From: a phage
Reading direction: 5' to 3' (one strand)
DNA: 41,222 nucleotides
Sequence record: NC_105863.1
Shown here: positions 1 to 41,222 of the stretch, piece by piece
How positions within the stretch are numbered: position 1 is the stretch's first letter
How the letters are laid out: each line of letters begins with the position of its first letter
The notes under the pieces: model-generated
What the model was told of the DNA's origin: nothing
Databases searched by the model: none
Seen by the model: the letters and a program-made list of their open reading frames with translations, nothing else
Translations under genes and position numbers: made by a program

Positions 1-588
1 ATGCGCTCTGATGGTCAGACGCATATGCAAGGGGATTCTATGAAGCTGAAACTCAAGCAGCCATCGCCAGAGGTGGTGCAAGCTGCACATGAAGAAGCTG
101 TTAGTGCAAACCGCCGCCGTAAACGACCGCGCGGTAAACAGAGCCTTTATCAATCATCCCGTAATTCCGCCGCGTTGTGGGACCCGGACTATTGTGACGA
201 GTTAATCCGGTTCTTCGACCGCACGTCATGGGAGGCAATGCCTACCGGGGCACACGGAGACATGAAAGCCGTTATCGCGGATAAACCCCCATCGCTGGCC
301 CGCTTCGCCTTACACATCGGCATCACTATCCCGATTATTAAGCTGTGGCTGCGCGAGGTTCCTGCATTCGCTGAAGCATGGGAAACGGCGCAGGCGCTGG
401 AAGAGGCCTATTTCACTGAGACAGGAGCCGCTGGCATCTCTGCTACGTTTGCTGCCGCTAAGCTGGGCCTTAGCAAAGAGAAACCAGTTGAATCGACCGA
501 AGAAACAGCACCTACCGAGATTATTTTCAGTGTTGCAGAGCCTGTAGGTAAAATCGTAACAACGAACATGGGCGAGGTAGAGGAATGA
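1..588 (+). CDS. putative terminase small subunit (DNA-binding packaging protein)
   Basis: ORF immediately upstream of and overlapping (ATGA) the large terminase; basic patch RRRKRPRGK. ATG at 40 (MKLKLKQ..) has a better Shine-Dalgarno (AAGGGGA at 28-34) than ATG at 1, so the true start may be 40. Confidence 0.5.
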   Translation: MRSDGQTHMQGDSMKLKLKQPSPEVVQAAHEEAVSANRRRKRPRGKQSLYQSSRNSAALWDPDYCDELIRFFDRTSWEAMPTGAHGDMKAVIADKPPSLARFALHIGITIPIIKLWLREVPAFAEAWETAQALEEAYFTETGAAGISATFAAAKLGLSKEKPVESTEETAPTEIIFSVAEPVGKIVTTNMGEVEE

Positions 589-1835
589 GTATTCAGCTAT
601 CGGCCCCTCAGGCATTGTTTCTGAATTGCGATAACAAATACAAAGCCTATGTCGGCGGTTTCGGCAGCGGCAAGACATTTGTCGGCTGCCTTGACCTGCT
701 TACGTTTATGCTCAAGCATCCAGGTACGCGCCTGGGTTACTTCGGCCCGACATACCCGGCTATCCGTGACATCTTCTACCCGACATTTGAGGAAGCGGCT
801 AACCTGCTCGGCCTTGATGTGCTGGTTAAATCTGGCGACAAAGAAGTCGTGGTTACTCGCGGTAAGACGGTGCTCGGTACAGTTATCTGCCGTTCTATGG
901 ATAACCCAGGCTCGATAGTCGGCTTCAAAATCGCTGCTGCGGTCGTGGATGAGCTTGATGTATTGAGCCGTGAGAAAGCTGAGCTGGCGTGGAACAAAAT
1001 AGTCGCCCGTATGCGTCTGGTTATCCCCGGCGTAACTAACCACATCTCTGTCACCACGACACCGGAAGGGTTCAAGTTCGTCTACGCCAAGTTCAAAGAG
1101 AACCCGACGCCGAGTTACTCGATGGTGCAGGCATCCACACACGAGAATGCGCGGTTCCTGCCACCGGATTACATCAGCTCGCTGACCGAGACTTATCCGG
1201 CGCAGTTGATTAACGCGTATCTGAATGGTGAGTTCGTCAACCTTACCTCCGGCAGCGTGTATTACGCATATGACCGCCGTAAGCACCGCAGCAAAGAGGT
1301 AATTCAACCGGGCGACACGTTGTACATCGGGCAGGACTTCAACGTTACGAAGAACGCAAGCGCCGTGTATGTGCAACGTAAAGACGGCTGGCACGCGGTG
1401 GCAGAACTGAAAGGTCTGTTTGATACGCCGGACACCGTGCGTGTAATTACTGAGAAGTGGAAGTCGCAGGGCCACCGCATAGTCGTTTACCCGGACGCCA
1501 GCGGCAAGAACCGCAAGACCAACTCGGCGTCAATCTCAGATATTGCGTTACTCCAGCAGGCCGGTTTCGATGTTCGCGCTAAATCCGCCAACCCTCCGGT
1601 TAAAGACCGTGTTTTAGCCGTGAATACCGCACTGGAAAAAGGTAAGCTGTGGGTTAATGACCACTTATGCCCCGAGATAGCAAAGACGCTGGAACAGCAG
1701 GCATACGACGACAACGGAGAGCCAGCTAAAGACGGCATCATTGACCATATGGCGGATGCTCTCGGCTATCCTGTAGTTTACGAGATGCCGGTGGTTAAAC
1801 CAGTAATCAACATCCCGGTGACTTTCGCACTTTAA
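585..1835 (+). CDS. terminase large subunit
   Basis: N-terminal Walker A-like YVGGFGSGKTF; 416 aa; RBS GAGGTAGAGGA upstream; followed directly by portal-sized ORF. Confidence 0.85.
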   Translation: MSIQLSAPQALFLNCDNKYKAYVGGFGSGKTFVGCLDLLTFMLKHPGTRLGYFGPTYPAIRDIFYPTFEEAANLLGLDVLVKSGDKEVVVTRGKTVLGTVICRSMDNPGSIVGFKIAAAVVDELDVLSREKAELAWNKIVARMRLVIPGVTNHISVTTTPEGFKFVYAKFKENPTPSYSMVQASTHENARFLPPDYISSLTETYPAQLINAYLNGEFVNLTSGSVYYAYDRRKHRSKEVIQPGDTLYIGQDFNVTKNASAVYVQRKDGWHAVAELKGLFDTPDTVRVITEKWKSQGHRIVVYPDASGKNRKTNSASISDIALLQQAGFDVRAKSANPPVKDRVLAVNTALEKGKLWVNDHLCPEIAKTLEQQAYDDNGEPAKDGIIDHMADALGYPVVYEMPVVKPVINIPVTFAL

Positions 1836-1846
1836 GAGGACAACAA

Positions 1847-3340
1847 ATGGTTTCCGCAAACATTAACGCAGGGCAAGGGCAGAACGTTAAAACCCGCCAC
1901 CGCCAGTACGAAGAGTATTTCCCTAAGTGGCAGAAGGTGCGACATGCGCTTTCTGGCGACCTGACATCGTATCTACGTGACGTCAGTAAGAACGAGCCGG
2001 ACCCGGTTTACGGTCGCCAGCGTCAGGCTGAATACGAAGCGGGGGCAATTTGCTACAACTTCACCAAGCGAACGCTTTCAGGCATGGTCGGCAGCGTAAT
2101 GCGCAAAGACCCCGAGATGATTATTCCGTCTCAGATGGAATACCTGACCACTAACTGTGACGGGTCGGGCGTTGGCCTGTGGCAGCACGCACAGGATACT
2201 CTGTATGAGATTGATGCTGTTGGTCGCGGTGGTTTGCTGGTTGACGCCCCCGCGGTAGAAGTAGCTACCATGGCAGAGCAAAACGAGGGTTTACTAAACC
2301 CAACAATCGCTTTCTACACCGCAGAGAATATCATCAACTGGCGTCTCCAGCGCGTCGGGTCTGTTAATCGTGTGGTTATGGTTGTATTGCGTGAGGAATA
2401 CGAGTACACCGATGGCGCGGATGAGTTCAGCCCCAACTACGGCGAGCAATACCGCGTCCTTGATATTTTCGAAGGCCAGTATCGCCAGCGTCTGTACCGC
2501 TTTAACCAGAAAGGTGCACTGATGGAAGGTGGCTATATCGAAATATTCCCGAAACTCGGTAATATTCCGGTCGGGGTGATTCCGTTCACATTCATTGGTG
2601 CAGGGAATAACGACTCAACCCCTGACGATGCACCTTTGCTGCCGTTGGCTGAACTTAATATCGGGCACTTCCGCAACAGCGCGGACAATGAGGAGTCCAG
2701 CTTCGTCGTAGGCCAGCCTACTCTGTTCATCGCCCCCGGTGAGAACATGAGCATGGGACAATGGAAAGAAGCCAACCCTCACGGAGTGCGTATGGGGTCA
2801 CGTTCCGGCCATAACATCGGTTACGGCGGCAATGCGTTTCTGGTCCAGGCCGGTGAGAACAACCTAGCCAAGCAGAACATGTTGGATAAAGAGAACCAGG
2901 CAATCCAGATTGGTGCACAGCTTATTACCCCGACGCAGCAAATCACCGCGGAATCGGCACGCCTGCAACGTGGTGCCGACACGTCCGTTATGGCGACAAT
3001 TGCACGTAACGTAAGCATGGCGTATACCGATGCGCTGAAGTGGGTTGCTGGTATGCTTGGGCTTAGTGACGGCACTGAAATTGAGTTCAAACTTAACATG
3101 GAGTTCTTCCTGCAACCAATGACCGCCCAGGACCGCGCTCAGTGGATGGCGGATATTAACGCGGGCCTGTTACCGGCTACCGCTTACTATGCTGCGTTGC
3201 GTAAGGCGGGGGTAACTGACTGGACAGACGAGGACATTCAGAACGCTATCGAGGATGCGCCGCTGCCGTTAGGTGCTGTTACTCAGGTGGCGGGGGAGAT
3301 TCCGCAGTCGGCGCAGCAACAGGACACCACTCAGCCGTAA
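1847..3340 (+). CDS. portal protein
   Basis: 497-aa ORF directly after large terminase with RBS AAGAGGA; assignment by conserved order and size, not by motif. Confidence 0.7.
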   Translation: MVSANINAGQGQNVKTRHRQYEEYFPKWQKVRHALSGDLTSYLRDVSKNEPDPVYGRQRQAEYEAGAICYNFTKRTLSGMVGSVMRKDPEMIIPSQMEYLTTNCDGSGVGLWQHAQDTLYEIDAVGRGGLLVDAPAVEVATMAEQNEGLLNPTIAFYTAENIINWRLQRVGSVNRVVMVVLREEYEYTDGADEFSPNYGEQYRVLDIFEGQYRQRLYRFNQKGALMEGGYIEIFPKLGNIPVGVIPFTFIGAGNNDSTPDDAPLLPLAELNIGHFRNSADNEESSFVVGQPTLFIAPGENMSMGQWKEANPHGVRMGSRSGHNIGYGGNAFLVQAGENNLAKQNMLDKENQAIQIGAQLITPTQQITAESARLQRGADTSVMATIARNVSMAYTDALKWVAGMLGLSDGTEIEFKLNMEFFLQPMTAQDRAQWMADINAGLLPATAYYAALRKAGVTDWTDEDIQNAIEDAPLPLGAVTQVAGEIPQSAQQQDTTQP

Positions 3341-3350
3341 GTTCACATAT

Positions 3351-3371
3351 AGCCCCGAAAGGGGCTTTCTT
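3351..3371 (+). terminator. rho-independent terminator-like hairpin (GCCCCGAAAGGGGC + T-run)
   Basis: Perfect 5-bp GC stem with GAAA loop followed by TTTCTT; same hairpin sequence recurs at 4921-4940. Confidence 0.5.
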
Positions 3372-3376
3372 ATAGT

Positions 3377-4453
3377 ATGCTATTAACTTTAGTACCACAG
3401 GGTTTAACTATGAGCTTACTTACATCCCTCATCAGCCATCAGATATGGCTGCAACGCACCGCATCCGGTGAGGTGAAAGACCTCGCACCGTTCATTCAGG
3501 AGATGCGGGATGAAATCAAACGGCAGGTGCTGTTATTCGGCGACGACGGGCGAAGCACTGCGCGGCTGAATAAACTGTTACGGGACCTTGAAGAAGCACT
3601 GACAGGGATTACAGGTGACTGGCAAACAAAGCTGACAGAAGACCTCAAGGAACTGGCGGCGTATGAGGCTGAGTGGAACGTAAAGACACTGACCGCCAAC
3701 GTAGCTGCGGAATTTGTTACGCCTACCGCTGAACAGGTGTGGGCTGCTGCCGAGTTTCAACCGTTATCGTTGAGCGACAAGCCTGTTGACTTCACTAAGC
3801 TGATGTCAGGTTGGGGTGAAACGGAAGTAGCACGTCTTGTAACCGGCGTTAAGATGGGCTTTGTACAAGGTCAAACAACACGGCAGATTGTTAAGAATGT
3901 AGTAGGCGCCGGTGGGCGGGCTGACATCTCTGAGCGTAACGCCGCTACCGTCATCCGCACCGCGCTGTCTCACGTGTCCAACGAAGCCCGTAACGAGACG
4001 TACCGCCAGAACGACGACATCATCGAGAAGTACGAGTGGGTGTCAACGCTTGACAGCCGCACCAGTACGATTTGCAGGGTCAGAGACGGGATGACGTGGG
4101 AAATTGGTAAGGGGCCGATGCCCCCTGCCCATCCGAACTGCCGGTCGTGCACGGCTCCGGTAATCAGTTCCGAGTTCGACTTCCTCGATAAAGGCGCAAA
4201 ACGCGCGGCTAAAGGCGCGGAAGGTGGCACTCAGGTAAGCGTAGACACCACTTACTACGAGTTCCTTAAACAACAACCGGCGTGGTTTCAGGACCAGGCG
4301 CTTGGTCCTGTTCGCGGTAAGATTTTCCGCAACAGCGGTATATCACCGGAAGAGTTTCGCGTAATATCTGTAGATGGTTTCGGGAATCCGCTCACGCTTA
4401 AGCAGATGGCGGAACTCGATAAACGTGTTGCTGATTATCTGAAAGGGGAATAA
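3377..4453 (+). CDS. head morphogenesis protein (minor head protein, Mu F / SPP1 gp7-like position)
   Basis: 358-aa ORF after portal; C-terminal Cys/His cluster (CRVRDG..HPNCRSC); alternative start ATG 3410. Product by synteny. Confidence 0.55.
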   Translation: MLLTLVPQGLTMSLLTSLISHQIWLQRTASGEVKDLAPFIQEMRDEIKRQVLLFGDDGRSTARLNKLLRDLEEALTGITGDWQTKLTEDLKELAAYEAEWNVKTLTANVAAEFVTPTAEQVWAAAEFQPLSLSDKPVDFTKLMSGWGETEVARLVTGVKMGFVQGQTTRQIVKNVVGAGGRADISERNAATVIRTALSHVSNEARNETYRQNDDIIEKYEWVSTLDSRTSTICRVRDGMTWEIGKGPMPPAHPNCRSCTAPVISSEFDFLDKGAKRAAKGAEGGTQVSVDTTYYEFLKQQPAWFQDQALGPVRGKIFRNSGISPEEFRVISVDGFGNPLTLKQMAELDKRVADYLKGE

Positions 4454-4914
4454 TGATGGGCTTTTTCAAAGTAACTGACGTACCGTCTCGTCGCGTAGTC
4501 CAGTACGCCCGCGTGTCTGGCTCTGGCGAGAACGTGGTGTTTATTGAAGACGAAAGTGTACTCGGAACACCAGTGGACGATATGCCGTTTGCGGACAAGA
4601 CCGGTATTGCGCTGCCAGCGGCAGGTATGCTTTACGAGATTCCGTACCTGGCGGATGCTGGTGATGTGTATTTCTCCGTACAACCGCAGGACGCTGAACT
4701 GGCAGACGGCAGCGCAAATATCGCTGTCGAAGTTAAGGCGGGCAAAGCACCATATGCGCTGACCTGGTACAAAGACGGGAAGGAAGTGGTAAACGCCCCG
4801 GAAGAGGCTCTGTCTCTGACGGTTAACGCAGTTGGTGAATACTTCGTTAAAGTCACTGATGCCGATGGTATAGAGGCCGTAAGTAAAGCAGCGAAGGTTA
4901 CTAAGCCAGAATAA
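4453..4914 (+). CDS. Ig-like domain protein (possible head decoration/accessory protein)
   Basis: 153 aa; C-terminal segment YALTWYKDGKEV..GEYFVKVTDADG resembles an Ig-like (I-set/Big) beta-sandwich signature; ATGATG overlap with upstream stop. Confidence 0.4.
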   Translation: MMGFFKVTDVPSRRVVQYARVSGSGENVVFIEDESVLGTPVDDMPFADKTGIALPAAGMLYEIPYLADAGDVYFSVQPQDAELADGSANIAVEVKAGKAPYALTWYKDGKEVVNAPEEALSLTVNAVGEYFVKVTDADGIEAVSKAAKVTKPE

Positions 4915-4918
4915 ACTG

Positions 4919-4941
4919 AAGCCCCGAAAGGGGCTTTTTAG
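4919..4941 (+). terminator. rho-independent terminator (GCCCCGAAAGGGGC + TTTTTA)
   Basis: GC-rich hairpin immediately after stop of 4453-4914 ORF followed by T-run. Confidence 0.6.
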
Positions 4942-4989
4942 TGCCTGTGATTATTCCAGTTATTCCACTCAATTGTAAATGTTGTAATA

Positions 4990-5005
4990 AACTATTCGAA
5001 TAGTT
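4990..5005. promoter_or_regulatory. perfect 16-bp palindrome AACTATTCGAATAGTT abutting a -35 element (candidate operator)
   Basis: Sequence equals its own reverse complement; half-site AACTAT/ATAGTT recurs at early promoters (26455, 30162, 32269). Confidence 0.4.
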
Positions 5006-5032
5006 GACTTTTCACCAAAAATGTGCTAAGCT
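5004..5032 (+). promoter_or_regulatory. sigma70-like promoter (TTGACT -17- TAAGCT with extended -10 TG)
   Basis: -35 TTGACT 5004-5009, 17-bp spacer, TGcTAAGCT at 5024-5032; located in 340-bp noncoding gap upstream of spanin genes. Confidence 0.45.
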
Positions 5033-5256
5033 CCACCTGAGCTTGTGAAGTATGAACAAGCGACCGCGGCGCGGGCAGGTAACGGAGCGGGACGTAAGTC
5101 CTGAGTGTAGTTACGCTGACGCGTTCGGAAGGGCCATACTCTATTGCTTGTGTAAAAAGTAACTGGTTTACTGAGATTACGCCGTTTCTATGTTTAAATG
5201 ATAAGGTCTAGCGCCCCGCTTTAAGGCGGGGCTTTACTTATCGAGAAAGGGGAAAC

Positions 5257-5643
5257 ATGAATCTTAAAGCAACTGTCGTAGCGGGAGCATGTTTCATCAT
5301 CCTGGCTTACGCACACGGCATCTACCAGTATCGCAGCGGCTGGAACGGAGGCCGGGCGAATCTCGTTTCGCAGCAACAGCAGAAAGCACAGGCTGAGTTA
5401 GCTAAGAAAACACAACGGCAGCAGCAGGATGAATCGAAGGCCGCCGCCGCTGATAACGAAGGCAAGACGAAATCAGAGGTAATCACCCGTGAAGTCGTTA
5501 AGTACATTAAAACGCCTGGCCGCAGTGTGTGCACTTTTGACCCTGAGCGCGTGCAGCTCAAGTCCCGCGCCGTCGCAAACGCCAATTCCATCCCCGGATA
5601 CGACGATGATGCAGCCGCCGTGCAAACTGGCACTGCCAAGTAA
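5257..5643 (+). CDS. i-spanin (Rz-like inner-membrane spanin subunit)
   Basis: 128 aa; N-terminal TM helix (VVAGACFIILAYAHGIY) followed by Gln/Ala/Lys-rich predicted coiled coil; RBS AGAAAGGGGA; overlaps a lipoprotein ORF in another frame. Confidence 0.65.
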   Translation: MNLKATVVAGACFIILAYAHGIYQYRSGWNGGRANLVSQQQQKAQAELAKKTQRQQQDESKAAAADNEGKTKSEVITREVVKYIKTPGRSVCTFDPERVQLKSRAVANANSIPGYDDDAAAVQTGTAK

Positions 5644-5752
5644 CGACGCGGACGAGGATTTAGCTATTGACGTCCAGAACACAGAATGTGTACGGCAACT
5701 GAGACTTAAAGTGTTCATGTTGCGGGATTACGTGAGGAATATTCTGGAATAG
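5489..5752 (+). CDS. o-spanin (Rz1-like outer-membrane lipoprotein)
   Basis: 87 aa; GTG start with RBS AGAGG; signal peptide ending in lipobox LTLSAC; Pro-rich mature part (SSSPAPSQTPIPSPDTT) with Cys residues; starts inside i-spanin gene in +1 frame and extends past its stop. Confidence 0.7.
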   Translation: MKSLSTLKRLAAVCALLTLSACSSSPAPSQTPIPSPDTTMMQPPCKLALPSNDADEDLAIDVQNTECVRQLRLKVFMLRDYVRNILE

Positions 5753-5831
5753 TTGCCTTGTATGTTGGAATAATTTATTCTTGACATGTAAATCCGGGTG
5801 GCCCGGATTCCAACGTCCAGGGGACATACTG

Positions 5832-6458
5832 ATGAGCGAAGAAGTGAAAGACGAAACTATCGAACAACAAGAGACTAAGACCACGTTTACCAAAGAAGAA
5901 GTTGACGCGCTGGTATCCGGTCTTAAAGCTAACAACGAGAAACTCTTGTCTGAAAAGAAAGCTGCCGCCGCTGCCGCGAAAGAAGCCGCAGATGCGAAGC
6001 TGAAAGCCGAACAGGAACGCGCAAAACAGAACGGCGAACTTGAGGCATTCGAGAAAACGTTGCGCAGTCAGTATGAGCCAGTACTCGCCGATAAAGACGG
6101 TAAGATTAGCAAAATGGCTGAGCGTATCCTCGGCGCGGAACGTAAATCAGTTATCAGCCAGTTGTCTGGAATGTTGATTGATGAGAGCGCAGCGGATATT
6201 ATCGCTATGATGGTCAAGACCGAATTTGACGGCGATGACGTTGTGACCAAGTTCACAGGTGCAGACGGTAATGTCATCACCACCGACGCAGAGCAATTTA
6301 AAAAGTATCTGCGTGAGCACAAAGCATTTTCGCATCTGATTAAAGCAGATGCAGCAACCGGCGGCGGGGCTTCCGGTAACAAAAATTCTACTGGCGGGGC
6401 CGGTGGTGCGGACGTAATCCAGCAAAAACTTAACGCCAAATACGGCAAACGAGGATAA
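5832..6458 (+). CDS. scaffolding protein
   Basis: Ala/Glu/Lys-rich, predicted coiled-coil ORF directly upstream of major capsid gene; likely start ATG 5832 (MSEEVKDE) with RBS; ORF track start 5781. Confidence 0.55.
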   Translation: MSEEVKDETIEQQETKTTFTKEEVDALVSGLKANNEKLLSEKKAAAAAAKEAADAKLKAEQERAKQNGELEAFEKTLRSQYEPVLADKDGKISKMAERILGAERKSVISQLSGMLIDESAADIIAMMVKTEFDGDDVVTKFTGADGNVITTDAEQFKKYLREHKAFSHLIKADAATGGGASGNKNSTGGAGGADVIQQKLNAKYGKRG

Positions 6459-6464
6459 CAGAAT

Positions 6465-7433
6465 ATGTCTCTGTCAGATATGAAGGTTTATAACGACGAT
6501 ATCGTCGGTACCACTATCGAACTGCTTGGTCAGAAAACTGACCAGTTTAACGCAGCCTCCGGTGGTGCAATTGTACTGTCTACCGCTTCATGGCGCGGTG
6601 ACTTCTCCCGTGAGTCTTTCTTTAACCAGATTGCCTCCGCTAAACGCCGCGTTGACCGTTACGCCGCTATCGCGTCTCAGGCAGCTACCGCGCTGACTCA
6701 GGGCGAGCATGTAGGCGTTAAAGTCGCTGGCGGCTTCGGACCGGTACTGTTCGAGCCTGCGCAAATGACTTGGCTTAACGAAGACCCGGCAAGCGCGATT
6801 CGTGCTATTTCCGAAGGCTTCTCTGACGCACTGTTAGCGGACCAGCTCAACACCGCTGTTGGCGCAGCTGTTGCTGCGGTATCTGGTCAGGCCGCGCTGG
6901 TTAACGACGTATCTGCAACCGCTGGCTTGTCCCTGAACGTGCTGAACAACAGCCACGCTAAATTCGGCGACCAGTCTCAGCTGCTGATTACCGACATCAT
7001 GACTGGTGCTGCTTATCACACGCTGGTAGATAAAGCGCTGACTAACGCAAACCAGCTGTTCGTTGCCGGTAACGTTATGGTTGTCGATGTTCTCGGCAAG
7101 CGTTACGTAATCTCTGACATTCCTGCGCTGTACGGGGCCGGTACTCCGAACAAGACTAAGGTCCTGTCCGTAGTTGCAAACGGCATCATCGTTGATAATG
7201 CTTCTGATATTATCAGCAACATTGATACCAGCAACGGTAACACCCGCATCCAGACCACCTGGCAGGCGGATTACAGCTTCGGCCTGAAACTGAAAGGCTA
7301 TAGCTGGGATGTCGCCAACGGCGGTAAATCTCCGCTGGACGCAGAACTGTTCACCGCGACCAACTGGGACAAAGCTGTTGCCGAGAACAAGCACACCCTC
7401 GGTACTCTGGCAATCGCCGACGCGGACAAGTAA
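6465..7433 (+). CDS. major capsid protein
   Basis: 322-aa ORF after scaffold, RBS GAGGA, followed by strong terminator at 7452-7474; assignment by synteny and size. Confidence 0.65.
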   Translation: MSLSDMKVYNDDIVGTTIELLGQKTDQFNAASGGAIVLSTASWRGDFSRESFFNQIASAKRRVDRYAAIASQAATALTQGEHVGVKVAGGFGPVLFEPAQMTWLNEDPASAIRAISEGFSDALLADQLNTAVGAAVAAVSGQAALVNDVSATAGLSLNVLNNSHAKFGDQSQLLITDIMTGAAYHTLVDKALTNANQLFVAGNVMVVDVLGKRYVISDIPALYGAGTPNKTKVLSVVANGIIVDNASDIISNIDTSNGNTRIQTTWQADYSFGLKLKGYSWDVANGGKSPLDAELFTATNWDKAVAENKHTLGTLAIADADK

Positions 7434-7451
7434 TACGGTTGGAGTAAAAAC

Positions 7452-7474
7452 AAAGGGGCTACGGCCCCTTTTTA
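7452..7474 (+). terminator. rho-independent terminator (AAAGGGGC-TACG-GCCCCTTTTT)
   Basis: Hairpin plus T-run immediately after major capsid stop codon. Confidence 0.7.
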
Positions 7475-7489
7475 CTAGGAGAAATTAAA

Positions 7490-7657
7490 GTGGAAATTAA
7501 ATACGTACCAATGCCAATTACCGTTGAGCAGAAGCGAGAATATAACCGTCAGGGGTTCCGTGTGGTAGATGCTCGTTTCGCGCCAGAAGGTGCCGTGGTA
7601 GAATCGACTAAAGAAGAGACACCACGCCGCCAGCGCCGGGCGAAATCAGAGGAATAA
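7490..7657 (+). CDS. small hypothetical protein (55 aa, GTG start)
   Basis: ORF below 60-aa cutoff; RBS AGGAG 8 nt upstream of GTG 7490; ends 3 nt before next gene start; basic C-terminus (PRRQRRAKSEE). Confidence 0.3.
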   Translation: MEIKYVPMPITVEQKREYNRQGFRVVDARFAPEGAVVESTKEETPRRQRRAKSEE

Positions 7658-7660
7658 TTT

Positions 7661-8173
7661 ATGCCGCTAATCGTGGAAGACGGGTCGATAGTACCTAACG
7701 CTGACAGTTACGTTAGTCTGGCTGACGCCCGCGCGTTAGCGGCTAATTACGGTCTTGGGTTACCGGCAGACGATACCGCCGCAGAGGTGGCCCTGCGCAA
7801 CGGCGCTACTTATGTTGGGCTTGCGGAACCTCAGATGTGCGGGCGTCGCGTATCCGCTGAACAGTCTCTGGCGTACCCACGTACAGGAACAACACTAAAC
7901 GGCTTCACCGTAGCGGATAATGTTATCCCGTCGCAGTTAATCCGGGCACAAGTAATCGCTGCGATTACGTATGGTGCGGGTACTGATGTTCGGGCTAACT
8001 CAGATGGGCGTTCCGTGCAGACTGAGCGTGTTGAGGGTGCGGTAACAGTGACCTACTTCAACAACGGCAGCAGTGGTGCTACGACCGCGATTACCGCTGC
8101 GGACGACGCCTTACGCCCGTTACTGTGTGGTGGTCTTAACAATGGCTTCTCGTTTAATGTGTACCGGGGTTAA
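7661..8173 (+). CDS. virion structural protein (head-tail joining region)
   Basis: 170-aa ORF in head-tail connector block between capsid and tail genes; no diagnostic motif recognised. Confidence 0.35.
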   Translation: MPLIVEDGSIVPNADSYVSLADARALAANYGLGLPADDTAAEVALRNGATYVGLAEPQMCGRRVSAEQSLAYPRTGTTLNGFTVADNVIPSQLIRAQVIAAITYGAGTDVRANSDGRSVQTERVEGAVTVTYFNNGSSGATTAITAADDALRPLLCGGLNNGFSFNVYRG

Positions 8174-8175
8174 AA

Positions 8176-8790
8176 ATGGCGAAGACTAAATCTGAGATAT
8201 TTACCCTTATAGGGCAGGAGTTACCCGACAACACGACGGGGCTTATCACTCCGGCCAAGCTGCGCGGTGTTCTTACGCAGAGGGCTGACTCACCTATTTA
8301 CGCCACTCCTGGCGTTAAAGAGGTTGAAGTTCTCCGTGCCGCGTCCACTGTAATACAAGCACCATCCGCAGTGGGCACAGCATTGCAGTTAACTTTCGGT
8401 CCCGCGCATGGTAGCGCATCTGACCCGGTAATGATTAATGCAGCGGGTCTGGTTACGTTCAACACTGCGGGCAACTACACCGTTCGCATCAAGTTACAGG
8501 CGGGGCGCACTGGAGCGAGCGGGACGTCCGTCCTGTTATCGCGCATTCTTCTTAACGGCGCACAGTACGGCTCGCCAGCAGCTACTAAACTGGTAAGTGC
8601 TGATACTACAATCCCGATTGAATCTCGCGTCGTTATTAACACAACCGCAGGCCAGACGTTTGCCGTTCAGATTATGCGGGATAGTGCCGGGACCAACTTC
8701 GGCGGCGTATATCCGCAAGTTGCTACCGTAACCGCATGGGGTACAGCACCATCCGCATTACTGGTTATTTCGAGACTGGAGGCCGCCTGA
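8176..8790 (+). CDS. virion structural protein, function unknown
   Basis: 204-aa ORF, Thr/Ala/Gly-rich, tightly packed in structural block. Confidence 0.35.
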   Translation: MAKTKSEIFTLIGQELPDNTTGLITPAKLRGVLTQRADSPIYATPGVKEVEVLRAASTVIQAPSAVGTALQLTFGPAHGSASDPVMINAAGLVTFNTAGNYTVRIKLQAGRTGASGTSVLLSRILLNGAQYGSPAATKLVSADTTIPIESRVVINTTAGQTFAVQIMRDSAGTNFGGVYPQVATVTAWGTAPSALLVISRLEAA

Positions 8791-8884
8791 TGAATAAGTT
8801 CACATGTGGTGTAGTTTTTGGTTTTCTTACCGCGGTAGTCTTGCACAGTTACGGTGTTCTTTTGACGCTGCAAGAGGTGCTAAA

Positions 8885-9244
8885 ATGAGCGCCGCTTTCA
8901 GTAAACGTATGCAAGGCGTGGGTACGCGCCTGCTAACCAAATTCGGTAGCACGGTATCTCTGATTCGCGCTGGTTCAAAAGTATGGGATGAAGTTCTCGG
9001 TGAGTACGTCTGGTCTGCGGATGAAGTGTTGCCGTTGAAGGCCGTTCCGGTTCCGGTAAACGCGGGACTGGTAAACGGTACGACGATTCAGGCTGGCGAC
9101 ATGATTGTTAAAGCCGATTACAACGTCGTTCCGAAGATGGAAGACAAGGTGCAATTCGGCGGCGAGCAATGGTCCATCGTAGCTATTGAGAAGAAGATGG
9201 TTAACGATGACGTCGTGGCGTACTTTATTCAGGTGAGAAAATGA
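8885..9244 (+). CDS. head-tail joining / head closure protein (putative)
   Basis: Start ATG 8885 with RBS AGAGGTG (ORF track 8804); ATGA overlap with next gene. Confidence 0.35.
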   Translation: MSAAFSKRMQGVGTRLLTKFGSTVSLIRAGSKVWDEVLGEYVWSADEVLPLKAVPVPVNAGLVNGTTIQAGDMIVKADYNVVPKMEDKVQFGGEQWSIVAIEKKMVNDDVVAYFIQVRK

Positions 9245-9636
9245 GTTTCGCGCTCGATGTCTCTAAGTTCGTGGAAAAGGCGAAGAAGAACCCTGAGAAG
9301 GTGATGCGTCAGGTGTCTATCAAGCTGTTTTCCGCTATTATAAAGGCGAGTCCGGTAGACACGGGCCGCTTTCGTATGAACTGGATGGCATCTGGCGGTA
9401 CTCCTGCTTCCGGGATTACGGACGCTACGGATAAATCAGGAAACACAGCAACCGGAAACGCTACGAGTTTCGTGCTGAAAGCCGCTGACTGGCATGAGTT
9501 CACGCTGACAAATAATCTGCCGTATGCGCAACGGCTGGAGTATGGTTGGTCGCAACAGGCGCCAGCCGGGGTTGTCAGGACTAATGTGTCTCGCTTCCAG
9601 CAACTCATTAACGAAGAAGCCAACAAGGTGAAATGA
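9241..9636 (+). CDS. neck / tail completion protein (HK97 gp10-like, putative)
   Basis: 131 aa; motif TGRFRMNW..LPYAQRLEYGW resembles gp10-family neck proteins (from memory); ATGA overlaps both neighbours. Confidence 0.4.
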   Translation: MSFALDVSKFVEKAKKNPEKVMRQVSIKLFSAIIKASPVDTGRFRMNWMASGGTPASGITDATDKSGNTATGNATSFVLKAADWHEFTLTNNLPYAQRLEYGWSQQAPAGVVRTNVSRFQQLINEEANKVK

Positions 9637-10049
9637 TGGGCTACTTTGAGGACTTAACAAAAGCGTTCGATGTTCCGCTGGTAGCCTTCGGAACCGCCAA
9701 CGGCATCAAGGTCGCGCTTGAAAACATCGACGCGCCGACGTCAACCGATACGCCATATCTGGCAAGTTACATGTTACTGGCGGATACCGAGCAAGCAGAT
9801 TTGTTCTTCACGGAACAACGCGCGGGTGTTTATCAGGTCGACATTAACTACGCATCGGTGAAAGGTAGCGCGCCAATCAATAAAATGGCAGACTTACTTA
9901 ACACGGCATTCAAAGCAGGTAAGTCATTTTCTCGTAACGACATCTGCGCCGAGGTTCAATCGGTTAGCCTGGGGCCGCTGATTGTAGAAAACGGATGGGC
10001 CAAACGACCATTGTCAATTAACTTTATTGCATTCACCAAGAGGCTGTGA
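9633..10049 (+). CDS. tail-associated structural protein (putative tail terminator/completion)
   Basis: 138-aa ORF immediately upstream of major tail gene. Confidence 0.35.
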   Translation: MMGYFEDLTKAFDVPLVAFGTANGIKVALENIDAPTSTDTPYLASYMLLADTEQADLFFTEQRAGVYQVDINYASVKGSAPINKMADLLNTAFKAGKSFSRNDICAEVQSVSLGPLIVENGWAKRPLSINFIAFTKRL

Positions 10050-10051
10050 AT

Positions 10052-11218
10052 ATGGCTACAACTCCTTTTAAGGGCGCGAATACCGCGCAATTCTATGTGG
10101 CGGAAGTCACCCCGGGCGTAACACCGACTAACCCGGTCTGGTCACCGTTGCGTAACACTGGCGGTGTTCCTGCTATCACCCGCGACACGCTGACCTCCAA
10201 CGAACTGGACGGCAGCCGTGAAACTACATCCATCCGCACCGGTAACAAACAGGTTAGCGGTGAATACGCGATCGAGCTTAGCTCGAAAAGCCAGGATGAC
10301 TGGCTGGCTGGTGCTTTAGGCTCTACGTGGCAATCCGGTGTTTCCCTGTCCAGTCTGTCGATTACCGTCGCACCGGCGGGCAAGACGTTCACACGCGCTA
10401 CCGGCAGTTTTATCACTGACGGAGTTGGGGTAGGCGACCTGATTGCATTTACCGATTTAACAGGCGATAACGCAAAACCATTTATTGTTACTGCAGTAAC
10501 GGCTACGGTTGTTACTGGTGCGGGCATCCAACACACCCTGACCACCGAGACAAAAACTAGTAAGGCTAAAACCGGCGACACGCTGGAAACCGGTAACACG
10601 TGTAAGACGTTCTCTATCCTTACCTGGTACAAAGGCCAGTGCGGCGGTACTGACGCGTACACGTTAACCAAAGGCGTGGAAGTTTCTGGTTTTACCATCG
10701 AACAGGCTGTTAACGCGATGGTAACTGGCAGCTTCCCATTCATCGGTCGCAGTCAGGAGATTCTCACTACGCCGCCGACCGGTTCCAACTTCTCATCTGT
10801 TACTTTTGGTGATGAGCCGTTCTCTTCGGTTGACGTTTCCGTGTTCGATGGCTCTACGCCGTTGCGTTGTGATAGCCTTACCATCACCAACGACAACAGC
10901 GCGTCCGCGCAGTTCGAACTCGGCAACACTAACGTGGCCTTTGTGGAACGTAGCCGCGCGGCTAACACCTTCTCCATCTCCGGCAAGCTGTACGACATGG
11001 CTATGATTCAGAAGTTTATCAACGAGCAACAGGTAGAGATTAACTCTATTCTGGCGGGGGTAAACGGGGCTATGTCTTTCAGTTTGAAACGTGCAGAACT
11101 TACGGCGGTTACACCTGAGATTGGAGGACCTGAGTCAATCACTCAGTCTATTGAAGGCCAGGCTACTGGCAACCAGTACCAGTCGTCTATTGTTATCCAG
11201 CGTATCACCTACGCATAA
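10052..11218 (+). CDS. major tail protein
   Basis: 388 aa from ATG 10052 (RBS AAGAGG); Thr/Ser/Gly-rich; followed by strong bidirectional terminator; position before chaperone/tape-measure genes. Confidence 0.5.
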   Translation: MATTPFKGANTAQFYVAEVTPGVTPTNPVWSPLRNTGGVPAITRDTLTSNELDGSRETTSIRTGNKQVSGEYAIELSSKSQDDWLAGALGSTWQSGVSLSSLSITVAPAGKTFTRATGSFITDGVGVGDLIAFTDLTGDNAKPFIVTAVTATVVTGAGIQHTLTTETKTSKAKTGDTLETGNTCKTFSILTWYKGQCGGTDAYTLTKGVEVSGFTIEQAVNAMVTGSFPFIGRSQEILTTPPTGSNFSSVTFGDEPFSSVDVSVFDGSTPLRCDSLTITNDNSASAQFELGNTNVAFVERSRAANTFSISGKLYDMAMIQKFINEQQVEINSILAGVNGAMSFSLKRAELTAVTPEIGGPESITQSIEGQATGNQYQSSIVIQRITYA

Positions 11219-11220
11219 AA

Positions 11221-11256
11221 CTAAGGCCCCGTTTGGGGCCTTAGTTTTTTTTTTCT
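11221..11256. terminator. bidirectional rho-independent terminator (AAGGCCCCGTTTGGGGCCTT + T11)
   Basis: 8-bp GC stem with T-run on plus strand and AGTTTTAT on minus strand; sits between convergent major tail gene (+) and kinase gene (-). Confidence 0.7.
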
Positions 11257-11810
11257 TACAAACCTAATTTTAAAGCAATGTCTATAACGTTCGATTTAAC
11301 GTCACCCGGTATGATGTAGGTGTCGTAATCTTTTACACCATCAACGCCATACAGATAACCACGGCTGTCCCCCTCAAACGTATAGCCGTCACGATGAAGG
11401 CGAACGATTCGCACGTCATGCCCGACGGCGACGATAGGGGAAACTTCACTGGCGAATCCCCCGTCGGACACTACAAAAACTTCGTTGCCGTCGGGCAATC
11501 TTCCGGCAAGATACTTACCGAAATAATCGTCACCGAATACCGGTTTAATGAATTGCTCAGAAATGGCAATCATGAACTGACGCCGAGACAACCCGTTAAG
11601 GAAACCCTCTGGCTTTTCTTTCCGCGCCCGGTCGTCGTAGCCGTCGAGAAACTCGCGGTAAGCATCCTGGCCTAACGCAGCCATAGCAATATTGAACATC
11701 GGATTCTTGAAACTGGCGACACCCTTCGCAAAGCCCATTTCTACCAGCGCCCTAGCAAGTGTGTCTTTCCCGCAGCCCGCAGGACCATTAAGAATAATTA
11801 CCTTAGCCAT
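11256..11810 (-). CDS. P-loop nucleotide kinase (dNMP-kinase-like)
   Basis: Walker A GPAGCGKDT at N-terminus; 184 aa; last gene of a three-gene minus-strand operon; family assignment from motif only. Confidence 0.55.
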   Translation of the reverse strand: MAKVIILNGPAGCGKDTLARALVEMGFAKGVASFKNPMFNIAMAALGQDAYREFLDGYDDRARKEKPEGFLNGLSRRQFMIAISEQFIKPVFGDDYFGKYLAGRLPDGNEVFVVSDGGFASEVSPIVAVGHDVRIVRLHRDGYTFEGDSRGYLYGVDGVKDYDTYIIPGDVKSNVIDIALKLGL

Positions 11811-12295
11811 TATTTATCACTCCCATGTGGTTTTAAGTGTGTAGAGTTCCCGTTACAGTCGTATTCAGTAACTGCGTGAGTGGTTATGCCGAGTTCGCGG
11901 AAATGCTTTATTACCGCTGGAGAGTCGTCGAATGCACACAAGATTCTCTCCGGCCCAATAGCACGCAACACCTCTTCTTTAATTACGATGTCTTTTCTGT
12001 TGTCGTGTTTGCTGCGCATGATTAACTGATAAAATTCGACGCGGTGGCGCTGCAACCACATTCTGGTTTCTTTTTCCGCGTCATCACTACGGCCTGTTAA
12101 GATAATAACGGCATAGCGACGATTAAGGGCGTTACACAGTTCGATGTTATCTTTAATGGGTGCATCGTCTTTGCACGCCATGTTAAATGGTTTCCACGCC
12201 CAGGTTTCGCCGTAGTTATCTTTCGGCAGCAGGTGTAAACGATGAGTACCATCTGCCAATGTCCCGTCTAAATCGAAAATCACAATATCTTTCAT
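11810..12295 (-). CDS. HAD-superfamily phosphatase (nucleotidase / polynucleotide phosphatase-like)
   Basis: N-terminal HAD motif I IVIFDLDGTL; 161 aa; start overlaps upstream stop. Confidence 0.6.
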   Translation of the reverse strand: MKDIVIFDLDGTLADGTHRLHLLPKDNYGETWAWKPFNMACKDDAPIKDNIELCNALNRRYAVIILTGRSDDAEKETRMWLQRHRVEFYQLIMRSKHDNRKDIVIKEEVLRAIGPERILCAFDDSPAVIKHFRELGITTHAVTEYDCNGNSTHLKPHGSDK

Positions 12296-13422
12296 CCAAG
12301 CATCTCCGGTGAAATAGTTAAACGTGCGACCTCGCCATATTCGGCGCTATAAGTAATTACGTTTGCACTGCGGCCCGACATCCACCCACCGCGGGAGGCA
12401 TATGCATCTTTAGCCGCGAGAGTGCGGTGTTGCTCAACAATCATGTTACGGCTTTCTACAATCTTTTGGTGGTGCAGGTGACCCACGTGGGCGTAGCTGT
12501 AAACACTCTCGCCGAACGCTTTGCGGAACTTGGCGATCATAACCGGTTCGATAGCATCGAAGCGTGCTTTATGGCCGTGGTGAAAGAACAGCGTAGTTTT
12601 GCCGTGTTGCACCATCTTGTAAACATCCGGCGACGTATCGACGAACACACGCGGCTCATTGTCGTACAGCGTACTAAACATCTCAGCTAACCAAATCATT
12701 CCGCTTTCGTCGTGGTTACCTTGCACGATAAGCAAGCGAACATTTTTATGTTTAACGAGAGCCATATCAATGACACGGCGGACCATACGAATCATGTAGC
12801 GTACAAGTTTCTGATAGCGGGTGTCAGCGTCAAGAACATGACCACTGGCAGGTGTAACGGCGTCCAGACTATCGAAATGCGCAAGGTCGCCCAGCAGATT
12901 AATAACTCCTGTTCCGGCATCCGGTGCTTTCTGGAACGCTGCGTCGAACCAGCGGGAGAACAGGTCTTCCGCAATCTTCATGTCCCAGTCGTCGCCGCTC
13001 TCGTCAGCCCAGGCCAGCATACCGAGATGGAAATCAGACACAGTGTAAAGGTTGAGTAGCTTGTCGTCTCGTTTGGCGCGAACGGCTTTAACAGGTGCAA
13101 CTGGTGTAATCTCCGACTTCATGCCTTCGATTACGGCTTTCATCAATTCAACCTGACGTTCGGCATCGGTGTCGGTCTTAACCCATTGCAACTTGGTGTT
13201 GCCAAACTCATCCACCAGTGATGACGTTCCTTTAATCTTGTAGCCGTCCGGTACAAGGTAACTAACGTCACGCCCGTGGCCTACACCTTTCTTAGCCAGC
13301 TTCGCTTTACGGATACGAATAACGCGGTCGGAGATGCCGTATTTACGGGCGATGTCGATATTCTTCATACCGGCGTTCAATTCTTCCTGTAACTGTTCGT
13401 CGGTTATTTTCTTCCTGGCCAT
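12292..13422 (-). CDS. calcineurin-like metallophosphoesterase with N-terminal HTH-like domain
   Basis: Motifs SDFHLG, LGDLAHFD, QGNHDE, FFHHGH, VGHLHH match metallophosphoesterase motifs I-V; N-terminal 60 aa resemble an HTH (KYGISDRVIRIRKAKL). Confidence 0.6.
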   Translation of the reverse strand: MARKKITDEQLQEELNAGMKNIDIARKYGISDRVIRIRKAKLAKKGVGHGRDVSYLVPDGYKIKGTSSLVDEFGNTKLQWVKTDTDAERQVELMKAVIEGMKSEITPVAPVKAVRAKRDDKLLNLYTVSDFHLGMLAWADESGDDWDMKIAEDLFSRWFDAAFQKAPDAGTGVINLLGDLAHFDSLDAVTPASGHVLDADTRYQKLVRYMIRMVRRVIDMALVKHKNVRLLIVQGNHDESGMIWLAEMFSTLYDNEPRVFVDTSPDVYKMVQHGKTTLFFHHGHKARFDAIEPVMIAKFRKAFGESVYSYAHVGHLHHQKIVESRNMIVEQHRTLAAKDAYASRGGWMSGRSANVITYSAEYGEVARLTISPEMLG

Positions 13423-13459
13423 GCTTATTCCTCGTGTTTAGGATTTGGCCTATACTAGC

Positions 13460-13651
13460 TCACTTCTCTTTGACATTCGAGTTGCACGCCCAGATTAAGA
13501 TAAATACCCACGGCAGCAGAATCCAGCCAAGAAACAGGTTAGCCATGAATATCGCTAACTTCGCTTTATGGCTACGCATATGGGCCACTAAAAACGGGAT
13601 AAAATAAACTAAAACGATAATAATTAAGAAGAACATAGTAATACCTGTCAT
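13460..13651 (-). CDS. small two-TM membrane protein
   Basis: 63 aa, two hydrophobic helices (FFLIIIVLVYFIPFLVA; LFLGWILLPWVFILIWA); first ORF downstream of the minus-strand promoter at 13686-13722. Confidence 0.4.
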   Translation of the reverse strand: MTGITMFFLIIIVLVYFIPFLVAHMRSHKAKLAIFMANLFLGWILLPWVFILIWACNSNVKEK

Positions 13652-13685
13652 GGTGTAGTTCCTGTTTGAGTTAACATTGTTGGTG

Positions 13686-13722
13686 TAAGTGAATAGTATC
13701 CTATTATGTTGGGGTGTGCAAG
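13686..13722 (-). promoter_or_regulatory. sigma70-like promoter (TTGCAC -17- TACTAT), inverted duplicate of 35824-35860
   Basis: Reverse complement of 13686-13722 is identical over 37 bp to 35824-35860; reads TTGCAC, 17-bp spacer, TACTAT on minus strand, upstream of minus-strand ORFs 13651 down to 11256. Confidence 0.5.
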
Positions 13723-13828
13723 TAATGTGTTAGAATTATTTTGCGCCTAGTGTCGCACACGAAAAGCGGGTGGTTCCCGCCTGGCGCATTAACCTTAACC
13801 AGTAACCTCTTAACCAAAGGATTAAATA

Positions 13829-14245
13829 ATGAAACTTTCTGATTTTTATTACGAAGCTGAGGCCGAAAAAGGCGCGCGTATGCCGATCCCCCTGAAAGAT
13901 GGTACGGACTCAGGGGAATGGCTTAATGTTGTTTCTCCTGAGGCAGACGTTGCCGTTAAGGCCATGCGAGCATTTACGCTGGCGTACCGGGCGGCGTTAG
14001 GCAGACTGAAACAGCTTCGTGATAAATGCGAAGAGACGAAAGATTTCTCGGAATACAACATTAAGATGGAAGACGCAGCGACGGACCTTAACCGCCAGTT
14101 AGCACTTGAACTGGTTAACGGTTGGAGTCTCGACGATGAATTTAATAAAGAGAACTTGAATACTCTTTTCTCACAGTATAAACGACTCGCCGAACACGTT
14201 GTTGTTTTCCATAATGGACAGCTTCGCCAATTGCAGGAAAAGTAG
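13829..14245 (+). CDS. tail assembly chaperone (G-like)
   Basis: 138-aa acidic ORF immediately upstream of tape measure gene with overlapping downstream ORF in -1 frame. Confidence 0.55.
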   Translation: MKLSDFYYEAEAEKGARMPIPLKDGTDSGEWLNVVSPEADVAVKAMRAFTLAYRAALGRLKQLRDKCEETKDFSEYNIKMEDAATDLNRQLALELVNGWSLDDEFNKENLNTLFSQYKRLAEHVVVFHNGQLRQLQEK

Positions 14246-14250
14246 ACGCG

Positions 14251-14610
14251 TTGCTCCAGTTCGCCCGTTGGAACTTCATAACCCGCCACAAACGGCGGGA
14301 ATTTGACAGTATTGCCGATGGGCATAAAGCTGCGCTAATTGCTATGGGGGTTATGCAAGACGCGCCGGAAGCAACGCAGGACGCCGGGCCAGAATGCCCC
14401 CCTGAGCTACTAACCACCTTCGAGAAGTACCGGGAAATCAAATTTACCCGCCGAGTGGATGACGACGGCATCAAGATGTACCCGCGCGAACAGTTACGAT
14501 GGTCGGATTTAGTGGCGTACAGCACCGTTTCAGGCCAGAATATAGGCATGTTTGAATCTGACATCATCATGAGCTTAGACGCTATTTTCGAGGGTAGAAA
14601 CGATGGCTGA
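14251..14610 (+). CDS. tail assembly chaperone second ORF (T-like; possible -1 frameshift extension or separate TTG-start gene)
   Basis: -1 frame is open from 14215, overlapping end of 13829-14245 ORF; TTG at 14251 preceded by AGGAAAAG; ends with ATGA-type overlap on tape measure start. Confidence 0.4.
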   Translation: MLQFARWNFITRHKRREFDSIADGHKAALIAMGVMQDAPEATQDAGPECPPELLTTFEKYREIKFTRRVDDDGIKMYPREQLRWSDLVAYSTVSGQNIGMFESDIIMSLDAIFEGRNDG

Positions 14611-16942
14611 TGTAGCTAGTTTAGTTGTAAAAGTATCGGAGCAAGGCGCGAAAGCTACATCAGACCGTCTTGATAACCTTTCCAAGTCCGCAAAGGTAGC
14701 CGGAGCTGCGGTAGCGGGCCTCGCTTCCATCGTCGCCGCTACCGCGTACAAGGCCGCACAGGAACTGGTAGACTCCCAACGGCAACTGGACAAGATGTCC
14801 GCCAGCCTGAAAACACTAACAGGAAGCACGCAGGGTGCAAGACAGGCATTAAGCATCCTGCAAGACTTCGCGCGCGACACCCCGTATGGTCTTGAACAGG
14901 CGGTAGAAGGATTCCGTAAACTTGTGGCGCTTGGTCTTACACCGTCAGAAGAAGCGTTGCGCTCCTACGGCAACACCGCCGCTGCTATGGGTAAAGACCT
15001 GAATCAGATGATTGAGGCCGTTGCAGACGCCAGTACATTTGAATTCGAGCGCCTTAAAGAGTTCGGCATCAAGGCCAAGCAGAACAAAAACGATGTTGAA
15101 TTCACGTTCCAGGGCACTACTACGGTGGTTAAGAAGAGCGCTGCCGATATCGAGCAATACCTGCTCAACATTGGTAACGTAAACTTCGCGGGTGCTATGG
15201 CGGACCAGGCCAACACACTCAACGGCGCTATAGCCAGCGCCAGCGATTCCTGGTCGCAGTTAAAAATGACACTGGCTACCAGCCTTGATGTTGGTGCGCT
15301 TGCAGGACCTATCCGGTACATTGATGATTTAATCCAGGAACTTAACGCACAGGTAGCATCCGGCGAACTTGCCGCCGAGATGCGTATGTGGGGTGACATC
15401 GCATCAGAAGTAGGAAGCGCGATAGAGATGTCGTTCGATGCCGCTTTTGGTTTCGTCGGTGACGCGATAAACGGATTAAATGAACTTTGGGATTTTAGCA
15501 GTAAAAGTATTACCGATAGCGGCGAACAAACGGCGACAACCATCGCGGAATCAGCCGCCGATGCGCTCGATTTCATCGCGGAAGAATTTACCGCGATGGA
15601 GCGCTTCTTTGAAGATATGGTTAAAGGGGCGCAGGACGCAGGCCGTTTAGTGAAAGCGGCCCTCACTCCGGGGGAATCGGTAGATGTAGCAAAAAACATC
15701 AACTTCCAACTTGGTATGGCCCTGGACACCCAGCGAGATGTAGCAGACCTGACGCGTAAAAGTTTCCGTGAGCAGGTGGAGGCGCAGCAAAATATCATCG
15801 CGCTTAAACGAGCGGCATACGACATAGACAAAGAAGCCGCTAAGGAAGAAGGGCTTAGTAAATTTAAGGTAACTGGTACCGGTGGTGAATCCGAAGATGA
15901 TAGCACCGGCGTAAAAGCCGCTAAGAAAGCTGCGGATGCTTTCGAGCGCCAGAAGAAAGCCGCCGAGGATTTCTACTATCAGTCGATCCATCTTAATGAT
16001 GACGTATTCCAGAAAATAGAAGCCAACCAGGAACAGCAGTTATCCAAGCTACAAGAGTTTTACGGCAATCAGCTTCTTAGCGACCAGCAATACGAGAACG
16101 CCAAAACCCAGATTATTCTGGAGGCGGACACCGCACGTCGGGAAGAACTTGCTAAGCGGGAGAAAGAACGGCAGGAAAAGCAGCAGAAAGGCGACGACTT
16201 CATTGCTCAGATTATGGGTCAGAATGCCACTGAGCTTGAGCTTCTAGACATCCAGGAACAGCAGAAACTGGCGGTAGCCGATAAGTACCGTGAGCAGGGG
16301 CTTATTAGTGAGACGCAGTATCAGGCCGCGCTTAACGCCATCAACGAGCAGTACGCCACGAAACGTGCCGACGCAACGGCAACCGCCTTTGGTAACATGG
16401 CTTCAAACATCGGGTCTGCGTTGGGCGAGGCTTCTGGTGCGTATAAAGCATTCGCTATCGTACAGGCCACTATAGCCACGTACACCGCAGCTATTGAGGC
16501 GTACAAGTCAACGGCAGCTATCCCTGTAGTTGGCCCGTTCCTGGCCCCTGTAGCCGCTGCCGCTGCCGTTGGTGCAGGTATGGCGCAGGTTTCCGCTATC
16601 CGGTCCGCGCGTGAACAGGGCGGACAGTTATCCGCAGGGCAGGCTTCCACCATCGCAGAACGCGGTAAACCAGAAGTTATTATGCCGGCTGGCGCATCTC
16701 GTGTTCGCACAGCACAGCAGATGAAAGAAATTATGGGGCAAAACGGGTCTTCTTCCGGCCCGTCTAATGTTACTATCGTAAACAACACGAGTTCTCAAAT
16801 CGGCAACGTATCCACTGAGCAAGATGATGAGGGCCGTTTGCGAATCATCATCGAGGAGCAGGTGGCTGCCTCTTTGCAGAACAGCAACAGCAAGATTAGC
16901 AAGGCCCGCAAAGCCACAAGAAATGCGCCGGGGTTTAAATAA
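14603..16942 (+). CDS. tail tape measure protein
   Basis: 779 aa, Ala/Gln/Glu-rich with long predicted helices; RBS GAGGG; position after chaperone pair. Confidence 0.8.
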   Translation: MADVASLVVKVSEQGAKATSDRLDNLSKSAKVAGAAVAGLASIVAATAYKAAQELVDSQRQLDKMSASLKTLTGSTQGARQALSILQDFARDTPYGLEQAVEGFRKLVALGLTPSEEALRSYGNTAAAMGKDLNQMIEAVADASTFEFERLKEFGIKAKQNKNDVEFTFQGTTTVVKKSAADIEQYLLNIGNVNFAGAMADQANTLNGAIASASDSWSQLKMTLATSLDVGALAGPIRYIDDLIQELNAQVASGELAAEMRMWGDIASEVGSAIEMSFDAAFGFVGDAINGLNELWDFSSKSITDSGEQTATTIAESAADALDFIAEEFTAMERFFEDMVKGAQDAGRLVKAALTPGESVDVAKNINFQLGMALDTQRDVADLTRKSFREQVEAQQNIIALKRAAYDIDKEAAKEEGLSKFKVTGTGGESEDDSTGVKAAKKAADAFERQKKAAEDFYYQSIHLNDDVFQKIEANQEQQLSKLQEFYGNQLLSDQQYENAKTQIILEADTARREELAKREKERQEKQQKGDDFIAQIMGQNATELELLDIQEQQKLAVADKYREQGLISETQYQAALNAINEQYATKRADATATAFGNMASNIGSALGEASGAYKAFAIVQATIATYTAAIEAYKSTAAIPVVGPFLAPVAAAAAVGAGMAQVSAIRSAREQGGQLSAGQASTIAERGKPEVIMPAGASRVRTAQQMKEIMGQNGSSSGPSNVTIVNNTSSQIGNVSTEQDDEGRLRIIIEEQVAASLQNSNSKISKARKATRNAPGFK

Positions 16943-17442
16943 TGACCGACTTATATTTCCCACGTAGCCTTAAGCCTATTGTGTCGAAAGGTTACTCAAT
17001 GACCAGACGTAACAACGTCTGGAGTGTCGATTTAGCCGGTGGCGGGGTGCGTCAGGGCCGTGACACATATTACGACGTGTTCCCTGTTAGCGTAACCCTG
17101 ATTACATCCGCAATGGGGCGACAGGCGTTTCTGTCATTCCTTGAAAAAGTAGACGGCGGTGCGTCAAGTTTCTGGATGGCGCACGACTTCGGCATGGGTA
17201 TCGAGGATTATCAGGTAACCATTACGTCAACCATCGCGGAATCCACCGAAGACGGCATTAACTGGACGATTACTTTCACGGCAACCGCTGAGAAATCGCC
17301 GTTCCAGGACCTTGAGAACCAGTGCCTGATTAACAATCTGCCGGATTTGTACGGTTGCTATGGTGACGGGCTGGGGTGTTTCCTTAAAGCCTACGGAACT
17401 GCACAATCAACGTTTCCACGAATTTGGGACCCGATGCAATGA
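16942..17442 (+). CDS. minor tail protein (distal tail, gpM-like position)
   Basis: 166 aa; start shares base with tape measure stop (TAATG). Confidence 0.4.
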   Translation: MTDLYFPRSLKPIVSKGYSMTRRNNVWSVDLAGGGVRQGRDTYYDVFPVSVTLITSAMGRQAFLSFLEKVDGGASSFWMAHDFGMGIEDYQVTITSTIAESTEDGINWTITFTATAEKSPFQDLENQCLINNLPDLYGCYGDGLGCFLKAYGTAQSTFPRIWDPMQ

Positions 17443-17954
17443 GCCAGGAATCAGTAGAAGCAGCCTATCGCTGTAAGCTGGCGTCTAACCCGGACGGCGA
17501 GATGGACTACATCACGTTGCAAATCAGCCACCCGTTGCTGTCAAAGACCTACTATCTTGTGCGCGGGCTACAGGAACTTACAGCAACACTGGAAACCGGC
17601 GAAACAATCACGTTCGAACCCACCCCGATGGAGGCGTCGGGGGCCGCTAACAACAGTGATATGGACCAGACGACGACGTTTACTCTACCGGATATTCTCA
17701 ATCAACTGGACGATGAGATGGATAAAATCCCGATGAGCAATACCGAGTTGCCGAAATTTGTCTTCCGCCGTTACGTCAGCACCGACCTGTCTTACCCGGC
17801 TGACGGCCCGGTCGTGTACGAGTTGCAGGCCATTAACCAGGAGAAGGGAGAGTTTTCTGCGGACGTCGGTACACCTATGCTGAACCAACGAAGCACTGGT
17901 ATACTGATGACACCTAAAGAGATACCGTTATTACGCGGCCTGTTGACCACATGA
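17439..17954 (+). CDS. minor tail protein (gpL-like position)
   Basis: ATG 17439 overlaps upstream stop (ATGA); ORF track start 17424. Confidence 0.4.
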   Translation: MSQESVEAAYRCKLASNPDGEMDYITLQISHPLLSKTYYLVRGLQELTATLETGETITFEPTPMEASGAANNSDMDQTTTFTLPDILNQLDDEMDKIPMSNTELPKFVFRRYVSTDLSYPADGPVVYELQAINQEKGEFSADVGTPMLNQRSTGILMTPKEIPLLRGLLTT

Positions 17955-18316
17955 ATATTAACGACTACACGGGCATACCTTACGACTTTCGTAAACGTAA
18001 TTGCTGGCATCACGTGCGCATTGTACGGGCGGATGCTGGGTTAGAGACACCGGCGTTCGACGTCACAAGCCCAACGGCAATTAATGAAGCGTTCGACGAA
18101 GGCCATCGTGACACGAAGGGGCTTACGAAAATAGATAAGCCTGAAAACTTCTGTGCGGTGCTTATGGGGTATCGCCGTGGTGGTCGTATCGTGTGGCACG
18201 CAGGAGTATACTTCGACGGGATGGTTAGCCATTGCGAGCTTGCTTCTCGTCAGGTACGGCTTGACAGGCTGGCGGACCTCAGAGACACGTACACGGAGAT
18301 TGAATTTTGGCGATAA
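17951..18316 (+). CDS. minor tail / tail assembly protein (gpK-like position)
   Basis: 121 aa; Cys-His pair (RNCWHH) possibly papain-like, as in lambda K-type proteins; ATGA overlap upstream. Confidence 0.35.
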   Translation: MNINDYTGIPYDFRKRNCWHHVRIVRADAGLETPAFDVTSPTAINEAFDEGHRDTKGLTKIDKPENFCAVLMGYRRGGRIVWHAGVYFDGMVSHCELASRQVRLDRLADLRDTYTEIEFWR

Positions 18317-20862
18317 TCCTGCACTACACGCGAAACGCTGATGGCGCTTTCGACCGTACAAAACACGTCGGGATGCCGATGGAGTTTGTCGTTAACCGTA
18401 TCCCGGACGGCGTGCCGGTGCGCGTCTACCTGGGCGAGATTGGCGATGATACTGATGTCACCGACGACTTCGACGCGCTTAAAGATGAAGACGCTGTGTA
18501 CCACATTATTGAGGGTGCGGGTAGCGGGGCGCTCGGTGCGGTTAGTAAGGTGTTTGGTTTTATCCTTAAGCCAATCGCCAAGTTGTTTGGGTTGAACATG
18601 TCCGCAAACGCCAACTACACGGCGACTAACAACCAGACAACATCGCCTAATAACAGTCTCACAGACCGCTCAAACAAACCACGCCCTTACGAGCGCTCTT
18701 ATGACATCTGCGGGACTGTGCAGACAATCCCTAACGACCTGATGCAGACGTATAAAGCGTTCAACTCCACGGGTGCTTTGCTGGAGTATTCGTATTATGA
18801 CGCGGGGCGTGGGCATCTGCATATTGAGGCTGATGGCGTAACGGAAGGCGACACCCTGATAAGCGACATCACAGGTTCTTCTGTTGCCGTATACGCGCCG
18901 TATACTTCCCCGAACAACACCGCATCGCCGCAACTACAAATCGGCGACGTCGTTGACCAGAAACTCTATGTGACATACTCCAACGACGACGTTGACGGTA
19001 TTGTGCTGAAAGCACCAAACGACATCGGAGCTAACCCAAGCTCCGACGGCACCGCCAAACGTATTTCAAACACCGGCTACATTTATGACCCGTCGGGTGA
19101 CTCTGCTTTTTCTGAGTTTCTTAGCGTCGGTGATGTCGCAGTGTTGAGCAATTTCGACGTTGCTGATGTCACTAACCTGAACGGCTCGTTTGAAGTTTTA
19201 TACGTCGACGACTTCGAAGTAAGATTAGCGGTAAACAGTGCGTCTAACTGGGCAGCGTTGACCAGCGGGCAGACGTACACGTTAACAGAGCGTTCAGATA
19301 CGTTTATGGGCCCGAGCAACACCTATGACGTATCCCTTACCGACTGGTATTACATGGTGCGCGGAGAAGTTGACCGAGTACTTGCTAACGTTGCCGGGCA
19401 GAACGGCCTCTACAAATACGACGGCGGCTATAATCGCACCAGCGTAACGGTAGAACTCCAGTACCAGATGATTGACTCTCGGCGCAACCCATTGAGCGAT
19501 ATTTACACAGTACAGGCTACAATTACCGGTAATAGCACGGATTACGTCGGTACGTCTATCTACGGGCAATTGCCTACTGCATCGCGTTTCCGCGCCCGTA
19601 TGCGCCGTATAACGAATTTTGATAAGGACTATAACGGTACAGTAAGCGACGAGATAACCTTCATCAACCTGTACGGGCAGTCGCTGGACACAACCCCACA
19701 CTACGGCAACCGAACTACCGTGCATTGCGCACGTAAACAGACGCCGCGTGCCGCCAGTATCGACAACCCAGAACTGCGCATGATTGCGACCGAGATGTGC
19801 TACAAATATCTAGGTAATGGGGTATTCGACCCAGTAATGACGCCTAATACACAGGCGGTGCAGTCGCTAATCAGACTGGCGCGTGACCCGGCGGTTGGTA
19901 ATCTGGAGCTGACAACGGCAAACATGGACAAGTTACTCGCCGTGCAGGAAGAGATTGAATCTTATTTTGGCAGCGAATTAGCCGGGCAATTCTGCTACAC
20001 GTTCGACGACTACGACACGACGATGCAGGACATTGTTCAGACCATAGCTGAAGCCGTGTTCTGTACTGCGTACCGTAAAGGCGCGGACATTATGCTGCGT
20101 TTCGACCGTCCGGTTGCAGGGCCTGAAATGGTGTTCACCCACCGTAGTAAGACGACCGGTACGGAGAAATGGACCCGCACGTTCAACGATTCTACGACCT
20201 ACGATAGCCTGTCGTTCTCGTACATCGACCCGGATACGAACGTACAGGAAACGATTTATATCCCGGAAGAACTCGGTGCAAATACGGAGGAATACGAATC
20301 AAAGGGCGTGCGTAACTACCAACAGGCATACTGGCTGGCGTGGCGTCGCTACCAACGCAATGTGTTAAGTAAAGTTGTCGTAGAGTTCGAAGCTACTGAA
20401 GAGGGTGCGCTCGCCACACCCGGCGGCGTAATCAGCGTGGTTAAAGGTTCACGTATTGCGCCACAGGACGGCTATGTTGTTGCCGTTAATGGGCTTACGC
20501 TGACGCTGTCACAGCCCATTACGTTTACCCCCGGCGATGACCACTCCATCATTCTTAAGAAACGCGACGGCTCGGTGCAGAGTATCTCTGTTATCAAAGG
20601 AAGCCACGACCGCGAAGTGATTATGCTCTCCGCGCCGGAAGAAGCAATCTACACGGGGAATAGCGCACTAAAAACTGAGTTTTCATTCGGCAACGAAGCA
20701 AGGCATAATGCTCAGAAGATAGTTGTTTCTTCAATCGACCCTGGCGACGACCGCACGGTCAAGATTACTGGCTACAACTATGACGACGGATTCTACAAAT
20801 ACGACGGCGTCGCGCCATACGGCAGCGGTTTCTCCGACGGATTCAGCAATGGTTTTAATTAA
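18307..20862 (+). CDS. tail tip / host specificity protein (J-like central fibre protein)
   Basis: 851-aa ORF after minor tail genes; TTG start at 18307 with RBS GGAGA 8 nt upstream; size and position typical of siphovirus tip protein. Confidence 0.55.
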   Translation: MAIILHYTRNADGAFDRTKHVGMPMEFVVNRIPDGVPVRVYLGEIGDDTDVTDDFDALKDEDAVYHIIEGAGSGALGAVSKVFGFILKPIAKLFGLNMSANANYTATNNQTTSPNNSLTDRSNKPRPYERSYDICGTVQTIPNDLMQTYKAFNSTGALLEYSYYDAGRGHLHIEADGVTEGDTLISDITGSSVAVYAPYTSPNNTASPQLQIGDVVDQKLYVTYSNDDVDGIVLKAPNDIGANPSSDGTAKRISNTGYIYDPSGDSAFSEFLSVGDVAVLSNFDVADVTNLNGSFEVLYVDDFEVRLAVNSASNWAALTSGQTYTLTERSDTFMGPSNTYDVSLTDWYYMVRGEVDRVLANVAGQNGLYKYDGGYNRTSVTVELQYQMIDSRRNPLSDIYTVQATITGNSTDYVGTSIYGQLPTASRFRARMRRITNFDKDYNGTVSDEITFINLYGQSLDTTPHYGNRTTVHCARKQTPRAASIDNPELRMIATEMCYKYLGNGVFDPVMTPNTQAVQSLIRLARDPAVGNLELTTANMDKLLAVQEEIESYFGSELAGQFCYTFDDYDTTMQDIVQTIAEAVFCTAYRKGADIMLRFDRPVAGPEMVFTHRSKTTGTEKWTRTFNDSTTYDSLSFSYIDPDTNVQETIYIPEELGANTEEYESKGVRNYQQAYWLAWRRYQRNVLSKVVVEFEATEEGALATPGGVISVVKGSRIAPQDGYVVAVNGLTLTLSQPITFTPGDDHSIILKKRDGSVQSISVIKGSHDREVIMLSAPEEAIYTGNSALKTEFSFGNEARHNAQKIVVSSIDPGDDRTVKITGYNYDDGFYKYDGVAPYGSGFSDGFSNGFN

Positions 20863-20874
20863 AGAGGACTCTAT

Positions 20875-23829
20875 ATGTCAAGCGGATGCGGTGACGTTTT
20901 AAGCCTGGCGGATTTACAAACCGCCAAGAAACATCAGATTTTCGAGGCCGAGGTTATCACTGGCAAATCCGGCGGTGTCGCCGGTGGTGCCGATATTGAT
21001 TACGCGACAAATCAGGTTACTGGACAGACCCAGAAGACGTTACCTGCCGTGTTGCGTGATGCTGGTTTTAAACTGGCAGATTTTGATTTCACGTCAGGCG
21101 GTACACTATCCGCTAACGACCGAAACACCGCAGTTTTGTGGCCGTCGTCCTCTGGCGGTGACGGGGATTGGTACTATTGGTTGGGTGCTCTACCAAAAAT
21201 TATCCCAGCGTCATCCTCCCCGCAGTCCACCGGTGGCGTGGCAGATGGGGCGTGGCAGCCTGTCGGGTCGGTCATACTGCGGCAGCAAATATCTGATGTA
21301 AACGGTGCAATTCTGTACCCAGATTTACATGTGGCGCGATGGAAGGACGAATACGACCCGCGCGCATGGGGCGCCGTGGGCGACGGCGTAACTGATGATA
21401 CTCAATCTATTTTTAATGTATTAGCAGCTTCCCCCAACAATTGGATTATAGACGGCAGGGGTTTGACTTATAAAGTTTCCCAATTACCTGACATTAGTAA
21501 ATTTAAGAATGCTGCATTCGTTTACGAGCGCGTAGCCGGGCAACCGCTTACTTATGTAGCTGATGGCTTCTTTAACGGCTCACTAACTAAGGTGACGGAT
21601 ACCCCGTTCTACAACGCATGGACGCAGGATAAAACTTTCGTCTACGACCATGTTATTTACGCCCCGTTTATGGCGGGCGAACGACATGGTGTTCAAAACT
21701 TACATGTAGCTTGGGTTCGCTCTGGAGACGACGGGCAGACTTGGTCAATGCCTGAGTGGTTGACTCCAATCCATGCTGACTATAATGCTAGTGTTTCTAC
21801 GAACAGAGTTAACTACCACTGCATGAGCATGGGTACGTGCGGCAACCGATTATATGCAGTTATAGAAACCCGCTACTTATCTAATATGCGGATGAAGAAG
21901 GCAGAACTTTGGTCACGCCCAATGCCGTATTTTAGACACCCAACCGGCGGAATAACTATTAGTTCTGGCTCCACTACTGCTACCATTGTTATAGAAAATC
22001 ATGGCCTAAAAGCAGGAGATGCGGTTAACTTCTCTAATACATCGGCAACTGGCGTATCGGGTAATATGACGGTTGCGTCTATAATTAACCGAAATACGTT
22101 CACTGTTACGCTCTCAAGCCCTGCGAGTTCCACCATAAACAATGCGGGTGTTACCTGGAACTTCGCAACGCGATTCTGGGACAGCCCGTGGGAAATTACC
22201 GAATTGCCGGGGGTAGCATACTCCACTAACGCTGATTTGTGTGTCACGGAGACACATAGTTTTGCGGTTATAGATGATACTAACTACACTATCGCTGTCG
22301 GCTATCACAACGGCGATGTGTCCCCTCGGCGTCTCGGCGTCTTGTATTTTAGTAACGTGTATGACAATCCAGGCGTATTCGTTCGTCGCACTGTCGCTCA
22401 GGCATACGCTGATAACGCTTCTGAGCCGTGCGTGAAAAGTTATGGAGGTGTGCTCTACCTTACCACACGCGGCACATTACCTACTTCCCCTGGCTCTACA
22501 CTGGCGATGAGCACCGATTCAGGGCAAAACTGGAGCTACTTGCGATTTCCGAACAATGTACATCACTCCAATCTTCCGTTCGCTAAAGTAGGTGACTATC
22601 TCTACATCTTTGGTACAGAACGTGCCTTCGGCGAGTGGGAAGGTGGCGAGCAAGACAGCCGCTATGAAGGTTCGTATCCACGGACCTTTATGTGCAAAGT
22701 TAATGTGTCGTCATGGCCCTCATCTTTAGATGATGTTCAGTGGTTTAATATTACCGACCAAATATACCAGGGTCATATCGTTAACACTGCTGTCGGCGTC
22801 GGCTCGGTCTGTGTTAAAGATGGCTGGTTGTACTATATCTTTGGTGGGGAAGACTTCTTCTCTCCCTGGAGCATCGGGGATAACAGTGCGAAGTTATGGT
22901 ACAAGCATGATGGGCATCCGGCTGACTTATATAGCTACCGGATAAAGATTGAAGGCCACCCGTATGTGTCACGTGATTTCAAATACGGAGCAACTCCTAA
23001 CCGTACACTACCTGTCGCAATGGGTGTAGATGGTGTCCGTCATGTAGAAGCACCTTTGACGTTTGACAATGATATAAGCGTGTACTCCCTGCGTGTAACG
23101 GGGTTGGAATACGATGGCACACAACAGTCTGCCGTGCGTGCACGGTTTGATGGTGATTACGGGCTGATTTCAAAAACAGTCCCGACTAAAACTCCATCGG
23201 GTCAACGACTGATTGTTAGTGGCGGTGATGGCGCATCCAGTTCCGACGGTGCATTGCTGCAACTGTACGGGTCGAACCATGCAACGCCTAACAGGGCTAT
23301 TATGTATGCGTCAGGAGGCTTCTACTCATACGACAATTTCCTTCCTTACTTAGACTCGCAAGTGTCTTTAGGTTCGGCAGGTAATAGGTGGACTACGGTG
23401 TACGCGACCACCGGTACGATAAACACGTCTGATGGTACACTTAAGACGAATAAAGAGGAAATTGAGGGACAACTCCTTACCGCATGGGAGGATATACATG
23501 TAATATCTTTTAAGTGGCTTGAAAGCCTAGCAATCAAGGGTGACACTGCAAGGATACACTTCGGTGTGATAGCCCAAGATGTGCGAGACATCTTGGTCAA
23601 CCATGGGCTTATGGAGAAAGATTCTACCGATTGTAAATATGCTTTCTTGTGCTACGACCCAATTGAAGCTGCGTATGATATTGATGAAGATGGCCAGACT
23701 GTACAAGTATCCCCTCCCGGCGGCAGATGGGGGGTTAGGGCGGACCAGATGTTCTTCATAGAGATTGCCTATCAGCGTAAGAAGATGCGCGAGTTCGAGA
23801 AGAGGCTGGCAGCACTAGAAGATAAATAA
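20875..23829 (+). CDS. tailspike / capsule depolymerase with C-terminal intramolecular chaperone (peptidase S74-like) domain
   Basis: 984 aa; two Asp-box (BNR) motifs SGDDGQTW and STDSGQNW; GAVGDGVTDDT motif typical of beta-helix glycosidases; C-terminal segment from about 23428 (TSDGTLKTNKEEIEGQ..) resembles the auto-cleaving chaperone of endosialidase/tail-fibre proteins. Confidence 0.75.
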   Translation: MSSGCGDVLSLADLQTAKKHQIFEAEVITGKSGGVAGGADIDYATNQVTGQTQKTLPAVLRDAGFKLADFDFTSGGTLSANDRNTAVLWPSSSGGDGDWYYWLGALPKIIPASSSPQSTGGVADGAWQPVGSVILRQQISDVNGAILYPDLHVARWKDEYDPRAWGAVGDGVTDDTQSIFNVLAASPNNWIIDGRGLTYKVSQLPDISKFKNAAFVYERVAGQPLTYVADGFFNGSLTKVTDTPFYNAWTQDKTFVYDHVIYAPFMAGERHGVQNLHVAWVRSGDDGQTWSMPEWLTPIHADYNASVSTNRVNYHCMSMGTCGNRLYAVIETRYLSNMRMKKAELWSRPMPYFRHPTGGITISSGSTTATIVIENHGLKAGDAVNFSNTSATGVSGNMTVASIINRNTFTVTLSSPASSTINNAGVTWNFATRFWDSPWEITELPGVAYSTNADLCVTETHSFAVIDDTNYTIAVGYHNGDVSPRRLGVLYFSNVYDNPGVFVRRTVAQAYADNASEPCVKSYGGVLYLTTRGTLPTSPGSTLAMSTDSGQNWSYLRFPNNVHHSNLPFAKVGDYLYIFGTERAFGEWEGGEQDSRYEGSYPRTFMCKVNVSSWPSSLDDVQWFNITDQIYQGHIVNTAVGVGSVCVKDGWLYYIFGGEDFFSPWSIGDNSAKLWYKHDGHPADLYSYRIKIEGHPYVSRDFKYGATPNRTLPVAMGVDGVRHVEAPLTFDNDISVYSLRVTGLEYDGTQQSAVRARFDGDYGLISKTVPTKTPSGQRLIVSGGDGASSSDGALLQLYGSNHATPNRAIMYASGGFYSYDNFLPYLDSQVSLGSAGNRWTTVYATTGTINTSDGTLKTNKEEIEGQLLTAWEDIHVISFKWLESLAIKGDTARIHFGVIAQDVRDILVNHGLMEKDSTDCKYAFLCYDPIEAAYDIDEDGQTVQVSPPGGRWGVRADQMFFIEIAYQRKKMREFEKRLAALEDK

Positions 23830-23830
23830 A

Positions 23831-23857
23831 ACTAAGGCCCCAAACGGGGCCTTTTCT
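23831..23857 (+). terminator. rho-independent terminator (AAGGCCCCAAACGGGGCCTTTTCT)
   Basis: 8-bp stem hairpin plus T-run directly after tailspike stop. Confidence 0.65.
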
Positions 23858-23995
23858 CTACTCTTCGGATAACTTTTCCAGTACAAACGCCAGTTGCGCA
23901 TTAGCGGCGTCTCTTTGCTGCCGTAGTCGCAGAACCTCTTCTTCTAGTTCCTTGATACGTTTTTGCAATGCTGGAATCGGGGCTATGATGTTCAT
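23858..23995 (-). CDS. small coiled-coil protein (45 aa), translationally coupled to helicase
   Basis: ATG at 23995 overlaps helicase TGA (ATGA); sequence MNIIAPIPALQKRIKELEEEVLRLRQQRDAANAQLAFVLEKLSEE; below ORF-track cutoff. Confidence 0.3.
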   Translation of the reverse strand: MNIIAPIPALQKRIKELEEEVLRLRQQRDAANAQLAFVLEKLSEE

Positions 23996-25416
23996 TTCTT
24001 ACCTCTTCTCTTCATATAATTAAGCAATTCTTCCTGGACCGATTTCTTCTCGTCTGTACGCGCGGCAACAACCTCGTCAAGAGTGTCTTTAGCGACTATG
24101 TGATAAAGGAACACCGGGCGCTCGTGGCCAGCCTGTTTCTGGCGGACCGGGCCTATACGCTCGACAACCTGCAAATAGTGCTCAAGATTCCAGCCTTGCG
24201 AAATAAACGCCAGATGATGCCCGCCGTCCTGTAAATTCAAACCATGCCCGGCTGACGCCGGGTGCACGCATAAGATTTCGATTTCGCCACGGTTCCACGC
24301 TTCCATCTGCTTATTACCCTTCGCACCTTTGGCGAACGCCTGCGCCTGCGGGAATCGCTTAAGGATGCGCTCCAGTTCATGCTTAAACTGATAAGCCACA
24401 AGTAACGGTGCGCCCTGTAACTCCTCGACAATGGACTCGAGCGCATCCAGTTTCGTATCGTGCACTTTCTCCCAGTCTTTCGTTGCCTCACCGTCCGGCC
24501 CTGACACATATACGGCGCCGGATGCAATCTGCAAACACTTTGACGTCTTCGCTGCGGCGTTAGCCGCTTCTACTTCCCCGCTCTCCAGTTCCGCGAATAA
24601 CTTCTCCTCCATATCGATGTACGCCTGGCGTGCTTTCTTCGGCAGGTCTATTTCAACCGGTACGATAATCGGCGCTTCGCAACCGAACCACTCGGCAGCG
24701 TCAATCGTGAGACTAATGTCTTTCATCTTCTGATGAATTTCATTATCTGCACCCGGTCGCGCATGATACTCTCGCGCCATCGCCGACTTACCTTTCTGGA
24801 CAGAGTTAAACCATCGGTCGGTGAATGCCGTGTATGAAGAACCGAGGCGCTCGCCTGCGTCGATAAACCAGTTCTGACCCCACAAGTCTTTGAGGCCGTT
24901 CGGTGACGGCGTACCAGTAAGGTTGATGAAACGCTTAACCTTACCGAATGCCACTTTACTAAGCGCCTTTGCCCGCTTGCTGCCACCTGAACGGCTACGG
25001 AAAGATTTCAGTTTCGTGCTTTCATCGGCAACAATAACCGTAAAAGGCCAGTCGTCTTTGCCGTAGTAGTCAATCAGCCACTCGATAACTTCGTAGTTAG
25101 TGCACACCACGTTAGCATCTGACTCCAGCGCCGCGATGCGGCGTTTCTCTGAACCTGTCGCATCTACGACACGCAGGCACGGGAATCGCCATTTCTCTTG
25201 TTCTGCCGGCCATGTACCTGATGCAACGCGCAACGGGGCGAGAATTAACACGCGGTCGTCGTCCGTAAGTTGCCCGTTGCGGAACAGGCGGTTTAAAGTC
25301 CACAGGACGCTGCCAGTCTTCCCGGCGCCCATGCTCGCCCAAATATTACAGCGATGGTGCTGCAACATGAACGAGGTCATGAGCTTCTGGTATTCGCGCC
25401 TTTGAAACTTACTCAT
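23992..25416 (-). CDS. SNF2-family (superfamily 2) DNA helicase
   Basis: Walker A ASMGAGKTGS, DExx-like IVADESTKLK, C-terminal helicase motif VI-like QVVERIGPVRQ; 474 aa. Confidence 0.75.
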   Translation of the reverse strand: MSKFQRREYQKLMTSFMLQHHRCNIWASMGAGKTGSVLWTLNRLFRNGQLTDDDRVLILAPLRVASGTWPAEQEKWRFPCLRVVDATGSEKRRIAALESDANVVCTNYEVIEWLIDYYGKDDWPFTVIVADESTKLKSFRSRSGGSKRAKALSKVAFGKVKRFINLTGTPSPNGLKDLWGQNWFIDAGERLGSSYTAFTDRWFNSVQKGKSAMAREYHARPGADNEIHQKMKDISLTIDAAEWFGCEAPIIVPVEIDLPKKARQAYIDMEEKLFAELESGEVEAANAAAKTSKCLQIASGAVYVSGPDGEATKDWEKVHDTKLDALESIVEELQGAPLLVAYQFKHELERILKRFPQAQAFAKGAKGNKQMEAWNRGEIEILCVHPASAGHGLNLQDGGHHLAFISQGWNLEHYLQVVERIGPVRQKQAGHERPVFLYHIVAKDTLDEVVAARTDEKKSVQEELLNYMKRRGKK

Positions 25417-26233
25417 TTACGGCCCCCATAAACGCCTTTATAAATTCGGCGGCTACTTGCGGGACGATGGCATTGCCGTAACCGCGCAATCGTCCCACTC
25501 TGGCGGGTATCCCATTAGCCAGCGGGAATGCGCCGGGTTCAACCGGCCGGAACTTTCCATCACGGCATCCGAGCCAGTCAGCATCTGACCAGAAGCCGTG
25601 GTGCGGGTTGGTTGACTCGCTTTCAATCCCTGCTCTGTTGAGTAGTCCAGCCTGTCGAATGTTCTGTCCCTCCCGTCCGTGCGAATCACTGTCTCTCCAC
25701 TCCCTCTGAAGTCGTTCGCTGTCGGTGTAGGCCAGTTCGTGCGCGCCAAAGAAGAGTCGTTCTCTTTTGTGCGGTGCGCCGACGCTACAAGCTGGGAGTA
25801 CAGCAAACCCGACGGCGTAGTCTTCTCCTTCCAGGTGAGCTTGTAAATCGCACATCCACGATTTTGCAATTGCTGCCGCAACCTGCTCCCCAAAGATGAC
25901 TGGAGGGCGGCACTCGCTGATGAGGTCGAGGAAGACCGGCGCGAGGTGTCTCGGGTCGAACTGTCCGAGTTGCTTTCCCGCCGCGCTAAACGGTTGGCAA
26001 GGCGGGCTTCCCGTCCAGAGAGGCGCATCTTCCGGAACTCCCGCAAGTCTGAGCGCGAGAGGCCAGCCGCCGATACCCGCGAAAAAATGACACTGGGTGA
26101 ACCCGTCAAGGTCTTCTGGCTTAACTTCGGTAATGCTTCTTTCATCTACAACTCCAAAAGGTATGTGACCCTGTTTTATCAACTCACGCAGCCACGCGGC
26201 TGCGCCTTTATCCCATTCATTGTAATAGTTCAT
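25409..26233 (-). CDS. DNA (cytosine-5)-methyltransferase-like protein, compact
   Basis: Motif I FFAGIGG, motif IV PC dipeptide in [16 protein letters not shown]-like FGEQV, motif VIII-like KRERLFF, C-terminal [11 protein letters not shown]; only 274 aa so the variable/target-recognition region is unusually short. Confidence 0.65.
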
Positions 26234-26421
26234 TTCGCCACCAGAACTAACTCTTTACGCCCGAACGCCGTAACGTTACCGGTTACATCTTCGATAACCA
26301 GTTTACCGTTCGACTCGACGAACACCGTATCAACGGCAACAGGTTGACGTGTCTTAACGTTGAAAATCATGTCACCCGGTACGATGTCACGTGCTGGTTT
26401 GCGGTCATATTCGTGTTTCAT
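26230..26421 (-). CDS. hypothetical protein (63 aa)
   Basis: ORF immediately downstream of minus-strand promoter 26455-26483; ATGA overlap with methyltransferase gene. Confidence 0.4.
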   Translation of the reverse strand: MKHEYDRKPARDIVPGDMIFNVKTRQPVAVDTVFVESNGKLVIEDVTGNVTAFGRKELVLVAK

Positions 26422-26451
26422 TTCTCAATTCCTTATATTGTTGGTGTATGA

Positions 26452-26736
26452 CTAACTATAATAGTTCGCTATTAGGTCGTCAACCTGTTTAAACGAACCA
26501 ACGACAAAAACATTCGCACCACGTTTACGCATACGCTCGTGCTCACGTAACTGGTGTGGGTCTGGCTTCGTGTTTTCGTCTTTCTTAACCTCGACGAACA
26601 AGACGATGCCGCCGGGTAGAATTACCAGCAGGTCGGGAGCGCCGGAGCGCCCCTCATAGGAAAGTTTACGAACGAGGCCGCCGATAGCCTCGAATCGCTC
26701 TTTTGCGTATTTCTGGATGCGCCCCTCTTTAGTCAT
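26452..26736 (-). CDS. VRR-NUC domain nuclease
   Basis: 94 aa; PD-(D/E)XK-type core GAPDLLVILPGGIVLFVEVKKDE characteristic of VRR-NUC proteins. Confidence 0.65.
   Translation of the reverse strand: MTKEGRIQKYAKERFEAIGGLVRKLSYEGRSGAPDLLVILPGGIVLFVEVKKDENTKPDPHQLREHERMRKRGANVFVVGSFKQVDDLIANYYS
26455..26483 (-). promoter_or_regulatory. sigma70-like promoter (TTGACG -17- TATAGT) with palindromic AACTATAATAGTT core
   Basis: Minus strand reads TTGACG, 17 bp, TATAGT; plus-strand sequence 26454-26466 is the near-perfect palindrome AACTATAATAGTT. Confidence 0.5.
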
Positions 26737-26885
26737 GGGCGCAGAATCCAGGTAATGAAAGCCCCACCTAGAACGGCGACACCGACAAACTTAAAGAACA
26801 GGCCGTAACAGAACATCGCGGCTATTCCCGCACCGAGTAACAGCGCGAGCATGGTTACTATCGTCCAAAATACAAACATTGTCAT
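26733..26885 (-). CDS. small hydrophobic membrane protein (50 aa)
   Basis: MTMFVFWTIVTMLALLLGAGIAAMFCYGLFFKFVGVAVLGGAFITWILRP; ATGA overlaps at both ends (with VRR-NUC start and preceding micro-ORF); below ORF-track cutoff. Confidence 0.35.
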   Translation of the reverse strand: MTMFVFWTIVTMLALLLGAGIAAMFCYGLFFKFVGVAVLGGAFITWILRP

Positions 26886-26971
26886 AATACGCACCCCTCA
26901 CGTTTCGTATGTTCAATACCGCAGCGCGGGCAGATTCGACAGTCTTCTTCATAAAACCAGTAAATTTTCAT
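26882..26971 (-). CDS. Cys-rich micro-protein (29 aa, possible zinc ribbon)
   Basis: MKIYWFYEEDCRICPRCGIEHTKREGCVL; CxxC-x2-C and a fourth Cys; ATGA-coupled to flanking micro-ORFs. Confidence 0.3.
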   Translation of the reverse strand: MKIYWFYEEDCRICPRCGIEHTKREGCVL

Positions 26972-27099
26972 TCCAGCACCCACAGATAAATTGCGATGAA
27001 CATGCCCAATATGGCAACCATCATGCCGTATTGACCCTCGTGACAGTAAACACCGGCGGCGAATCCAGCCAGTACCGCGATAATCAGTTTACTTGGCAT
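26968..27099 (-). CDS. small hydrophobic membrane protein (43 aa)
   Basis: MPSKLIIAVLAGFAAGVYCHEGQYGMMVAILGMFIAIYLWVLE; start overlaps 3' end of polymerase gene in another frame. Confidence 0.35.
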   Translation of the reverse strand: MPSKLIIAVLAGFAAGVYCHEGQYGMMVAILGMFIAIYLWVLE

Positions 27100-29269
27100 A
27101 ACGCTTCATCTCCGCGCCTTCTGCTACAAGAGGGAACCCCTCGGCCCACTCTGGTAATTCGCACATCAATCGTTCCAGTTCTGCGACATTGTATTCTGGT
27201 AAATCTGGTGTCTCGCAGATAATCTCATCGTGAACATGAAGCACAATCGGGTAGCCGTTTGCTTCGACGTTCAGCAGTGCATTAGCCAGCAAATCACGGC
27301 ACAGCGCCTGAGTGCAGTTTTCCACCAGTTTACCAGAGTAGGTGTACTGGAAGCCCCACTGACGGGTTAACTGGTTTTCGCCCTGGTACTTGATGCGCAC
27401 GTTGGTAGACACCCTCCCGTCTTCGTCTGTCTCTTTCGACACGCTTAGCCCAACACCCGGATAAGACATAACGCGGCCCGACGGCAACGTCATCCGCAAC
27501 CACCAACCGGCGACTTTGTTGCCGTTGTTGTCCGTTTCTACGTTGCGCGAAAACTTAACTCCCCGCGGCCCTGCGGTGAACTCTTTGCCCGGATTGCGGA
27601 TAGCTGCCATAGCTGCGTCTTCAATATCCCGCCAGAAAGCTACTGTTTCCGGGTGTGACTCACGCCACATACGCTTGATAGCGTCGCAGGTACGCCACAC
27701 TTTCTTATCAAGAATATAAGATGGTCGGTCATCATTTTCACCTGGACGTGGTGGTCGCTTGGCTTCCTGAATACGCGCCCACTCATATCCACGTGCGGTA
27801 GCAGCCCAGATGTGGTCAGGGAAAGTCCCGTCCATTGTTTTTGCCATATCAACAAGGTCAAGGCCGAGGTTCTTGGCGAACTGTACGAATGCGCCGACAC
27901 CACCCGCGTAGCCAAGTCCAAGTTCACATGCCTTACCAATCTGGCGTAAGTCTTTACGTTCTTTCTTAATGTAATCCGGCTCCATGCCGAACATCTTGCC
28001 TGCGGTTACGCAGTAAATATCCAGCCCGGCACGGAACGTATCAAGCGCGGTTTCTTCGCCAGCCAGCCACGCCAAACCGCGGCCTTCAACGTTCGAGTAG
28101 TCGGCGACGACAAACTTATGTCCGGCTTCCGGGATAATGCAGCTGCGAACCGTAGATGCCGTTAGCTTGGCTACATCAAAACGGCGATGTGCTCGGCCCT
28201 TAAGTAATGCTGAAATACCTTTATCCAGTTCATCATCGTGATAGTACCCACGCGCCAGGTTCTGCGGCTGGAAGCCTTTACCAGCAAATCGTAACGTACG
28301 TTTAGCTCCACCATACTGGATGCAACCGCGACGGCGGTCGTCAGACGAGCGGCCTAACAGCAGCGGGTTATATTTCGTTGACGCAGTGGATGCCACCCCG
28401 AGGCGCATTTCTATAATCGTGCGGGCGTCGTCCGGTAAATCATCGTCAGCAAGCAGGTCGTTAAGCGTAGACTTCTGCGCGTTGTGGATGCGATGCGCAG
28501 GCGCCAGTTCACGCAGAATCGGCAGGAAGTCCTTACCTGTAAGCGAGCCGCCGTATTTACGTCGGGCTTCTTCCTGTAACTGTGCCTTGTGTTTCTCCAC
28601 AGCTTCAATTGCGGCTTCCGCCAGCGCAACGTCGACCTTAAACCCGCGGTCGTTAATTAACTGGTCCAGTTCCAGTACACGGTCTTCGAACTCGGAGTTA
28701 CCCCAACGCGGCAACTTATGGAACACTTCACGCATCGCGGTGATGTCGCTAACGGCGTACTTGATGAACAGCGCCCACTCATCCGGGTGCGTTTCAGCAG
28801 TGTAGCGGCGAATTTTGTAGTTCTTCGGCGTCGGTTTAGAGAAACGCTGAATAAGCGCTTTGCCTCGTTTGTCTTTCGCGTTGTCTGCAGACACGCCAAG
28901 CACTTCGCACAATGCGTCGAGTGAACCCGGCAGCGCGTGACGAAACGCCCAAATCATCGTATCAATGGTGTTGCTTACGGGAATATCAAAACCCCAGCAG
29001 TGCTTCATGATGAGTCTGTCGAACATTGAGCCGTTGTGCCACACCATCTTAATACGGCTGTTTGGTTTCACCAGACGGCGTAACGCGCGGTGCAAATCAC
29101 CCGGCATGTCGCCGCCGTTGGTGCAATCCCATACCTGTACAGGCTCGTCGTCAAAAGCATAGGTACAGATAAGCACTTCGGTAGTCTGGTGTTCGGCATA
29201 AGCGTAGGAACCGACTTTCTTTAAATCGGCTTTGGAGAATGTTTCAAAGTCCAGGTATAAATAGCTCAT
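27089..29269 (-). CDS. DNA polymerase I (family A) with 3'-5' exonuclease domain
   Basis: Exo I motif YLDFETFS; motif A-like DYSNVEGRGLA; motif C HVHDEIICE; ATG 29269 has RBS AAGGAAAAAGAA (ORF track begins at TTG 29323). Confidence 0.9.
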   Translation of the reverse strand: MSYLYLDFETFSKADLKKVGSYAYAEHQTTEVLICTYAFDDEPVQVWDCTNGGDMPGDLHRALRRLVKPNSRIKMVWHNGSMFDRLIMKHCWGFDIPVSNTIDTMIWAFRHALPGSLDALCEVLGVSADNAKDKRGKALIQRFSKPTPKNYKIRRYTAETHPDEWALFIKYAVSDITAMREVFHKLPRWGNSEFEDRVLELDQLINDRGFKVDVALAEAAIEAVEKHKAQLQEEARRKYGGSLTGKDFLPILRELAPAHRIHNAQKSTLNDLLADDDLPDDARTIIEMRLGVASTASTKYNPLLLGRSSDDRRRGCIQYGGAKRTLRFAGKGFQPQNLARGYYHDDELDKGISALLKGRAHRRFDVAKLTASTVRSCIIPEAGHKFVVADYSNVEGRGLAWLAGEETALDTFRAGLDIYCVTAGKMFGMEPDYIKKERKDLRQIGKACELGLGYAGGVGAFVQFAKNLGLDLVDMAKTMDGTFPDHIWAATARGYEWARIQEAKRPPRPGENDDRPSYILDKKVWRTCDAIKRMWRESHPETVAFWRDIEDAAMAAIRNPGKEFTAGPRGVKFSRNVETDNNGNKVAGWWLRMTLPSGRVMSYPGVGLSVSKETDEDGRVSTNVRIKYQGENQLTRQWGFQYTYSGKLVENCTQALCRDLLANALLNVEANGYPIVLHVHDEIICETPDLPEYNVAELERLMCELPEWAEGFPLVAEGAEMKRYAK

Positions 29270-29391
29270 TTCTTTTTCCTTAAATCCAGTGCCTTCGTTT
29301 TGCTGAGTCTTATTTTCATACAATCACGGCAAATCCACACATGCCTGTACCCGGCGCGGTACTCATCCGCGTACCACGGAAGTGGCTTCAT
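29266..29391 (-). CDS. micro-ORF (41 aa) translationally coupled to DNA polymerase
   Basis: MKPLPWYADEYRAGYRHVWICRDCMKIRLSKTKALDLRKKK; its TGA overlaps polymerase ATG (ATGA); below ORF-track cutoff. Confidence 0.25.
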   Translation of the reverse strand: MKPLPWYADEYRAGYRHVWICRDCMKIRLSKTKALDLRKKK

Positions 29392-29431
29392 ATATCGGTA
29401 TACGTGCTTACAGAAAAACATTATTTTCGAC

Positions 29432-29463
29432 CCTTAGTAAAAAGGCCCAATGAAGGGCCTTAG
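29432..29463 (-). terminator. rho-independent terminator on minus strand (AAGGCCCTTCATTGGGCCTTTTT)
   Basis: 7-bp GC stem plus U-run read on minus strand, just downstream of DUF2815-like gene stop (29481). Confidence 0.55.
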
Positions 29464-29480
29464 TTAAATTGATTCAGTTA

Positions 29481-30107
29481 TTAACGGCGACGACGTTCGC
29501 GGCGCGGTGCTTCATCTTCTTCGTCGTCTTCCAGGTCGTTGACGCTTGCAGCGACTTTAGAACCACCGAACGCTTTACCTTCGCCTACGTATTTAATCGC
29601 CAGCAGGTTAACCCCGAGAACTTTATATTTCTGGCTGAACCAGATTTCGACGCTTACGTTAGCGACGCAGCCGCTGTAAACCTGTTCACCTTCAATCTGT
29701 TCGCCGTCTACATTGAAGTCCTGTTCTACCTGAGTCTCGCCTTTTTTAGAGGTTACAATCAGTGGCTGTTTCTGTGCCTTCGCTTTGAAGTAGAAGCCTT
29801 CCGGGAAGTCTTCAAACGGATTGTCACGCTCGGCAATGTCTTTAATCGCGCATTTATCCATGTGCTTTCCTTCGCCGTAGTTGGACTTCATCCACTTCTC
29901 TGCGGCGGCTGCGCCTAACGCTTCTTCAACTACAGCGTAAACAGTGTCGTAGAGCGCATCGATTTGAGCATGGTCAGACGGCAAGATGATAGTCGCGCTG
30001 TACTGGCCTTTAGTGATCGAGCCATCATCGTTTTCACGGTCTTTTTCGCGTTCGAATACGTTAACCCAAGCAGTGTTTACTTTACGCAGATTTAATTTAA
30101 TACCCAT
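29481..30107 (-). CDS. conserved phage replication-module protein (DUF2815-like; possible ssDNA-binding protein)
   Basis: 208 aa with acidic tail DLEDDEEDEA followed by RRERRRR; conserved position between Cas4-like nuclease and DNA polymerase; family assignment from memory. Confidence 0.45.
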   Translation of the reverse strand: MGIKLNLRKVNTAWVNVFEREKDRENDDGSITKGQYSATIILPSDHAQIDALYDTVYAVVEEALGAAAAEKWMKSNYGEGKHMDKCAIKDIAERDNPFEDFPEGFYFKAKAQKQPLIVTSKKGETQVEQDFNVDGEQIEGEQVYSGCVANVSVEIWFSQKYKVLGVNLLAIKYVGEGKAFGGSKVAASVNDLEDDEEDEAPRRERRRR

Positions 30108-30161
30108 CTTAATTTCTCGCTTTTCAGTTTACTCCGGGAAGCTGCCCGGCCAGTGATTAGA

Positions 30162-30190
30162 ACTATAATAGCTAACTATTCAGGTGTCAA
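30162..30190 (-). promoter_or_regulatory. sigma70-like promoter (TTGACA -17- TATAGT) with palindromic CTATAATAG core
   Basis: Consensus -35 and near-consensus -10 on minus strand in the 55-bp gap between nuclease and DUF2815-like genes. Confidence 0.55.
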
Positions 30191-30194
30191 CCCT

Positions 30195-31460
30195 TTATTC
30201 CAAATCTTCTTCACTAACCCGATTCCACTCAGGCCGTTTATCGTCCACCGTTGCAACACATGGCGCACCTGGCTTACGGGTAATAAACGGCTCAAGCGCT
30301 GCCATCTCATCCGCAGAAAGAACTTTTGCTGCCTCCGTAGGGGACATCAATACCTCTTTTTTGAGAATGTCGCCGTGTGACACTTCAATCGCATCGGCAT
30401 CTTTCCACGCACGATTACCCGGGCGACCTTCTACCAGTTTGTACCCTGGCACTTTCTTACCGGAATGCAATGCGGCGGACATCGCTTTCTCAACCTTGTC
30501 GATGTGCTGGCGTAACAGCGGCAACTTCTCATACTCAACTACGAGTTGCTCCGTCGTCAGTTCCAGCACAAAGTCGTCTTCAAGTTCTTCCGCCAGTACA
30601 GAATTAACCGTCTTTGTACGCGCGGCACACTGTTCAGAGAACCGGCACCACTGGCAACCATCGACCGACGGTTTAAAGTCCGACGCTTTCAGGTTCTTCT
30701 TTCCACGGAAATAAGCATCAAGCGCTAACAGTGCCCGTTTCTGTGCGAACTTAGCGAACAGTTCCAGACCTTCGACCGAGATATCCCACTCCGACGCACA
30801 CCCCGCGTACGGCTGGAAGATGACCAGGCGCACTACTGTGATGTTATAACGTCTCTTGAGTCGGCGATAAACACCGAGAGCGTAAAGCATAAGCTGCTTG
30901 TTTTCTTTCGCTTCGACGCGATGCCGTCCTGTTTTCAGGTCACCAATAATGAGCATGTGCTCGTCGGTGTTTGCCAGTTCCTGTACGGCAACAAGGTCAG
31001 CAGTTCCGAACGTTTCAACGCCTTCGTAGCCTGGGTGCAACACCTCAGTAAGATTGACGCGCATTTCCAGCTTAGCGTAAGTCGCTACGTCGATAATCGC
31101 TTTGCAGTAGTCGGTGTACTTGCGCACCTGCTCAATCATGTCCGCCGTAATCAGTACCGCGCCTTTCATTGGGCTGATTAGCGCCTTAATCTGGCCTTTA
31201 CCTTCATCCAGCACGTAAGCGCCGACTTCACGCTCTAATGGCAGAGCAGTGCCTTTGATGTACTGGTTAAGGTGCATCTCCGCTATGGTGTGGCATGCAG
31301 TCCCTGTAACGGCGGCTTTACCAGACGTGTTGGGAATATCTTTCTCACAGGCCAGTGATGCACTGCACGCCAGCCACTTTTTAGCGCCAGACGGCGACAG
31401 TAAGGCGTGCACATCGTTATTGCCGCCGCGTTCCTTTAAAATCATACCCTGCTCTCCCAC
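30195..31460 (-). CDS. PD-(D/E)XK nuclease, Cas4/RecB-like with Fe-S cysteine cluster (DUF2800-like)
   Basis: IIGDLKTG..E.K nuclease core; N-terminal Cys (WLACSASLAC) plus C-terminal CQWCRFSEQC (Cx2Cx5C) as in Cas4/AddB-type 4Fe-4S nucleases; 421 aa. Confidence 0.7.
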   Translation of the reverse strand: MGEQGMILKERGGNNDVHALLSPSGAKKWLACSASLACEKDIPNTSGKAAVTGTACHTIAEMHLNQYIKGTALPLEREVGAYVLDEGKGQIKALISPMKGAVLITADMIEQVRKYTDYCKAIIDVATYAKLEMRVNLTEVLHPGYEGVETFGTADLVAVQELANTDEHMLIIGDLKTGRHRVEAKENKQLMLYALGVYRRLKRRYNITVVRLVIFQPYAGCASEWDISVEGLELFAKFAQKRALLALDAYFRGKKNLKASDFKPSVDGCQWCRFSEQCAARTKTVNSVLAEELEDDFVLELTTEQLVVEYEKLPLLRQHIDKVEKAMSAALHSGKKVPGYKLVEGRPGNRAWKDADAIEVSHGDILKKEVLMSPTEAAKVLSADEMAALEPFITRKPGAPCVATVDDKRPEWNRVSEEDLE

Positions 31461-31714
31461 TGGTCAATTAAATGTCGTGTCTGGTGATGGCAATGCATGG
31501 CCCACCCGTACATCGACTCGAAGACATAAAAGTCAGGTTTGGCGAAAGTCGTGCGCTTAATCTGCGACACGTGACGGCCTATATCTTTAGGCCGTGGTAC
31601 TTTGCCTAAGTACGCCATCTCTTCCATCTGGTGCGAGCCAGACGGCGCACGTAACAGCCATAGCGCCTCTGTGCTATCCCGCCTGTCTACGGCGCGGTAG
31701 AGTTGGTAAATCAT
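31442..31714 (-). CDS. hypothetical protein (90 aa)
   Basis: ORF overlapping nuclease gene start by 19 nt; Cys/His-containing (WAMHCHHQTRH). Confidence 0.4.
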   Translation of the reverse strand: MIYQLYRAVDRRDSTEALWLLRAPSGSHQMEEMAYLGKVPRPKDIGRHVSQIKRTTFAKPDFYVFESMYGWAMHCHHQTRHLIDQWESRV

Positions 31715-31757
31715 AATTCCGACCCTCAGTTAAAGCGGCCCGAAGGCCGCGGGATAG

Positions 31758-32237
31758 TTATTCTTCTTCGAAATACTTGTTCTTGATTGCTGTCAGGCGT
31801 TCCAGGTATTCAGCCAGGTCTTCGTCTTTAATCGCAGCAATCTTCATCTTCTTACCGGTAAACTCTTCCAGCAGTTCGTCAGAATCGTCGCACGCGGCAT
31901 CGCTTGGGCCTTCGTTAATCGCATCGTCGATAGCCTGAATCTGGTCACGAAGAGACTGGTAGTCGACTTCTTCTTTCTCTTCTTTCTCTTCTTCCGGCTC
32001 TGGCGTTGGTTCCTCTACTTTAGCTTTACGCGGCTTGCGTTTGGGCTTCTCTTCTTCTGCCGGTTTAGTGTCAACGACGTCTTCACCTTCTACCGGGATT
32101 TCTTTCGTTACTTCTTTCACAACAGTAGGCTCTATTGTTGCAGTTTCGGCAACGACAACTTGTTTCGCACTGTTCGCAGCAATCAGTTCATGTGCAACTA
32201 CGAAACGTTCCAGTAATACTAAGAATTTCTCTAACAT
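31758..32237 (-). CDS. highly acidic early protein (low-complexity Glu/Pro/Lys-rich)
   Basis: 159 aa; runs such as PEPEEEKEEKEEVD; strong RBS GAGGAG; first gene downstream of promoter 32269-32297. Confidence 0.5.
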   Translation of the reverse strand: MLEKFLVLLERFVVAHELIAANSAKQVVVAETATIEPTVVKEVTKEIPVEGEDVVDTKPAEEEKPKRKPRKAKVEEPTPEPEEEKEEKEEVDYQSLRDQIQAIDDAINEGPSDAACDDSDELLEEFTGKKMKIAAIKDEDLAEYLERLTAIKNKYFEEE

Positions 32238-32268
32238 TATTTATTCTCCTCTCGTTTGGTATGGGCTA

Positions 32269-32297
32269 ACTATAATAGTGAACTATTCACTTGTCAA
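32269..32297 (-). promoter_or_regulatory. sigma70-like promoter (TTGACA -17- TATAGT) with palindromic AACTATAATAGTG core
   Basis: Consensus -35/-10 on minus strand in divergent intergenic region 32238-32361. Confidence 0.55.
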
Positions 32298-32361
32298 TGG
32301 GCTTTTCTAAAATAATTAATATGGTACTATTCACATATCAACTGACTAAGGAGTAATTGAC

Positions 32362-32577
32362 ATGCTACCATCTGAACTAAGCATCCGCGTAGAACAGCGC
32401 CGTAAAGAACTCGGCATCTCCCAGCGCCGTCTGGCGATCCTCACCGGCGTTTCCCAGGGCGCTATTAACCAGCTTGCGCTTGGGGTGACTCAGGACGTCC
32501 GCCCGGCGACGCTGTTTAAACTGGCGGAAGTGCTGGAAGTAGACGCCAAGTGGCTGGCGTTCGGTGAAGGGGCTTAA
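32362..32577 (+). CDS. XRE-family helix-turn-helix transcriptional regulator (Cro/CI-like)
   Basis: 71 aa; HTH signature ELGISQRRLAILTGVSQGAINQL; RBS AAGGAG; only plus-strand gene inside the minus-strand early block. Confidence 0.7.
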   Translation: MLPSELSIRVEQRRKELGISQRRLAILTGVSQGAINQLALGVTQDVRPATLFKLAEVLEVDAKWLAFGEGA

Positions 32578-32593
32578 CGCCCCTTTCTTTTTA
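32566..32593 (+). terminator. rho-independent terminator (AAGGGGCTTAACGCCCCTTTCTTTTT)
   Basis: Hairpin overlapping stop codon of regulator gene, followed by T-run. Confidence 0.6.
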
Positions 32594-32594
32594 C

Positions 32595-34820
32595 CTATTC
32601 CAAATCTTCCTCAGTAACCACTAGCATTTCATTCGGTTCGTATATTGTCTTCGGCCTTAATCTATCCACTATTCTTTCAGGTATACGATATGTTCTCGGT
32701 ACTACTTCGCCATTAACATCGCAGCCTAGCATTAGTTCGCCATCTTTCAGCATTTTATCAAGATGGGTGTTAGTCACAGAAAAGTCACCGGAACGGGCCA
32801 CTATCTGCTGCTGGGTAAAACCGCGACCTGTATCATCTGACTGTTGCAGGTCTTCCAGTGCTGAAAGTATTGACTCCTTCCTTACTTCATCCCTGCCGCG
32901 GTTAACTTTTTCCTTTACTTTTTGTTTACCTTCGTTAGTTAACCCTTCTTCCCGCTCTTTCTCCTCGTCAGTTTTGAACGGCTCGAAGCCCCACGGCATC
33001 AGAACAAGCGCCTTGTGTGGTTCCGGCAGGTCGAGGTTTACGATTGTGCCGTATTCCTCTGTGCTACCGAGGAACTCCACCGCGCGGTACTCTTTCGCTG
33101 GCGGTGCTTCGCGGAACTGTACCGACTCAAGCACCATTCCAACCGTTTTCTGTTGGGGGCCGTGCTTAAATTTCGAGTGGTATACGTTTATCTGACGGTC
33201 GGTTGCACGTTCGATTGTCAGTTCCACGTCGACACCCGCATACAGCGCCCCGCTGCCACGGGCTTTCTTTCCCCCCTTCGGTGTATGGTGAACAACGCCC
33301 ACCGCGGCTTTGGTTGCGTCGCGTACTTCTTTCAGTATGGCGATAACTTTACCCATGCCGATTGTCGTCGACGAACTGTTCTCGTCGAACTTATCAATCG
33401 TCAGGGCCAGCGTCTGGTTAAGGGTGTCGAATGCGACCATACCAATAGGCTCGCCGTTGGCGGTTTCGCGCATCCTGCGGATTAGCGCGGGAATTTTTTT
33501 ATCACCATGCGCCGTGAGTACCTCACCCATGTCGATGACATGCACATAATCTTTACCTTCCCTGCCATATTTAGCCGCGAGTGCGTCAATACGTGTGCGT
33601 GTAGCTGCGCCACCTTCACCGTCGATATAGAAATGGTGGCAACGCTGGGTGTCTGCCCCCGCAAACCGGTACCCGGCGGCGCTAAGGTACATCACCCCCA
33701 GCGTATAGAATGATTTATATGTGCCGGATTCCCCGACGATGTCCCAGATGCAATCCGATGGCATGTACCCTTCAACGACGAAATCAGCCTTTACCGGTTC
33801 AGGTAACTCGTCATCGTCTTCAAGGTCTTCCAGTGTACAAGTTACAGGCTCCTCGTTCTCTGTGCGGTGCAGTTCTTCAATCTCTTCATCCGGTAAATCA
33901 GGCAGAGCCGCACGAATGCTGTTAATACTGATAGGTTGCTTGTCTACGTTAAGCTCGTCCGGAAGGCCGCACATACGCAGGGCCAAATGTTGTCGGCGGT
34001 TAAGCTCAGTGCAAGCGCCGTTGTTTGTGTGCTGGCACACGAAGCGCACCTCTTTACCGTCAAGCATGATGCTGGTGGAGCCTTTGCCTGTATGCAGATG
34101 TTCATTAGGGCATGGCACTTCATACCCTCGGCCGGAAGATAAAGCGTCAAGGCCCAGCTCGGCTTCGCAGAAATGAGCTATATCTGCGTTAAGCCCGTGC
34201 TCATCGGCGGCAAGTGTCTTAGCCTCGCGTTTACGCAGCCCCATCTCTTCGGCTTTCTTGATGTACCGCTCCGCACGGATAACACGCCCTTCTGTAACCG
34301 TTATCTTAGACTCTTTATGTGGCAGGTAGATGAGGCGGTTGCCGTCTTCCGTGCAGTGGTCGCGCAGCGATTCATCTATTTCTAACTCGGCACAAATAGC
34401 ACGTTGCACCATCCACGCGTCGTTAGAGTTAAACGGAGTGCGAGCCGGTACGAGGACGCGGAAAGCGTAATCACCGTTTTTACACGCGTGCTGATGTGAC
34501 GCCGTTGTGTGCAGAATATTGAAGAACGGTGCGTTCTTGAATTTGCGGGTAAGGTCGCGGTACTGAGTACGGTTGAGATGGTCGAAGTCAAACTTAACCA
34601 CACTGTCTTCCAGAATCGCGTTCTTACGGCGACCGCCAACCGGCGCAATAGCTTTCTGCTTAATCTTGGCCGCGTCGTACTCTTCCTTAGTCCATGACGG
34701 GTCTACGGACAGACGCTTCGATGTATCGCAGACATACTCTACAAACTGCTCCAGTGGCATTTCACGGGCTACCGGGTTTTTATCGAATGTGTTACGCAGC
34801 GTTGCAAAAACAATATTCAT
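32595..34820 (-). CDS. DNA primase / replicative helicase-type protein (N-terminal primase-like region, C-terminal RecA-fold ATPase)
   Basis: 741 aa; Walker A GESGTYKS and Walker B-like MVAFD in C-terminal half; central Cys/His cluster CPNEHLH..CQHTNNGAC. Confidence 0.65.
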   Translation of the reverse strand: MNIVFATLRNTFDKNPVAREMPLEQFVEYVCDTSKRLSVDPSWTKEEYDAAKIKQKAIAPVGGRRKNAILEDSVVKFDFDHLNRTQYRDLTRKFKNAPFFNILHTTASHQHACKNGDYAFRVLVPARTPFNSNDAWMVQRAICAELEIDESLRDHCTEDGNRLIYLPHKESKITVTEGRVIRAERYIKKAEEMGLRKREAKTLAADEHGLNADIAHFCEAELGLDALSSGRGYEVPCPNEHLHTGKGSTSIMLDGKEVRFVCQHTNNGACTELNRRQHLALRMCGLPDELNVDKQPISINSIRAALPDLPDEEIEELHRTENEEPVTCTLEDLEDDDELPEPVKADFVVEGYMPSDCIWDIVGESGTYKSFYTLGVMYLSAAGYRFAGADTQRCHHFYIDGEGGAATRTRIDALAAKYGREGKDYVHVIDMGEVLTAHGDKKIPALIRRMRETANGEPIGMVAFDTLNQTLALTIDKFDENSSSTTIGMGKVIAILKEVRDATKAAVGVVHHTPKGGKKARGSGALYAGVDVELTIERATDRQINVYHSKFKHGPQQKTVGMVLESVQFREAPPAKEYRAVEFLGSTEEYGTIVNLDLPEPHKALVLMPWGFEPFKTDEEKEREEGLTNEGKQKVKEKVNRGRDEVRKESILSALEDLQQSDDTGRGFTQQQIVARSGDFSVTNTHLDKMLKDGELMLGCDVNGEVVPRTYRIPERIVDRLRPKTIYEPNEMLVVTEEDLE

Positions 34821-34945
34821 TTCTTTTTCTCCGCACGTTCTAAGGCTTCCTGCATACGGCGCATTGCGCGGTTCATCTTTACCGGTGCGAAGAAATCAGC
34901 GCCATGTTTCTGGCGGCGTAGCTGTGGAACTATTAACTTTGTCAT
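34817..34945 (-). CDS. micro-ORF (42 aa, basic) translationally coupled to primase-helicase
   Basis: MTKLIVPQLRRQKHGADFFAPVKMNRAMRRMQEALERAEKKK; RBS AAGGA; TGA overlaps primase ATG (ATGA). Confidence 0.3.
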   Translation of the reverse strand: MTKLIVPQLRRQKHGADFFAPVKMNRAMRRMQEALERAEKKK

Positions 34946-35013
34946 TGTATAATCCTTGTGCTTACTTTGATGATTTGTACTTTAGCCCCGACGTTCTGGC
35001 GTTGGGGTTTCTT

Positions 35014-35226
35014 TTATTTATCGCCCGCAAACCACGCGTGCGCAGAATCATAGAAACGACATTTACTTAACACGTCTACTGGCATCTTAATAATGCGTGT
35101 AGGTTCCGACAAATGATTAGGCTTACATATTTCTGCATAGAATCCGCTGTCAGTAATTTCTGACGCAAACTTAAACCAGTATTTAACTTTACCGTTTTCA
35201 AAGTAACAACCCATACGTCCAATCAT
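35014..35226 (-). CDS. hypothetical protein (70 aa)
   Basis: ORF with ATGA overlap on upstream HTH gene stop. Confidence 0.4.
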   Translation of the reverse strand: MIGRMGCYFENGKVKYWFKFASEITDSGFYAEICKPNHLSEPTRIIKMPVDVLSKCRFYDSAHAWFAGDK

Positions 35227-35405
35227 TTCACGTTCTCCTTAATCCATGCTTCAACTTTATTACGGTCAAATGTACCTGGTAAACGGCGACCCATAACCTT
35301 AATACAACAATCAGGGAATTTACCACTGCGCAACCAGTTATTAATTGTCTGACGTGTTACCCCAATACGCTCGGCTACTTCATTCTGTGTCATGTAATGT
35401 TGCAT
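35223..35405 (-). CDS. small helix-turn-helix DNA-binding protein (60 aa)
   Basis: MQHYMTQNEVAERIGVTRQTINNWLRSGKF.. is a classic HTH; ATG 35405 has RBS AGGAGA; ORF track start 35519 would run through the promoter, so the shorter form is preferred. Confidence 0.55.
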   Translation of the reverse strand: MQHYMTQNEVAERIGVTRQTINNWLRSGKFPDCCIKVMGRRLPGTFDRNKVEAWIKENVK

Positions 35406-35436
35406 TTCTATATCTCCTGTTTGTTTGGTGAAGCTG

Positions 35437-35465
35437 AGTATAGGATAGCGGGAATGTAAAAGCAA
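35437..35465 (-). promoter_or_regulatory. sigma70-like promoter for leftward early operon (TTGCTT -17- TATACT)
   Basis: Read on minus strand about 30 nt upstream of HTH gene start. Confidence 0.45.
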
Positions 35466-35502
35466 CCAATCCCTGCAATATTTAATCTTTACAAAAAAGT
35501 TA

Positions 35503-35532
35503 TTGAAAGTTCTTGACACATGTTTGTATAAT
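35503..35532 (+). promoter_or_regulatory. sigma70-like promoter for rightward transcription (TTGAAA -18- TATAAT)
   Basis: Consensus -10 TATAAT at 35527-35532; divergent from 35437-35465. Confidence 0.5.
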
Positions 35533-35559
35533 GGTTTTGGGACTTGTATATATTACGGA

Positions 35560-35591
35560 GTTGACGAACCCTCCCCGAGGGATTCGTCAAC
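35560..35591 (+). promoter_or_regulatory. long imperfect inverted repeat / hairpin in rightward leader (GTTGACGAACCCTC-CCC-GAGGGaTTCGTCAAC)
   Basis: 14-bp stem with one bulge, no T-run; lies in a 350-bp noncoding AT-rich region. Confidence 0.4.
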
Positions 35592-35824
35592 CCCTCCCAG
35601 ACAGCTGAGATGCTTGTTTTAGGGTTTAAGGATAAGTGTATCTAAATCTCATTTAAAGAAGTAACCCACTGAAATATCTACTGTTTCTTAATGTGCCGTA
35701 GATTCGCAACCGTAAAAATGTAACGATTATTGGGCAGGCTTAAGGCCTACCCTTTAGTTACCAAGTAATAAGAATAAAGGCACAACCTTCCCTAAAGAAT
35801 CACAACGGCAACGTAACTAATCTC

Positions 35825-35853
35825 TTGCACACCCCAACATAATAGGATACTAT
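35825..35853 (+). promoter_or_regulatory. sigma70-like promoter (TTGCAC -17- TACTAT), copy of 13686-13722
   Basis: Part of 37-bp exact inverted repeat; about 35 nt upstream of gene 35888. Confidence 0.5.
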
Positions 35854-35887
35854 TCACTTATCGAAACGAGACAGAGGAGTGAGGGTT

Positions 35888-36073
35888 ATGTTTAAACGTG
35901 GTCAGTTGGTTAAATACTCCGACGATAAACACGGCATAATTGAATTAAAATCTGCTTTATTTCCAGGAAAGTACGTAGTTACCGTGCAAAATGTGAGAGG
36001 AGTAAATTCACAAATATACGTAGCGGAGGAGAACTTAAAACTCATCGGCAACAATTTTAAATTTAAAGGGTGA
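35888..36073 (+). CDS. hypothetical early protein (61 aa)
   Basis: ATG 35888 with RBS AGAGGAG (ORF track GTG 35879). Confidence 0.45.
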   Translation: MFKRGQLVKYSDDKHGIIELKSALFPGKYVVTVQNVRGVNSQIYVAEENLKLIGNNFKFKG

Positions 36074-36074
36074 A

Positions 36075-36278
36075 GTGATGGAAGAATTATTTGAAGAACT
36101 GAAACATCATGATTTCGAGGAAATATATTTCGTAGCTGAACGCTACGAGGTGCATCTGGCGGACGGTATAACGGTTATTACATCTACCAGCGAGCGAATG
36201 TTAAATAGCTTACGAGCAATACGAACGGCATCGAATCATGATGCTTGTGCCGACGACGCTGAGGGAGGTTGCCGTTAA
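36075..36278 (+). CDS. hypothetical early protein (67 aa, acidic)
   Basis: Tightly follows previous ORF. Confidence 0.4.
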   Translation: MMEELFEELKHHDFEEIYFVAERYEVHLADGITVITSTSERMLNSLRAIRTASNHDACADDAEGGCR

Positions 36279-36481
36279 TGCGAATCCGTATAACTGACCG
36301 CAGGCTTGTCCGTATAACTGACCGCAGGCTTGTCCGTATAACTGACCGCAGGCTTATAGATTTCGGTATCTCGGTAGGTGATGTTTTTCCGGCGTTCAGC
36401 ATCAACCATTATGGTTTTATGATTGAGTACAAAGGGTCGTTATTGTTCGTGTATCGGGATGAATGTGAGGTTCTGGTATGA
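36269..36481 (+). CDS. hypothetical protein with RITDRRLV x3 repeat (coding status uncertain)
   Basis: TTG-start ORF whose N-terminus is encoded by the tandem DNA repeat; supported only by ATGA coupling to the next ORF. Confidence 0.3.
   Translation: MPLMRIRITDRRLVRITDRRLVRITDRRLIDFGISVGDVFPAFSINHYGFMIEYKGSLLFVYRDECEVLV
36286..36355. repeat. tandem direct repeat, 3 copies of 24 bp (CCGTATAACTGACCGCAGGCTTGT)
   Basis: Copies at 36286-36309, 36310-36333 (identical) and 36334-36355 (22/24); both strands stay open across it. Confidence 0.9.
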
Positions 36482-36633
36482 GAGAAGCATTTGAACGGTG
36501 GGCTGTGGTCGAGGGTCTGCCGGTTAACAAGGGTTCAAAGAAAGAGTACCTGAACGTTAAGACGCGTCTCGCGTGGCGGGCGTGGAAAGCTGGTGTGCAA
36601 TCCTTGATTGAAAGAGGTGTGAGGTATGGGTGA
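36478..36633 (+). CDS. micro-ORF (51 aa)
   Basis: ATG overlapping upstream stop (ATGA); MREAFERWAVVEGLPVNKGSKKEYLNVKTRLAWRAWKAGVQSLIERGVRYG. Confidence 0.3.
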   Translation: MREAFERWAVVEGLPVNKGSKKEYLNVKTRLAWRAWKAGVQSLIERGVRYG

Positions 36634-36826
36634 GTGGATTAAGTGTAGTGAGATGCTGCCGGGTAATGGGTATACGGATAAAGAGTTCCTGGTGTATGAA
36701 ACGTTAAATAACGCAGTTCAGCACGACTATTACATAGTTCCTGATGACGGGAGAAAGCCTTTCTGGAATCACTACGATAAGTACGTGACGCACTGGATGC
36801 CGTTACCCGAGCCGCCAGAAGTGTGA
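36626..36826 (+). CDS. DUF551-like small phage protein
   Basis: 66 aa; N-terminal EWIKCSEMLP and C-terminal THWMPLPEPPE match the DUF551 pattern as I recall it. Confidence 0.45.
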   Translation: MGEWIKCSEMLPGNGYTDKEFLVYETLNNAVQHDYYIVPDDGRKPFWNHYDKYVTHWMPLPEPPEV

Positions 36827-36960
36827 TGTTCAATAGTTTGGGATTTTACTGAGTGACTTACGCTGCTACACAGCAGCGTACAACTTTAACTTAGTGTCGT
36901 CAAAAGGCGACACTTTCATCAAACGCAACAATCTAAGCGGCTATTGCAGGAGATGCAACA

Positions 36961-37134
36961 ATGATTACTAAAGAACAGGCTGAACGACTAATCACGTTAA
37001 TCGACACGATGGTTGATGCTAAAACCGATTTAGCAACGGCGACAGAGGAATCCGCTACCTGGTCGCTTGAAGAAAGAGAGGCAGAAGCGGAAAGGGAGTT
37101 ACTGGCGTTCATCGACTCTGTAACACACCAATAA
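36961..37134 (+). CDS. small hypothetical protein (57 aa)
   Basis: ATG 36961 with RBS AGGAG; below cutoff; coordinates approximate (counted by hand). Confidence 0.3.
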   Translation: MITKEQAERLITLIDTMVDAKTDLATATEESATWSLEEREAEAERELLAFIDSVTHQ

Positions 37135-37141
37135 AATTTAC

Positions 37142-37170
37142 TTGCACACTAAGATAGAATAGGCTACTAT
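37142..37170 (+). promoter_or_regulatory. sigma70-like promoter (TTGCAC -17- TACTAT), third member of TACTATTCA family
   Basis: Same -35 and -10 hexamers as 35825-35853, with related spacer (AATAGGcTACTATTCA). Confidence 0.5.
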
Positions 37171-37201
37171 TCATTTACACAAACGAGAGGGGAGACAGAA
37201 T

Positions 37202-37330
37202 ATGAAAGATTATAGCGAAGTAACTTTAGGTGAGTTGCAGGACGAGTACGAAGATATGCGCTACCCGTTCATCTGCGACGGGGACTACAACGGCGTCTAT
37301 AACGGGGTGAGCGAAGAATATGAACACTAA
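37202..37330 (+). CDS. micro-ORF (42 aa, acidic)
   Basis: RBS GAGAGGGGAG upstream of ATG 37202; coordinates approximate. Confidence 0.25.
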   Translation: MKDYSEVTLGELQDEYEDMRYPFICDGDYNGVYNGVSEEYEH

Positions 37331-37799
37331 AAACGAAATATTCGAGTACCTGATCGACCAGCTACGGCAGCAGGTAAATAACAGCCGGAGCGAAGACCTG
37401 GCGCATGAGGTGCAGTCACTTAAGAATCAGTTACGTGATGCGTCAGAACATATTAAGGAGTTGCATAAGGCGTTGGCTACAGCTACAGGTGACATAGGCG
37501 CTTATATAGCAGCAGAGCAATCTGGTTGCCGTAAGGAAGATACTCAGTACAACGCCTGGAGGCCGCATTATGGTGCACGACAACCTGTGCCGGATGGGAC
37601 TATGGTATTTATCCGGTATCGCAACGGGGTGGAGCCGAAACACAGTGTAGCAGCAGAAAAGCGGTCGTGGATTTGGGATGGAACATACGCAGACATAGTG
37701 GAATACAAGATTGACACACAGGAATGTGAACATGACTATCGTTTGGTTCTGTGGTGTAGCGACTTACAGCAGTGCTCTAAATGCGGGGTGATCAAATGA
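37320..37799 (+). CDS. hypothetical protein with N-terminal coiled coil and C-terminal CEHDYRL..CxxCG motif
   Basis: 159 aa; C-terminus ECEHDYRLVLWCSDLQQCSKCG shared with ORF 40064-40312. Confidence 0.45.
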   Translation: MNTKNEIFEYLIDQLRQQVNNSRSEDLAHEVQSLKNQLRDASEHIKELHKALATATGDIGAYIAAEQSGCRKEDTQYNAWRPHYGARQPVPDGTMVFIRYRNGVEPKHSVAAEKRSWIWDGTYADIVEYKIDTQECEHDYRLVLWCSDLQQCSKCGVIK

Positions 37800-37999
37800 C
37801 CAGCATATTATTTATCTGGGTACTGTCCGCGGGCCAGATGCAACTCACGGCATCAGAAACGTTTTATTCGATGGAGGCGTGCCAGTCTGCGGCACGCGCC
37901 GCAGAGAACGCACACTTCCTGTTTCAGGGCGACAAGCCCAACGATTCAGAGGTACGCGCTATCTGCTCACCTAAGCGACTTGGTAAACAGGAGAAATAA
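37796..37999 (+). CDS. small protein with hydrophobic N-terminus (possible secreted/membrane)
   Basis: ATG 37796 overlaps upstream stop (ATGA); MTSILFIWVLSAGQ.. N-terminus. Confidence 0.35.
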   Translation: MTSILFIWVLSAGQMQLTASETFYSMEACQSAARAAENAHFLFQGDKPNDSEVRAICSPKRLGKQEK

Positions 38000-38292
38000 T
38001 GTCGTTAGCAACTGACATCCTGAAACGAAGCGGCCTTGCGCCGCTGTCGCCGAGAGCTAAAACACAGATATACAAGCGCCGCCGTAATGCGCTGTACCCG
38101 GAGATTCAGACCAGACGCAAAGCTATCCGCGCCTGTGGATTCCAGAACGGGAAGGCCGTGAATCTCGGTGAGTTCAAGACAAAGGAACGCGCCGCTATCG
38201 CTAATAGGCTATTTAATTACTGGAAATCGCTGGGGTACGATGATATTCCAACGAAACCGCAGAGACGACAATACATATGGAGACACAAATAA
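37999..38292 (+). CDS. hypothetical basic protein (97 aa)
   Basis: ORF with TAATG overlap on upstream gene. Confidence 0.4.
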   Translation: MSLATDILKRSGLAPLSPRAKTQIYKRRRNALYPEIQTRRKAIRACGFQNGKAVNLGEFKTKERAAIANRLFNYWKSLGYDDIPTKPQRRQYIWRHK

Positions 38293-38367
38293 ACCGTTAT
38301 TAGGATAATTCCTACCCGTGGTATCCTCCAGTTACTGCATACTTAATACGCACCCGGAGGATTCATC

Positions 38368-38676
38368 TTGGATAAATTTACTGAAACAGTGACGGGGTGG
38401 CTTCTCGCTGCCGCACTGGTCGGAGGGGTTATAGGACTACGACAACATAAGTCCGTTATCTCCGGCCCTATCGACGGCTTCTGCTTTATTGCAACGGGCT
38501 TCACCAGCGCCGTATTTGGCGCACCTCTTGCGGCTCAATGGTTTGGTATTACCGGTGAGCGCGAGATAGCTGGCCTCGGATTCATCATTGCCATTCTCTG
38601 GATGCCTATCTATTCCCGCCTTTCTGGCATCGTATCGGGCGGCGATATTGCCCGCCCAGGAGGACCGCATGACTGA
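38368..38676 (+). CDS. holin (three predicted TM helices), TTG start
   Basis: TTG 38368 preceded by GGAGG at 7 nt; three hydrophobic segments; directly upstream of endolysin. Confidence 0.55.
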   Translation: MDKFTETVTGWLLAAALVGGVIGLRQHKSVISGPIDGFCFIATGFTSAVFGAPLAAQWFGITGEREIAGLGFIIAILWMPIYSRLSGIVSGGDIARPGGPHD

Positions 38677-38941
38677 GTTATTCTGGTTTGTCGTAATGCT
38701 GGCAATGGGCGCTTCGTCCCTGTTCAACGTGTATAATGAACGCGTGGACGACGGGCTGTTCGGGCGTGTTCTCTATATCCTGACTGCTATCGTCTGTGCC
38801 GCCGGATGTATTCACCTGTTACAGGGCAGCATGTCGCCTACGCTGCCTGAGACATTAATCACATTAGTCGCGCTGCGCCAGATTCGCCAGGCGTGGCTGT
38901 CATACGGAGGGCATAAGCGTGTCTCGAAATATTTCAGATAA
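38669..38941 (+). CDS. second lysis-associated membrane protein (two TM; holin/antiholin candidate)
   Basis: ATG 38669 with RBS AGGAGG; 90 aa; overlaps holin 3' end and endolysin 5' end. Confidence 0.45.
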   Translation: MTELFWFVVMLAMGASSLFNVYNERVDDGLFGRVLYILTAIVCAAGCIHLLQGSMSPTLPETLITLVALRQIRQAWLSYGGHKRVSKYFR

Positions 38942-39407
38942 TGGATTGCATTTCTGCGCCGCGTTCGAGGGATTCCGCGGAACTGCGTATCGCGCTACGC
39001 CGAACGAGAAGTACCTGACTATTGGTTATGGTCACTACGGGCCAGACGTAACACCAGGTAAGACCATCACACCAGGACAAGGCCTCCTGTTACTGAATCG
39101 CGATATGGCTAAGGCCGTAGCTGCGGTCGATGCAGCAGCACACCATTCGCTGACACAGGCACAGTTCGACGCTGTGTGTGACCTGGTGTATAACGCAGGT
39201 GCTGGCGTGATTGCGTCTACTACGGGCACAGGCAAGGCACTGCGTTCTGGTGCTATTACGACGCTGCGGGCTAAGCTGGCGCTGTTCATCAACCAGAACG
39301 GCAAACCGTTACTTGGCCTGCGTCGCCGTACCGCAGGACGTCTGGCATTGTTCGACGGTAAACCGTGGCAGGAGGCTGAGGCAATCGGGCGTGCGGTGAA
39401 AGGTTGA
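38919..39407 (+). CDS. endolysin, T4-type lysozyme (glycoside hydrolase family 24)
   Basis: N-terminal catalytic signature AAFEGFRGTAYRATPNEKYLTIGYGHYG; GTG start with RBS GGAGG. Confidence 0.8.
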   Translation: MSRNISDNGLHFCAAFEGFRGTAYRATPNEKYLTIGYGHYGPDVTPGKTITPGQGLLLLNRDMAKAVAAVDAAAHHSLTQAQFDAVCDLVYNAGAGVIASTTGTGKALRSGAITTLRAKLALFINQNGKPLLGLRRRTAGRLALFDGKPWQEAEAIGRAVKG

Positions 39408-39471
39408 CACCTAAGACTAATCCGACGATACTTAAATCACCTCCTGTTCCATCCCTCTGCTCTCCAGTTTT

Positions 39472-39504
39472 ATCCCGGCCCTGACCCAGCCGGGATTTTT
39501 TTTA
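39472..39504 (+). terminator. rho-independent terminator (ATCCCGG..CCGGGAT + T8)
   Basis: 7-bp stem followed by eight T after endolysin gene. Confidence 0.6.
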
Positions 39505-39587
39505 TCTATCTTCCGCAATGACTAGTTGACTATTACTCTCACACCAATTATATTTACTCCATCGACAACGAGAACGGAGTAGAGAAG

Positions 39588-39737
39588 ATGAAAATCACAG
39601 ATACCGAAGCATTCAAAGATGCGCAACTGATGGCACGCATCGCCGTTAGTAACCTGAGCAACAGCATTCCTGCGGACGCGTTCTGGTTCGCCGCGATGCA
39701 GACACTGAAAGCAGCTTATGCAGGAGAGAAGAAATGA
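39588..39737 (+). CDS. small hypothetical protein (49 aa)
   Basis: ATG with RBS; chain of ATGA-coupled small ORFs follows. Confidence 0.3.
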   Translation: MKITDTEAFKDAQLMARIAVSNLSNSIPADAFWFAAMQTLKAAYAGEKK

Positions 39738-39889
39738 GCGAACAAGGTCAGATAAGCCAACCGTTACGCGTAGGTCGTAAAGTAAGTCACACTCCGTTCC
39801 CGACACGCGAGGAACTGATGAAACGTAACAGTTTCCCTGGGCCGGACAAGAACAAGTATCTCAATCGCATGTGGGGAGAGAAGAAATGA
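39734..39889 (+). CDS. small hypothetical protein (51 aa)
   Basis: ATGA-coupled; below cutoff. Confidence 0.3.
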   Translation: MSEQGQISQPLRVGRKVSHTPFPTREELMKRNSFPGPDKNKYLNRMWGEKK

Positions 39890-40071
39890 CTGACCGTGAA
39901 TACGAAAAGATGATGGTAGAGGCTGTTAACGGCGGCGTAGACATCGGTCACGTGATGCACGTCCTGAATACTAAAATCGCAGTAGCTGAGCAGATGGTTG
40001 AGTCGCTTTACGGGACACGCCGTGAACTGATTAACCGCTTCAACCTGAACAAGGGTGATACCAATGCCTAA
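39886..40071 (+). CDS. small hypothetical protein (61 aa)
   Basis: ATG 39886 overlapping upstream stop (ORF track 39871). Confidence 0.4.
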   Translation: MTDREYEKMMVEAVNGGVDIGHVMHVLNTKIAVAEQMVESLYGTRRELINRFNLNKGDTNA

Positions 40072-40312
40072 AATCACAATCGCATCACTCGAACGCCGTA
40101 TTATGGTGCTCGAGTCAGAGAAACAGACGTTAGGCGGGCAACTGTCGATTAACGGTGAGTACCAGTTAGCCGCATTTAAGGTTCTTCTCATGTTGTTGAG
40201 AGGAGAAGAGGAAAAGATGAACGCCTGCGAGCATGATTACCGCCTGCATTTAGTTGATGGGGTGCATCGAGCCACATGCTTAAAATGCGGTAAAGCGTAT
40301 GGAGTCGCCTAA
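40064..40312 (+). CDS. hypothetical protein with C-terminal CEHDYRL..CxxCG motif
   Basis: C-terminus ACEHDYRLHLVDGVHRATCLKCGKA parallels 37320-37799 ORF. Confidence 0.45.
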   Translation: MPKITIASLERRIMVLESEKQTLGGQLSINGEYQLAAFKVLLMLLRGEEEKMNACEHDYRLHLVDGVHRATCLKCGKAYGVA

Positions 40313-40481
40313 ACCAGTAGTAATTGATGGTGTCCTGTGGAAACCCTACTCGGTTAACCATATCGACGCCGACGGGAAGAAGTTTAGTTTCTACATTTTT
40401 GCAATTAGCCGTGAGCACGCCGCCTGTGTGGTCGACGATATACGAGAAACGGCGGGGCTTGGTGATGAGATAGTGGGGTGA
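40299..40481 (+). CDS. small hypothetical protein (60 aa)
   Basis: ORF-track ORF in operon of coupled small genes. Confidence 0.35.
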   Translation: MESPKPVVIDGVLWKPYSVNHIDADGKKFSFYIFAISREHAACVVDDIRETAGLGDEIVG

Positions 40482-40483
40482 TT

Positions 40484-40654
40484 ATGTTCAGTGACATTAA
40501 CGCGGCAATCGAAGAAGCAATCTGGCGTCGTTACAACGGCGAGCAACAACGGCACTTTTGCCTGGTGCAACGCGGTAACATGGTTGCCGTAGTGCAGGAC
40601 CGCGATAACAAATATCCGAATGCGATGTGGACAACGAGGAATTTCTTAGGATGA
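40484..40654 (+). CDS. small hypothetical protein (56 aa)
   Basis: ATG 40484; coordinates approximate. Confidence 0.3.
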   Translation: MFSDINAAIEEAIWRRYNGEQQRHFCLVQRGNMVAVVQDRDNKYPNAMWTTRNFLG

Positions 40655-40887
40655 TTACCAGCATTCCAAACCTGATTAAAGAATACGGCACGATGGCTGA
40701 GACATGCCGACAAACCGGCATCAACGAAATGACGATTGCCAAGTACAGCAAAGACGTTAACTGCGAGCGCCATGTAATTTATAACAACCGTCTGATGACG
40801 CACGTTAAGACAAGCCCGGTGTTATTCACGCGCAGGGGTATCACTAAAACTGAGCAACGTATTGCTAAAGAGGAGAGCGGGGAATGA
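40651..40887 (+). CDS. small HTH-containing protein
   Basis: AETCRQTGINEMTIAKYSKD resembles an HTH; ATGA-coupled. Confidence 0.4.
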   Translation: MITSIPNLIKEYGTMAETCRQTGINEMTIAKYSKDVNCERHVIYNNRLMTHVKTSPVLFTRRGITKTEQRIAKEESGE

Positions 40888-41042
40888 TTAGTATTCTGGA
40901 GTTCATCGACAACCAAGTTTGGTACGAGCCAGAGTTAAATAAGTATTCAGTTAATGGGAAAATATTTCGGCGCAAAGGCCAGGCGGAGCGTTACGCAGCT
41001 AAACTATACCGTCAGCTTGTCAAGGATGGTTTCTTCAAATGA
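40884..41042 (+). CDS. small hypothetical protein (52 aa)
   Basis: ATGA-coupled; coordinates approximate. Confidence 0.3.
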   Translation: MISILEFIDNQVWYEPELNKYSVNGKIFRRKGQAERYAAKLYRQLVKDGFFK

Positions 41043-41143
41043 GACTACTAATCATCCCTAACGCCCGGGCCATTCCCGTAGCTAACGACCATTACGGCGG
41101 CGACGGTAAAAGAGCACCACGCCACGACCTATACAACTGATAC

Positions 41144-41168
41144 AAGCCCTCTACCGAGGGCTTTTCTG
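41144..41168 (+). terminator. rho-independent terminator (AGCCCTC-TACC-GAGGGCT + TTTTC)
   Basis: Hairpin plus T-run after the small-gene operon. Confidence 0.5.
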
Positions 41169-41196
41169 TACATCCTGCCCAATCACCTTATATAAT
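41167..41196 (+). promoter_or_regulatory. candidate promoter (TGTACA -18- TATAAT) near window end
   Basis: Consensus -10 TATAAT at 41191-41196 with weak -35; would face the terminase genes if the genome is circular or permuted. Confidence 0.3.
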
Positions 41197-41222
41197 CCCT
41201 TTAGACGCGTAGGGCGCGTCTG

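Follow-up and report, generated by a model that had tools for sequence, protein, structure and literature searches.

A candidate promoter and structured leader preceding the spanin genes of a Kagunavirus-like siphophage

In phage lambda, the 6S RNA of the PR'-6S-tR' arrangement is 194 nt long, and we know of no requirement for a conserved fold in its body. When an mRNA is stabilized by structure at its 5' end, the first hairpin alone suffices. In phage HK022, the put RNA of ~73 nt forms two stem-loops, takes up a V shape and binds the zinc-binding domain of the beta' subunit, and it is present twice per genome, as putL and putR (PMC9378689). Here we analyzed a locus that shares some features with each of these systems, in a stretch of 41,222 nucleotides (NC_105863.1, hereafter the window) from a Guernseyvirinae siphophage which is Kagunavirus-like. 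Few phages are isolated as often as Kagunaviruses and Jerseyviruses, or as often proposed for therapy and biocontrol of Escherichia coli and Salmonella, and to our knowledge the control of late transcription in them is essentially unstudied. We argue, with a probability of roughly 0.6, that the spanin-scaffold-capsid operon has its promoter, and a structured leader that is not translated, in the noncoding gap upstream of the spanin genes in the window.

The noncoding gap and its distribution

An earlier note on this DNA had described a coding-free stretch of 315 bp. The region is indeed noncoding; its limits had to be corrected, since the upstream gene stops at 4914 and the true gap thus begins at 4915 and runs to 5256 (342 nt). 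The intrinsic terminator near its beginning (Table 1) closes the upstream operon of terminase, portal, head morphogenesis and Ig-like genes, and a terminator is annotated at its counterpart in phage Shashou. The terminator scan reports it on the minus strand, on which it can act too, and an 18-nt stem identical to its own is present at 3351-3368. On the other side of the gap, both spanin ORFs are annotated in relatives as Rz-like spanins, and the genes that come after them in the operon encode scaffold, major capsid, head-completion and tail-tube proteins. Only the spanins follow the leader, the holin and endolysin genes being ~33 kb away. Terminators or hairpins inside the downstream operon were found at 5213, 5793 and 7455.

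Some 480 public phage records carry the promoter-plus-leader module 5' of their Rz/Rz1 spanin genes; at least three sequence types can be told apart, and in Guernseyvirinae the module is always placed directly before Rz/Rz1. We refer to the window's sequence as type 1 and to its sister types as T2 (269 records) and B; further forms are those of SLMP1 and the C type. The window's genome carries a single copy of the leader, and no second copy in the style of nut or put sites was found in it; where BLAST reports a "second place" for the leader in relatives, it has matched only the duplicated stem of the terminator. In Vibrio phage LP.2 the head-morphogenesis gene is followed directly by the scaffold gene, with a gap of 87 nt. 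It may also be noted that the gap sits between segments which are exchanged among relatives, with nuclease genes inserted on the upstream side and capsids of two unrelated types on the downstream side. Our literature searches gave no description of a promoter-leader element; a Kagunavirus transcriptome paper gives gene-level classes only.

Table 1. Features of the gap and its borders (positions in the window)
Feature	Position	Strand	Details
Intrinsic terminator of upstream operon	4919..4936	.	AAGCCCCGAAAGGGGCTT then TTTTAG; discriminant +14.4
Tandem direct repeat	4951..4966	+	TTATTCCAG/TTATTCC, 9-bp period; repeat-family scan
Conserved block	4971..4980	+	AATTGTAAAT; conserved in 30 type 1 variants
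Degenerate dyad	4981..4995	.	GTAATAAACTATTCG; GGAATAA... in most relatives; centre ~-50 from predicted start
16-bp perfect palindrome	4990..5005	.	AACTATTCGAATAGTT; type 1-specific; overlaps -35 by two bases
Sigma-70-type promoter	5004..5032	+	-35 TTGACT (5004-5009); 17-nt spacer holding extended -10 TG (5024-5025); -10 TAAGCT (5027-5032)
Predicted untranslated leader RNA	5039..5256	+	~215 nt; low diversity, single copy
P1 hairpin, RNA 5' end	5041..5061	+	GCUUGU, 9-nt loop, ACAAGC; predicted fold
36-codon ORF, judged spurious	5052..5162	+	ATG ORF; peptide MNKRPRRGQVTERDVSPECSYADAFGRAILYCLCKK
Long irregular arm	5068..5125	+	predicted folds; pairs 5068-5073/5120-5125, then 5076-5083/5110-5118
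Conserved motif	5126..5135	+	CGGAAGGGCC; directly 3' of arm
P4 hairpin	5158..5172	+	AGUAA, loop CUGGU, UUACU
Terminal GC-rich hairpin and tail	5213..5241	+	tail UUUACUUAU; attenuator/terminator candidate, window's lineage
Shine-Dalgarno and spanin genes	5246..5752	+	AAAGGGG, 5246-5252; first genes served by leader
i-spanin gene	5257-5643	+	ATG at 5257; ORF with N-terminal membrane helix
o-spanin gene, embedded	5489-5752	+	ORF with lipobox

Predicted promoter and upstream repeats

The extended -10 promoter claimed in the earlier note is present as described, and it matches the pattern TTGACT-N14-TGc-TAAGCT. Its geometry is invariant across the three sequence types: in more than 60 loci we noticed a -35 of TnGAyT, a 17-nt spacer, the extended -10 TG and a -10 of TAnnCT, and the spacer bases and the n of TGn vary while TG, TA and the final T stay fixed. 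The generic promoter scan missed this promoter because its -10 hexamer matches TATAAT at only three of six positions. In the record of phage phi135, its depositors had independently marked a promoter at this position. Judged by the position of the -10, transcription would start at G5039 or A5040. On the plus strand, 5004-5032 is the only promoter candidate from the upstream terminator to the spanin genes. Farther downstream, at 5766-5774, an extended -10-like TGGAATAAT is a candidate promoter for the scaffold gene; if it were active, read-through from the leader would be less obligatory for the scaffold and capsid genes, as these would have a promoter of their own.

Upstream of the promoter, the earlier note had drawn attention to a 16-bp perfect palindrome. 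It is there, as the only one of its kind in the window, and it deserves less weight than was given to it, being type 1-specific and at chance level (Markov-simulated mean of 0.73 per window, with at least one in 52% of simulations); most type 1 variants keep it intact and four single-base departures were seen. The palindromic element kept across types is the dyad at 4981-4995, which reads GGAATAAACTATTC in the type 1 majority, GGAATACTTTATTC(C/A) in T2 and GGAATAAATTATTCC in B, and has a second copy, GGAATAATTTATTC, at 5767-5780. Conservation between types covers the TTATTCC repeats and this GGAATAA-N-TATTC dyad, which overlaps the palindrome. The tandem repeat, at which the conserved block common to all relatives starts, shows little or no variation in loci of type 1, T2 and B, and in the 30 type 1 variants a hypervariable 4-nt linker (4967-4970) parts it from the block at 4971-4980. 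TGTAAAT is found again beside the second dyad (5787-5793), and the spanin unit is bordered on both sides by similar TTATTC...TGTAAAT sequences. In phiEap-2, a 1.2-kb stretch around the spanin genes contains 10 of the 18 TTATTCC/GGAATAA copies, among them the whole repeat in inverted form. The tandem repeat may be either a protein-binding motif or, on the minus strand, the extended -10-like TGGAATAAT; the promoter scan gave a minus-strand promoter-like match at 4979-4950 which overlaps the repeats. When the sequence collections were scanned with the motif TTATTCCAGTTATTCC, mostly chance AT-rich matches were obtained, and a DnaA box suspected in TTATTCCAC was dropped, since by eye it agrees with the consensus TTATCCACA at six of nine positions.

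These observations also allow a reading in which the conserved function resides in the DNA as a cluster of protein sites. Such a cluster could be an array of operators serving divergent promoters, the primase-helicase could use it as an iteron-type origin or cis replication region, or it could be a conserved recombination linker joining mosaic modules; any folding of the RNA would then be incidental. The recurrence of the TTATTCC/GGAATAA motifs at 5767-5780 and their clustering round the phiEap-2 spanin genes would fit this reading, as would the splitting of conserved DNA blocks by a hypervariable linker, the location of the gap between swapped segments and the minus-strand extended -10-like promoter overlapping the repeats. 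However, the motif cluster (4951-5005) lies upstream of the start, while the best-conserved part, 5032-5271, holds no such repeats, and the compensatory Watson-Crick changes, loop-biased variation and interchangeable GNRA arms described below are signatures of RNA and not of DNA sites. We consider it unlikely that DNA sites account for the locus; they would explain the half upstream of the promoter, which is compatible with the leader reading and does not replace it.

Conservation and predicted fold of the putative leader RNA

The earlier note had named lack of conservation in related phages as an observation that would speak against it. The opposite was found, the region being more conserved than its coding flanks: nucleotide diversity was 0.008-0.04 in 5032-5271 against 0.05-0.157 in the spanin genes, and the transcribed part, 5033-5256, was 3-10 times less variable than the adjoining spanin genes. 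In Salmonella phage ER1 the region is 95.5% identical, yet the i-spanin protein is only 75.8% identical. Frequent recombination at a mosaic junction, instead of RNA function, could account for part of this conservation. Three comparative findings set the locus apart from chance, namely the invariant promoter geometry, the conservation in excess of the coding flanks and the compensatory pair changes in the named helices; selection clearly acts on the promoter and on the RNA that follows it.

A 36-codon ORF within the leader, which is called a hypothetical protein with a ribosome-binding site in Shashou and other phages, offers another explanation, namely that 5052-5162 is a gene for a small protein of 36 residues. 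The ORF does exist in the window, but in 5 of the 29 type 1 variants it is cut to 9 or 17 residues or shifted to unrelated sequence, SLMP1, T2 and B lack its start region and have different ORFs annotated in other frames, and its variation has no third-position pattern and tracks helices and loops. Owing to the frameshifts and the absence from other types we reject the protein, which can hardly be real. Similarly, a mini-ORF after the Shine-Dalgarno-like GGAAGGG was discarded, as it is not conserved across types.

Returning to the leader reading, RNA folding and several hairpins had been put forward for this region. The named helices are indeed predicted there; the stability of the leader as a whole is marginal compared with shuffles (z = -1.97). 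With a MAFFT alignment of all types as input, RNAalifold gave back the terminal hairpin alone, as the arms cannot be aligned from one type to another, and the helices were therefore tested within type 1. In the type 1 variants 98.6% of cells were paired, and double-sided changes were seen at five pairs, against 0.2 in shuffles (none of 500 reached five) and 0-1 in slid controls. The independent covariation events are few, since much of the type 1 covariation comes from a single sequence, L017. This is one divergent, possibly recombinant type 1 sequence.

The P1 pairs were kept in all 29 type 1 variants, with one change from U-A to U-G, and at the same place the other types have different hairpins (ACGCU-UUC-AGCGU in T2, GUUC-UAC-GAAC in B). 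The long arm is capped by a GUAA tetraloop on its predicted apical hairpin (5089-5102). Double-sided changes occurred at four of its pairs in type 1, and its apical stem is compensated in type 1 and in T2. The T2 arm differs, SLMP1 has the arm deleted cleanly at its base, and in the B and C types other GNRA-capped arms stand in its place. Directly 3' of the arm, types 1, T2 and B all keep CGGAAGG unchanged, and in the window this motif and GGAAGGG[CT]C each occur only once. The B type motif is able to pair with a downstream CCCU(U)C, and in Hafnia phage TS33 CGGAAGGGCC is changed to CGAGAGGC. In P4, type 1 variants differ in the loop (5164-5166), or in the stem by changes that wobble pairing tolerates; P4 was not recognizable in T2.

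A covariance search, which had been suggested as a check, gave no Rfam 15 family matching the leader: for window positions 4700-5500, at E up to 10, all matches were far below the gathering score and none spanned the leader, and with the leaders of SLMP1, phiEap-2, TO17, Tsm2 and wast, at E up to 1, none matched the leader. ARAGORN found no tRNA or tmRNA in the window. The "tRNA-Ser" of some Jerseyvirus records, detected by ARAGORN in only 1 of 21 loci, is on the opposite strand over the end of the upstream gene and the terminator, and not in the leader.

Terminal hairpin, proposed read-through and comparison with known systems

The GC-rich hairpin reported before the ribosome-binding site of the spanin gene was confirmed at 5213-5232, with eight pairs (seven of them G-C) and the loop UUAA, and is followed in order by UUUACUUAU, the Shine-Dalgarno sequence and the spanin ATG. 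Its pair 5217-5228, a C-G, is compensated in two ways, being A-U in one variant and U-A in another. In the window's type the hairpin scores as an intrinsic terminator (dG -15.8 kcal/mol, d'Aubenton-Carafa-type discriminant +8 to +14), with a U run of only three. The homologous hairpins lack a U-tract and have non-terminator scores, -5.9 in T2 and, among B loci, -45 in phiEap-2 and -41 in TO17, in both of which UGUUACG comes next. Termination thus cannot be the conserved function of this hairpin. Pairing of its C-rich arm with the Shine-Dalgarno sequence was also considered and rejected, as a GGGG/GGAG polymorphism at 5251 has no compensating change.

Between the two options offered in the earlier note, a noncoding RNA of its own or an attenuated leader, the evidence favors the leader. 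The region is noncoding, has a credible sigma-70 extended -10 promoter and would give a conserved structured RNA directly before the spanin ribosome-binding site. On the first option, a free RNA of ~195 nt would run from the promoter to the terminator at 5213-5232 and accumulate like lambda 6S, perhaps acting in trans, and the late genes would be reached only by regulated read-through. The type 1 hairpin and tail do score near the accepted terminator at 4919-4936 (+8 to +14 versus +14.4), the order of promoter, ~195 nt, hairpin and lysis genes parallels PR'-6S-tR', and the RNA body is conserved beyond the needs of a simple spacer. Against this, the T2 and B hairpins score as non-terminators, and the hairpin carries no terminator annotation in Shashou. 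Three consecutive U in the tail would make a poor Hfq-type 3' end. No Q-family antiterminator was found among ten small candidate regulators compared with PHROGs, eight of them also with Pfam, or in the annotation of K1ind1 or phiEap-2, nor did the small proteins tested, or the annotated genes of a close relative, include an antiterminator of another kind. The leader is single copy and without similarity to lambda or a lambdoid late region: with lambda 43800-45600 and the Q-lysis region of Klebsiella phage 2 LV-2017, blastn-short gave only chance 9-14-mers and nhmmer nothing. Furthermore, since the upstream terminator precedes the spanin genes and these have no other upstream promoter candidate, transcripts from 5004-5032 must read through the hairpin. 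We consider the free-standing RNA rather unlikely as an account of the locus; a separate RNA of ~195 nt is possible in the window's lineage, but it is not the conserved function.

For the leader we infer, from the sequence features described above, the following mechanism, which includes partial termination at the 5213-5232 hairpin. The sigma-70 host RNA polymerase would start at ~5039/5040 from the extended -10 promoter, with the TTATTCC repeats and the dyad near -50 as putative regulator binding sites upstream. The first ~215 nt are predicted to fold into P1, the GUAA-capped arm, the CGGAAGGGCC stretch, P4 and the terminal GC-rich hairpin, which would lie ~25 nt 5' of the spanin start codon. 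In type 1, this hairpin together with UUUACUUAU may act as a leaky attenuator that probably ends a fraction of the transcripts, and the remaining ones would read on, since no other plus-strand promoter candidate precedes the spanin genes. Likely roles are that the 5' hairpin stabilizes a highly expressed late mRNA and that the folded body sets or times spanin and late-gene output. It is unlikely, in our view, that the leader represents a new class of regulatory RNA in phages and has an active mechanism. In that case the RNA, built of interchangeable peripheral arms around the invariant CGGAAGG core, could itself act on the transcribing polymerase and modify it, or could time the expression of spanins and capsid by sensing a factor of phage or host; the Kagunavirus form could in addition be released as an RNA of ~195 nt and act in trans on the host.

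The promoter-leader element is the clearest regulatory landmark of the structural module, and its promoter probably drives the most abundant virion proteins. Once the leader is recognized, the short "hypothetical proteins" that annotators repeatedly place within it can be corrected. It also provides a defined target for those who would engineer expression or the timing of lysis, and a candidate for a new RNA family, of which at least three sequence types are known. If the RNA acts on the polymerase or the host, the mechanism would be new; if it is only a stabilizing leader, it would be useful but ordinary.

Among the known systems, the locus resembles lambda PR'-6S-tR' in its layout, with a candidate sigma-70 promoter that has the -35 TTGACT, a predicted short noncoding transcript of ~195 nt that would end in a GC-rich hairpin, and lysis and then virion genes. 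It differs in that its terminator is weak and lineage-specific, the hairpin being a non-terminator in the sister types, in that only the spanins follow the leader, far from holin and endolysin, and in that the leader is conserved and structured. With HK022 put it shares a predicted folded RNA just 3' of a phage promoter and before operon terminators, without a dedicated protein gene, but it is set apart by size, helix number and copy number (~215 nt, at least four helices, single copy). A third likeness is to the 5'-terminal stabilizer hairpins known from long-lived mRNAs of bacteria and phages, such as that of the ompA 5' untranslated region, as a hairpin of differing sequence stands 1-2 nt from the predicted 5' end in three types and precedes genes which need very high expression; since a stabilizer needs only the first hairpin, the further 170 nt of conserved structure and the CGGAAGG motif are left unexplained by it. 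Finally, the promoter-leader-spanin unit is akin to a phage moron cassette, in which a promoter, a gene and a terminator have been inserted among conserved genes, and it lies with similar flanks between genes that are contiguous in LP.2. Unlike morons, which are sporadic, it is universal in the subfamily, and its promoter would also have to serve essential downstream genes, unless the candidate at 5766-5774 is active.

Gene setting, distribution and predicted promoter

The window (41.2 kb) represents the whole or nearly the whole genome of a Kagunavirus-like siphophage of the subfamily Guernseyvirinae. The 401 nt around the finding showed 95-99.5% identity to records of Escherichia, Salmonella, Shigella and Raoultella phages, 178 in all, and did not occur in any of 5,426 complete E. 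coli genomes. The coding-free gap noted earlier exists, although its real extent is 4915-5256, between a decoration gene and an Rz/Rz1-type spanin pair, which is followed by the scaffold and major capsid genes. We consider, with a probability of about 0.6, that the late spanin-scaffold-capsid operon has its promoter and a structured 5' leader in this gap, the leader carrying a leaky attenuator hairpin specific to the lineage. The major capsid protein (6465-7433) is of a minority type, with only about 20 phage records above 90% identity (phiEap-2, 93%; Vibrio phages, about 62%); since the capsid gene found at this position in most Kagunaviruses is unrelated to it, there is a mosaic boundary immediately downstream of the spanins.

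Features of the gap and its surroundings (window coordinates; helices and promoter predicted)
Feature	Coordinates	Remarks
Ig/Hoc-like decoration gene	4453-4914	153 residues
Accepted upstream terminator	4919-4936	discriminant +14.4
16-bp perfect palindrome	4990-5005	AACTATTCGAATAGTT
-35	5004-5009	TTGACT; 17-nt spacer
Extended -10 TG	5024-5025	
-10	5027-5032	TAAGCT
P1	5041-5046 with 5056-5061	
Arm	5068-5083 with 5110-5125	apical hairpin 5089-5102, GUAA loop
P4	5158-5172	
Terminal hairpin	5213-5232	discriminant +8 to +14; tail UUUACUUAU, then Shine-Dalgarno and spanin ATG
i-spanin gene	5257-5643	
o-spanin gene	5489-5752	embedded in i-spanin gene
Second noncoding element	5753-5835	conserved

Searches at the DNA level, pattern scans of IMG/VR and searches anchored on the spanins located homologues of a module made of upstream motifs, promoter, 160-300 noncoding nt and the spanin start, in four forms: type 1, that of the window (Kagunaviruses and some Jerseyviruses; 178 records), T2 (most Jerseyviruses; 269 records), B (phiEap-2, Cornellvirus-like Salmonella phages and Hafnia TS33; 12 full-length records) and C (Shemara, TS6 and Pantoea AH01), which has only the 3' third in common with B and a different 5' part. 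Serratia phage Tsm2 carries a shorter, degenerate version, and phages that are more distant but possess a related capsid, Vibrio phage LP.2 among them, have neither spanins nor gap; every module record for which taxonomy was shown belonged to Guernseyvirinae. In type C leaders (records L215, 380-440, L216 and L217) the promoter region is swapped for another conserved element, CTATTGACAC-N-TTTTGTATAATGC-CTTGACCTAAC, in which TTGACA and TATAAT stand only 8 nt apart, not sigma-70 geometry, and several GUAA-capped hairpins lie downstream.

The extended -10 promoter described in the earlier note was found in place. Its -10 hexamer matches three of six consensus positions, and its architecture is fixed in over 60 loci from types 1, T2 and B, with -35 T(T/A/G/C)GA(C/T)T, exactly 14 nt, TGn and TA(A/C)(G/C)CT, while the spacer bases and the n vary freely, as would be expected if the extended -10 promoter works. 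A promoter annotation at the same spot was made independently by those who deposited phage phi135. Since a terminator closes the upstream operon and no other plus-strand promoter candidate was found between it and the spanin genes, the predicted promoter must be the source of the spanin mRNA at the least, and it probably drives the scaffold-capsid-tail tube operon as well, up to the strong terminator at 11217-11248. An identical 18-nt terminator stem-loop, GAAGCCCCGAAAGGGGCT, was noticed after the portal gene (3351-3368) and after the decoration gene (4920-4937), and relatives have reverse-strand accessory genes (sliding-clamp-like, nuclease) inserted beside these two terminators.

Conservation and proposed structure of the leader RNA

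Among 30 distinct type 1 sequences, nucleotide diversity per 40-nt bin across 5032-5271 was 0.008-0.04, against 0.05-0.157 in the spanin genes; the earlier note had named lack of conservation in related phages as what would speak against its finding. Compared with Salmonella phage ER1, the leader region is 95.5% identical, the i-spanin protein 75.8% and the surrounding 2.4 kb 86%. These comparisons, together with the pair changes described below, indicate that selection acts on the transcribed part at the RNA level. That it encodes a small protein is hardly credible: the 36-codon ORF (5052-5162), which carries an annotation in some relatives, is cut short or frameshifted in 5 of 29 variants, and its start is missing in the other types. 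Short or overlapping hypothetical ORFs differ by annotator (TO17, L160 2085-2857; phi135, L218 433-552; Shashou, L001 3153-3263), TO17 gp03 being the i-spanin extended upstream through the leader, and those called inside homologous leaders look like annotation artefacts.

The whole-leader fold gave z = -1.97 against shuffles, weak by itself, and the helices are supported by pair changes among relatives. When the pairs of the named structure were counted on the 29 type 1 variants, with 500 shuffles and slid positions as controls, pairing was kept in 98.6% of cells and both-side changes were observed at five pairs (shuffle mean 0.2, 0/500 reaching five; slid controls 0-1), several of these double changes coming from the single divergent sequence L017 and independent events being few. 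Two lineages differ in how pair 5217-5228 changed from C-G, one to A-U and the other to U-A, and the remaining type 1 variation is mostly in loops or wobble-compatible. Between types the leader appears modular: the arm is swapped in T2 for a different one with its own compensated apical stem, deleted exactly at its base in SLMP1 and swapped once more in B and C, where GNRA tetraloops are usual. The 5'-end hairpin, a CGGAAGG motif and the terminal hairpin keep their positions in types 1, T2 and B. RNAalifold on a poor all-type MAFFT alignment recovered the terminal hairpin as the only helix.

A 'tRNA-Ser' annotated in several Jerseyvirus records (L211 550-627, Salmonella phage wast; L042 5636-5714, minus strand) lies opposite to the genes, overlapping the Hoc-like gene end and terminator just left of the TTATTCC repeat; ARAGORN, which did not detect it in the window, reproduced it in only 1 of 21 loci, and the terminator hairpin has probably given rise to a false positive.

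Possible termination at the terminal hairpin

The GC-rich hairpin before the spanin genes was confirmed. By a d'Aubenton-Carafa-type discriminant with current energy parameters it scores as terminator-like in the window, whereas its homologues reach -6 in T2 and -41 to -45 in B, where the U-tract is missing, and the Shashou annotation places terminators after the Ig-like and capsid genes and none here. Termination can thus be at most partial in the window and cannot be what keeps the hairpin throughout the family, which favours a leader over a separate small RNA. Of the two proposals made earlier, a noncoding RNA of roughly 200 nt or an attenuated spanin leader, the second is therefore preferred, with attenuation that would be partial and lineage-specific, and the first falls as a family-wide function. 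A discrete RNA resembling lambda 6S is unlikely: the layout recalls PR'-6S-tR' and the window hairpin leaves room for a by-product of about 195 nt in Kagunaviruses, but the T2 and B hairpins are not terminator-like.

Upstream DNA motifs and comparison with known systems

The conserved block begins at 4951 in every relative with a tandem TTATTCCAG/TTATTCC repeat, followed by a hypervariable 4-nt linker, the conserved AATTGTAAAT, a dyad GGAATAA-N-CTATTC (left half GTAATAA in the window) and the -35. The dyad, centred near -50, is shared by types 1, T2 and B (GGAATACTTTATTC in T2, GGAATAAATTATTCC in B); the overlapping 16-bp palindrome is a type 1 feature and, although the earlier note stressed it, one is about chance for a window this size (simulated mean 0.73). 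The second noncoding element contains a dyad GGAATAATTTATTC (5767-5780, between spanins and scaffold gene), TTGACA, TGTAAAT and a hairpin AAUCCGGG-UGG-CCCGGAUU, compensated to GCCGGG/CCCGGC in phiEap-2, with no U-tract and a discriminant of -60; TGGAATAAT at 5766-5774 could provide the scaffold and capsid genes with an extended -10 promoter. In phiEap-2, 10 of 18 TTATTCC motifs fall within 1.2 kb around the spanins, with two such dyads and an inverted TTATTCCAGTTATTCC repeat copy about 300 bp upstream (L212 12630-12736, 11500-11540). These repeats and dyads look like putative sites for a DNA-binding protein, and the TTATTCC repeat, reading on the minus strand as an extended -10-like TGGAATAAT, could serve leftward accessory genes carried here by some relatives. 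That the gap is mainly a DNA-level site cluster or recombination linker is nevertheless quite improbable; such a cluster is more likely to exist alongside the leader than in its place.

Another dyad, AATAG-N4-CTATT, occurs six times in the window (26460, 30167, 32274, 13692, 35841, 37158), in three minus-strand replication-gene promoters (26483, 30190, 32297) at the operator position between consensus TTGACx and TATAGT; the half-site CTATT(C/A) is similar to CTATTC in the palindrome, but in inverted arrangement. In the related phage fBC-Eco01 the same motif (tgAATAGTa-ccTATTat-T, 7 copies) was reported as 'phage RNA polymerase promoters' (PMC9825357); the annotation of K1ind1 and that of phiEap-2 list no gene for an RNA polymerase. 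Two small, otherwise unrelated proteins (37320-37799 and 40055-40312), both in PHROG families without assigned function, share a C-terminal motif (E/A)CEHDYRL...C(S/L)KCG that looks like a zinc ribbon; the latter is the positional counterpart of a K1ind1 ORF annotated 'RNA-binding protein', and each is a possible partner of the DNA motifs or of the leader.

Since palindrome, -10 and whole-leader fold are each weak alone, the case rests on comparison with relatives, and on these grounds, rather than those emphasised earlier, the finding is real and exceeds chance. The family search suggested earlier, made in Rfam 15 with the window and four divergent homologues, gave no matching family, and a literature search found no paper describing the element. 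Membership in the lambda PR'-6S-tR' class is opposed by the lack of sequence similarity to lambda, by the single copy and by the failure to find a Q-like protein either in the small proteins tested or in the relatives' annotation; similarity to a lambdoid Klebsiella phage with a distantly related spanin was likewise not found. A 5'-terminal stabiliser hairpin would account for P1, but not for the other 170 conserved nucleotides. By description, the closest mechanistic analogue for a protein-independent leader may be the HK022 put RNA, of 73 nt with two stems (PMC9378689). We regard the element as a hitherto undescribed RNA element of a familiar kind.

Follow-up and report, generated by a model that had tools for sequence, protein, structure and literature searches.

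An overlapped spanin pair of the Jersey family in the head module of a K1H-type Kagunavirus, preceded by a conserved promoter-like site and structured leader

Two overlapping open reading frames between phage head genes raise the question of whether they encode a spanin pair and, if so, what their distance from the other lysis genes means. An initial annotation, made from the sequence, had read them as an i-spanin and an o-spanin under their own promoter, about 33 kb from holin and endolysin, and took the separation to imply different timing or regulation. The window analysed here is the whole stretch of phage DNA (NC_105863.1, 41,222 nucleotides). The features of the pair are as follows.

5257-5643, plus strand: i-spanin gene, Rz-like, Jersey family (ATG 5257 to TAA 5643, 128 aa; PHROG 2536; K1H gp06)
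5269-5325, plus strand: putative N-terminal transmembrane segment of the i-spanin, residues 5-23 (Kyte-Doolittle maximum 1.72; inside AF2 helix 3-63)
5244-5252, plus strand: Shine-Dalgarno-like sequence of the i-spanin, AGAAAGGGG (read from the sequence; GAAAGG(G/A)G kept in both genera, Kagunavirus and Jerseyvirus)
5489-5752, plus strand: o-spanin gene in the +1 frame (GTG 5489 to TAG 5752, 87 aa; PHROG 5672/1267; K1H gp07)
5543-5554, plus strand: o-spanin lipobox L-S-A-C, residues 19-22 (regex match; Cys22 is the predicted lipidation site, with Ser23 at +2)
5475-5479, plus strand: Shine-Dalgarno-like AGAGG of the o-spanin, 9 nt before the GTG (GAGG kept upstream of the start in all Kagunavirus loci)

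The coordinates given earlier for the first ORF, and its N-terminal transmembrane helix, were right. The top 19-residue hydrophobic window of the 128-aa product, ATVVAGACFIILAYAHGIY, started at residue 5 (Kyte-Doolittle 1.72), and no second hydrophobic segment was present. AF2, run on the single sequence with no alignment, gave one continuous helix over residues 3-63 with a pLDDT of about 70, and low confidence for residues 68-128. Two helices and a beta-containing linker have been predicted for the i-spanins of the Jersey subfamily (Kongari 2018, PMC6139136); a single periplasmic helix was seen here because the AF2 model was of low confidence over the C-terminal half. The protein matched the PHROG family phrog_2536, "Rz-like spanin", over its full length (E=1e-56). 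A Pfam search with the spanin pair gave no significant match, DUF2514 (E=0.016) being below its cut-off.

The second ORF was also found as claimed, with a GTG start at 5489 and AGAGG as ribosome binding site; it is in the +1 frame, since (5489-5257) mod 3 = 1. The two ORFs share 155 nt, and the o-spanin ORF extends 109 nt past the i-spanin stop, so the architecture is overlapped and not embedded. The signal peptide MKSLSTLKRLAAVCALLTLSA, followed by Cys and then by Ser at +2 (no Asp), fits the PROSITE-style lipobox rule. The mature protein of 66 aa contains 8 Pro, 7 of them in the first 25 residues, and further Cys at positions 45 and 67, in agreement with the Pro-rich, Cys-containing region described initially. 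AF2 predicted a signal helix, a disordered stretch (residues 20-54) and a confident C-terminal helix (residues 55-86). Matches to two "Rz-like spanin" PHROG families, phrog_5672 (E=2e-28) and phrog_1267 (E=2e-19), were obtained. A lipoprotein-signal scan of the whole window (41 kb) gave no other credible candidate besides the o-spanin ORF.

Conservation was studied in 48 related loci obtained from an IMG/VR scan with the i-spanin, and diversity was computed on the 40 distinct sequences. Both frames were intact in 48/48 loci, and all 48 kept Cys92 of the i-spanin as well as the o-spanin lipobox Cys (LSAC, LASC, or LNGC in Jerseyvirus) and both further Cys. Before the overlap, diversity in the 40 sequences followed frame 0, with values of 0.107, 0.083 and 0.231 at codon positions 1, 2 and 3. 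Past the i-spanin stop it followed the +1 frame, the o-frame positions 1, 2 and 3 having 0.086, 0.034 and 0.246. The third-position peaks, first in frame 0 and then in the +1 frame, therefore point to protein-level selection on both frames. Conservation across the 48 loci and the frame-specific diversity ruled out a chance ORF for the o-spanin.

Phage K1H has ORFs of equal length (387 and 264 bp) at the same place, annotated "Rz-like spanin". Identity to K1H gp06/gp07 (YP_009168838/YP_009168839) was 100% for the i-spanin and 97% for the o-spanin; identity of the spanins to the Jerseyvirus loci was 64-76%. The 27-member "Jersey" family, which includes K1H, K1G, K1ind1-3, SETP3, SSL-2009a and HK578, is the largest overlapped spanin family and is characterized by a 155-bp overlap, invariant o-spanin Cys45/Cys67 and an LNGC lipobox variant (Kongari 2018, PMC6139136). 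The 155-nt overlap and Cys45/Cys67 of this published family are reproduced in the window. Compared to K1H gp06/gp07 and the Jersey family, the lengths (128/87 aa), the overlap, Cys45/Cys67 and the one periplasmic i-spanin Cys are the same; the pair also has the place of gp06/gp07 between Hoc-like and scaffold genes, and differs from them by a few o-spanin substitutions. PHROG families, the K1H annotation and the Jersey family of Kongari 2018 thus bear out both the spanin identity and the overlapped +1 architecture. Very probably (about 0.93), the pair is an ordinary member of the published Jersey family of overlapped two-component spanins, located where K1H-like Kagunavirus genomes usually have it.

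Some siphophage lipoproteins are exclusion factors, and on the map the pair is unlinked from the lysis cassette. A membrane protein and lipoprotein with another role, e.g. superinfection exclusion as for Cor or Llp, could be considered on these grounds. This role is highly improbable, as the lipoprotein overlaps a type-II membrane protein, periplasmic Cys are kept in both, the family is curated as spanins, and the lipoprotein scan of the window offered no other spanin candidate.

For the spanin pair, a mechanism can be inferred from the sequence signals and from experiments on lambda Rz/Rz1 and T4 PseT.3/PseT.2. The 128-aa protein would insert into the inner membrane through its N-terminal helix and expose a largely helical periplasmic stalk. 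The 87-aa protein would be exported, lipidated at Cys22, cleaved by signal peptidase II and, having Ser at +2, sorted to the outer membrane. The two would bind through their periplasmic parts, with homodimers probably stabilised by disulfides at Cys92 of the i-spanin and at Cys45 and Cys67 of the o-spanin. After removal of peptidoglycan by holin and endolysin, the complex would fuse or disrupt both membranes, and this outer-membrane break would be the last lysis step.

Lambda Rz/Rz1 likewise consists of a type-II inner-membrane protein and a Pro-rich outer-membrane lipoprotein in the +1 frame, with periplasmic Cys, and the mechanism is presumed to be shared. The pair in the window is overlapped, whereas Rz1 is embedded, and its mature o-spanin has 66 aa with a confident C-terminal helix compared to 40 aa without predicted structure in lambda. 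The PHROG families also differ, and the spanins of the window are not adjacent to holin and endolysin. Phage T4 is the textbook case of unlinked spanins. As in the window, the T4 genes PseT.3/PseT.2 lie away from the holin and endolysin genes, but they are separated from each other and belong to a different family, while those of the window overlap. T4 also has a larger o-spanin with a predicted C-terminal helix, as in the window (PMC6139136).

The position of the pair was determined relative to the following genes.

38368-38676, plus strand: holin gene (PHROG E=1e-29; K1H gp46-48 for this and the next two)
38669-38941, plus strand: second holin gene (PHROG E=5e-35)
38919-39407, plus strand: endolysin gene (PHROG E=4e-39)
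3377-4453: head-morphogenesis gene, Mu F-like, upstream of the spanins
4453-4914: Hoc-like decoration gene, upstream of the spanins
5832-6458: scaffold gene, downstream of the spanins
6465-7433: major capsid gene, downstream of the spanins

PHROG matches confirmed holin and endolysin at 38368-39407, and the lipoprotein-signal scan of the window gave no further spanin or lipoprotein beside the endolysin. For the second holin, the listed ORF (38588-38941, 117 aa) starts at TTG; the PHROG match and the K1H annotation favour ATG 38669 (90 aa), which gives an 8-nt overlap with the end of the first holin gene. The pair does sit between head genes, as had been stated, with the Hoc-like gene upstream and the scaffold and major capsid genes downstream.

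The distance of about 33 kb holds on the linear map and not on the circle. A 1.2-kb query around the spanin pair matched 195 phage records; the best matches, at 99.5%, were all Kagunavirus or relatives, and in many of these records "putative spanin (x2)" or "Rz-like spanin (x2)" was already annotated under the match. The first 25 kb of the window are colinear with K1H-type phages. An 800-nt junction query, composed of the last 400 nt and the first 400 nt of the window, aligned without a break to K1G, K1H and others, and the K1H record was deposited as circular. Because the junction aligns in one piece and K1H is circular, the window is taken to be the whole, circularly closed genome of a K1H-type Kagunavirus (Guernseyvirinae), with the small terminase gene at its start. 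Given the circular junction in K1G and K1H, the endolysin stop precedes the i-spanin start by only 7,071 nt (7.07 kb), both genes being on the same strand; the figure of 33 kb measures the longer arc and is due to where the circular map was opened.

The order head-morphogenesis gene, Hoc-like gene, spanins, scaffold gene was kept in 48/48 loci of both genera, Kagunavirus and Jerseyvirus. Spanins of the same family are found in Dhillonvirus (SSL-2009a gp05/gp06, HK578), also in the head module upstream of the scaffold gene. In SSL-2009a, unlike the window, the i-spanin gene begins inside the last part of the head-morphogenesis gene; a Hoc-like gene and an intergenic leader are both missing, and the leader model described below gave no match. 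Judged from these sequences, the head-module position is ancestral for the spanins of Guernseyvirinae and Dhillonvirus. The pair itself is already known: its placement is annotated in K1H, and Kagunavirus papers have remarked on its separation from holin and endolysin. The initial spanin call is thus correct but ordinary, because related phages have the same pair at this position, where it has already been annotated and published.

Several further observations were made in the head module and downstream of it. K1H annotates a TTG start for the scaffold gene (window 5781) that has no Shine-Dalgarno sequence. ATG 5832, with GGGGA before it, looks better, and the PHROG scaffold profile aligns from residue 3 of this shorter form. 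Scaffold and major capsid (5832-7433; K1H type, Pfam Gp13-like) are shared at 97-100% with a few loci only. Across the loci L003-L048 the module appears to have been exchanged: most Kagunavirus and Jerseyvirus scaffolds are 60-67% identical and the capsid gave no tblastn match, while the flanking spanins are 64-98% identical. A strong bidirectional terminator-like hairpin (7452-7471) directly follows the capsid gene, and the next gene starts 18 nt on, at GTG 7490. This gap leaves no room for a promoter, so that transcription of the head-tail and tail genes beyond it must depend on read-through. An Rfam match to int-alpA RNA (13740-13804, plus strand; 36.9 bits against a gathering score of 35.8) lies inside the tail-assembly-chaperone gene, as placed by offset from the K1H map.

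The region upstream of the pair, for which a promoter of its own had been claimed, contains the following features.

4919-4936, no strand assigned: terminator-like hairpin after the Hoc-like gene (TTTTT next on the plus strand; compensatory changes in Jerseyvirus)
5004-5032, plus strand: promoter-like site with -35 TTGACT (5004-5009), TG (5024-5025) and -10 TAAGCT (5027-5032), conserved in all loci
5041-5137, plus strand: structured leader with P1 hairpin (5041-5061), 65-nt irregular hairpin (5064-5128) and invariant UUCGGAAGGGCC (5124-5135)
5213-5232, plus strand: GC-rich hairpin just before the spanin ribosome binding site (8-pair stem, 7 G-C; compensatory changes C-G to G-C or U-A)

TTGACT and TAAGCT are separated by a 17-nt spacer containing the TG. 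A consensus promoter scan did not list this site, which fell below the threshold because of its weak -10 hexamer TAAGCT. A conserved leader of about 215 nt separates the promoter-like site from the i-spanin ATG. The U tract after the hairpin at 5213-5232 is poor in Kagunavirus (UUUACUU) and nearly absent in Jerseyvirus (UUAGCGU), and the hairpin would be at best a weak terminator. The claim of an own promoter therefore stood in part: a promoter-like site is conserved at 5004-5032, but it is below the consensus threshold and is followed by the leader of about 215 nt and the GC hairpin before the spanin ATG. A promoter for the spanins is plausible at the level of a consensus comparison. Expression would most likely start from the site at 5004-5032 and pass through the 215-nt structured leader, and read-through from the upstream head genes may add to it. 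The literature gave nothing usable on transcript maps of the subfamily, and the one Kagunavirus time-course paper does not report the spanin genes.

Is the pair transcribed as a unit from its own promoter, with a timing or dosage other than that of holin and endolysin? The conserved promoter-like site comes right after the terminator-like hairpin closing the Hoc-like gene, and holin and endolysin belong to another unit, with terminator-like and promoter-like sites between them and the terminase genes. The same promoter and leader module is also found at the early rightward promoter position in relatives, suggesting a working promoter. Against this, the Dhillonvirus pair abuts the head-morphogenesis gene so closely that a promoter would not fit in between; the spanins therefore do not need separate control to function. 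Lambda spanins are produced all through late infection and are inert until the wall has been degraded. Since they accumulate harmlessly up to that point, there is no indication that spanin timing matters. Different timing or dosage, as implied by the initial annotation, is accordingly possible but rather unlikely, and ordinary spanins in their usual place remain the preferred reading.

Side observations were made on both flanks of the spanin unit. The gap between the Hoc-like gene and the leader is an insertion hot spot (4937-4950); its length is about 340 bp in the window and reaches about 1.1 kb in relatives. There the cargo, on the reverse strand, is for example a 242-aa DNA methyltransferase-like ORF (L011, 1900-2628, minus strand) or a 173-aa ORF (L009, 2103-2624, minus strand), and the insertion is always upstream of TATTCCAGTTATTCC. 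Both genera also conserve a promoter-like site on the minus strand (4950-4979; TTTACA, 18 nt with TG, AATAAT), which overlaps the direct repeats TTATTCC-AG-TTATTCC and is oriented divergently from the adjoining spanin-side promoter. Where relatives have reverse-strand cargo, those genes would be transcribed from it. GGAATA half-sites cluster at the o-spanin end and just after it (5736-5809): GGAATATTCTGGAATAG ... GGAATAATTTATTC. They are followed by TTGACA (5781-5786) and by a hairpin (5791-5809) with compensatory changes in Jerseyvirus. The block 5736-5809 resembles the one upstream of the spanin promoter and might either bind a regulator or provide the scaffold and capsid genes with a second promoter. 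Genome-wide, GGAATAA-NN-TATTC had 7 matches at 2 mismatches compared to 2.6 expected by chance, and the only intergenic ones were at 4984 and 5767; the case for a genome-wide regulatory site is weak.

The structured leader was found to have the same architecture when each sequence variant was folded independently. A covariance model built from eight Kagunavirus variants had a sole match in the window (5062-5137, 106.5 bits) and one copy before the spanins in every related locus, the diverged Jerseyvirus copies scoring 35-43 bits. No match was found in Dhillonvirus, Klebsiella phage Kp4885-1 or the whole HK022 genome (HK022 at E<=1). In the alignment, which was model-guided, fitted to the model and hence favours the structure, 95.7% of the cells were paired and 11/23 pairs had compensatory changes. 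The observed covariation was reached by 0/500 shuffles, and slid controls had 1-4 compensatory pairs. Conserved G-U pairs indicate that the structure forms in the plus-strand RNA. The 65-nt hairpin has a conserved asymmetric internal loop (GGAGC / GAGUGUA). The fold of the whole region was not unusual (z = -1.56). By blastn, the promoter-to-leader module (5004-5137) had at least 95% identity in 177/180 phage records, and under it these records hold no feature or at most "hypothetical protein". A usable description of the leader was not found in the literature.

A number of roles for the leader were rejected. As to a known RNA family, Rfam had none for it at gathering scores, with only noise at E<=10. 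Hiding of the spanin ribosome binding site was not supported in either genus: in Jerseyvirus, shuffling the leader did not make the Shine-Dalgarno sequence and AUG more accessible by prediction (fractions 0.39-0.88), and in Kagunavirus the native leader gave only marginally lower accessibility than shuffled ones (0.07). As to a leader-encoded peptide, a 36-aa ORF (5052-5162) starts within the P1 hairpin, which is deleted in Jerseyvirus; a mini-ORF after GGAAGGG was not conserved.

A second, diverged leader copy of 73 nt was found by a pattern scan in several Kagunaviruses, with the same -35 and -10 hexamers and 5' hairpin. The loose DNA pattern used on viral contigs gave mostly chance matches, and a stricter one still took in one unrelated coding sequence. 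The second copy lies 11.6 kb upstream, flanked by a divergent helix-turn-helix gene and by the first small rightward gene; some Kagunaviruses thus have it behind the early rightward promoter, where it heads the early rightward operon. Copies of the module were located as follows.

11817-11950, minus strand, of locus L195: copy of the promoter and leader module
L188, L189, L240, L096, L215, L221, L235 and L203: further loci with a copy

The covariance model, run over the whole window, found no second copy there, only the spanin-proximal one. At the homologous early position the window has a near-consensus promoter, TTGAAA-18-TATAAT (35503-35532), with a different hairpin. This exchange of promoter and leader at the early position is the best argument for the module being a working promoter with a functional leader.

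Three functions were considered for the leader. It might be an RNA that counteracts termination or pausing in cis, as HK022 put or a nut site does. RNA polymerase that has started at the promoter would then be able to pass the GC hairpin at 5213-5232 and the post-capsid terminator at 7452-7471, and so reach the tail genes. The location directly downstream of the promoter, the two stem-loops and the strong covariation are in agreement with this function. So are the copy number of one or two per genome, every copy immediately following a promoter that heads a long rightward operon, and the terminator-like hairpins within the operon, where the space after 7471 is too short for a new promoter. HK022 put RNAs are also promoter-proximal, fold about 70-100 nt into two stem-loops, and occur in up to two copies per genome heading long terminator-containing operons. 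The leader, however, has one long irregular hairpin and a short 5' hairpin in place of two long stems. The covariance model did not match HK022, which leaves the leader without resemblance to put in sequence or structure, and a put-like element identified by similarity was rejected. Antitermination is made less probable by this, by the missing second copy in the window itself, and by the fact that partial termination without an antiterminator is common in phage late operons; overall it appears unlikely.

Somewhat better placed, and still tentative, is the reading that the leader serves mRNA processing or stability, e.g. as an RNase III site of the kind found in T7 early RNA, or else forms the 5' portion of a small RNA that ends at the 5213-5232 hairpin. 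A long irregular hairpin with the asymmetric internal loop described above could serve such a function, a promoter followed by about 190 nt and a GC hairpin has the layout of a small RNA gene, and the nucleotide conservation across the phage records is extreme. The poor U tract of the 3' hairpin, almost none in Jerseyvirus, and the resulting weak terminator speak against it, as do the whole-region z-score and the lack of a matching known RNA family.

Beyond the ordinary spanin identity of the pair, a broader proposal can be made at low probability. The pair may be the leading cistron in a unit that begins with an undescribed promoter and leader module (5004-5137), with the leader representing a new class of cis-acting elongation or termination RNA, put- or nut-like, for the long rightward operons of Guernseyvirinae. 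We consider this rather improbable. If true, the leader would set the dose of spanins, scaffold and capsid proteins.

The analysis of the pair indicates that reading the sequence alone can find overlapped o-spanin genes, which are often missed by gene callers. It also illustrates that lysis genes need not cluster, as was already known from T4 and from the Kagunavirus relatives. The leader RNA, unannotated and strongly covarying, is a useful by-product of the spanin analysis and worth a separate look. Guernseyvirinae find wide use in phage therapy and biocontrol of E. coli K1 and Salmonella, and if the leader regulates transcription elongation or mRNA fate, it would provide a new handle on gene expression.

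Follow-up and report, generated by a model that had tools for sequence, protein, structure and literature searches.

A 37-bp inverted repeat in a Kagunavirus coliphage as a conserved predicted promoter module with a putative operator

The Cro and CI operators of lambdoid and 434-type phages overlap early promoters, and a palindrome with two 5-bp arms around a 4-bp centre is the classic geometry of Cro/434-type HTH_3 dimers. Excisionase-family proteins, on the other side, often bind direct repeats as monomers. The morons of lambdoid phages are reportedly promoter-gene-terminator units situated in late operons, as is said to have been described for HK97 and HK022 by Juhala et al. in 2000. In T4-type phages, promoter-early stem-loop (PeSL) cassettes have been reported (Arbiol et al. 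2010, PMC2839356). Within the genus Kagunavirus, seven promoters were predicted with PHIRE in VB_EcoS-Golestan (PMC7203180), and the record of fBC-Eco01 likewise carries seven PHIRE "predicted phage promoters". The fBC-Eco01 paper gave their consensus as tgAATAGTa-ccTATTat-T and assigned it to a phage-encoded RNA polymerase (PMC9825357).

The window analysed here, the whole 41,222-nucleotide stretch of record NC_105863.1, is from a Kagunavirus (Guernseyvirinae) coliphage. It contains a 37-bp inverted repeat whose two copies, termed A and B, are listed in Table 1 together with the other features. The sequence around copy A is 92-93% identical to vB_VIPECOTH07, fFiEco03 and others, and that around copy B is 93-99% identical to K1G, K1H and fTaEco01. 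An earlier reading made from the sequence only (hereafter, the sequence-only reading) had counted the repeat as perfect, and realignment gave no mismatches: the reverse complement of copy A equals copy B at 37/37 bases (CTTGCACACCCCAACATAATAGGATACTATTCACTTA). When the whole window was searched for the 37-mer with up to 3 mismatches, these two matches alone were returned, and the chance expectation was 0.00 matches in 100 dinucleotide-preserving shuffles. Ungapped extension of the pair reached 47 nt at 91%; perfect identity is confined to the 37 bp, outside which the sequences are unrelated. Self-comparison for further copies revealed a third promoter copy, termed C, which had been missed. Copy C belongs to the inverted-repeat pair I2 (81% over 47 nt); it retains the -35 hexamer, the palindrome described below, and TCAyTTA, and differs in the 5' half of the spacer. 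The repeat finder also tied the 37-mer to partial copies at 26454, 30161, 32268, and 32317 (families D1 and D6).

Table 1 Features of the window discussed in the text (a dot marks a feature without strand)
Feature	Position	Strand	Details
Copy A	13686..13722	-	-35 TTGCAC 13721-13716; -10 TACTAT 13698-13693; predicted +1 near 13686; orthologues in 33 relatives; fBC-Eco01 and SETP3 have an annotated promoter at the equivalent position
Copy B	35824..35860	+	-35 35825-35830; -10 35848-35853; predicted +1 near 35860; 35 orthologous copies; exact 37-mer in 76 GenBank records; PHIRE promoter 6 of fBC-Eco01
Copy C	37141..37177	+	TTGCAC-N17-TACTAT at 37142-37170; 29 orthologous copies; PHIRE promoter 7 of fBC-Eco01
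Palindrome in copy A	13692..13705	.	Putative operator
Palindrome in copy B	35841..35854	.	Putative operator
Palindrome in copy C	37158..37171	.	Putative operator
Promoter TTGACG-N17-TATAGT	26455..26483	-	Near-consensus, replication cluster; palindrome 26460-26473 fills the spacer
Promoter TTGACA-N17-TATAGT	30162..30190	-	Near-consensus; palindrome 30167-30180 in the spacer
Promoter TTGACA-N17-TATAGT	32269..32297	-	Palindrome 32274-32287 in the spacer; divergent from the promoter of the HTH_3 gene
One-mismatch palindrome AATATGGTACTATT	32318..32331	+	Covers an extended -10 (TGgTACTAT) in front of the HTH_3 gene; PHIRE promoter 5 of fBC-Eco01
Four-gene cassette	11256..13651	-	Driven by copy A (predicted promoter); genes assigned by Pfam
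Imm_superinfect (imm)	13460-13651	-	Pfam; first gene of the cassette, ATG at 13651
Metallophosphoesterase	12292-13422	-	Pfam
HAD/PNKP-type phosphatase	11810-12295	-	161 aa; Pfam
P-loop (AAA_18) protein	11256-11810	-	184 aa; weak Pfam match
Bidirectional intrinsic terminator	11217..11248	.	Ends the cassette and the upstream tail-tube operon; member of a repeated terminator family
HTH_17	35226..35405	-	About 60-aa excisionase-family winged HTH; open frame to GTG at 35519; leading palindrome-binding candidate by phyletic pattern
HTH_3	32362..32577	+	71-aa Cro/C1-type; second candidate for binding the palindrome

The hexamers and spacing named in the sequence-only reading were confirmed: TTGCAC, a 17-nt spacer, and TACTAT occur in A, B, and C, with the -10 in the form TAnnnT within the 16-18 nt expected for sigma-70. 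The limits of the 37-mer are exactly those of a core promoter: it begins at -36, and its last base is the predicted +1. The predicted +1 of copy A is located 35 nt before the ATG of imm and that of copy B 29 nt before an ATG at 35889; in both cases a Shine-Dalgarno sequence is present and the orientation is correct. On the other hand, the match to the sigma-70 consensus is only 7/12 (3/6 for TTGCAC, in which the critical TTG is kept, and 4/6 for TACTAT), and the module was below the threshold of a consensus promoter scanner and went unreported by it. This score is moderate, and function is argued from conservation, position, and orientation instead of from the consensus match. The earlier promoter reading was thus kept in the form of a predicted promoter: geometry, orientation, similarity that ends at +1, and the annotations of relatives favor it, whereas the consensus score does not. 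These comparisons give good support to the view that the module is a predicted promoter read by the host RNA polymerase, copy A directing the minus-strand cassette led by imm and copy B the rightward small-gene cluster. The only transcriptome of a relative, obtained by RNA-seq of K1B4, is coarse and unsynchronised and lacks start-site resolution (PMC12645636).

The module is already known as a predicted promoter, both in the annotations of relatives and in print. Three of the seven sites in the fBC-Eco01 record correspond by orthology to copies A, B, and C: 15129-15148 (minus), 37807-37826 (plus), and 38973-38992 (plus), respectively. The annotation of SETP3 has a BPROM promoter at the position of copy A. 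The consensus of the fBC-Eco01 paper is the reverse complement of the core of the 37-mer, which in that orientation reads GTGAATAGTATCCTATTATGT; the PHIRE promoters of these Kagunaviruses, fBC-Eco01 and VB_EcoS-Golestan, are the same sequence element as the 37-mer. The two papers listed the sites without analysis and did not describe the sigma-70 architecture, the palindrome, the variable offset, or the allele structure. As for the polymerase, the published proposal that the motif is a promoter for a phage-encoded enzyme was drawn from PHIRE, and we find it hardly credible. PHIRE finds repeats, not polymerase specificity. At these sites, -35 and -10 hexamers of the sigma-70 type are separated by 17 nt. 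The annotations of fBC-Eco01, SETP3, FSL SP-031, and TS33 contain no RNA polymerase gene, and the only ORFs of the window longer than 500 aa have as their counterparts in relatives the tape measure, a tail protein, the tailspike, the DNA polymerase, and the helicase-primase. Since an RNA polymerase gene was found neither in the annotated relatives nor among the large ORFs of the window, we regard the attribution as wrong and correct it to promoters of the host-polymerase type.

The promoter family was then surveyed by scanning IMG/VR for the module core and adding four GenBank genomes. The survey yielded 33 A, 35 B, and 29 C copies and 17 extra copies, giving 114 copies in about 45 genomes. 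In relatives, the extra copies stand before optional genes on the minus strand of the head region. TTGCAC is conserved throughout the 114 copies, and the similarity among paralogs starts 1 nt before the -35 and stops 7 nt after the -10, that is, at the predicted +1, beyond which the leaders diverge. Copies A and B were located at orthologous positions in every Kagunavirus examined, and orthologues of the A and B promoters were identified in three further genera: Jerseyvirus, Cornellvirus, and that of a Hafnia phage. In the 5' half of the spacer, A, B, and the extra copies all keep ACCCCAAYAT; as the C copies differ there, this shared stretch indicates descent or exchange and not necessarily a functional need. 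The exact 37-mer is present in 76 GenBank phage records. A host origin of the module was also considered and was rejected, as the 37-mer had no match among 5,426 complete E. coli genomes. The feature itself is of little consequence, being an ordinary part of a well-sampled genus that occurs verbatim in dozens of GenBank genomes. What remains of interest is the inferred operator with its regulator, and the role that the module may have in cassette swapping.

In the sequence-only reading, the exact identity of A and B was taken to imply recent promoter capture or conversion, which did not withstand comparison across the genus. Among the 26 genomes in which both loci are present, the A copy differs from the B copy of its own genome at 0-7 positions, and the mean number of A-B mismatches was 2.58 within genomes and 2.48 between genomes (permutation P = 0.83). 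Because the within-genome distance is no smaller than the between-genome distance, there is no sign of recent conversion; if conversion were ongoing, the reverse would be expected. The polymorphic positions at each locus are TTGC[A/G]C, AA[C/T]AT, and GG[A/G/T]TAC. The A copy of the window is the commonest form (4/8) of the A allele linked to imm, and its B copy is the commonest B form (17/35). Random pairing of alleles would make A and B identical in about a quarter of the genomes with an imm-linked A, and identity was observed in 2/8; besides the window, A is identical to B in a second genome. On this comparative evidence, the identity of A and B is attributable to strong purifying selection together with the presence of the commonest allele at each locus, and not to recent duplication.

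The contrary explanation, namely duplication, capture, or conversion in the recent lineage of this phage, with identity reflecting the time since the event, is highly unlikely in our estimation. The 37/37 identity within unrelated flanks is what it would produce, but the module occupies both loci in all the Kagunaviruses examined, and the alleles of the window are the commonest at both loci and circulate widely as the exact 37-mer. More specific support for it comes from the imm-linked A alleles, all of which (8/8) have the B-type bases AACAT and GGATAC, whereas the other A alleles and the extra copies have AATAT and GGGTAC. This is compatible with conversion at some time; however, the B-type bases in A are common to all 8 genomes, which show 0-2 mismatches to their own B, and any exchange must then predate the divergence of these genomes. 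The pattern suggests one older exchange as the source of the two B-type bases, a step reconstructed from the alleles. Furthermore, A and B resemble each other much more closely in Kagunavirus than in Jerseyvirus: in Jerseyvirus A and B are dissimilar and differ in -35 offset too, whereas A, B, and the extra copies are nearly identical in Kagunavirus. The dissimilarity in Jerseyvirus and the B-type bases of the imm-linked A alleles indicate that the module spread among loci within the Kagunavirus lineage, and only at that depth of time does the promoter capture of the sequence-only reading hold. Exact identity of dispersed short repeats in a phage thus need not imply a recent event.

Considering these results, we think it probable that the two 37-mers are members of a conserved Kagunavirus promoter module for the host polymerase, with an embedded inferred operator, and that selection rather than recent duplication keeps them identical. 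Sequence and comparison show that the genus sets this module before the rightward small-gene cluster (B and C), the minus-strand cassette (A), and, in relatives, other optional minus-strand genes. In the model we propose, the module would have reached several loci at about the time when the genus arose, and the imm-linked A allele would have received its two B-type bases in the older exchange.

The two inverted copies had also been regarded as a potential substrate for inversion by homologous recombination. The premise is sound in that 37 bp of perfect inverted homology is long enough in principle, and recombination-type functions (a DUF2800 exonuclease and a DUF2815 protein) are encoded. In addition, the gene order of the replication region varies between genera, the helicase-primase strand being flipped in Cornellvirus and TS33. 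The expected product was not encountered, however. A predicted A×B recombinant junction was built as a query against GenBank phages with a required coverage of at least 80%, and all 486 matching records were below 80%, every match stopping at the module edge; this figure (0/486) refers to genomes in the database, not to isomers in a phage stock. Likewise, no chimera of A-upstream and B-leader sequences occurred among about 30 genomes tabulated, and no invertase gene is annotated in the relatives fBC-Eco01 and SETP3. It is therefore very improbable that the 22-kb segment inverts to give genome isomers with biological consequences, and the two marks of a Hin/Gin-type invertible segment, an annotated invertase and a recombinant junction, were both absent from these searches.

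A separate observation concerns the helicase-primase gene, which lies on the strand opposite to the HTH_3 gene in Kagunavirus and Jerseyvirus and on the same strand in Cornellvirus and the Hafnia phage TS33 (window 32595-35519 compared with L074 11449-13749 and L075 8560-10851). This strand difference indicates that the helicase-primase segment was inverted or rearranged during the evolution of the subfamily. The HTH_17 gene was found only in the opposite-strand arrangement.

The sequence-only reading had overlooked a 14-bp palindrome, AATAG-N4-CTATT, within the repeat. The window contains 6 exact copies, whereas 0.04 are expected, and all of them lie within promoters. The arms are fixed and the N4 varies between orthologues. 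The distance from the -35 to the palindrome is 4 nt in the TTGACA-type promoters, 7 nt in Jerseyvirus A, and 10-11 nt in the TTGCAC type, and this variable offset indicates that the palindrome is separable from the -10. In the Cornellvirus FSL SP-031 and the Hafnia phage TS33, the orthologous promoters are kept, the palindrome arms have decayed, and no exact copy is present. The sites thus combine conserved arms, enrichment (6 against 0.04), and confinement to promoters, as is expected of an operator. Moreover, because an activator needs a fixed geometry, positions that vary within the core promoter are more in keeping with steric repression than with activation. These results suggest that the palindrome is likely a repressor operator.

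The palindrome might instead be a by-product of a symmetric -10-like sequence in bidirectional promoters, or be inherited with the module without binding any protein. Indeed, its right arm overlaps the -10 in every promoter type, and the imm-type A copies have the promoter-like sequence TTAACA-N17-TAGTAT (9/12) on the opposite strand. We nevertheless judge such an origin unlikely, given that the left arm is invariant although it lies in the spacer, that the palindrome occurs at three or four different offsets from the -35, and that the arms decay in genera that keep the promoters. The sigma-70 polymerase makes no base-specific demand in the spacer. The opposite-strand promoter is moreover restricted to the imm allele (8/8); the other A alleles and B score 3-5/12 there. 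In the window, this site (13671-13699, plus strand) shares the -10 region of copy A and would read toward the int-alpA RNA element described below and the tail genes. Copy A of the window may accordingly be bidirectional, in the imm allele only, and the idea of a bidirectional promoter conserved at copy A was rejected.

Two one-mismatch palindromes, AATAGTTGACTTTT and ACTAGTTGACTATT, were also found at 4999-5012 and 39521-39534 (both plus strand), where they overlap the -35 hexamer (TTGACT) of two promoters directed, on the plus strand, toward structural and late genes. These versions are conserved in relatives and could be weaker putative sites for the same regulator.

The arrangement resembles the lambdoid/434 operators in its 14-bp palindrome with fixed arms and a variable centre, its overlap with core promoters, its several copies per genome, and the small HTH proteins encoded beside divergent promoters. 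It differs in that this virulent phage lacks both a CI-type repressor and an integrase, and in that the operator role is deduced from sequence. A further difference is that the phyletic pattern favors an excisionase-family HTH protein over a Cro-like one. In tblastn searches (442 records), HTH_17 was found only in the two palindrome-bearing genera, Kagunavirus and the Jerseyvirus-type phages; it is 80-84% identical between them, and the recognition helix VTRRTLNNW is common to both. No HTH_17 was detectable in FSL SP-031 and TS33, in which HTH_3 is present (43% and 36.5% identity, respectively). HTH_3 occurs in all four genera and is 46-48% identical between Kagunavirus and Jerseyvirus. Its recognition helix does not track the palindrome: it reads SQGAINQL in Kagunavirus, SQSLITHL in Jerseyvirus, and TQSAISHL in Cornellvirus, the Jerseyvirus form being closer to that of Cornellvirus. 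A homologue search with the 71-aa HTH_3 protein returned only close relatives, at least 75% identical and from the same phage subfamily, which provide no independent lineages for covariation.

HTH_17 was assigned to the excisionase family by PHROG 66, and it scored 27.2 bits with TIGR01764, for which the cutoff is 28.8. A profile search against solved structures gave generic HTH matches only, the best with E = 0.0016 over 22 residues. Only four lineages underlie the phyletic link between the palindrome and HTH_17, and one gain or one loss could account for it. Also counting against the link, the Kagunavirus L003 has a divergent HTH_17 helix, VSPMTLNRW, and unchanged palindrome arms. A further caveat is the 5+4+5 geometry of the palindrome, which is typical of Cro-type dimers and not of the direct repeats that excisionase-family monomers often bind. 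For the leftward HTH_17 operon, the best promoter candidate is TTGCTT-N17-TATACT at 35465 (minus strand, 8/12), which is placed without confidence. From these comparisons HTH_17 is the best candidate for the binding protein and HTH_3 the alternative, and a host factor is possible.

If the palindrome is an operator, a phage-encoded dimeric DNA-binding protein would occupy it and occlude RNA polymerase, and one regulator would shut the module promoters and the promoters of the replication genes together. The fullest version of the model, in which HTH_17, with the palindrome as its operator at variable positions in every early and replication promoter, shuts off a whole regulon in the strictly virulent Guernseyvirinae and the module is at the same time a PeSL-like portable junction that swaps accessory genes, is possible, and we put it forward tentatively as a combination that we rather doubt. 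The operator hypothesis would bear on the way in which early transcription is shut down by virulent Jersey- and K1G-type phages, a widely suggested choice for therapy and biocontrol.

The cassette downstream of copy A is flanked by the tail-tube gene on one side and the gene for the tail assembly chaperone on the other. Its content differs in fBC-Eco01, SETP3, FSL SP-031, and TS33, and the first gene after copy A in relatives may be imm, a divergent second Imm_superinfect allele, a gene for a 108-aa protein with a signal-peptide-like N-terminus, or one for a 97-aa membrane protein. The sequence-only reading had proposed that the cassette was acquired with an early promoter. In general terms this was borne out, as the accessory cassettes of the genus come with a copy of the module, but the acquisition is not recent: the A cassette and its promoter are also present in Jerseyvirus, Cornellvirus, and a Hafnia phage, and hence the cassette is old. 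Of its genes, the HAD/PNKP-type phosphatase and the P-loop protein may form a split end-repair pair resembling polynucleotide kinase-phosphatase; the genes of relatives at this position are unrelated (three small ORFs in fBC-Eco01 and Ant in SETP3).

Like a moron, the cassette has its own promoter and terminator, sits amid tail genes, varies in content, and begins with a gene of the superinfection-immunity type; copy A and the terminator at its far end enclose non-structural genes within the structural region. Unlike the morons of lambdoid phages, it is on the opposite strand of a virulent phage, and the promoter in front of it, instead of being unrelated, is one more copy from the early promoter family of this phage. 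The likeness to PeSL cassettes lies in a repeated, highly conserved, sigma-70-like early promoter unit that borders variable accessory genes, and in the terminators, which are also a repeated family here. Copies of the module are found at the edges of insertions and replacements between relatives, and extra copies occur only where extra minus-strand genes exist. The leader tcgaaacgagaSataaggaatttagaaATG follows B copies and extra copies ahead of unrelated ORFs; the same promoter and leader before unrelated ORFs are as expected if recombination between copies shuffles genes. In contrast to PeSL, promoter and terminator are not fused into a composite unit here, the module ends at +1 without a stem-loop, 3-5 copies are present per genome versus dozens, and recombination between the copies is putative. 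The module copies would thereby mark sites for the exchange of accessory genes such as superinfection-exclusion genes.

The repeated terminators (ATAAAACTAAGGCCCCnnnnGGGGCCTT) are located at 4910-4937, 11215-11242, 23826-23853, and 29442-29465 (repeat pairs D2, I3, and I4), and this family and the promoter family together give the genome standardised cassette boundaries. Just past the terminator of the portal gene, at 3371-3384 (plus strand), TATAGTATGCTATT may be a remnant of the module; at the equivalent place in fBC-Eco01, an extra minus-strand gene is inserted with its own module copy.

Several other elements were observed near the copies. A structured RNA matching the Rfam family int-alpA (RF02996; 36.9 bits, gathering score 35.8) is located at 13740-13804 (plus strand), between copy A and the ATG of the tail assembly chaperone (13829). 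In SETP3, FSL SP-031, and TS33 the Rfam match was below threshold, but the alignment shows that the structure is conserved there. Across the four genera the alignment contains 14 pairs, 6 of them with compensatory changes, indicating that the element is conserved just upstream of the tail genes. It may serve in restart or antitermination of the tail-gene transcript after the minus-strand cassette.

Upstream of copy B, a non-coding gap of roughly 420 bp contains a strong promoter-like sequence at 35503-35532 (plus strand; TTGAAA-N18-TATAAT, 11/12), which is followed on its 3' side by a long hairpin (about 35560-35600) and then by a stem resembling a terminator (about 35732-35760). The equivalent of 35503-35760 is annotated in fBC-Eco01 as a host promoter and a terminator, and this region could correspond to a short non-coding transcript or an origin region. 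Finally, a 24-bp unit (TCCGTATAACTGACCGCAGGCTTG) is repeated three times in tandem at 36285-36356 (plus strand), inside the rightward small-gene cluster.

Follow-up and report, generated by a model that had tools for sequence, protein, structure and literature searches.

Pathogenic Escherichia coli of the neonatal-meningitis, urinary and avian types use the K1 capsule as a virulence factor. Several phages that depend on this capsule are Kagunaviruses, and in 63D (AB015437), K1G (ORF27), K1H (ORF24) and JSSK01 (ORF40) the tailspike is an endosialidase of 984 amino acids, as in the phage described here, and is encoded at the same genome position. The purified K1H enzyme is a trimer of 93 kDa after proteolysis and degrades the K1 capsule (PMC5696595). 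The recombinant JSSK01 enzyme strips capsule, forms halos, agglutinates K1 strains and has been used to tell K1 from K1-related strains (PMC11641727). According to a review, the 63D endosialidase was described in an early paper as a tetramer, not a trimer (PMC5380687). The prototype of this glycoside hydrolase family, GH58, is endoNF of phage K1F (1v0e, 3gvl; 3gw6), for which catalytic roles of individual residues (PMC12632334) and the residues of the autoproteolytic mechanism (PMC4690869) have been described. The two Asp-boxes of endoNF have been assigned to propeller blades 1 and 4 (PMC2716378).

The window, i.e., the whole stretch of 41,222 nucleotides analyzed here, is a Kagunavirus genome (Guernseyvirinae) with 94–96% DNA identity to Kagunavirus genomes. 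Its 984-aa open reading frame with an ATG start at 20875..23829 (+) was confirmed as a real gene, and on the observed homology, domain order, functional-residue conservation and genomic context the product is almost certainly an endosialidase (endo-N-acetylneuraminidase, GH58) of a K1-capsule-dependent Kagunavirus siphovirus, cleaving polysialic acid and processing itself. The features of the locus are as follows.

20861..20867, + strand: ribosome-binding site AAGAGGA, 7 nt 5' of the ATG
20875..23829, + strand: endosialidase tailspike gene, complete, 984 codons plus stop (ORF call, Pfam, PDB matches, ortholog comparison)
20875..21279, + strand: virion-attachment module, aa 1–135, including Pfam Tail_spike_N at aa 97–131 (Pfam, homology)
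21271..21369, + strand: neck/linker, aa 133–165, where homology to phi92/phAPEC8-type and K1F endosialidases starts
21370..21573, + strand: endosialidase N-terminal domain, aa 166–233, with GAVGDGVTDDT at its start (Pfam, PDB alignment)
21574..22953, + strand: six-bladed beta-propeller catalytic domain, aa 234–693 (Pfam, PDB alignment)
21721..21744, + strand: Asp-box 1, SGDDGQTW, aa 283–290, aligned with endoNF 362–369
21925..22173, + strand: beta-barrel domain nested in the propeller, aa 351–433 (Pfam)
22510..22533, + strand: Asp-box 2, STDSGQNW, aa 546–553, aligned with endoNF 610–617
22954..23427, + strand: stalk-region segment with R778, S789, L794, D827 and R838 (Pfam, PDB alignment)
23428..23826, + strand: C-terminal intramolecular chaperone/peptidase S74 domain, aa 852–984, 15.2 kDa (Pfam; 3gw6, 3gud, 4uw8, 7y5s)
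23834..23853, unstranded: hairpin AAGGCCCC-AAAC-GGGGCCTT, 5 nt 3' of the tailspike stop codon, with T-rich runs on either side, on both strands

The ribosome-binding site shares nucleotides with the stop codon of the preceding gene, which encodes a tail protein (ORF 18307..20862, ending at 20862), and the tailspike gene closes the tail block, 3' of a gpJ-like tail protein gene, as in K1G. The hairpin at 23834..23853 is likely a two-way terminator that separates the rightward tail genes from the leftward replication genes. A tRNA scan of the window found none.

At the protein level the tailspike is 98.7% identical to that of K1G, 97.7% to those of both 63D and JSSK01 and 97.3% to that of K1H. 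The 13–27 substitutions are scattered, with none at catalytic, Asp-box or cleavage residues; among the 13 positions that differ from K1G, one, G776, lies two positions away from R778 in the stalk. DNA identity of the gene is 97.8% to Escherichia phage L AB-2017, 97.3% to K1G, 96.7% to K1H and 96.1% to the endo-N-acetylneuraminidase gene of 63D (AB015437). The close relatives were all isolated on K1 hosts and have been described as K1-specific. The tailspike is thus already known, as a near-identical copy (97–99% protein identity) of the K1G/63D-type enzyme, and its enzyme activity, trimer formation and cleavage are to be expected by analogy with characterized orthologs at 97–99% identity and with solved structures. 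The original prediction, a depolymerase possibly specific for the K1 polysialic-acid capsule, is supported by the 96–98% DNA identity to endosialidase genes of K1-specific phages and by the retention of the catalytic residues.

Pfam assigns five endosialidase-specific domains to the 984-aa tailspike, in canonical order: End_N_terminal (E 7.3e-38, aa 167–233), End_beta_propel PF12217 (E 1.9e-223, aa 234–693), End_beta_barrel PF12195 (E 1.8e-41, aa 351–433), End_tail_spike PF12219, the stalk domain after the propeller (E 5.6e-74, aa 695–851), and Peptidase_S74 PF13884 (E 8.3e-13, aa 852–912). With domain E-values from 1.9e-223 to 8.3e-13, the tailspike motifs are not due to chance. The crystal structure of the phi92 endosialidase (4hiz) matches aa 166–851 at 79% identity in a gap-poor alignment, and endoNF (1v0e/3gvl) matches at E ~1e-229, the 1v0e alignment also being gap-poor. 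Together, the solved structures 4hiz (79%) and endoNF (~55% identity) cover aa 166–984. The expected sialidase-type propeller is hence borne out by both PF12217 and the alignment to the endoNF and phi92 crystal structures. Residues Y246, H271, E517, R532 and R583 are the counterparts of endoNF Y325, H350, E581, R596 and R647, and all are kept. In the stalk region R778 and S789 match endoNF R837 and S848, and L794 takes the place of endoNF Q853; a leucine at this position is also found in the phi92-type enzyme.

All the motifs quoted by the original prediction for a 984-aa tailspike (SGDDGQTW, STDSGQNW and GAVGDGVTDDT) are found where it had placed them. It had also named Asp-boxes lying outside the active site of a beta-propeller as a refutation, which was badly framed: Asp-boxes have a structural role as hairpins, here in blades 1 and 4, and the active site lies on the other face of the propeller, which means that such a position refutes nothing (PMC2716378). 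A role for the Asp-boxes as active-site elements is rejected on the same published structural analysis (PMC2716378).

EndoNF of K1F shares the domain order, the Asp-boxes, the catalytic residues and the Ser-Lys cleavage site with the tailspike, but overall identity is 47.6%, with 58% in the propeller and only 39% in the stalk. K1F also has an extra, T7 gp17-like N-terminal segment of ~80 residues, and aa 88–165 of our tailspike are homologous to K1F residues 170–245. The same catalytic, stalk and chaperone modules recur in phi92 gp143 (4hiz) and its phAPEC8 homolog, the latter 74.5% identical over aa 133–984 and 84% in the propeller. In phi92 and phAPEC8, however, the N-terminal attachment module is different, serving a myovirus baseplate instead of a siphovirus tail tip, and in phAPEC8 the chaperone domain carries a longer insert.

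The C-terminal segment starting at S852 is 133 aa long, and the sequence TSDGTLKTNKEEIEGQ at its beginning spans aa 851–866 (nt 23425–23472). The endoNF stalk and chaperone structure 3gw6 matches aa 756–984 (E 4.3e-56), with further matches to 3gud and 4uw8. The autoproteolysis set D827, R838, T851|S852 and K857 corresponds to endoNF D886, R897, T910, S911 and K916, with every residue kept, and the RefSeq mat_peptide annotation of K1F places the boundary between mature protein and chaperone before S911, equivalent to S852 here. Processing is predicted to convert a 108-kDa chain into fragments of 92.8 and 15.2 kDa, the larger of which, the mature chain, fits the size of 93 kDa reported for the proteolyzed K1H enzyme (PMC5696595). 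The self-cleaving chaperone domain of about 130 residues that had been proposed is accordingly well matched, at the level of sequence, by the 133 aa from S852, the 3gw6 match and the conserved autoproteolytic residues. A C-terminal domain of ~130 aa with the same Asp/Arg/Thr-Ser/Lys set is also found at ~30% identity in the L-shaped tail fiber pb1 of T5 (4uw8) and the neck appendage of GA-1 (3gud), where it is carried by unrelated, non-enzymatic or different receptor-binding parts.

The N-terminal attachment module has a different set of relatives. Residues 1–60 are identical at 59 of 60 positions to the tailspike of the K1-independent Kagunavirus K1ind3, and residues 1–138 are ~70% identical to Salmonella Jerseyvirus tailspikes. 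K1ind3 has the same attachment module and gene position, but the body of its tailspike is HK620-like according to the note in its record, and not an endosialidase. DNA identity is 87–100% at first, falls to ~60% near nt 21035 and reaches background near nt 21215.

The motif GAVGDGVTDDT (aa 166–176, nt 21370–21402) and the 90 residues that precede it align with the beta-helix tailspikes CBA120 TSP1 (4oj5) and 9vvr, and weakly with the beta-1,3-glucanase 5m5z, which could be taken to indicate a beta-helix (pectate-lyase-fold) depolymerase for another polysaccharide. The shared part is an exchangeable N-terminal module only, no pectate-lyase-type Pfam domain follows the motif in the 984-aa tailspike at E<0.1, and the endosialidase structures align continuously past it, which refutes this reading and leaves it with next to no probability. 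The glycosidase-like beta-helix motif of the original prediction needs correcting: it does occur where beta-helix tailspikes begin, CBA120 TSP1 among them, but in this protein it marks the start of the endosialidase N-terminal domain, with no beta-helix catalytic domain after it. It is also very improbable, if slightly less so, that the tailspike is a catalytically dead, binding-only protein that retains the endosialidase fold. Binding-only endosialidase mutants are known, going by the title of Jakobsson 2007, but nothing specific points to one here, all catalytic residues tested are intact and the 97–99% identical orthologs are active enzymes.

A broader linkage specificity deserves more weight while still being unlikely, namely that the tailspike cleaves both alpha-2,8- and alpha-2,9-linked polysialic acid, as is reported for phi92 gp143 (PMC13450770), and hence also acts on K92-type capsules. 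The catalytic region is much closer to the phi92/phAPEC8 type (79% to 4hiz, 84% to the phAPEC8 propeller) than to endoNF (58%), and the leucine at the endoNF Q853 position is common to the tailspike and the phi92 type. However, phi92 gp143 differs at ~21% of the residues, the close relatives all come from K1 hosts and are described as K1-specific, and the JSSK01 enzyme separates K1 from K1-related strains. If true, cleavage of alpha-2,9 linkages would add K92-type capsules, and perhaps alpha-2,9 polysialic acids, to the range of the phage or the enzyme.

As a K1 endosialidase, the tailspike would be synthesized as a 108-kDa precursor, the last 133 residues of which would act as an intramolecular chaperone that aids folding of the trimeric stalk. 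Correct assembly of the trimer would be followed by autoproteolysis of every chain at the T851|S852 bond, in a Ser-Lys mechanism that uses S852, the nucleophile, and K857, together with D827 and R838 contributed by a neighboring chain. The 15-kDa fragment would then be released and a stable 93-kDa subunit would remain. Residues 1 to ~135 may anchor the mature trimer at the tail tip, from where the six-bladed propeller would attack polysialic acid at alpha-2,8 linkages within the chain through E517, R532, R583, H271 and Y246, and the stripping of the K1 capsule would give the phage access to the outer membrane.

Elsewhere in the window, we made a separate observation in the C5-methylase gene at 25409–26233 (-), which holds a second ORF (frame B) in the +1 frame. 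This ORF is kept at the protein level in all nine of the nine distant phage loci checked. Sequence searches of Pfam, NCBIfam and the PDB gave no matches for it, and an AlphaFold2 model of its product from a 45-sequence alignment was of low confidence (mean pLDDT 49.7, pTM 0.16). None of 10 representative homologs is fused in frame to a C5-methylase catalytic domain; a Dam domain is the fusion partner in one of them and DUF2800/PD-(D/E)XK in another. Our literature searches on Mte8 and on overlapping or overprinted phage methyltransferase genes yielded no published description of the frame-B ORF. If the observation holds, it would represent a widespread overlapping-gene pair in C5-methyltransferase genes across very distant phages and a systematic annotation gap, in which usually one of the two frames is annotated, and it would matter more than the tailspike.

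The tailspike itself is a further allele in a well-characterized family and raises no new question. Possible uses are those of the K1H and JSSK01 depolymerases, i.e., capsule stripping or K1 typing. For the biology of the phage, the sequence alone predicts a requirement for the K1 polysialic-acid capsule.

The tailspike gene was confirmed as originally called, an open reading frame of 984 codons from its ATG start. A ribosome-binding site (AAGAGGA) lies 7 nt 5' of the ATG and overlaps the stop of the preceding gpJ-like tail-protein gene, and, as in the K1-dependent phage K1G, the tailspike gene closes the tail block and faces the convergent helicase/methylase block. In Pfam searches the endosialidase domain set is complete and in order, and all four motifs quoted in the original prediction were located in the protein:

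20875-23829 (+), tailspike gene
aa 97-131, Tail_spike_N (Pfam E 1e-13)
aa 166-176, GAVGDGVTDDT motif
aa 167-233, End_N_terminal (Pfam E 7e-38)
aa 234-693, End_beta_propel (Pfam E 2e-223)
aa 283-290, Asp-box SGDDGQTW
aa 351-433, End_beta_barrel, nested (Pfam E 2e-41)
aa 546-553, Asp-box STDSGQNW
aa 695-851, End_tail_spike (Pfam E 6e-74)
aa 851-866, TSDGTLKTNKEEIEGQ
aa 852-912, Peptidase_S74 (Pfam E 8e-13)

The nucleotide sequence of the gene matches Escherichia phage L AB-2017 and a Kagunavirus record at 97.8% identity, K1G at 97.3%, K1H at 96.7% and the endo-N-acetylneuraminidase gene of phage 63D (AB015437) at 96.1%. The encoded protein shares 98.7% identity with K1G, 97.7% with both 63D and JSSK01 and 97.3% with K1H, and the protein comparison gave zero differences from these four in catalytic, Asp-box and cleavage residues. 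Endosialidase 4hiz, which we take to be the phi92 gp143 crystal structure, aligns nearly gap-free with aa 166-851 at 79% identity, and its chain terminates at the residue aligned with T851. Structures of the phage K1F endosialidase endoNF (1v0e, 3gvl) align to the same region at E of about 1e-229, and its stalk and chaperone domain (3gw6) to aa 756-984 (E 4e-56); further matches, to the last ~160 residues, are 4uw8 (the L-shaped tail fibre of T5) and 3gud (a neck appendage protein).

Alignment with endoNF mapped five positions, placing Y246, H271, E517, R532 and R583 at endoNF Y325, H350, E581, R596 and R647. In deep mutational scanning of the K1F protein, H350, R549, E581, R596 and R647 were listed as key catalytic positions, where substitutions are very poorly tolerated (PMC12632334), and the recombinant JSSK01 enzyme stripped capsule, formed halos and agglutinated K1 strains (PMC11641727). 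The endosialidase domains, the retained catalytic residues and the close identity to these four enzymes support the predicted K1 capsule depolymerase. The Asp-boxes were read differently: they are structural beta-hairpins that hold the propeller blades together on the face opposite the active site, and endoNF carries one in blade 1 and another in blade 4 (PMC2716378). Hence their position outside the active site, which had been proposed as a refutation test, is not a valid one. The GAVGDGVTDDT motif is indeed similar to the way beta-helix tailspikes begin, and the alignment with CBA120 TSP1 (4oj5) and 9vvr passes through it. Here it marks the beginning of the endosialidase N-terminal domain. 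Pfam showed no domain of the pectate-lyase type in the tailspike, and endosialidase structures align across the region, so the beta-helix reading was rejected.

The proposed self-cleaving C-terminal chaperone domain holds up: D827, R838, T851, S852 and K857 match endoNF D886, R897, T910, S911 and K916, the domain comprises 133 residues from S852 to the C-terminus, and 3gw6 matches it. In the shared mechanism described for the T5 fibre, the serine is activated by a lysine five residues downstream and the oxyanion hole consists of an Asp and an Arg from the neighbouring chain, so that cleavage needs a correctly folded trimer (PMC4690869). Because the K1F RefSeq record sets the mature/chaperone boundary immediately before S911, cleavage is predicted between T851 and S852. 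By calculation the precursor weighs 108.1 kDa, and cleavage would yield a mature chain of 92.8 kDa and a released domain of 15.2 kDa; the purified K1H depolymerase was 93 kDa 'after proteolysis', mostly trimeric, and degraded K1 capsule (PMC5696595).

The analysis shows homology and conserved residues directly, and from these near-identical characterised orthologues we infer the activity, trimer state and cleavage of the tailspike. The following four steps almost certainly apply jointly. The precursor would trimerise with the aid of its own C-terminal domain, each chain would cut itself at T851-S852, aa 1 to ~135 would dock the mature trimer onto the tail tip, and the propeller would hydrolyse alpha-2,8 sialyl linkages in the interior of the K1 capsule chains, making the cell surface reachable. 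Gene, domains, processing and specificity are already known from 63D, K1G, K1H and JSSK01. The phi92 gp143 enzyme, whose crystal structure is cited in the same work, was reported to cleave polysialic acid of both alpha-2,8 and alpha-2,9 linkage (PMC13450770). Since the tailspike is far nearer to this dual-linkage enzyme than to endoNF, it might also act on K92-type capsule, which we regard as possible, if rather improbable.

Searching phage genomes with the tailspike (tblastn) separated three exchangeable parts: aa 1-138, about 70% identical to Salmonella Jerseyvirus tailspikes and 68% to that of the K1-independent Kagunavirus K1ind3 (59/60 over the first 60 residues); aa 133-984, 74.5% identical to the phi92-type phAPEC8 enzyme; and aa ~820-984, which match numerous tail-fibre chaperone domains at about 30% identity. 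Against K1ind3, DNA identity is 87-100% as far as ~nt 21035, then ~60%, and reaches background past ~nt 21215; this interval marks the recombination joint. Such a build fits horizontal exchange of tailspike modules, a known pattern (PMC5380687). In this siphovirus, tailspike aa 88-165 (nt 20875-21370 compared) are clearly homologous to aa 170-245 of the podovirus K1F endosialidase (gene 17) and also to 9vvr and CBA120 TSP1. This 'Tail_spike_N plus neck' segment, upstream of the region covered by endosialidase crystal structures, therefore moves together with catalytic modules across phage morphotypes.

The whole window is a Kagunavirus genome that looks complete, with no tRNA genes in 1-41222. 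Its best public matches (UTI89UKE1, fKuEco01 and K1H) reach 94-96% DNA identity over only 83-91% of the length; it may therefore lie under the 95% whole-genome cut-off commonly used for species and be a new lineage at species level. Conservation of the tailspike gene (97.8%) exceeds the genome average. Other elements are:

13740-13804 (+), full-length match to the Rfam int-alpA RNA motif (RF02996)
13829-14245, 138-aa ORF opening the rightward tail-gene block
23858-23995 (-), 45-codon ORF between the tailspike terminator hairpin and the helicase gene
25409-26233 (-), C5 cytosine methylase gene, 274 aa (frame A)
25453-26145 (-), 230-codon ORF in the +1 frame, wholly inside the methylase gene (frame B)

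The int-alpA match, in a divergent intergenic region just 5' of the 138-aa ORF, is borderline (36.9 bits; gathering score 35.8) and unexpected in a virulent Kagunavirus, as the motif normally accompanies prophage integrase/alpA genes. The 45-codon ORF starts with an ATG that shares bases with the helicase stop codon (ATGA), an arrangement suggestive of translational coupling; its counterparts are annotated as hypothetical in K1G (ORF28) and UTI89UKE1.

Frame A matches Pfam DNA_methylase (E 5e-17) and phrog_363 (E 1e-88), and the K1G record labels frame B 'Mte8-like'. Protein-level conservation covers both frames over the same stretch of nucleotides, B lying +1 to A each time, at all nine distant loci compared: Rhodobacter phage RcCWillis, Salmonella phage epsilon15, Pseudomonas phage PMG1, Dunaliella viridis virus SI2, cyanophage Cr-LKS3, a Seunavirus and three metagenomic contigs. 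On these contigs B is the sole called gene, and frame A is open for 295-565 codons and homologous to methylase. The +1-frame scores were 80-143 bits, against 35-39 ± 9-11 bits (maximum 60-67) when frame A was synonymously recoded in both partners, and an open +1 run of 230 codons arose in 5/2000 recodings. At most loci the ATG follows a Shine-Dalgarno-like GGAG/AAGGAG sequence at a nearly constant position, and the frame B family has 9,988 representative clusters at E ≤ 1e-3. Paired-frame conservation, the recoding null, start-site placement and family size are evidence that frame B is probably protein-coding.

Frame B had no match in Pfam, NCBIfam or PDB, and AlphaFold gave a low-confidence model for it. 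Visual inspection places motifs I, IV, VI, VIII and X in frame A, and the frame B strings WPTPTA-D and LNPxxxxWLMGxPxxW resemble a target-recognition region and motif IX. We found no published description of the overlap in the literature searched, and in annotations usually just one frame of the pair is called as a gene. A and B may form a widespread overlapping gene pair, and perhaps encode two subunits of one methyltransferase.

Follow-up and report, generated by a model that had tools for sequence, protein, structure and literature searches.

A compact C5-cytosine methyltransferase gene in a K1G-like phage and the gene nested within it: a probable two-chain enzyme

Background

How a protein of only 274 amino acids that carries the catalytic motifs of a C5-cytosine DNA methyltransferase might recognise its target is the question raised by one locus of the phage sequence record NC_105863.1. 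The window, by which we mean the whole stretch of 41,222 nucleotides that was analysed, comes from a K1G-like Kagunavirus and is 99.5% identical to K1G across the methyltransferase region. An initial annotation of this DNA left some 60-70 amino acids of the protein for target recognition, and took this to imply either a very short recognition sequence or a non-canonical target or role, with anti-restriction self-methylation and modification coupled to the adjacent helicase as examples.

We report a computational analysis of this locus, of its relatives in other phages and bacteria, and of the second open reading frame (ORF) that lies within the methyltransferase gene. A two-chain C5-cytosine methyltransferase, made from a pair of overlapping genes of one strand, is the most likely product of the locus, and we hold this reading, which is built on sequence comparison, to be probable.

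Results and discussion

Organisation of the locus

The features of the locus are collected in Table 1, where the methyltransferase ORF is named alpha and the ORF within it beta. Neither the nested 230-aa ORF nor the location on the minus strand had been mentioned in the initial annotation.

Table 1. Features of the alpha/beta locus; positions are those of the window
Feature	Position	Strand	Remarks
Alpha ORF (f1)	25409..26233	minus	274 aa, ATG start; motifs I, IV, VI, VIII, linker, C-block, X
Beta ORF (f2)	25453..26145	minus	230 aa; +1 frame relative to alpha, wholly within alpha
SNF2-family helicase ORF, downstream	23992..25416	minus	474 aa
Upstream ORF	26230..26421	minus	63 aa; stop overlaps the alpha ATG by 4 nt (ATGA)
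Alpha motif I, FFAGIGG (AdoMet binding)	26066..26086	minus	aa 50-56; aligned to HhaI FAGLGG
Alpha motif IV, PPCQPFS	25985..26005	minus	aa 77-83; catalytic Cys79
Alpha motif VI, FGEQV (ENV equivalent)	25880..25894	minus	aa 114-118; aligned to HhaI FMENV
Alpha motif VIII	25748..25777	minus	PHKRERLFF aligned to HhaI PQKRERIYM; KRERLFF = aa 156-162
Alpha linker	25598..25747	minus	aa 163-212; unconserved, length varies in relatives, always stop-free
Alpha C-block	25502..25597	minus	conserved family-wide; pattern GFWxDADWLxCRDGKxRPVEPG
Alpha motif X region	25427..25501	minus	GYGNAIVP at aa 251-258
Candidate beta ribosome-binding site	26143..26155	minus	GGAG 26152-26155, 6-nt spacer, ATG 26143-26145
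Alternative candidate beta start, Met40	26026..26042	minus	GGGAG, 9-nt spacer, ATG
Dual-coded segment 1	25780..25917	minus	beta aa 77-122, helix + hairpin
Beta WPTP module, putative target-recognition module	25612..25734	minus	aa 138-178; single copy in K1G
Dual-coded segment 2 / motif IX equivalent	25486..25611	minus	beta aa 179-220; common to alpha C-block; HhaI RKLHPRECARVMGYPDSY

The neighbours of the pair in the window are the 63-aa ORF, a VRR-NUC gene, a DNA polymerase and the SNF2 helicase. No gene for a partner restriction endonuclease is found among them, and the locus is an orphan phage enzyme without a restriction partner. The 8-nt overlap between the end of alpha and the ATG of the helicase was confirmed at 25409..25416 (letters ATGAGTAA), and fits with translational coupling of the two genes, the coupling of translation by short overlaps being ordinary in phage operons. 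The further suggestion, that modification is functionally coupled to the helicase, did not survive comparison with other genomes: homologues in N15, epsilon15, SEN5, T4-like, Rhodobacter, Klebsiella, Xanthomonas and Vibrio phages sit beside unrelated genes, and, since the neighbours vary among phage groups, we have therefore dropped it.

The catalytic chain

Alpha does carry the catalytic motifs of the C5-cytosine methyltransferases, and every motif quoted in the initial annotation was located in the minus-strand ORF. The protein matches Pfam PF00145 over amino acids 72-168 (E = 4.7e-17) and, across its whole length, PHROG 363, 'DNA methyltransferase' (E = 1e-88). A phmmer alignment with M.HhaI covers motifs I, IV, VI and VIII, and includes the catalytic cysteine of PCQ (Cys79). 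The EQV variant of motif VI and the HKRER variant of motif VIII are conserved within the alpha family. Motif X was aligned to QFGNSVVINV of M.HhaI both by phmmer and by hhalign in global mode, the score of this segment alone being weak. Together, these matches support the prediction that alpha is the catalytic chain of a C5-cytosine DNA methyltransferase. The AlphaFold2 model of alpha, made from a shallow alignment, was poor (mean pLDDT 33).

Between motifs VIII and X, neither a conserved target recognition domain (TRD) nor motif IX was found on alpha, and the alignment of the alpha-family profile with M.HhaI ends at residue 172, just past motif VIII. In place of the 60-70 amino acids allotted to target recognition there is a linker of about 50 residues, unconserved and variable in length, and no mini recognition domain. 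It could still be argued that alpha is a self-sufficient, compact methyltransferase whose VIII-X region reads a very short or unusual target, the nested ORF being irrelevant or accessory to it. Alpha has, after all, the catalytic cysteine and the AdoMet motifs, and the conserved C-block could contact DNA. We nevertheless judge this reading unlikely: an equivalent of motif IX is missing, the sequence from motif VIII to the C-block varies in both content and length, and the nested frame is conserved, universal and under selection of its own. Furthermore, two reports describe the alpha chain of M.EcoHK31I, the one experimentally studied enzyme so arranged, as inactive alone (PMC2836561, PMC3404938).

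The nested ORF

Beta consists of a disordered N-terminus, a helix and hairpin, one WPTP module and a segment resembling motif IX. Its AlphaFold2 model (mean pLDDT 53) is confident only at amino acids 76-122 (pLDDT 85-89), which share their codons with motifs VI-VIII of alpha; on the alpha side, the first dual-coded segment begins slightly ahead of motif VI and stops shortly before motif VIII. Beta alone gave no match in Pfam or NCBIfam, nor did a profile search of the PDB with the beta alignment. The sole segment of beta that aligns to M.HhaI falls on motif IX, RKLHPRECARVMGYPDSY, with a pairwise E of about 0.06-0.07, which is statistically weak.

A virtual chimera, in which beta was placed between the N- and C-terminal parts of alpha, was also aligned to M.HhaI with hhalign, the control being the same construct with the beta segment reversed. 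The chimera was directly observed to be collinear with M.HhaI, in local mode as far as motif IX and in global mode across motif X as well, and the alignment of the control ended at residue 170. The total for the chimera, at 110.7, was not higher than the 112.0 of the control, and it is the extent of the alignment alone that differs; because extent and not score separates the two, we treat this test as qualitative.

The beta frame has internal start signals of its own. The candidate ATG in the window is formed by the alpha codons GAT-GAA (Asp30-Glu31) and has a TAG of the same frame directly upstream. Among relatives, an ATG in this frame stands at PCQ-125 in 43 of 85 loci, mostly with AAGGAG 8 nt upstream, and at PCQ-143 in 30 of 85, the window (with its GGAG 6 nt upstream) among them. 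The AAGGAG ahead of the PCQ-125 start makes use of the rare codon AGG for the conserved arginine of VDERSI, and AGG is found at this arginine in 32% of cases against 4% elsewhere.

Conservation of the nesting

The arrangement was followed through 90 phage loci, from N15, epsilon15, BcepC6B, P2-like, T4-like and Rhodobacter phages together with 80 metagenomic contigs (46-81% identity). In all 90, alpha encloses a +1 ORF, which is 222 aa or longer (median 273), and in the third frame the median open stretch is 62 aa; the G+C content of the hosts is very different. The nesting and its conservation throughout the family are direct observations. WLMG, in 73 of 85 loci, is found exactly 44 nt ahead of GNA. 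The same nesting occurs in 74 of 80 bacterial loci, which were found from the beta side, and also in an Acidobacteria phage and an EBPR phage.

Close relatives have between one and three copies of the WPTP module, and representatives of the wider family from none to seven; insertions and deletions among relatives are of whole modules. The 120 closest homologues of alpha are all unfused, alpha-only chains, and the length of their linker tracks the number of modules in beta. The beta-type sequence has matches in over 8,500 protein clusters at 50% identity. All but three of the matches on plasmids lie on megaplasmids of about 2 Mb or on replicons of 27-119 kb, a size that would fit phage-plasmids, and none of the plasmid matches has an endonuclease feature under it.

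These counts indicate that, in a very large phage family taking in N15, epsilon15, P2-like and T4-like phages along with many prophages, the nested layout is the rule, while the literature cites the layouts of M.EcoHK31I and M.AquI as rare exceptions. Most of the records sampled annotate one gene of the pair alone; should our interpretation be right, both ORFs will be needed to predict methylomes and anti-restriction in these phages.

Selection on both frames

Selection acts on both frames, as is seen directly in the codon-position entropy, which passes along the locus from an alpha-only pattern to a dual one, then to beta-only over the WPTP module, back to dual and finally to alpha-only. Alpha runs without a stop across its unconserved linker in each of 78 loci, where 23 would be expected from synonymous permutation of the beta codons. 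Over a stretch of 76 codons containing motifs I-IV, beta for its part is open in 74 of 85 loci, against an expected 42. The central and C-terminal parts of beta are better conserved than alpha on the same bases and have a third-position pattern of the coding type. The first 75 or so codons of beta show no constraint of their own, the second codon position being the most variable, and conservation upstream of about residue 75 is partly a passive reflection of motifs I-IV of alpha.

This unconstrained beginning, along with the lack of a Pfam or NCBIfam match to beta alone, is what might be expected if the nested ORF were a non-functional by-product of the sequence or composition of alpha, mistaken for a gene by callers and annotators. 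That reading is hard to credit. A by-product would not surpass alpha in conservation over its central and C-terminal parts with a coding-type third position, nor remain intact at all 90 phage loci despite the spread in host G+C, when the third frame does not; and it would be expected neither to gain and lose sequence as whole WPTP modules nor to hold a motif IX-like sequence at a fixed 44-nt offset.

A different possibility is that both frames are used in a single polypeptide made by programmed frameshifting, with a +1 shift after motif VIII and a -1 shift back for motif X or, as a variant, one +1 shift giving a fusion of the N-terminal part of alpha to the C-terminal part of beta. The order of the blocks, alpha(N), beta, alpha(C), is indeed collinear with a canonical single-chain enzyme, and rare in-frame fusions exist in the databases (P0124 and Erwinia L106). 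We think frameshifting very unlikely all the same. It has no need of an alpha frame open through the linker (78 of 78 against 23) or of a beta frame open for some 75 codons before its conserved part (74 of 85 against 42), and it leaves unexplained both the dual-constrained stretches of about 40 codons and the Shine-Dalgarno sequence and ATG of the beta frame. The residues at the possible shift point also differ across the family (RLFF, RIFW, RTYF and RLWF), and each fused variant is a single contig resembling a frameshift mutant or an assembly error, with the 120 close alpha homologues unfused without exception.

The fused cases themselves are few. Among the 147 new cluster representatives listed from the beta-side search, only P0124, which is a single contig of 3.7 kb, and P0134, which switches frame directly after motif IV, have motif IV in frame. 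Further cases are P0099, a fusion from the beta frame to the alpha frame, and the Erwinia locus. As candidates for a functional form these four were set aside, being read as frameshift mutants or assembly errors. ZCEC5, whose annotation suggests a fusion, has the normal two ORFs.

Because of the codon-position variability, the excess of open frames, the internal Shine-Dalgarno sequence and ATG, and the absence of in-frame fusions, our analysis indicates that the two frames are translated as separate chains. The locus is a clean natural case of long dual coding on the same strand: a gene of about 230 codons lies within another, both frames are under constraint along two stretches of some 40 codons, and modules are gained or lost as complete units without either frame being closed. 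It may be of use in studies of overlapping-gene evolution and in the engineering of split methyltransferases.

Proposed two-chain enzyme

In the two-chain reading that we prefer, alpha would be the large, catalytic and AdoMet-binding domain, made up of motifs I-VIII, a stop-free spacer, the C-block and motif X. Beta would be read in the +1 frame from its own Shine-Dalgarno sequence and ATG, about 30 codons into alpha, and would supply the small domain that alpha is missing, with the helix-hairpin, one recognition-type WPTP module and the equivalent of motif IX. The two chains may then come together as an active enzyme whose substrate would be the phage DNA, methylated probably as a means of evading host restriction; anti-restriction self-methylation, as proposed in the initial annotation, is a reasonable biological role for a gene with these predicted properties.

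Alpha, it appears, looks small because the DNA-recognition part is encoded by the nested second gene. Since a recognition-type module and an equivalent of motif IX are present in that ORF, neither a very short recognition sequence nor a non-canonical role is implied by the size of alpha. The natural misreading of the ORF as a minimal methyltransferase is thereby corrected: it is half of one.

More tentatively, the phage and prophage C5-methyltransferases of this kind might form a very large and mostly unannotated class, in which the +1-nested recognition subunit is an array of one to seven swappable WPTP modules, each perhaps with a specificity of its own, and of which M.EcoHK31I would be a domesticated member with its TRD in beta. 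We put this forward as a possibility that we lean somewhat against. If it were true, phages would change their methylation specificity by swapping modules while keeping two frames open.

Comparison with known systems

A close likeness is to M.EcoHK31I of E. coli HK31 (Lee, Kam and Shaw 1995), which we compared by its description in two reports (PMC2836561, PMC3404938). These describe a two-polypeptide C5-methyltransferase with motifs I-VIII and X on alpha and motif IX on beta, the beta gene lying wholly within the alpha gene in a different frame. Its beta chain has internal alternative methionine starts and an N-terminal part that matters for association, and separate expression of the chains restores methylation in vivo (PMC2836561, PMC3404938). 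The K1G-like pair shares the distribution of motifs I-VIII and X to alpha and the nesting of beta in another frame. However, M.EcoHK31I is described as belonging to a restriction-modification system, whereas the K1G-like gene is an orphan in the replication module of a lytic phage. The same reports place the TRD of M.EcoHK31I in alpha (PMC2836561, PMC3404938); here, in contrast, the conserved recognition-type module is in beta, and alpha has an unconserved linker alone.

M.AquI of Agmenellum quadruplicatum is, according to one of these reports, a two-subunit C5-methyltransferase split in the variable region, whose chains must assemble (PMC3404938). The K1G-like enzyme would resemble it as a natural C5-methyltransferase split within that region into two chains. 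The small subunit of M.AquI is described as carrying both motifs IX and X, from genes that are essentially consecutive (PMC3404938), whereas here the catalytic chain keeps motif X and the second gene lies wholly inside the first.

In K1G itself both overlapping ORFs, ORF31 and ORF30, are already annotated in GenBank/RefSeq, as 'C-specific methylase' with 'Mte8-like protein' or as 'DNA methyltransferase' twice, beta bearing the second name of each pair; the locus would join a known kind of nested enzyme. The same nested pair is found in N15 (gene 58), epsilon15 (p22), BcepC6B (g33) and SEN5 (SEN5_42). The records listed annotate a single frame under the match, the exceptions being the K1 phages and one Salmonella phage; in Tunturi_1 the annotated frame is beta. 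Our literature searches found no paper that reads the nested phage pair as a split enzyme, or that deals with 'Mte8' or the Kagunavirus methyltransferases.

The putative modular recognition also has a parallel in the multispecific C5-methyltransferases of the Bacillus phages SPR, phi3T and rho11s (Trautner et al. 1996). Between the catalytic motifs and motif IX, these enzymes reportedly have exchangeable recognition modules, each of about 30-50 aa, arranged in tandem. By layout, rather than by sequence, the likeness is that close relatives of K1G differ from one another by whole modules. The beta of K1G has no tandem array but a single WPTP module as its putative TRD, and where the Bacillus phage enzymes are single chains in one frame, the K1G-like pair is spread over two.

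The alpha reading frame and its surroundings

The open reading frame that the initial annotation had taken for an unusually compact C5-methyltransferase-like enzyme, here called alpha, is real, and the methyltransferase call holds. Its translation contains FFAGIGG, PPCQPF, FGEQV, KRERLFF and GYGNAIVP; residues 72-168 match Pfam PF00145 (E 4.7e-17), PHROG 363 ('DNA methyltransferase') covers the full length (E 1e-88), and motifs I, IV, VI and VIII align with M.HhaI by phmmer. The overlap with the start of the SNF2-type helicase gene is present as described and, like the 4 nt common to the alpha start and the stop codon of a 63-aa ORF just before it, can be read off the sequence; the former is ordinary operon packing, and a functional link with the helicase finds no support, as alpha homologues elsewhere sit beside different genes. 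The small target recognition domain (TRD), short site or unusual role deduced from the size of the protein falls as well, because the apparent TRD of 60-70 aa is mostly an unconserved linker.

At this locus the window shares 99.5% identity with Escherichia phage K1G (Kagunavirus, Guernseyvirinae). Neighbouring genes at 20875-23829 (+) and 26452-29323 (-) encode a 984-aa K1-type endosialidase tailspike, a 94-aa VRR-NUC nuclease and a 744-aa family A DNA polymerase, in the gene order of K1G. Near its N-terminus, alpha has a segment weakly resembling motif II of HhaI, 'YSNEWDKYAQE' (residues 37-47; E about 0.02), which precedes motif I, whereas in HhaI motif II comes after motif I; this weak match suggests that the first two motifs may be permuted in the alpha family.

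A second reading frame nested within alpha

Overlooked initially was a second ORF, beta, lying wholly inside alpha on the same strand. The best-supported reading of the locus is a two-chain C5-methyltransferase, in which alpha would be the catalytic large domain, motif X included, and beta, at most 230 aa long and functional from about residue 75, would supply the recognition module and motif IX. Assembly of the two chains, enzymatic activity, the target sequence and a presumed anti-restriction role are what we infer from this reading.

Features of the alpha/beta locus (window positions)
Feature	Position	Strand	Remarks
Alpha ORF	25409..26233	-	ATG start, 274 aa
Alpha aa 3-15	26189-26227	-	motif II-like segment
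Beta ORF	25453..26145	-	within alpha, +1 frame, 230 aa
Beta candidate start Met1	26145-26143	-	ATG, GGAG 6 nt upstream
Beta second candidate start Met40	26028-26026	-	ATG, GGGAG 9 nt upstream
Beta aa 1 to about 74	25924-26145	-	overlaps alpha motifs I-IV
SNF2-type helicase ORF	23992..25416		474 aa; ATG overlaps alpha stop by 8 nt, ATGAGTAA

Beta matches PHROGs 1008 and 31772, each named 'DNA methyltransferase', and no Pfam or NCBIfam model. In K1G it is GenBank ORF30, 'putative Mte8-like protein', and RefSeq labels both K1G ORFs 'DNA methyltransferase'. A single feature is annotated under the beta match in all listed phage records except those of the K1 phages and one Salmonella phage, and likewise in the plasmid records with matches, so that the annotation commonly lacks one gene of the pair. 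For Tunturiibacter phage Tunturi_1 (locus L176:628-1611 against 546-1637) the GenBank 'DNA methyltransferase' is the beta frame, and the catalytic frame carries no annotation.

Distribution of the nested arrangement

The C-terminal 133 aa of beta matched 252 phage records from unrelated groups by tblastn, mostly under one annotated cytosine methylase gene. Catalytic motifs and the GNA of motif X in one frame, with the WPTP and WLMG motifs of beta in the +1 frame, are found in N15 gene 58, Rhodobacter phage RcMcDreamy gp22 and P2-like SEN5; BcepC6B, epsilon15, Klebsiella Seifer, Xanthomonas PhiXhv-2, Vibrio Fayden, a T4-like Krischvirus and 80 IMG/VR contigs (46-81% identity) have the same layout. 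Both ORFs are intact in all 90 phage loci examined, where beta is at least 222 aa long (median 273) and open stretches in the third frame reach a median of only 62 aa. The spacing from WLMG to GNA is exactly 44 nt in 73 of 85 loci. Bacterial genomes, searched with beta and mostly of Proteobacteria, show the same nesting at 74 of 80 loci, one Acidobacteria phage and two environmental phages have it too, and beta-type sequence has matches in 8,501 clusters of proteins grouped at 50% identity. A literature search returned no account of how general the arrangement is.

Two alpha homologues carry inserts. The large one of EBPR siphovirus 2 gp44 (L178:3-1877) ends '...DGIVVHN|CQPFS', precisely where motif IV has its catalytic cysteine, and looks like an intein; that of the 479-aa protein P0342, about 150 aa long, lies within the conserved C-terminal block, between 'RPVEA' and 'GFPLGKEIPARVG'.

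Constraint on both frames and start signals of beta

Per-codon-position entropy over 85 loci divides the gene into five zones. Up to about motif VI, constraint falls on the alpha frame only; between FGEQV and motif VIII the three codon positions are similarly constrained, the beta-frame product reading 'LQSSLxxRL...GSTLYKLTWKxxxTPSG'; in the middle, at the putative recognition-type WPTP module, constraint is on beta only and alpha encodes an R/G/E-rich linker of variable length; constraint on both frames then returns, alpha 'GFWxDADWLxCRDGKxRPVEPGxFPLxDG' overlapping a conserved beta segment; and at the C-terminal end alpha alone is constrained. Against expectations from synonymous-codon permutation, all 78 loci keep alpha free of stops along the unconserved linker (23 expected; third frame, 4), and beta is open over 76 codons including motifs I-IV in 74 of 85 (42 expected; third frame, 0). 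The best 120 homologues of alpha are all outer-frame-only chains (264-479 aa), whose linker length follows module insertions in beta. Both frames are thus under selection.

Beta also appears to possess start signals of its own. In 43 of 85 loci a beta-frame ATG precedes the PCQ codons by 125 nt and is itself usually preceded, at 8 nt, by AAGGAG. This box arises from the rare codon AGG at the conserved Arg of 'VDERSI' (32% AGG, versus 4.1% among the remaining Arg codons of that half of the gene). In 30 of 85 loci, the window included, the ATG is at -143, and others, N15 among them, have one just past motif IV with a GGAGG or AAGG(AG) box. The start of beta lies far upstream of its functional part, and in residues 1 to about 74 no constraint on the amino acids of beta itself is seen.

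Programmed frameshifting, which would make one polypeptide from both frames, is less likely than two chains: it needs neither frame open past the shift points, yet both stay open, and it would not call for stretches constrained in both frames or for a ribosome-binding site read in beta. In-frame fusions are rare in databases and look like mutants or assembly errors. Frame-fusing indels occur in P0124 (L093:1501-2385), P0134, P0099 and L106 (Erwinia tracheiphila), where the N-part of alpha runs on into beta or beta runs on into the C-part of alpha. Their sources are in every case one lone contig or a genome rich in pseudogenes, which makes mutation or assembly error the probable origin; if real, they would be informative natural fusions.

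Contribution of beta to the predicted enzyme

Returning to the two-chain reading, motif IX is absent from alpha, whose family profile aligned to M.HhaI ends at residue 172, and the sole beta segment aligning to HhaI, weakly (E about 0.06-0.07), sits opposite motif IX, 'TRKLHPRECARVMGYPDSYK'. A virtual chimera of the alpha N-part, the beta part from WPTP to motif IX and the alpha C-part is collinear with HhaI over residues 3-289 in local mode and places motifs IX and X exactly in global mode; a control with the beta segment reversed ends at HhaI residue 170, although the total scores are similar, so the alignment offers qualitative support only. AlphaFold2 gave beta alone a low mean pLDDT of 53, with a confident helix and hairpin at residues 76-122 and disorder at 1-73, and alpha a pLDDT of 33.

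Recognition modules and comparison with known systems

Close relatives of K1G differ by entire WPTP modules of 30-51 aa, of at least 10 types, numbering 1-3 per protein (0-7 in the wider family). Among the Kagunavirus-type relatives P0019, P0027, P0032, P0038, P0061, P0068, P0112 and P0116 the beta flanks are nearly identical and both frames are always open despite these differences, which look like cassette exchange of recognition modules. Multispecific methyltransferases of Bacillus phages carry tandem TRDs, and the module arrays recall these; K1G, with one module, has the minimal version, and its enzyme therefore seems compact.

The nested two-chain architecture has a precedent in M.EcoHK31I (1995), and the K1G records already annotate the two ORFs. 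The alpha/beta layout is the same, experimentally established for M.EcoHK31I and read from sequence in the phages; when the M.EcoHK31I chains are expressed separately, methylation in vivo is restored, and its beta chain can start at internal Met codons (PMC2836561, PMC3404938). The two differ in that the conserved recognition-type modules lie in beta in these phages, whereas the literature places the TRD of EcoHK31I in alpha.

Follow-up and report, generated by a model that had tools for sequence, protein, structure and literature searches.

In this study we describe a 14-bp dyad, AATAG-N4-CTATT, which lies on at least seven early promoters of a Kagunavirus and is most likely bound by a small 434-Cro-like repressor that the phage itself encodes. 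The DNA analysed (the window, all 41,222 nt of NC_105863.1) is a near-complete genome of this virulent E. coli siphovirus of the Guernseyvirinae. The HTH_3 protein encoded at 32362-32577 would probably bind the dyad as a dimer and shut down the early sigma-70 promoters. We directly observed the dyad sites, their enrichment and position, their selective conservation, symmetric variants in other lineages and the co-occurrence of HTH_3; the operator idea is supported by the enrichment, the phylogenetic footprinting, the symmetric half-site changes and the HTH_3 co-occurrence. An earlier sequence-only reading had proposed that promoter-overlapping dyads are operators of a small dimeric HTH protein of the phage, and this core idea is supported, whereas the palindrome, the fourth site and the second HTH protein that it had put forward are not.

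When all perfect 5-Nx-5 dyads (x = 0-8) were counted without bias, AATAG-N4-CTATT ranked first in the window and also in the genomes of K1H (7 copies), hz69 (7) and the Jerseyvirus NBSal006 (5). The window contained 6 perfect copies versus 0.04 expected, and 10 versus 1.07 when one mismatch was allowed. The core common to all lineages was AATA-N6-TATT. All of the sites were located 32-55 nt 5' of start codons, within -35/-10 pairs of 17-bp spacing, on leftward as well as rightward early promoters, and the promoter-proximal half of the dyad always overlapped or abutted the -10 hexamer. The distance to the -35 varied (4, 7 or 10 nt, or the dyad lay over the -35); such varied registers fit repression, yet they follow no single geometry. 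Judged by its asymmetric flanks (AT...CA), the dyad has opposite orientations relative to transcription in the two main promoter classes, which makes it unlike the recognition elements of RNA polymerases. The rightward promoters had previously been called related to the leftward ones; this was an understatement, since the dyad itself recurs on them, turned the other way round with respect to transcription.

In class 1, represented by the promoters P1-P3 of the leftward replication operons, TTGACA is followed by 4 nt, the dyad and the -10 TATAGT, whose first base is the dyad's last T. These minus-strand promoters, described earlier as TTGAC(A/G)-17-TATAGT, were confirmed at their positions, and they account for all three exact matches to TTGAC-N18-TATAGT in the window (with up to one mismatch, 4 versus 0.59 expected). 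P1 (TTGACG-17-TATAGT, 26455..26483), situated within the final codons of the VRR-NUC gene, drives a 63-aa ORF and the methyltransferase and helicase genes after a leader of 34 nt to the ATG at 26421; its putative operator AATAG-CGAA-CTATT (26460..26473, read on the minus strand) is a perfect match in the spacer, at about -25 to -12. P2 (TTGACA-17-TATAGT, 30162..30190) drives the genes of an Enc34-type ssDNA-binding protein and the DNA polymerase, and its spacer dyad AATAG-TTAG-CTATT (30167..30180, minus strand) occupies the same position in Jerseyvirus and Serratia phage Smarc3. P3 (TTGACA-17-TATAGT, 32269..32297) diverges from the HTH_3 gene and directs transcription of 31758-32237, 31442-31714 and the exonuclease gene; its spacer contains AATAG-TTCA-CTATT (32274..32287, minus strand).

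The class-2 promoters (13.7 kb leftward; 35.8 and 37.2 kb rightward) consist of TTGCAC, 10 nt, the dyad and a -10 TACTAT that is partly the right half-site, and their hexamers are only moderate (TTGCAC 3/6, TACTAT 4/6). The plus-strand TTGCAC-17-TACTAT at 35825..35853 drives a rightward cluster of small early genes from about 35879/35888, and its dyad AATAG-GATA-CTATT (35841..35854) overlaps the -10 at about -19 to -6. The second rightward promoter (TTGCAC-17-TACTAT, 37142..37170, plus strand) precedes 37202 and subsequent genes, with AATAG-GCTA-CTATT (37158..37171) overlapping its -10. The minus-strand TTGCAC-17-TACTAT at 13693..13721 drives an Imm-like superinfection-immunity gene (13460-13651) and an exonuclease/kinase/ATPase operon; its dyad AATAG-GATA-CTATT (13692..13705, read on the minus strand) overlaps the -10 within the structural-gene region and is conserved in K1H, hz69 and NBSal006, with an AATAC-type counterpart in AH01. 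Three plus-strand promoters (ACTATTCA at 32326, 35849 and 37166) and the minus-strand one (13690-13697) have TACTATTCA as their -10 region, and TGAATAGT occurred 6 times versus 1.05 expected.

The first of these three, at 32326, belongs to the HTH_3 gene. This extended -10 promoter, TGGTACTAT (32322..32330, plus strand), was read from the sequence, lacks a good -35 and has a 32-nt leader to the ATG at 32362. Its -10 is overlapped by an imperfect dyad with one mismatch, AATAT-GGTA-CTATT (32318..32331), which is 100% conserved in 26 distinct Kagunavirus orthologues and is a candidate autoregulatory site; the gene is flanked by the P3 operator and this imperfect operator of its own. Two weaker sites, each with one mismatch, were also found. 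ACTAG-TTGA-CTATT (39521..39534), whose centre is the -35 of TTGACT-17-TATATT (39526-39554, plus strand), is kept in K1H and L008 and has the form AATAG-TTGA-CTAGT in Jerseyvirus, and could represent a third dyad register. AATAG-TTGA-CTTTT (4999..5012) lies over the -35 of TTGACT-17-TAAGCT (5004-5032) and is conserved in K1H and hz69; it resembles the operator family, with a doubtful function.

To describe the footprint, 34 (P1) and 31 (P2) distinct orthologous promoters from Kagunavirus and Jerseyvirus were compared. The ten half-site bases were 90-100% conserved in both sets, and close to 100% in P1. In the centre of the dyad the four bases of P1 were 40-80% and the central three of P2 60% conserved, and conservation in the stretch from the -35 to the dyad was 40-70% in P1 and 70-90% in P2. 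The left half-site is located in the promoter spacer, where sigma-70 has no base-specific requirement. In other lineages both half-sites were altered jointly: Pantoea phage AH01 has 5 perfect AATAC-N4-GTATT sites and no perfect AATAG type, and in the environmental phages L050/L052 the same positions within promoters are occupied by 3 TTAGC-NN-GCTAA sites. St162 carries 3 copies of ATTA-N6-TAAT. The symmetry of the changes was not complete, as the P2 orthologue of AH01 is AATAT..CTATT instead of AATAC..GTATT, and the St162/FSL SP-031 lineage contains hybrid half-sites.

The two small HTH proteins that had been noted in the window were confirmed by Pfam. Both had been considered as regulators, and only HTH_3 tracked the dyad across lineages. 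HTH_3 (32362..32577, plus strand) is a 71-aa XRE/434-Cro-like protein (Pfam HTH_3, E=4e-11) whose top hit in the PDB was 434 Cro (E=1.1e-6, residues 6-68), with 434 repressor also among the best solved relatives; PHROGs assigns it to transcriptional regulators/repressors. It was found in every dyad-bearing genome examined (the window, K1H, hz69, NBSal006, AH01, St162 and Smarc3). AH01 carries its lineage-specific AATAC-type sites at the positions of the P3 operator and, with one mismatch, of the HTH_3 promoter. In Dhillonvirus, E. coli phages with the same replication module, HTH_3 was absent and dyad sites with 0 or 1 mismatch numbered 0. HTH_3 is the likely binder of the dyad. The other protein, HTH_17 (35223..35405, minus strand, 60 aa; Pfam HTH_17, E=7e-8; PHROGs excisionase/regulator), is missing from the dyad-bearing AH01, St162 and Smarc3 and is probably not the binder. 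The promoter of its own helicase-primase/HTH_17 operon (TTGCTT-17-TATACT, 35437-35465) contains no dyad, which implies that not all early genes would be under this control.

We weighed several other explanations of the dyad. It is rather unlikely that the dyad, with no dedicated regulator, belongs to the promoters themselves as a "phage-specific promoter" element or is a trace of duplicated promoter cassettes. PHIRE-based papers do list it as phage promoters, the right half-site is partly the -10 itself, and the identical 29-mers at 13693-13721 and 35825-35853 show that copying has occurred. However, the annotation tables of these phages list no phage-encoded RNA polymerase and the sites lie within sigma-70 -35/-10 pairs of the ordinary kind. 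Constraint on the left half-site, in the spacer, is as strong as on the hexamers while adjacent bases drift, and the joint half-site changes, the use of both orientations and the several registers also argue against a promoter-intrinsic element. The earlier proposal, in which the operator is AACTAT-T-ATAGTT, a palindrome of 13 bp with its centre on the -10, and AACTATTCGAATAGTT at 4990 serves as the fourth operator, appears very unlikely. The palindromic stretches are real (plus strand: AACTATAATAGTT, a 13-bp palindrome, at 26454-26466; AACTATAATAGCT at 30161-30173; AACTATAATAGTG at 32268-32280), and the 9-mer CTATTATAG shared by P1-P3 occurs 3 times versus 0.16 expected, a count reached in 0 of 100 shuffles. 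Nevertheless, the 14-bp dyad rather than the palindrome is the probable functional unit: the hexamer half-site AACTAT was not enriched (22 copies versus 17.05 expected; 16 of 100 shuffles reached 22), the spacing of the arms is not constant among the sites (1 bp versus 4 bp), and the rightward promoters have the dyad without the 13-bp palindrome. Moreover, only 60% of orthologues retain the G of TATAGT on which the palindrome depends; it is T in Jerseyvirus P1 and P2 (-10 TATATT), where AATAG-N4-CTATT persists. AACTAT-T-ATAGTT was accordingly rejected as a composite of the right half-site CTATT and the adjoining -10 TATAGT. The 16-bp palindrome at 4990-5005 is present, conserved in K1H and hz69, and overlaps by 2 bp the promoter-like TTGACT-17-TAAGCT 5' of the spanin genes, but it is not a site of the same type, since its half-sites are everted (CTATT-CG-AATAG); it supplies the left half of the 4999..5012 dyad.

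The dyad could also be a real operator bound by another phage protein (HTH_17 or an unrecognised small early protein), or HTH_3 could act as an activator or timer; we regard this as quite unlikely. HTH_17 has a bona fide DNA-binding fold, but in addition to its patchy occurrence, proteins of the HTH_17/excisionase type typically bind direct repeats as monomers, which counts against it. No simple recognition-helix code for the dyad type was found among the HTH_3 proteins of Kagunavirus (SQGAINQ), Jerseyvirus (SQSLITH) and Smarc3 (SQGMLNH), whose helices differ despite the common AATAG at 41-48% protein identity, and this favours another binder. The weak class-2 hexamers could in principle need help from an activator; the class-1 promoters, being near-consensus with 17-bp spacing, would not, and a dimer over -25..-12 or -19..-6 would overlap sigma-70 contacts. 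Finally, it is very unlikely that the dyad binds a transcription factor or nucleoid protein of the host, exploited by the phage. The AATAG type is common to phages that infect Escherichia, Salmonella and Serratia, hosts with similar regulators; no enterobacterial regulator, though, is known to have an AATAG-N4-CTATT consensus. Besides, the dyad type varies among phage lineages, Salmonella phages included (AATAG in Jerseyvirus, ATTA..TAAT in St162), the E. coli Dhillonvirus phages lack both dyad and HTH_3, and HTH homologues in a replicon of 62% GC are associated with dyads of the same geometry.

According to the preferred and moderately probable reading, repression by HTH_3, host sigma-70 RNA polymerase would initiate early transcripts at six or more strong or moderate promoters, each with one 14-bp dyad, and at the promoter of the regulator gene. 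The 71-aa HTH_3 protein produced from its own extended -10 promoter would then bind each dyad as a dimer and occlude the -10/spacer region, so that early transcription would be turned down as the protein accumulates, and the one-mismatch site at its own promoter would give weaker negative autoregulation. The identity of the binder, its dimeric binding, the repressive effect and the timing are predictions from sequence; the searchable literature holds no binding, transcription-start or expression data for any Guernseyvirinae phage.

The predicted switch resembles known systems. Like HTH_3, 434 Cro is a single-domain HTH_3 protein of 71 aa, the best solved-structure match, and both have a C-terminal D-x-x-WL-x-x-G motif. 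The 434 operators are 14 bp long, ACAA-N6-TTGT; these and AATA-N6-TATT are both 14-bp dyads in which the outer 4-5 bp are conserved and the centre is free. In both systems operators overlap core promoter elements and the regulator gene adjoins a divergent promoter region. Unlike 434, this virulent phage lacks a CI partner, an integrase and a tripartite OR/OL, and its putative operators are dispersed singly over at least seven promoters across 24 kb and both strands. The half-site sequence differs as well, the protein similarity is only about E=1e-6, and binding here is a prediction. Lambda Cro is a functional analogue, a small dimeric early repressor that turns down the early promoters PR/PL in lytic growth and regulates itself, as proposed here, but it has a winged, beta-rich fold and 17-bp operators and is part of an immunity switch that is absent here. 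Two independent replicons, the temperate Magia (a Burkholderia phage) and L060 (IMG/VR, 62% GC), also combine HTH homologues (35-38% identity; 35% in L060) with 14-bp 5-N4-5 promoter dyads: ATAAC-N4-GTTAT in the immunity region of Magia, and 3 perfect AATAC-N4-GTATT in L060, 2 of the 3 over the -35 and -10 of the HTH-containing operon. Their HTH proteins, of 114 aa in Magia and about 160-240 aa in L060, exceed HTH_3 in length and belong to classical CI/Cro-type divergent modules with clustered operators, unlike here. In the papers on the Kagunavirus phages fBC-Eco01 and vB_EcoS-Golestan, seven PHIRE "phage promoters" with the consensus tgAATAGTa-ccTATTat-T were reported (PMC9825357, PMC7203180). 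PP1-PP7 of fBC-Eco01 (e.g., TGAATAGTATCCTATTATGT) are dyad sites, PP5 being the imperfect site at the HTH gene. These papers assign the sites to a phage-encoded RNA polymerase, which the genomes do not encode, and omit the dyad symmetry, the surrounding sigma-70 hexamers and the link to the HTH gene. If the reading proposed here is true, a familiar type of switch has been mislabelled in the literature as "phage RNA polymerase promoters".

The 7 kb around the promoter region were 96% identical to Escherichia phages K1H and K1G, and over 400 records of Kagunavirus and Jerseyvirus matched them at 80-95%. The window is an almost complete Kagunavirus genome (Guernseyvirinae). In the annotation of K1H the structural and lysis block runs rightward and the replication operons leftward, and no integrase, CI or RNA polymerase is listed. 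We found three minus-strand promoters of the form TTGACG/TTGACA-17-TATAGT at 26455-26483 (P1), 30162-30190 (P2) and 32269-32297 (P3), whose shared core CTATTATAG was present in three copies against 0.16 expected, a number that none of the shuffled sequences reached. The TACTATTCA -10 regions and the 16-bp palindrome at 4990-5005 were likewise present. The sequence-only reading, which had described all of these, took the palindrome AACTAT-T-ATAGTT at the -10 for the operator; its observation was confirmed and its interpretation partly supported. The half-site AACTAT was not enriched over the shuffled background (22 versus 17 expected), and therefore the phase of the motif was judged to be wrong and the motif was re-phased. 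When the leftward promoters were aligned with four TACTATTCA promoters, a 14-bp inverted repeat, AATAG-N4-CTATT (the dyad), was detected in all of them, and the palindrome at the -10 turned out to be a by-product, formed where the right half-site CTATT adjoins the -10 TATAGT.

Perfect copies of the dyad start at 13692, 26460, 30167, 32274, 35841 and 37158, six in the window versus 0.04 expected, and ten copies were counted at up to one mismatch versus 1.07 expected. One of the single-mismatch copies (32318) is situated in the HTH gene promoter (see below), and two others (39521 and 4999) are centred on TTGA, part of a -35 hexamer. A motif-blind count of all perfect 5-Nx-5 inverted repeats (x = 0-8) ranked the dyad first in the window, ahead of terminator stems, and also first in K1H (7 copies), hz69 (7) and the Jerseyvirus NBSal006 (5). 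With six perfect and one to three imperfect copies, conserved outer bases and a variable centre, the element has the appearance of a multi-copy dyadic operator. A further one-mismatch copy, TATAG-TATG-CTATT at 3371-3384, was not accepted as an operator, no promoter being evident there; it straddles the ATG of a head-morphogenesis gene directly after a terminator and is kept in K1H and hz69.

The dyad overlapped the -35/-10 region of the putatively regulated promoters in two arrangements, both with 17-bp spacers. In class 1, which comprises P1-P3 of the replication operons, TTGACA is followed after 4 nt by the dyad, and the -10 TATAGT begins at its last T, so that the dyad covers approximately -25 to -12. 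In class 2 (minus-strand 13693-13721, plus-strand 35825-35853 and 37142-37170), TTGCAC is followed after 10 nt by the dyad, the right half-site of which supplies part of the -10 TACTAT, and the dyad covers approximately -19 to -6; both ranges are relative to start sites deduced from the hexamers. The HTH gene promoter combines an extended -10, TGGTACTAT, with the imperfect dyad AATAT-GGTA-CTATT. Between the -10 and the start codon there are leaders of 32-42 nt, except at P2, where the leader has 55 nt and contains a hairpin. On a single strand, the sequence around nearly all sites reads AT-AATAG...CTATT-CA, and these common flanks imply that the two classes share one element, which faces opposite ways relative to transcription. 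The use of both orientations fits a site bound by a dimer and does not fit a recognition element of RNA polymerase.

To assess conservation, orthologous promoters were fetched by the similarity of their flanks and not by the motif, which yielded alignments of 34 P1 and 31 P2 sequences, all distinct and drawn from Kagunavirus as well as Jerseyvirus. The ten half-site positions were 90-100% conserved and the central positions 40-80%; from the -35 to the dyad, base conservation was 40-70% in P1 and 70-90% in P2. Sigma-70 makes no base-specific demand in the spacer, and the -10 consensus cannot account for the conservation of the left half-site there; it is thus not the sole source of the symmetry. 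The palindrome at the -10 is broken in the Jerseyvirus P1 and P2 orthologues, where the -10 is TATATT and TAATAG-N4-CTATTA is kept. The -10 palindromes and the one at 4990 had also been grouped as one operator family, which we rejected: their arms are spaced by 1 and 4 bp, respectively, the half-sites at 4990 are everted, and the G of the -10 is not a conserved base (60% for the G of TATAGT in the P1/P2 alignments).

Between lineages the dyad varied symmetrically, both half-sites changing together. The Pantoea phage AH01 carries five perfect AATAC-N4-GTATT sites, all in promoter contexts, and no perfect AATAG-type site; the environmental phages L050 and L052 carry three TTAGC-NN-GCTAA sites at equivalent promoter positions; and St162 has three copies of ATTA-N6-TAAT, which with eight specified bases is merely suggestive. 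In the Serratia phage Smarc3, an AATAG-type site is found at the orthologous P2 and others at promoter-like positions (one perfect and three one-mismatch sites in total, the two one-mismatch sites checked being in promoter-like contexts), and the motif-blind count gave no top-ranked dyad in this genome. The core common to the lineages, AATA-N6-TATT, occurs 8 times in the window and 9 times in AH01. The lineage pattern is imperfect, since the AH01 P2 orthologue reads AATAT..CTATT and hybrid half-sites occur in the St162/FSL SP-031 lineage. No dyad was found in Dhillonvirus. The perfect TAAGA-N4-TCTTA dyads of L043, which fall within coding sequence, were dismissed as chance. The Dhillonvirus PaulFeyerabend (L007, an Escherichia phage) has three intergenic copies of TTGGT-N5-ACCAA (5785, 36805 and 39944), one of them just downstream of a TTGACA-17-TAGTTT promoter-like site, which may be a separate operator system attached to a related replication module.

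The dyads have been published under another name. For the Kagunaviruses fBC-Eco01 and Golestan, seven "phage RNA polymerase promoters" with the consensus tgAATAGTa-ccTATTat-T were reported from PHIRE analyses (PMC9825357, PMC7203180), and the sites in Table S2 of the fBC-Eco01 paper are the same as the dyads described here (PMC9825357). No gene for a phage RNA polymerase is annotated in five related genomes, and every dyad site is located within a TTGACA/TTGCAC-17-TAnnnT pair. Since the polymerase is not encoded and the sites lie inside sigma-70 hexamer pairs, the PHIRE assignment cannot be right. An operator of the MerR type, situated in the spacer and activating through distortion of the DNA, was considered as well and does not fit: the spacers are 17 bp and not over-long (19-20 bp), and the match of the HTH_17 protein (60 aa, 35223-35405, minus strand) to MerR_1 is below threshold (17 bits versus a cut-off of 21.6). 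A complete lambdoid immunity switch, with CI and Cro, tripartite OR/OL and lysogeny, was rejected because each promoter has one dyad and CI and integrase are lacking; neither these nor an S24 peptidase were found in the annotations of K1H, NBSal006, hz69 and AH01 or among the ORFs of the window. In the literature searched we found no experimental work on promoters, operators or transcriptomes of Guernseyvirinae.

The sequence-only reading had suggested two small HTH proteins as binders, and the evidence separates them: the HTH_3 protein, a 71-aa product of 32362-32577, co-occurs with the dyad, whereas the HTH_17 protein does not, and its own promoter is dyad-free. HTH_3 homologues, present in 542 phage records, were found in all dyad-bearing genomes examined and were absent from the dyad-free Dhillonvirus examined, which has the replication module in common; HTH_17 was confined to Kagunavirus and Jerseyvirus among the genomes examined. 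The HTH_3 protein is a small DNA-binding protein of the XRE/HTH_3 fold (Pfam HTH_3, E=4e-11, exceeding the gathering score), its best PDB match is 434 Cro (E=1.1e-6, residues 6-68 of 71), and 434 repressor is also among its best solved relatives. 434 Cro has 71 aa as well, and the operators of 434 Cro and repressor are 14 bp long, ACAA-N6-TTGT, the same 4-N6-4 layout as the dyad core. The gene borders a divergent promoter region that bears operators; it is placed between that of P3 and the imperfect one of its own promoter, at a distance of 30-90 bp from the dyads (32274 and 32318). The same arrangement recurs in AH01 with the dyad type of that phage, perfect at 42398 and with one mismatch at 42463. 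Two unrelated replicons with HTH homologues showed matching dyad geometry: the 62% GC element L060, with three perfect AATAC-N4-GTATT sites, two of them over the -35 and -10 of the HTH-containing operon, and the Burkholderia phage Magia, with ATAAC-N4-GTTAT sites in its immunity region. A comparison of recognition helices with half-sites across seven HTH variants revealed no simple correspondence. L060 also contains four copies of GTCAAC-N3-GTTGAC at 7223-7381, 33-78 bp apart and within or beside a 357-aa ORF; these repeats are iteron-like and possibly mark a replication origin.

From the sites and their association with the HTH_3 gene we infer dyad binding, the sign of regulation and its timing as follows. 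Host sigma-70 polymerase would fire the early promoters upon infection, the Cro-like HTH_3 protein would build up and bind every dyad as a dimer, and the bound dimer would block the -10/spacer region and turn early transcription down; the imperfect dyad on the HTH_3 promoter would lead to weaker autoregulation. The proposed system would work like 434 or lambda Cro on early promoters, and the sequence has the features of a Cro-type repressor and its operators. That some dimeric protein encoded by the phage uses the dyad as its operator appears quite probable, and that this protein is the HTH_3 dimer repressing the early promoters is the reading we favour with somewhat less assurance.

Several other features were observed in the window. 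The class-2 promoters at 13693-13721 and 35825-35853 are identical 29-mers, TTGCACACCCCAACATAATAGGATACTAT, located 22 kb apart on opposite strands, which suggests copying or gene conversion between them. The candidate promoters of the late operons, TGCTAAGCT at 5024-5032 (spanin/head) and TGTTAGAAT at 13728-13736 (tail), both on the plus strand, resemble the extended -10 type and carry no perfect dyad; the latter is kept as TGnTAGAAT in K1H and AH01. The operator at 13692-13705 is just upstream of TGTTAGAAT, and its use as an activator site for the rightward tail operon, comparable to lambda CI at PRM, was left as speculation (its centre is at about -44.5 from the inferred start, that of class II activators at -41.5). 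Directly downstream of TGTTAGAAT, at 13740-13804 (+) and ahead of the tail assembly chaperone gene, there is a full-length Rfam match to the int-alpA RNA (RF02996; 36.9 bits versus 35.8 gathering). The P2 leader of the ssDNA-binding protein gene contains a 5'-UTR hairpin, GGCCGGGCAGCTTCCCGGAG (30132-30151, minus strand), which is kept in K1H, NBSal006, St162 and hz69, is changed on both sides of the stem in AH01 (CCGGG/CCCGG to CCCAG/CTGGG), and has a different GC-rich hairpin in its position in Smarc3; it may act as an operator in translation or help to stabilise the mRNA. Finally, 360 bp between divergent early operons (35520-35878) have no ORF longer than 40 aa; a long hairpin that is almost perfect, GTTGACGAA...TTCGTCAAC (35560-35591), and a near-consensus TTGAAA-18-TATAAT promoter-like site (35503-35532, plus strand) are found here, and the stretch could be a replication origin or encode a non-coding RNA.

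Kagunavirus and Jerseyvirus are among the most often isolated biocontrol candidates against E. coli and Salmonella, and the only repeated motif so far noticed in them was published as a promoter for a polymerase that they do not encode; the Cro-type operator reading would correct this annotation. The mechanism is a textbook one, and thus the conceptual surprise is limited. The operator regulon would define the early units (three operons for replication, one for Imm/exonuclease, and two groups of small early genes) and points to a single candidate regulator. As a wider and more tentative proposal, which we hold to be possible rather than probable, a "Cro without CI" might run the early-to-late transition across a virulent siphovirus subfamily (Guernseyvirinae and relatives), with one 71-aa repressor and single 14-bp operators throughout the genome fused to early -10s in either orientation. 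Its specificity would have been symmetrically re-tuned by lineage (AATAG, AATAC, ATTAG, TTAGC), giving a naturally occurring set of compact repressor/promoter pairs, potentially orthogonal, that could yield small genetic parts. Under the Cro-type reading, a "repressor" annotation in strictly lytic phages need not mean a temperate lifestyle.
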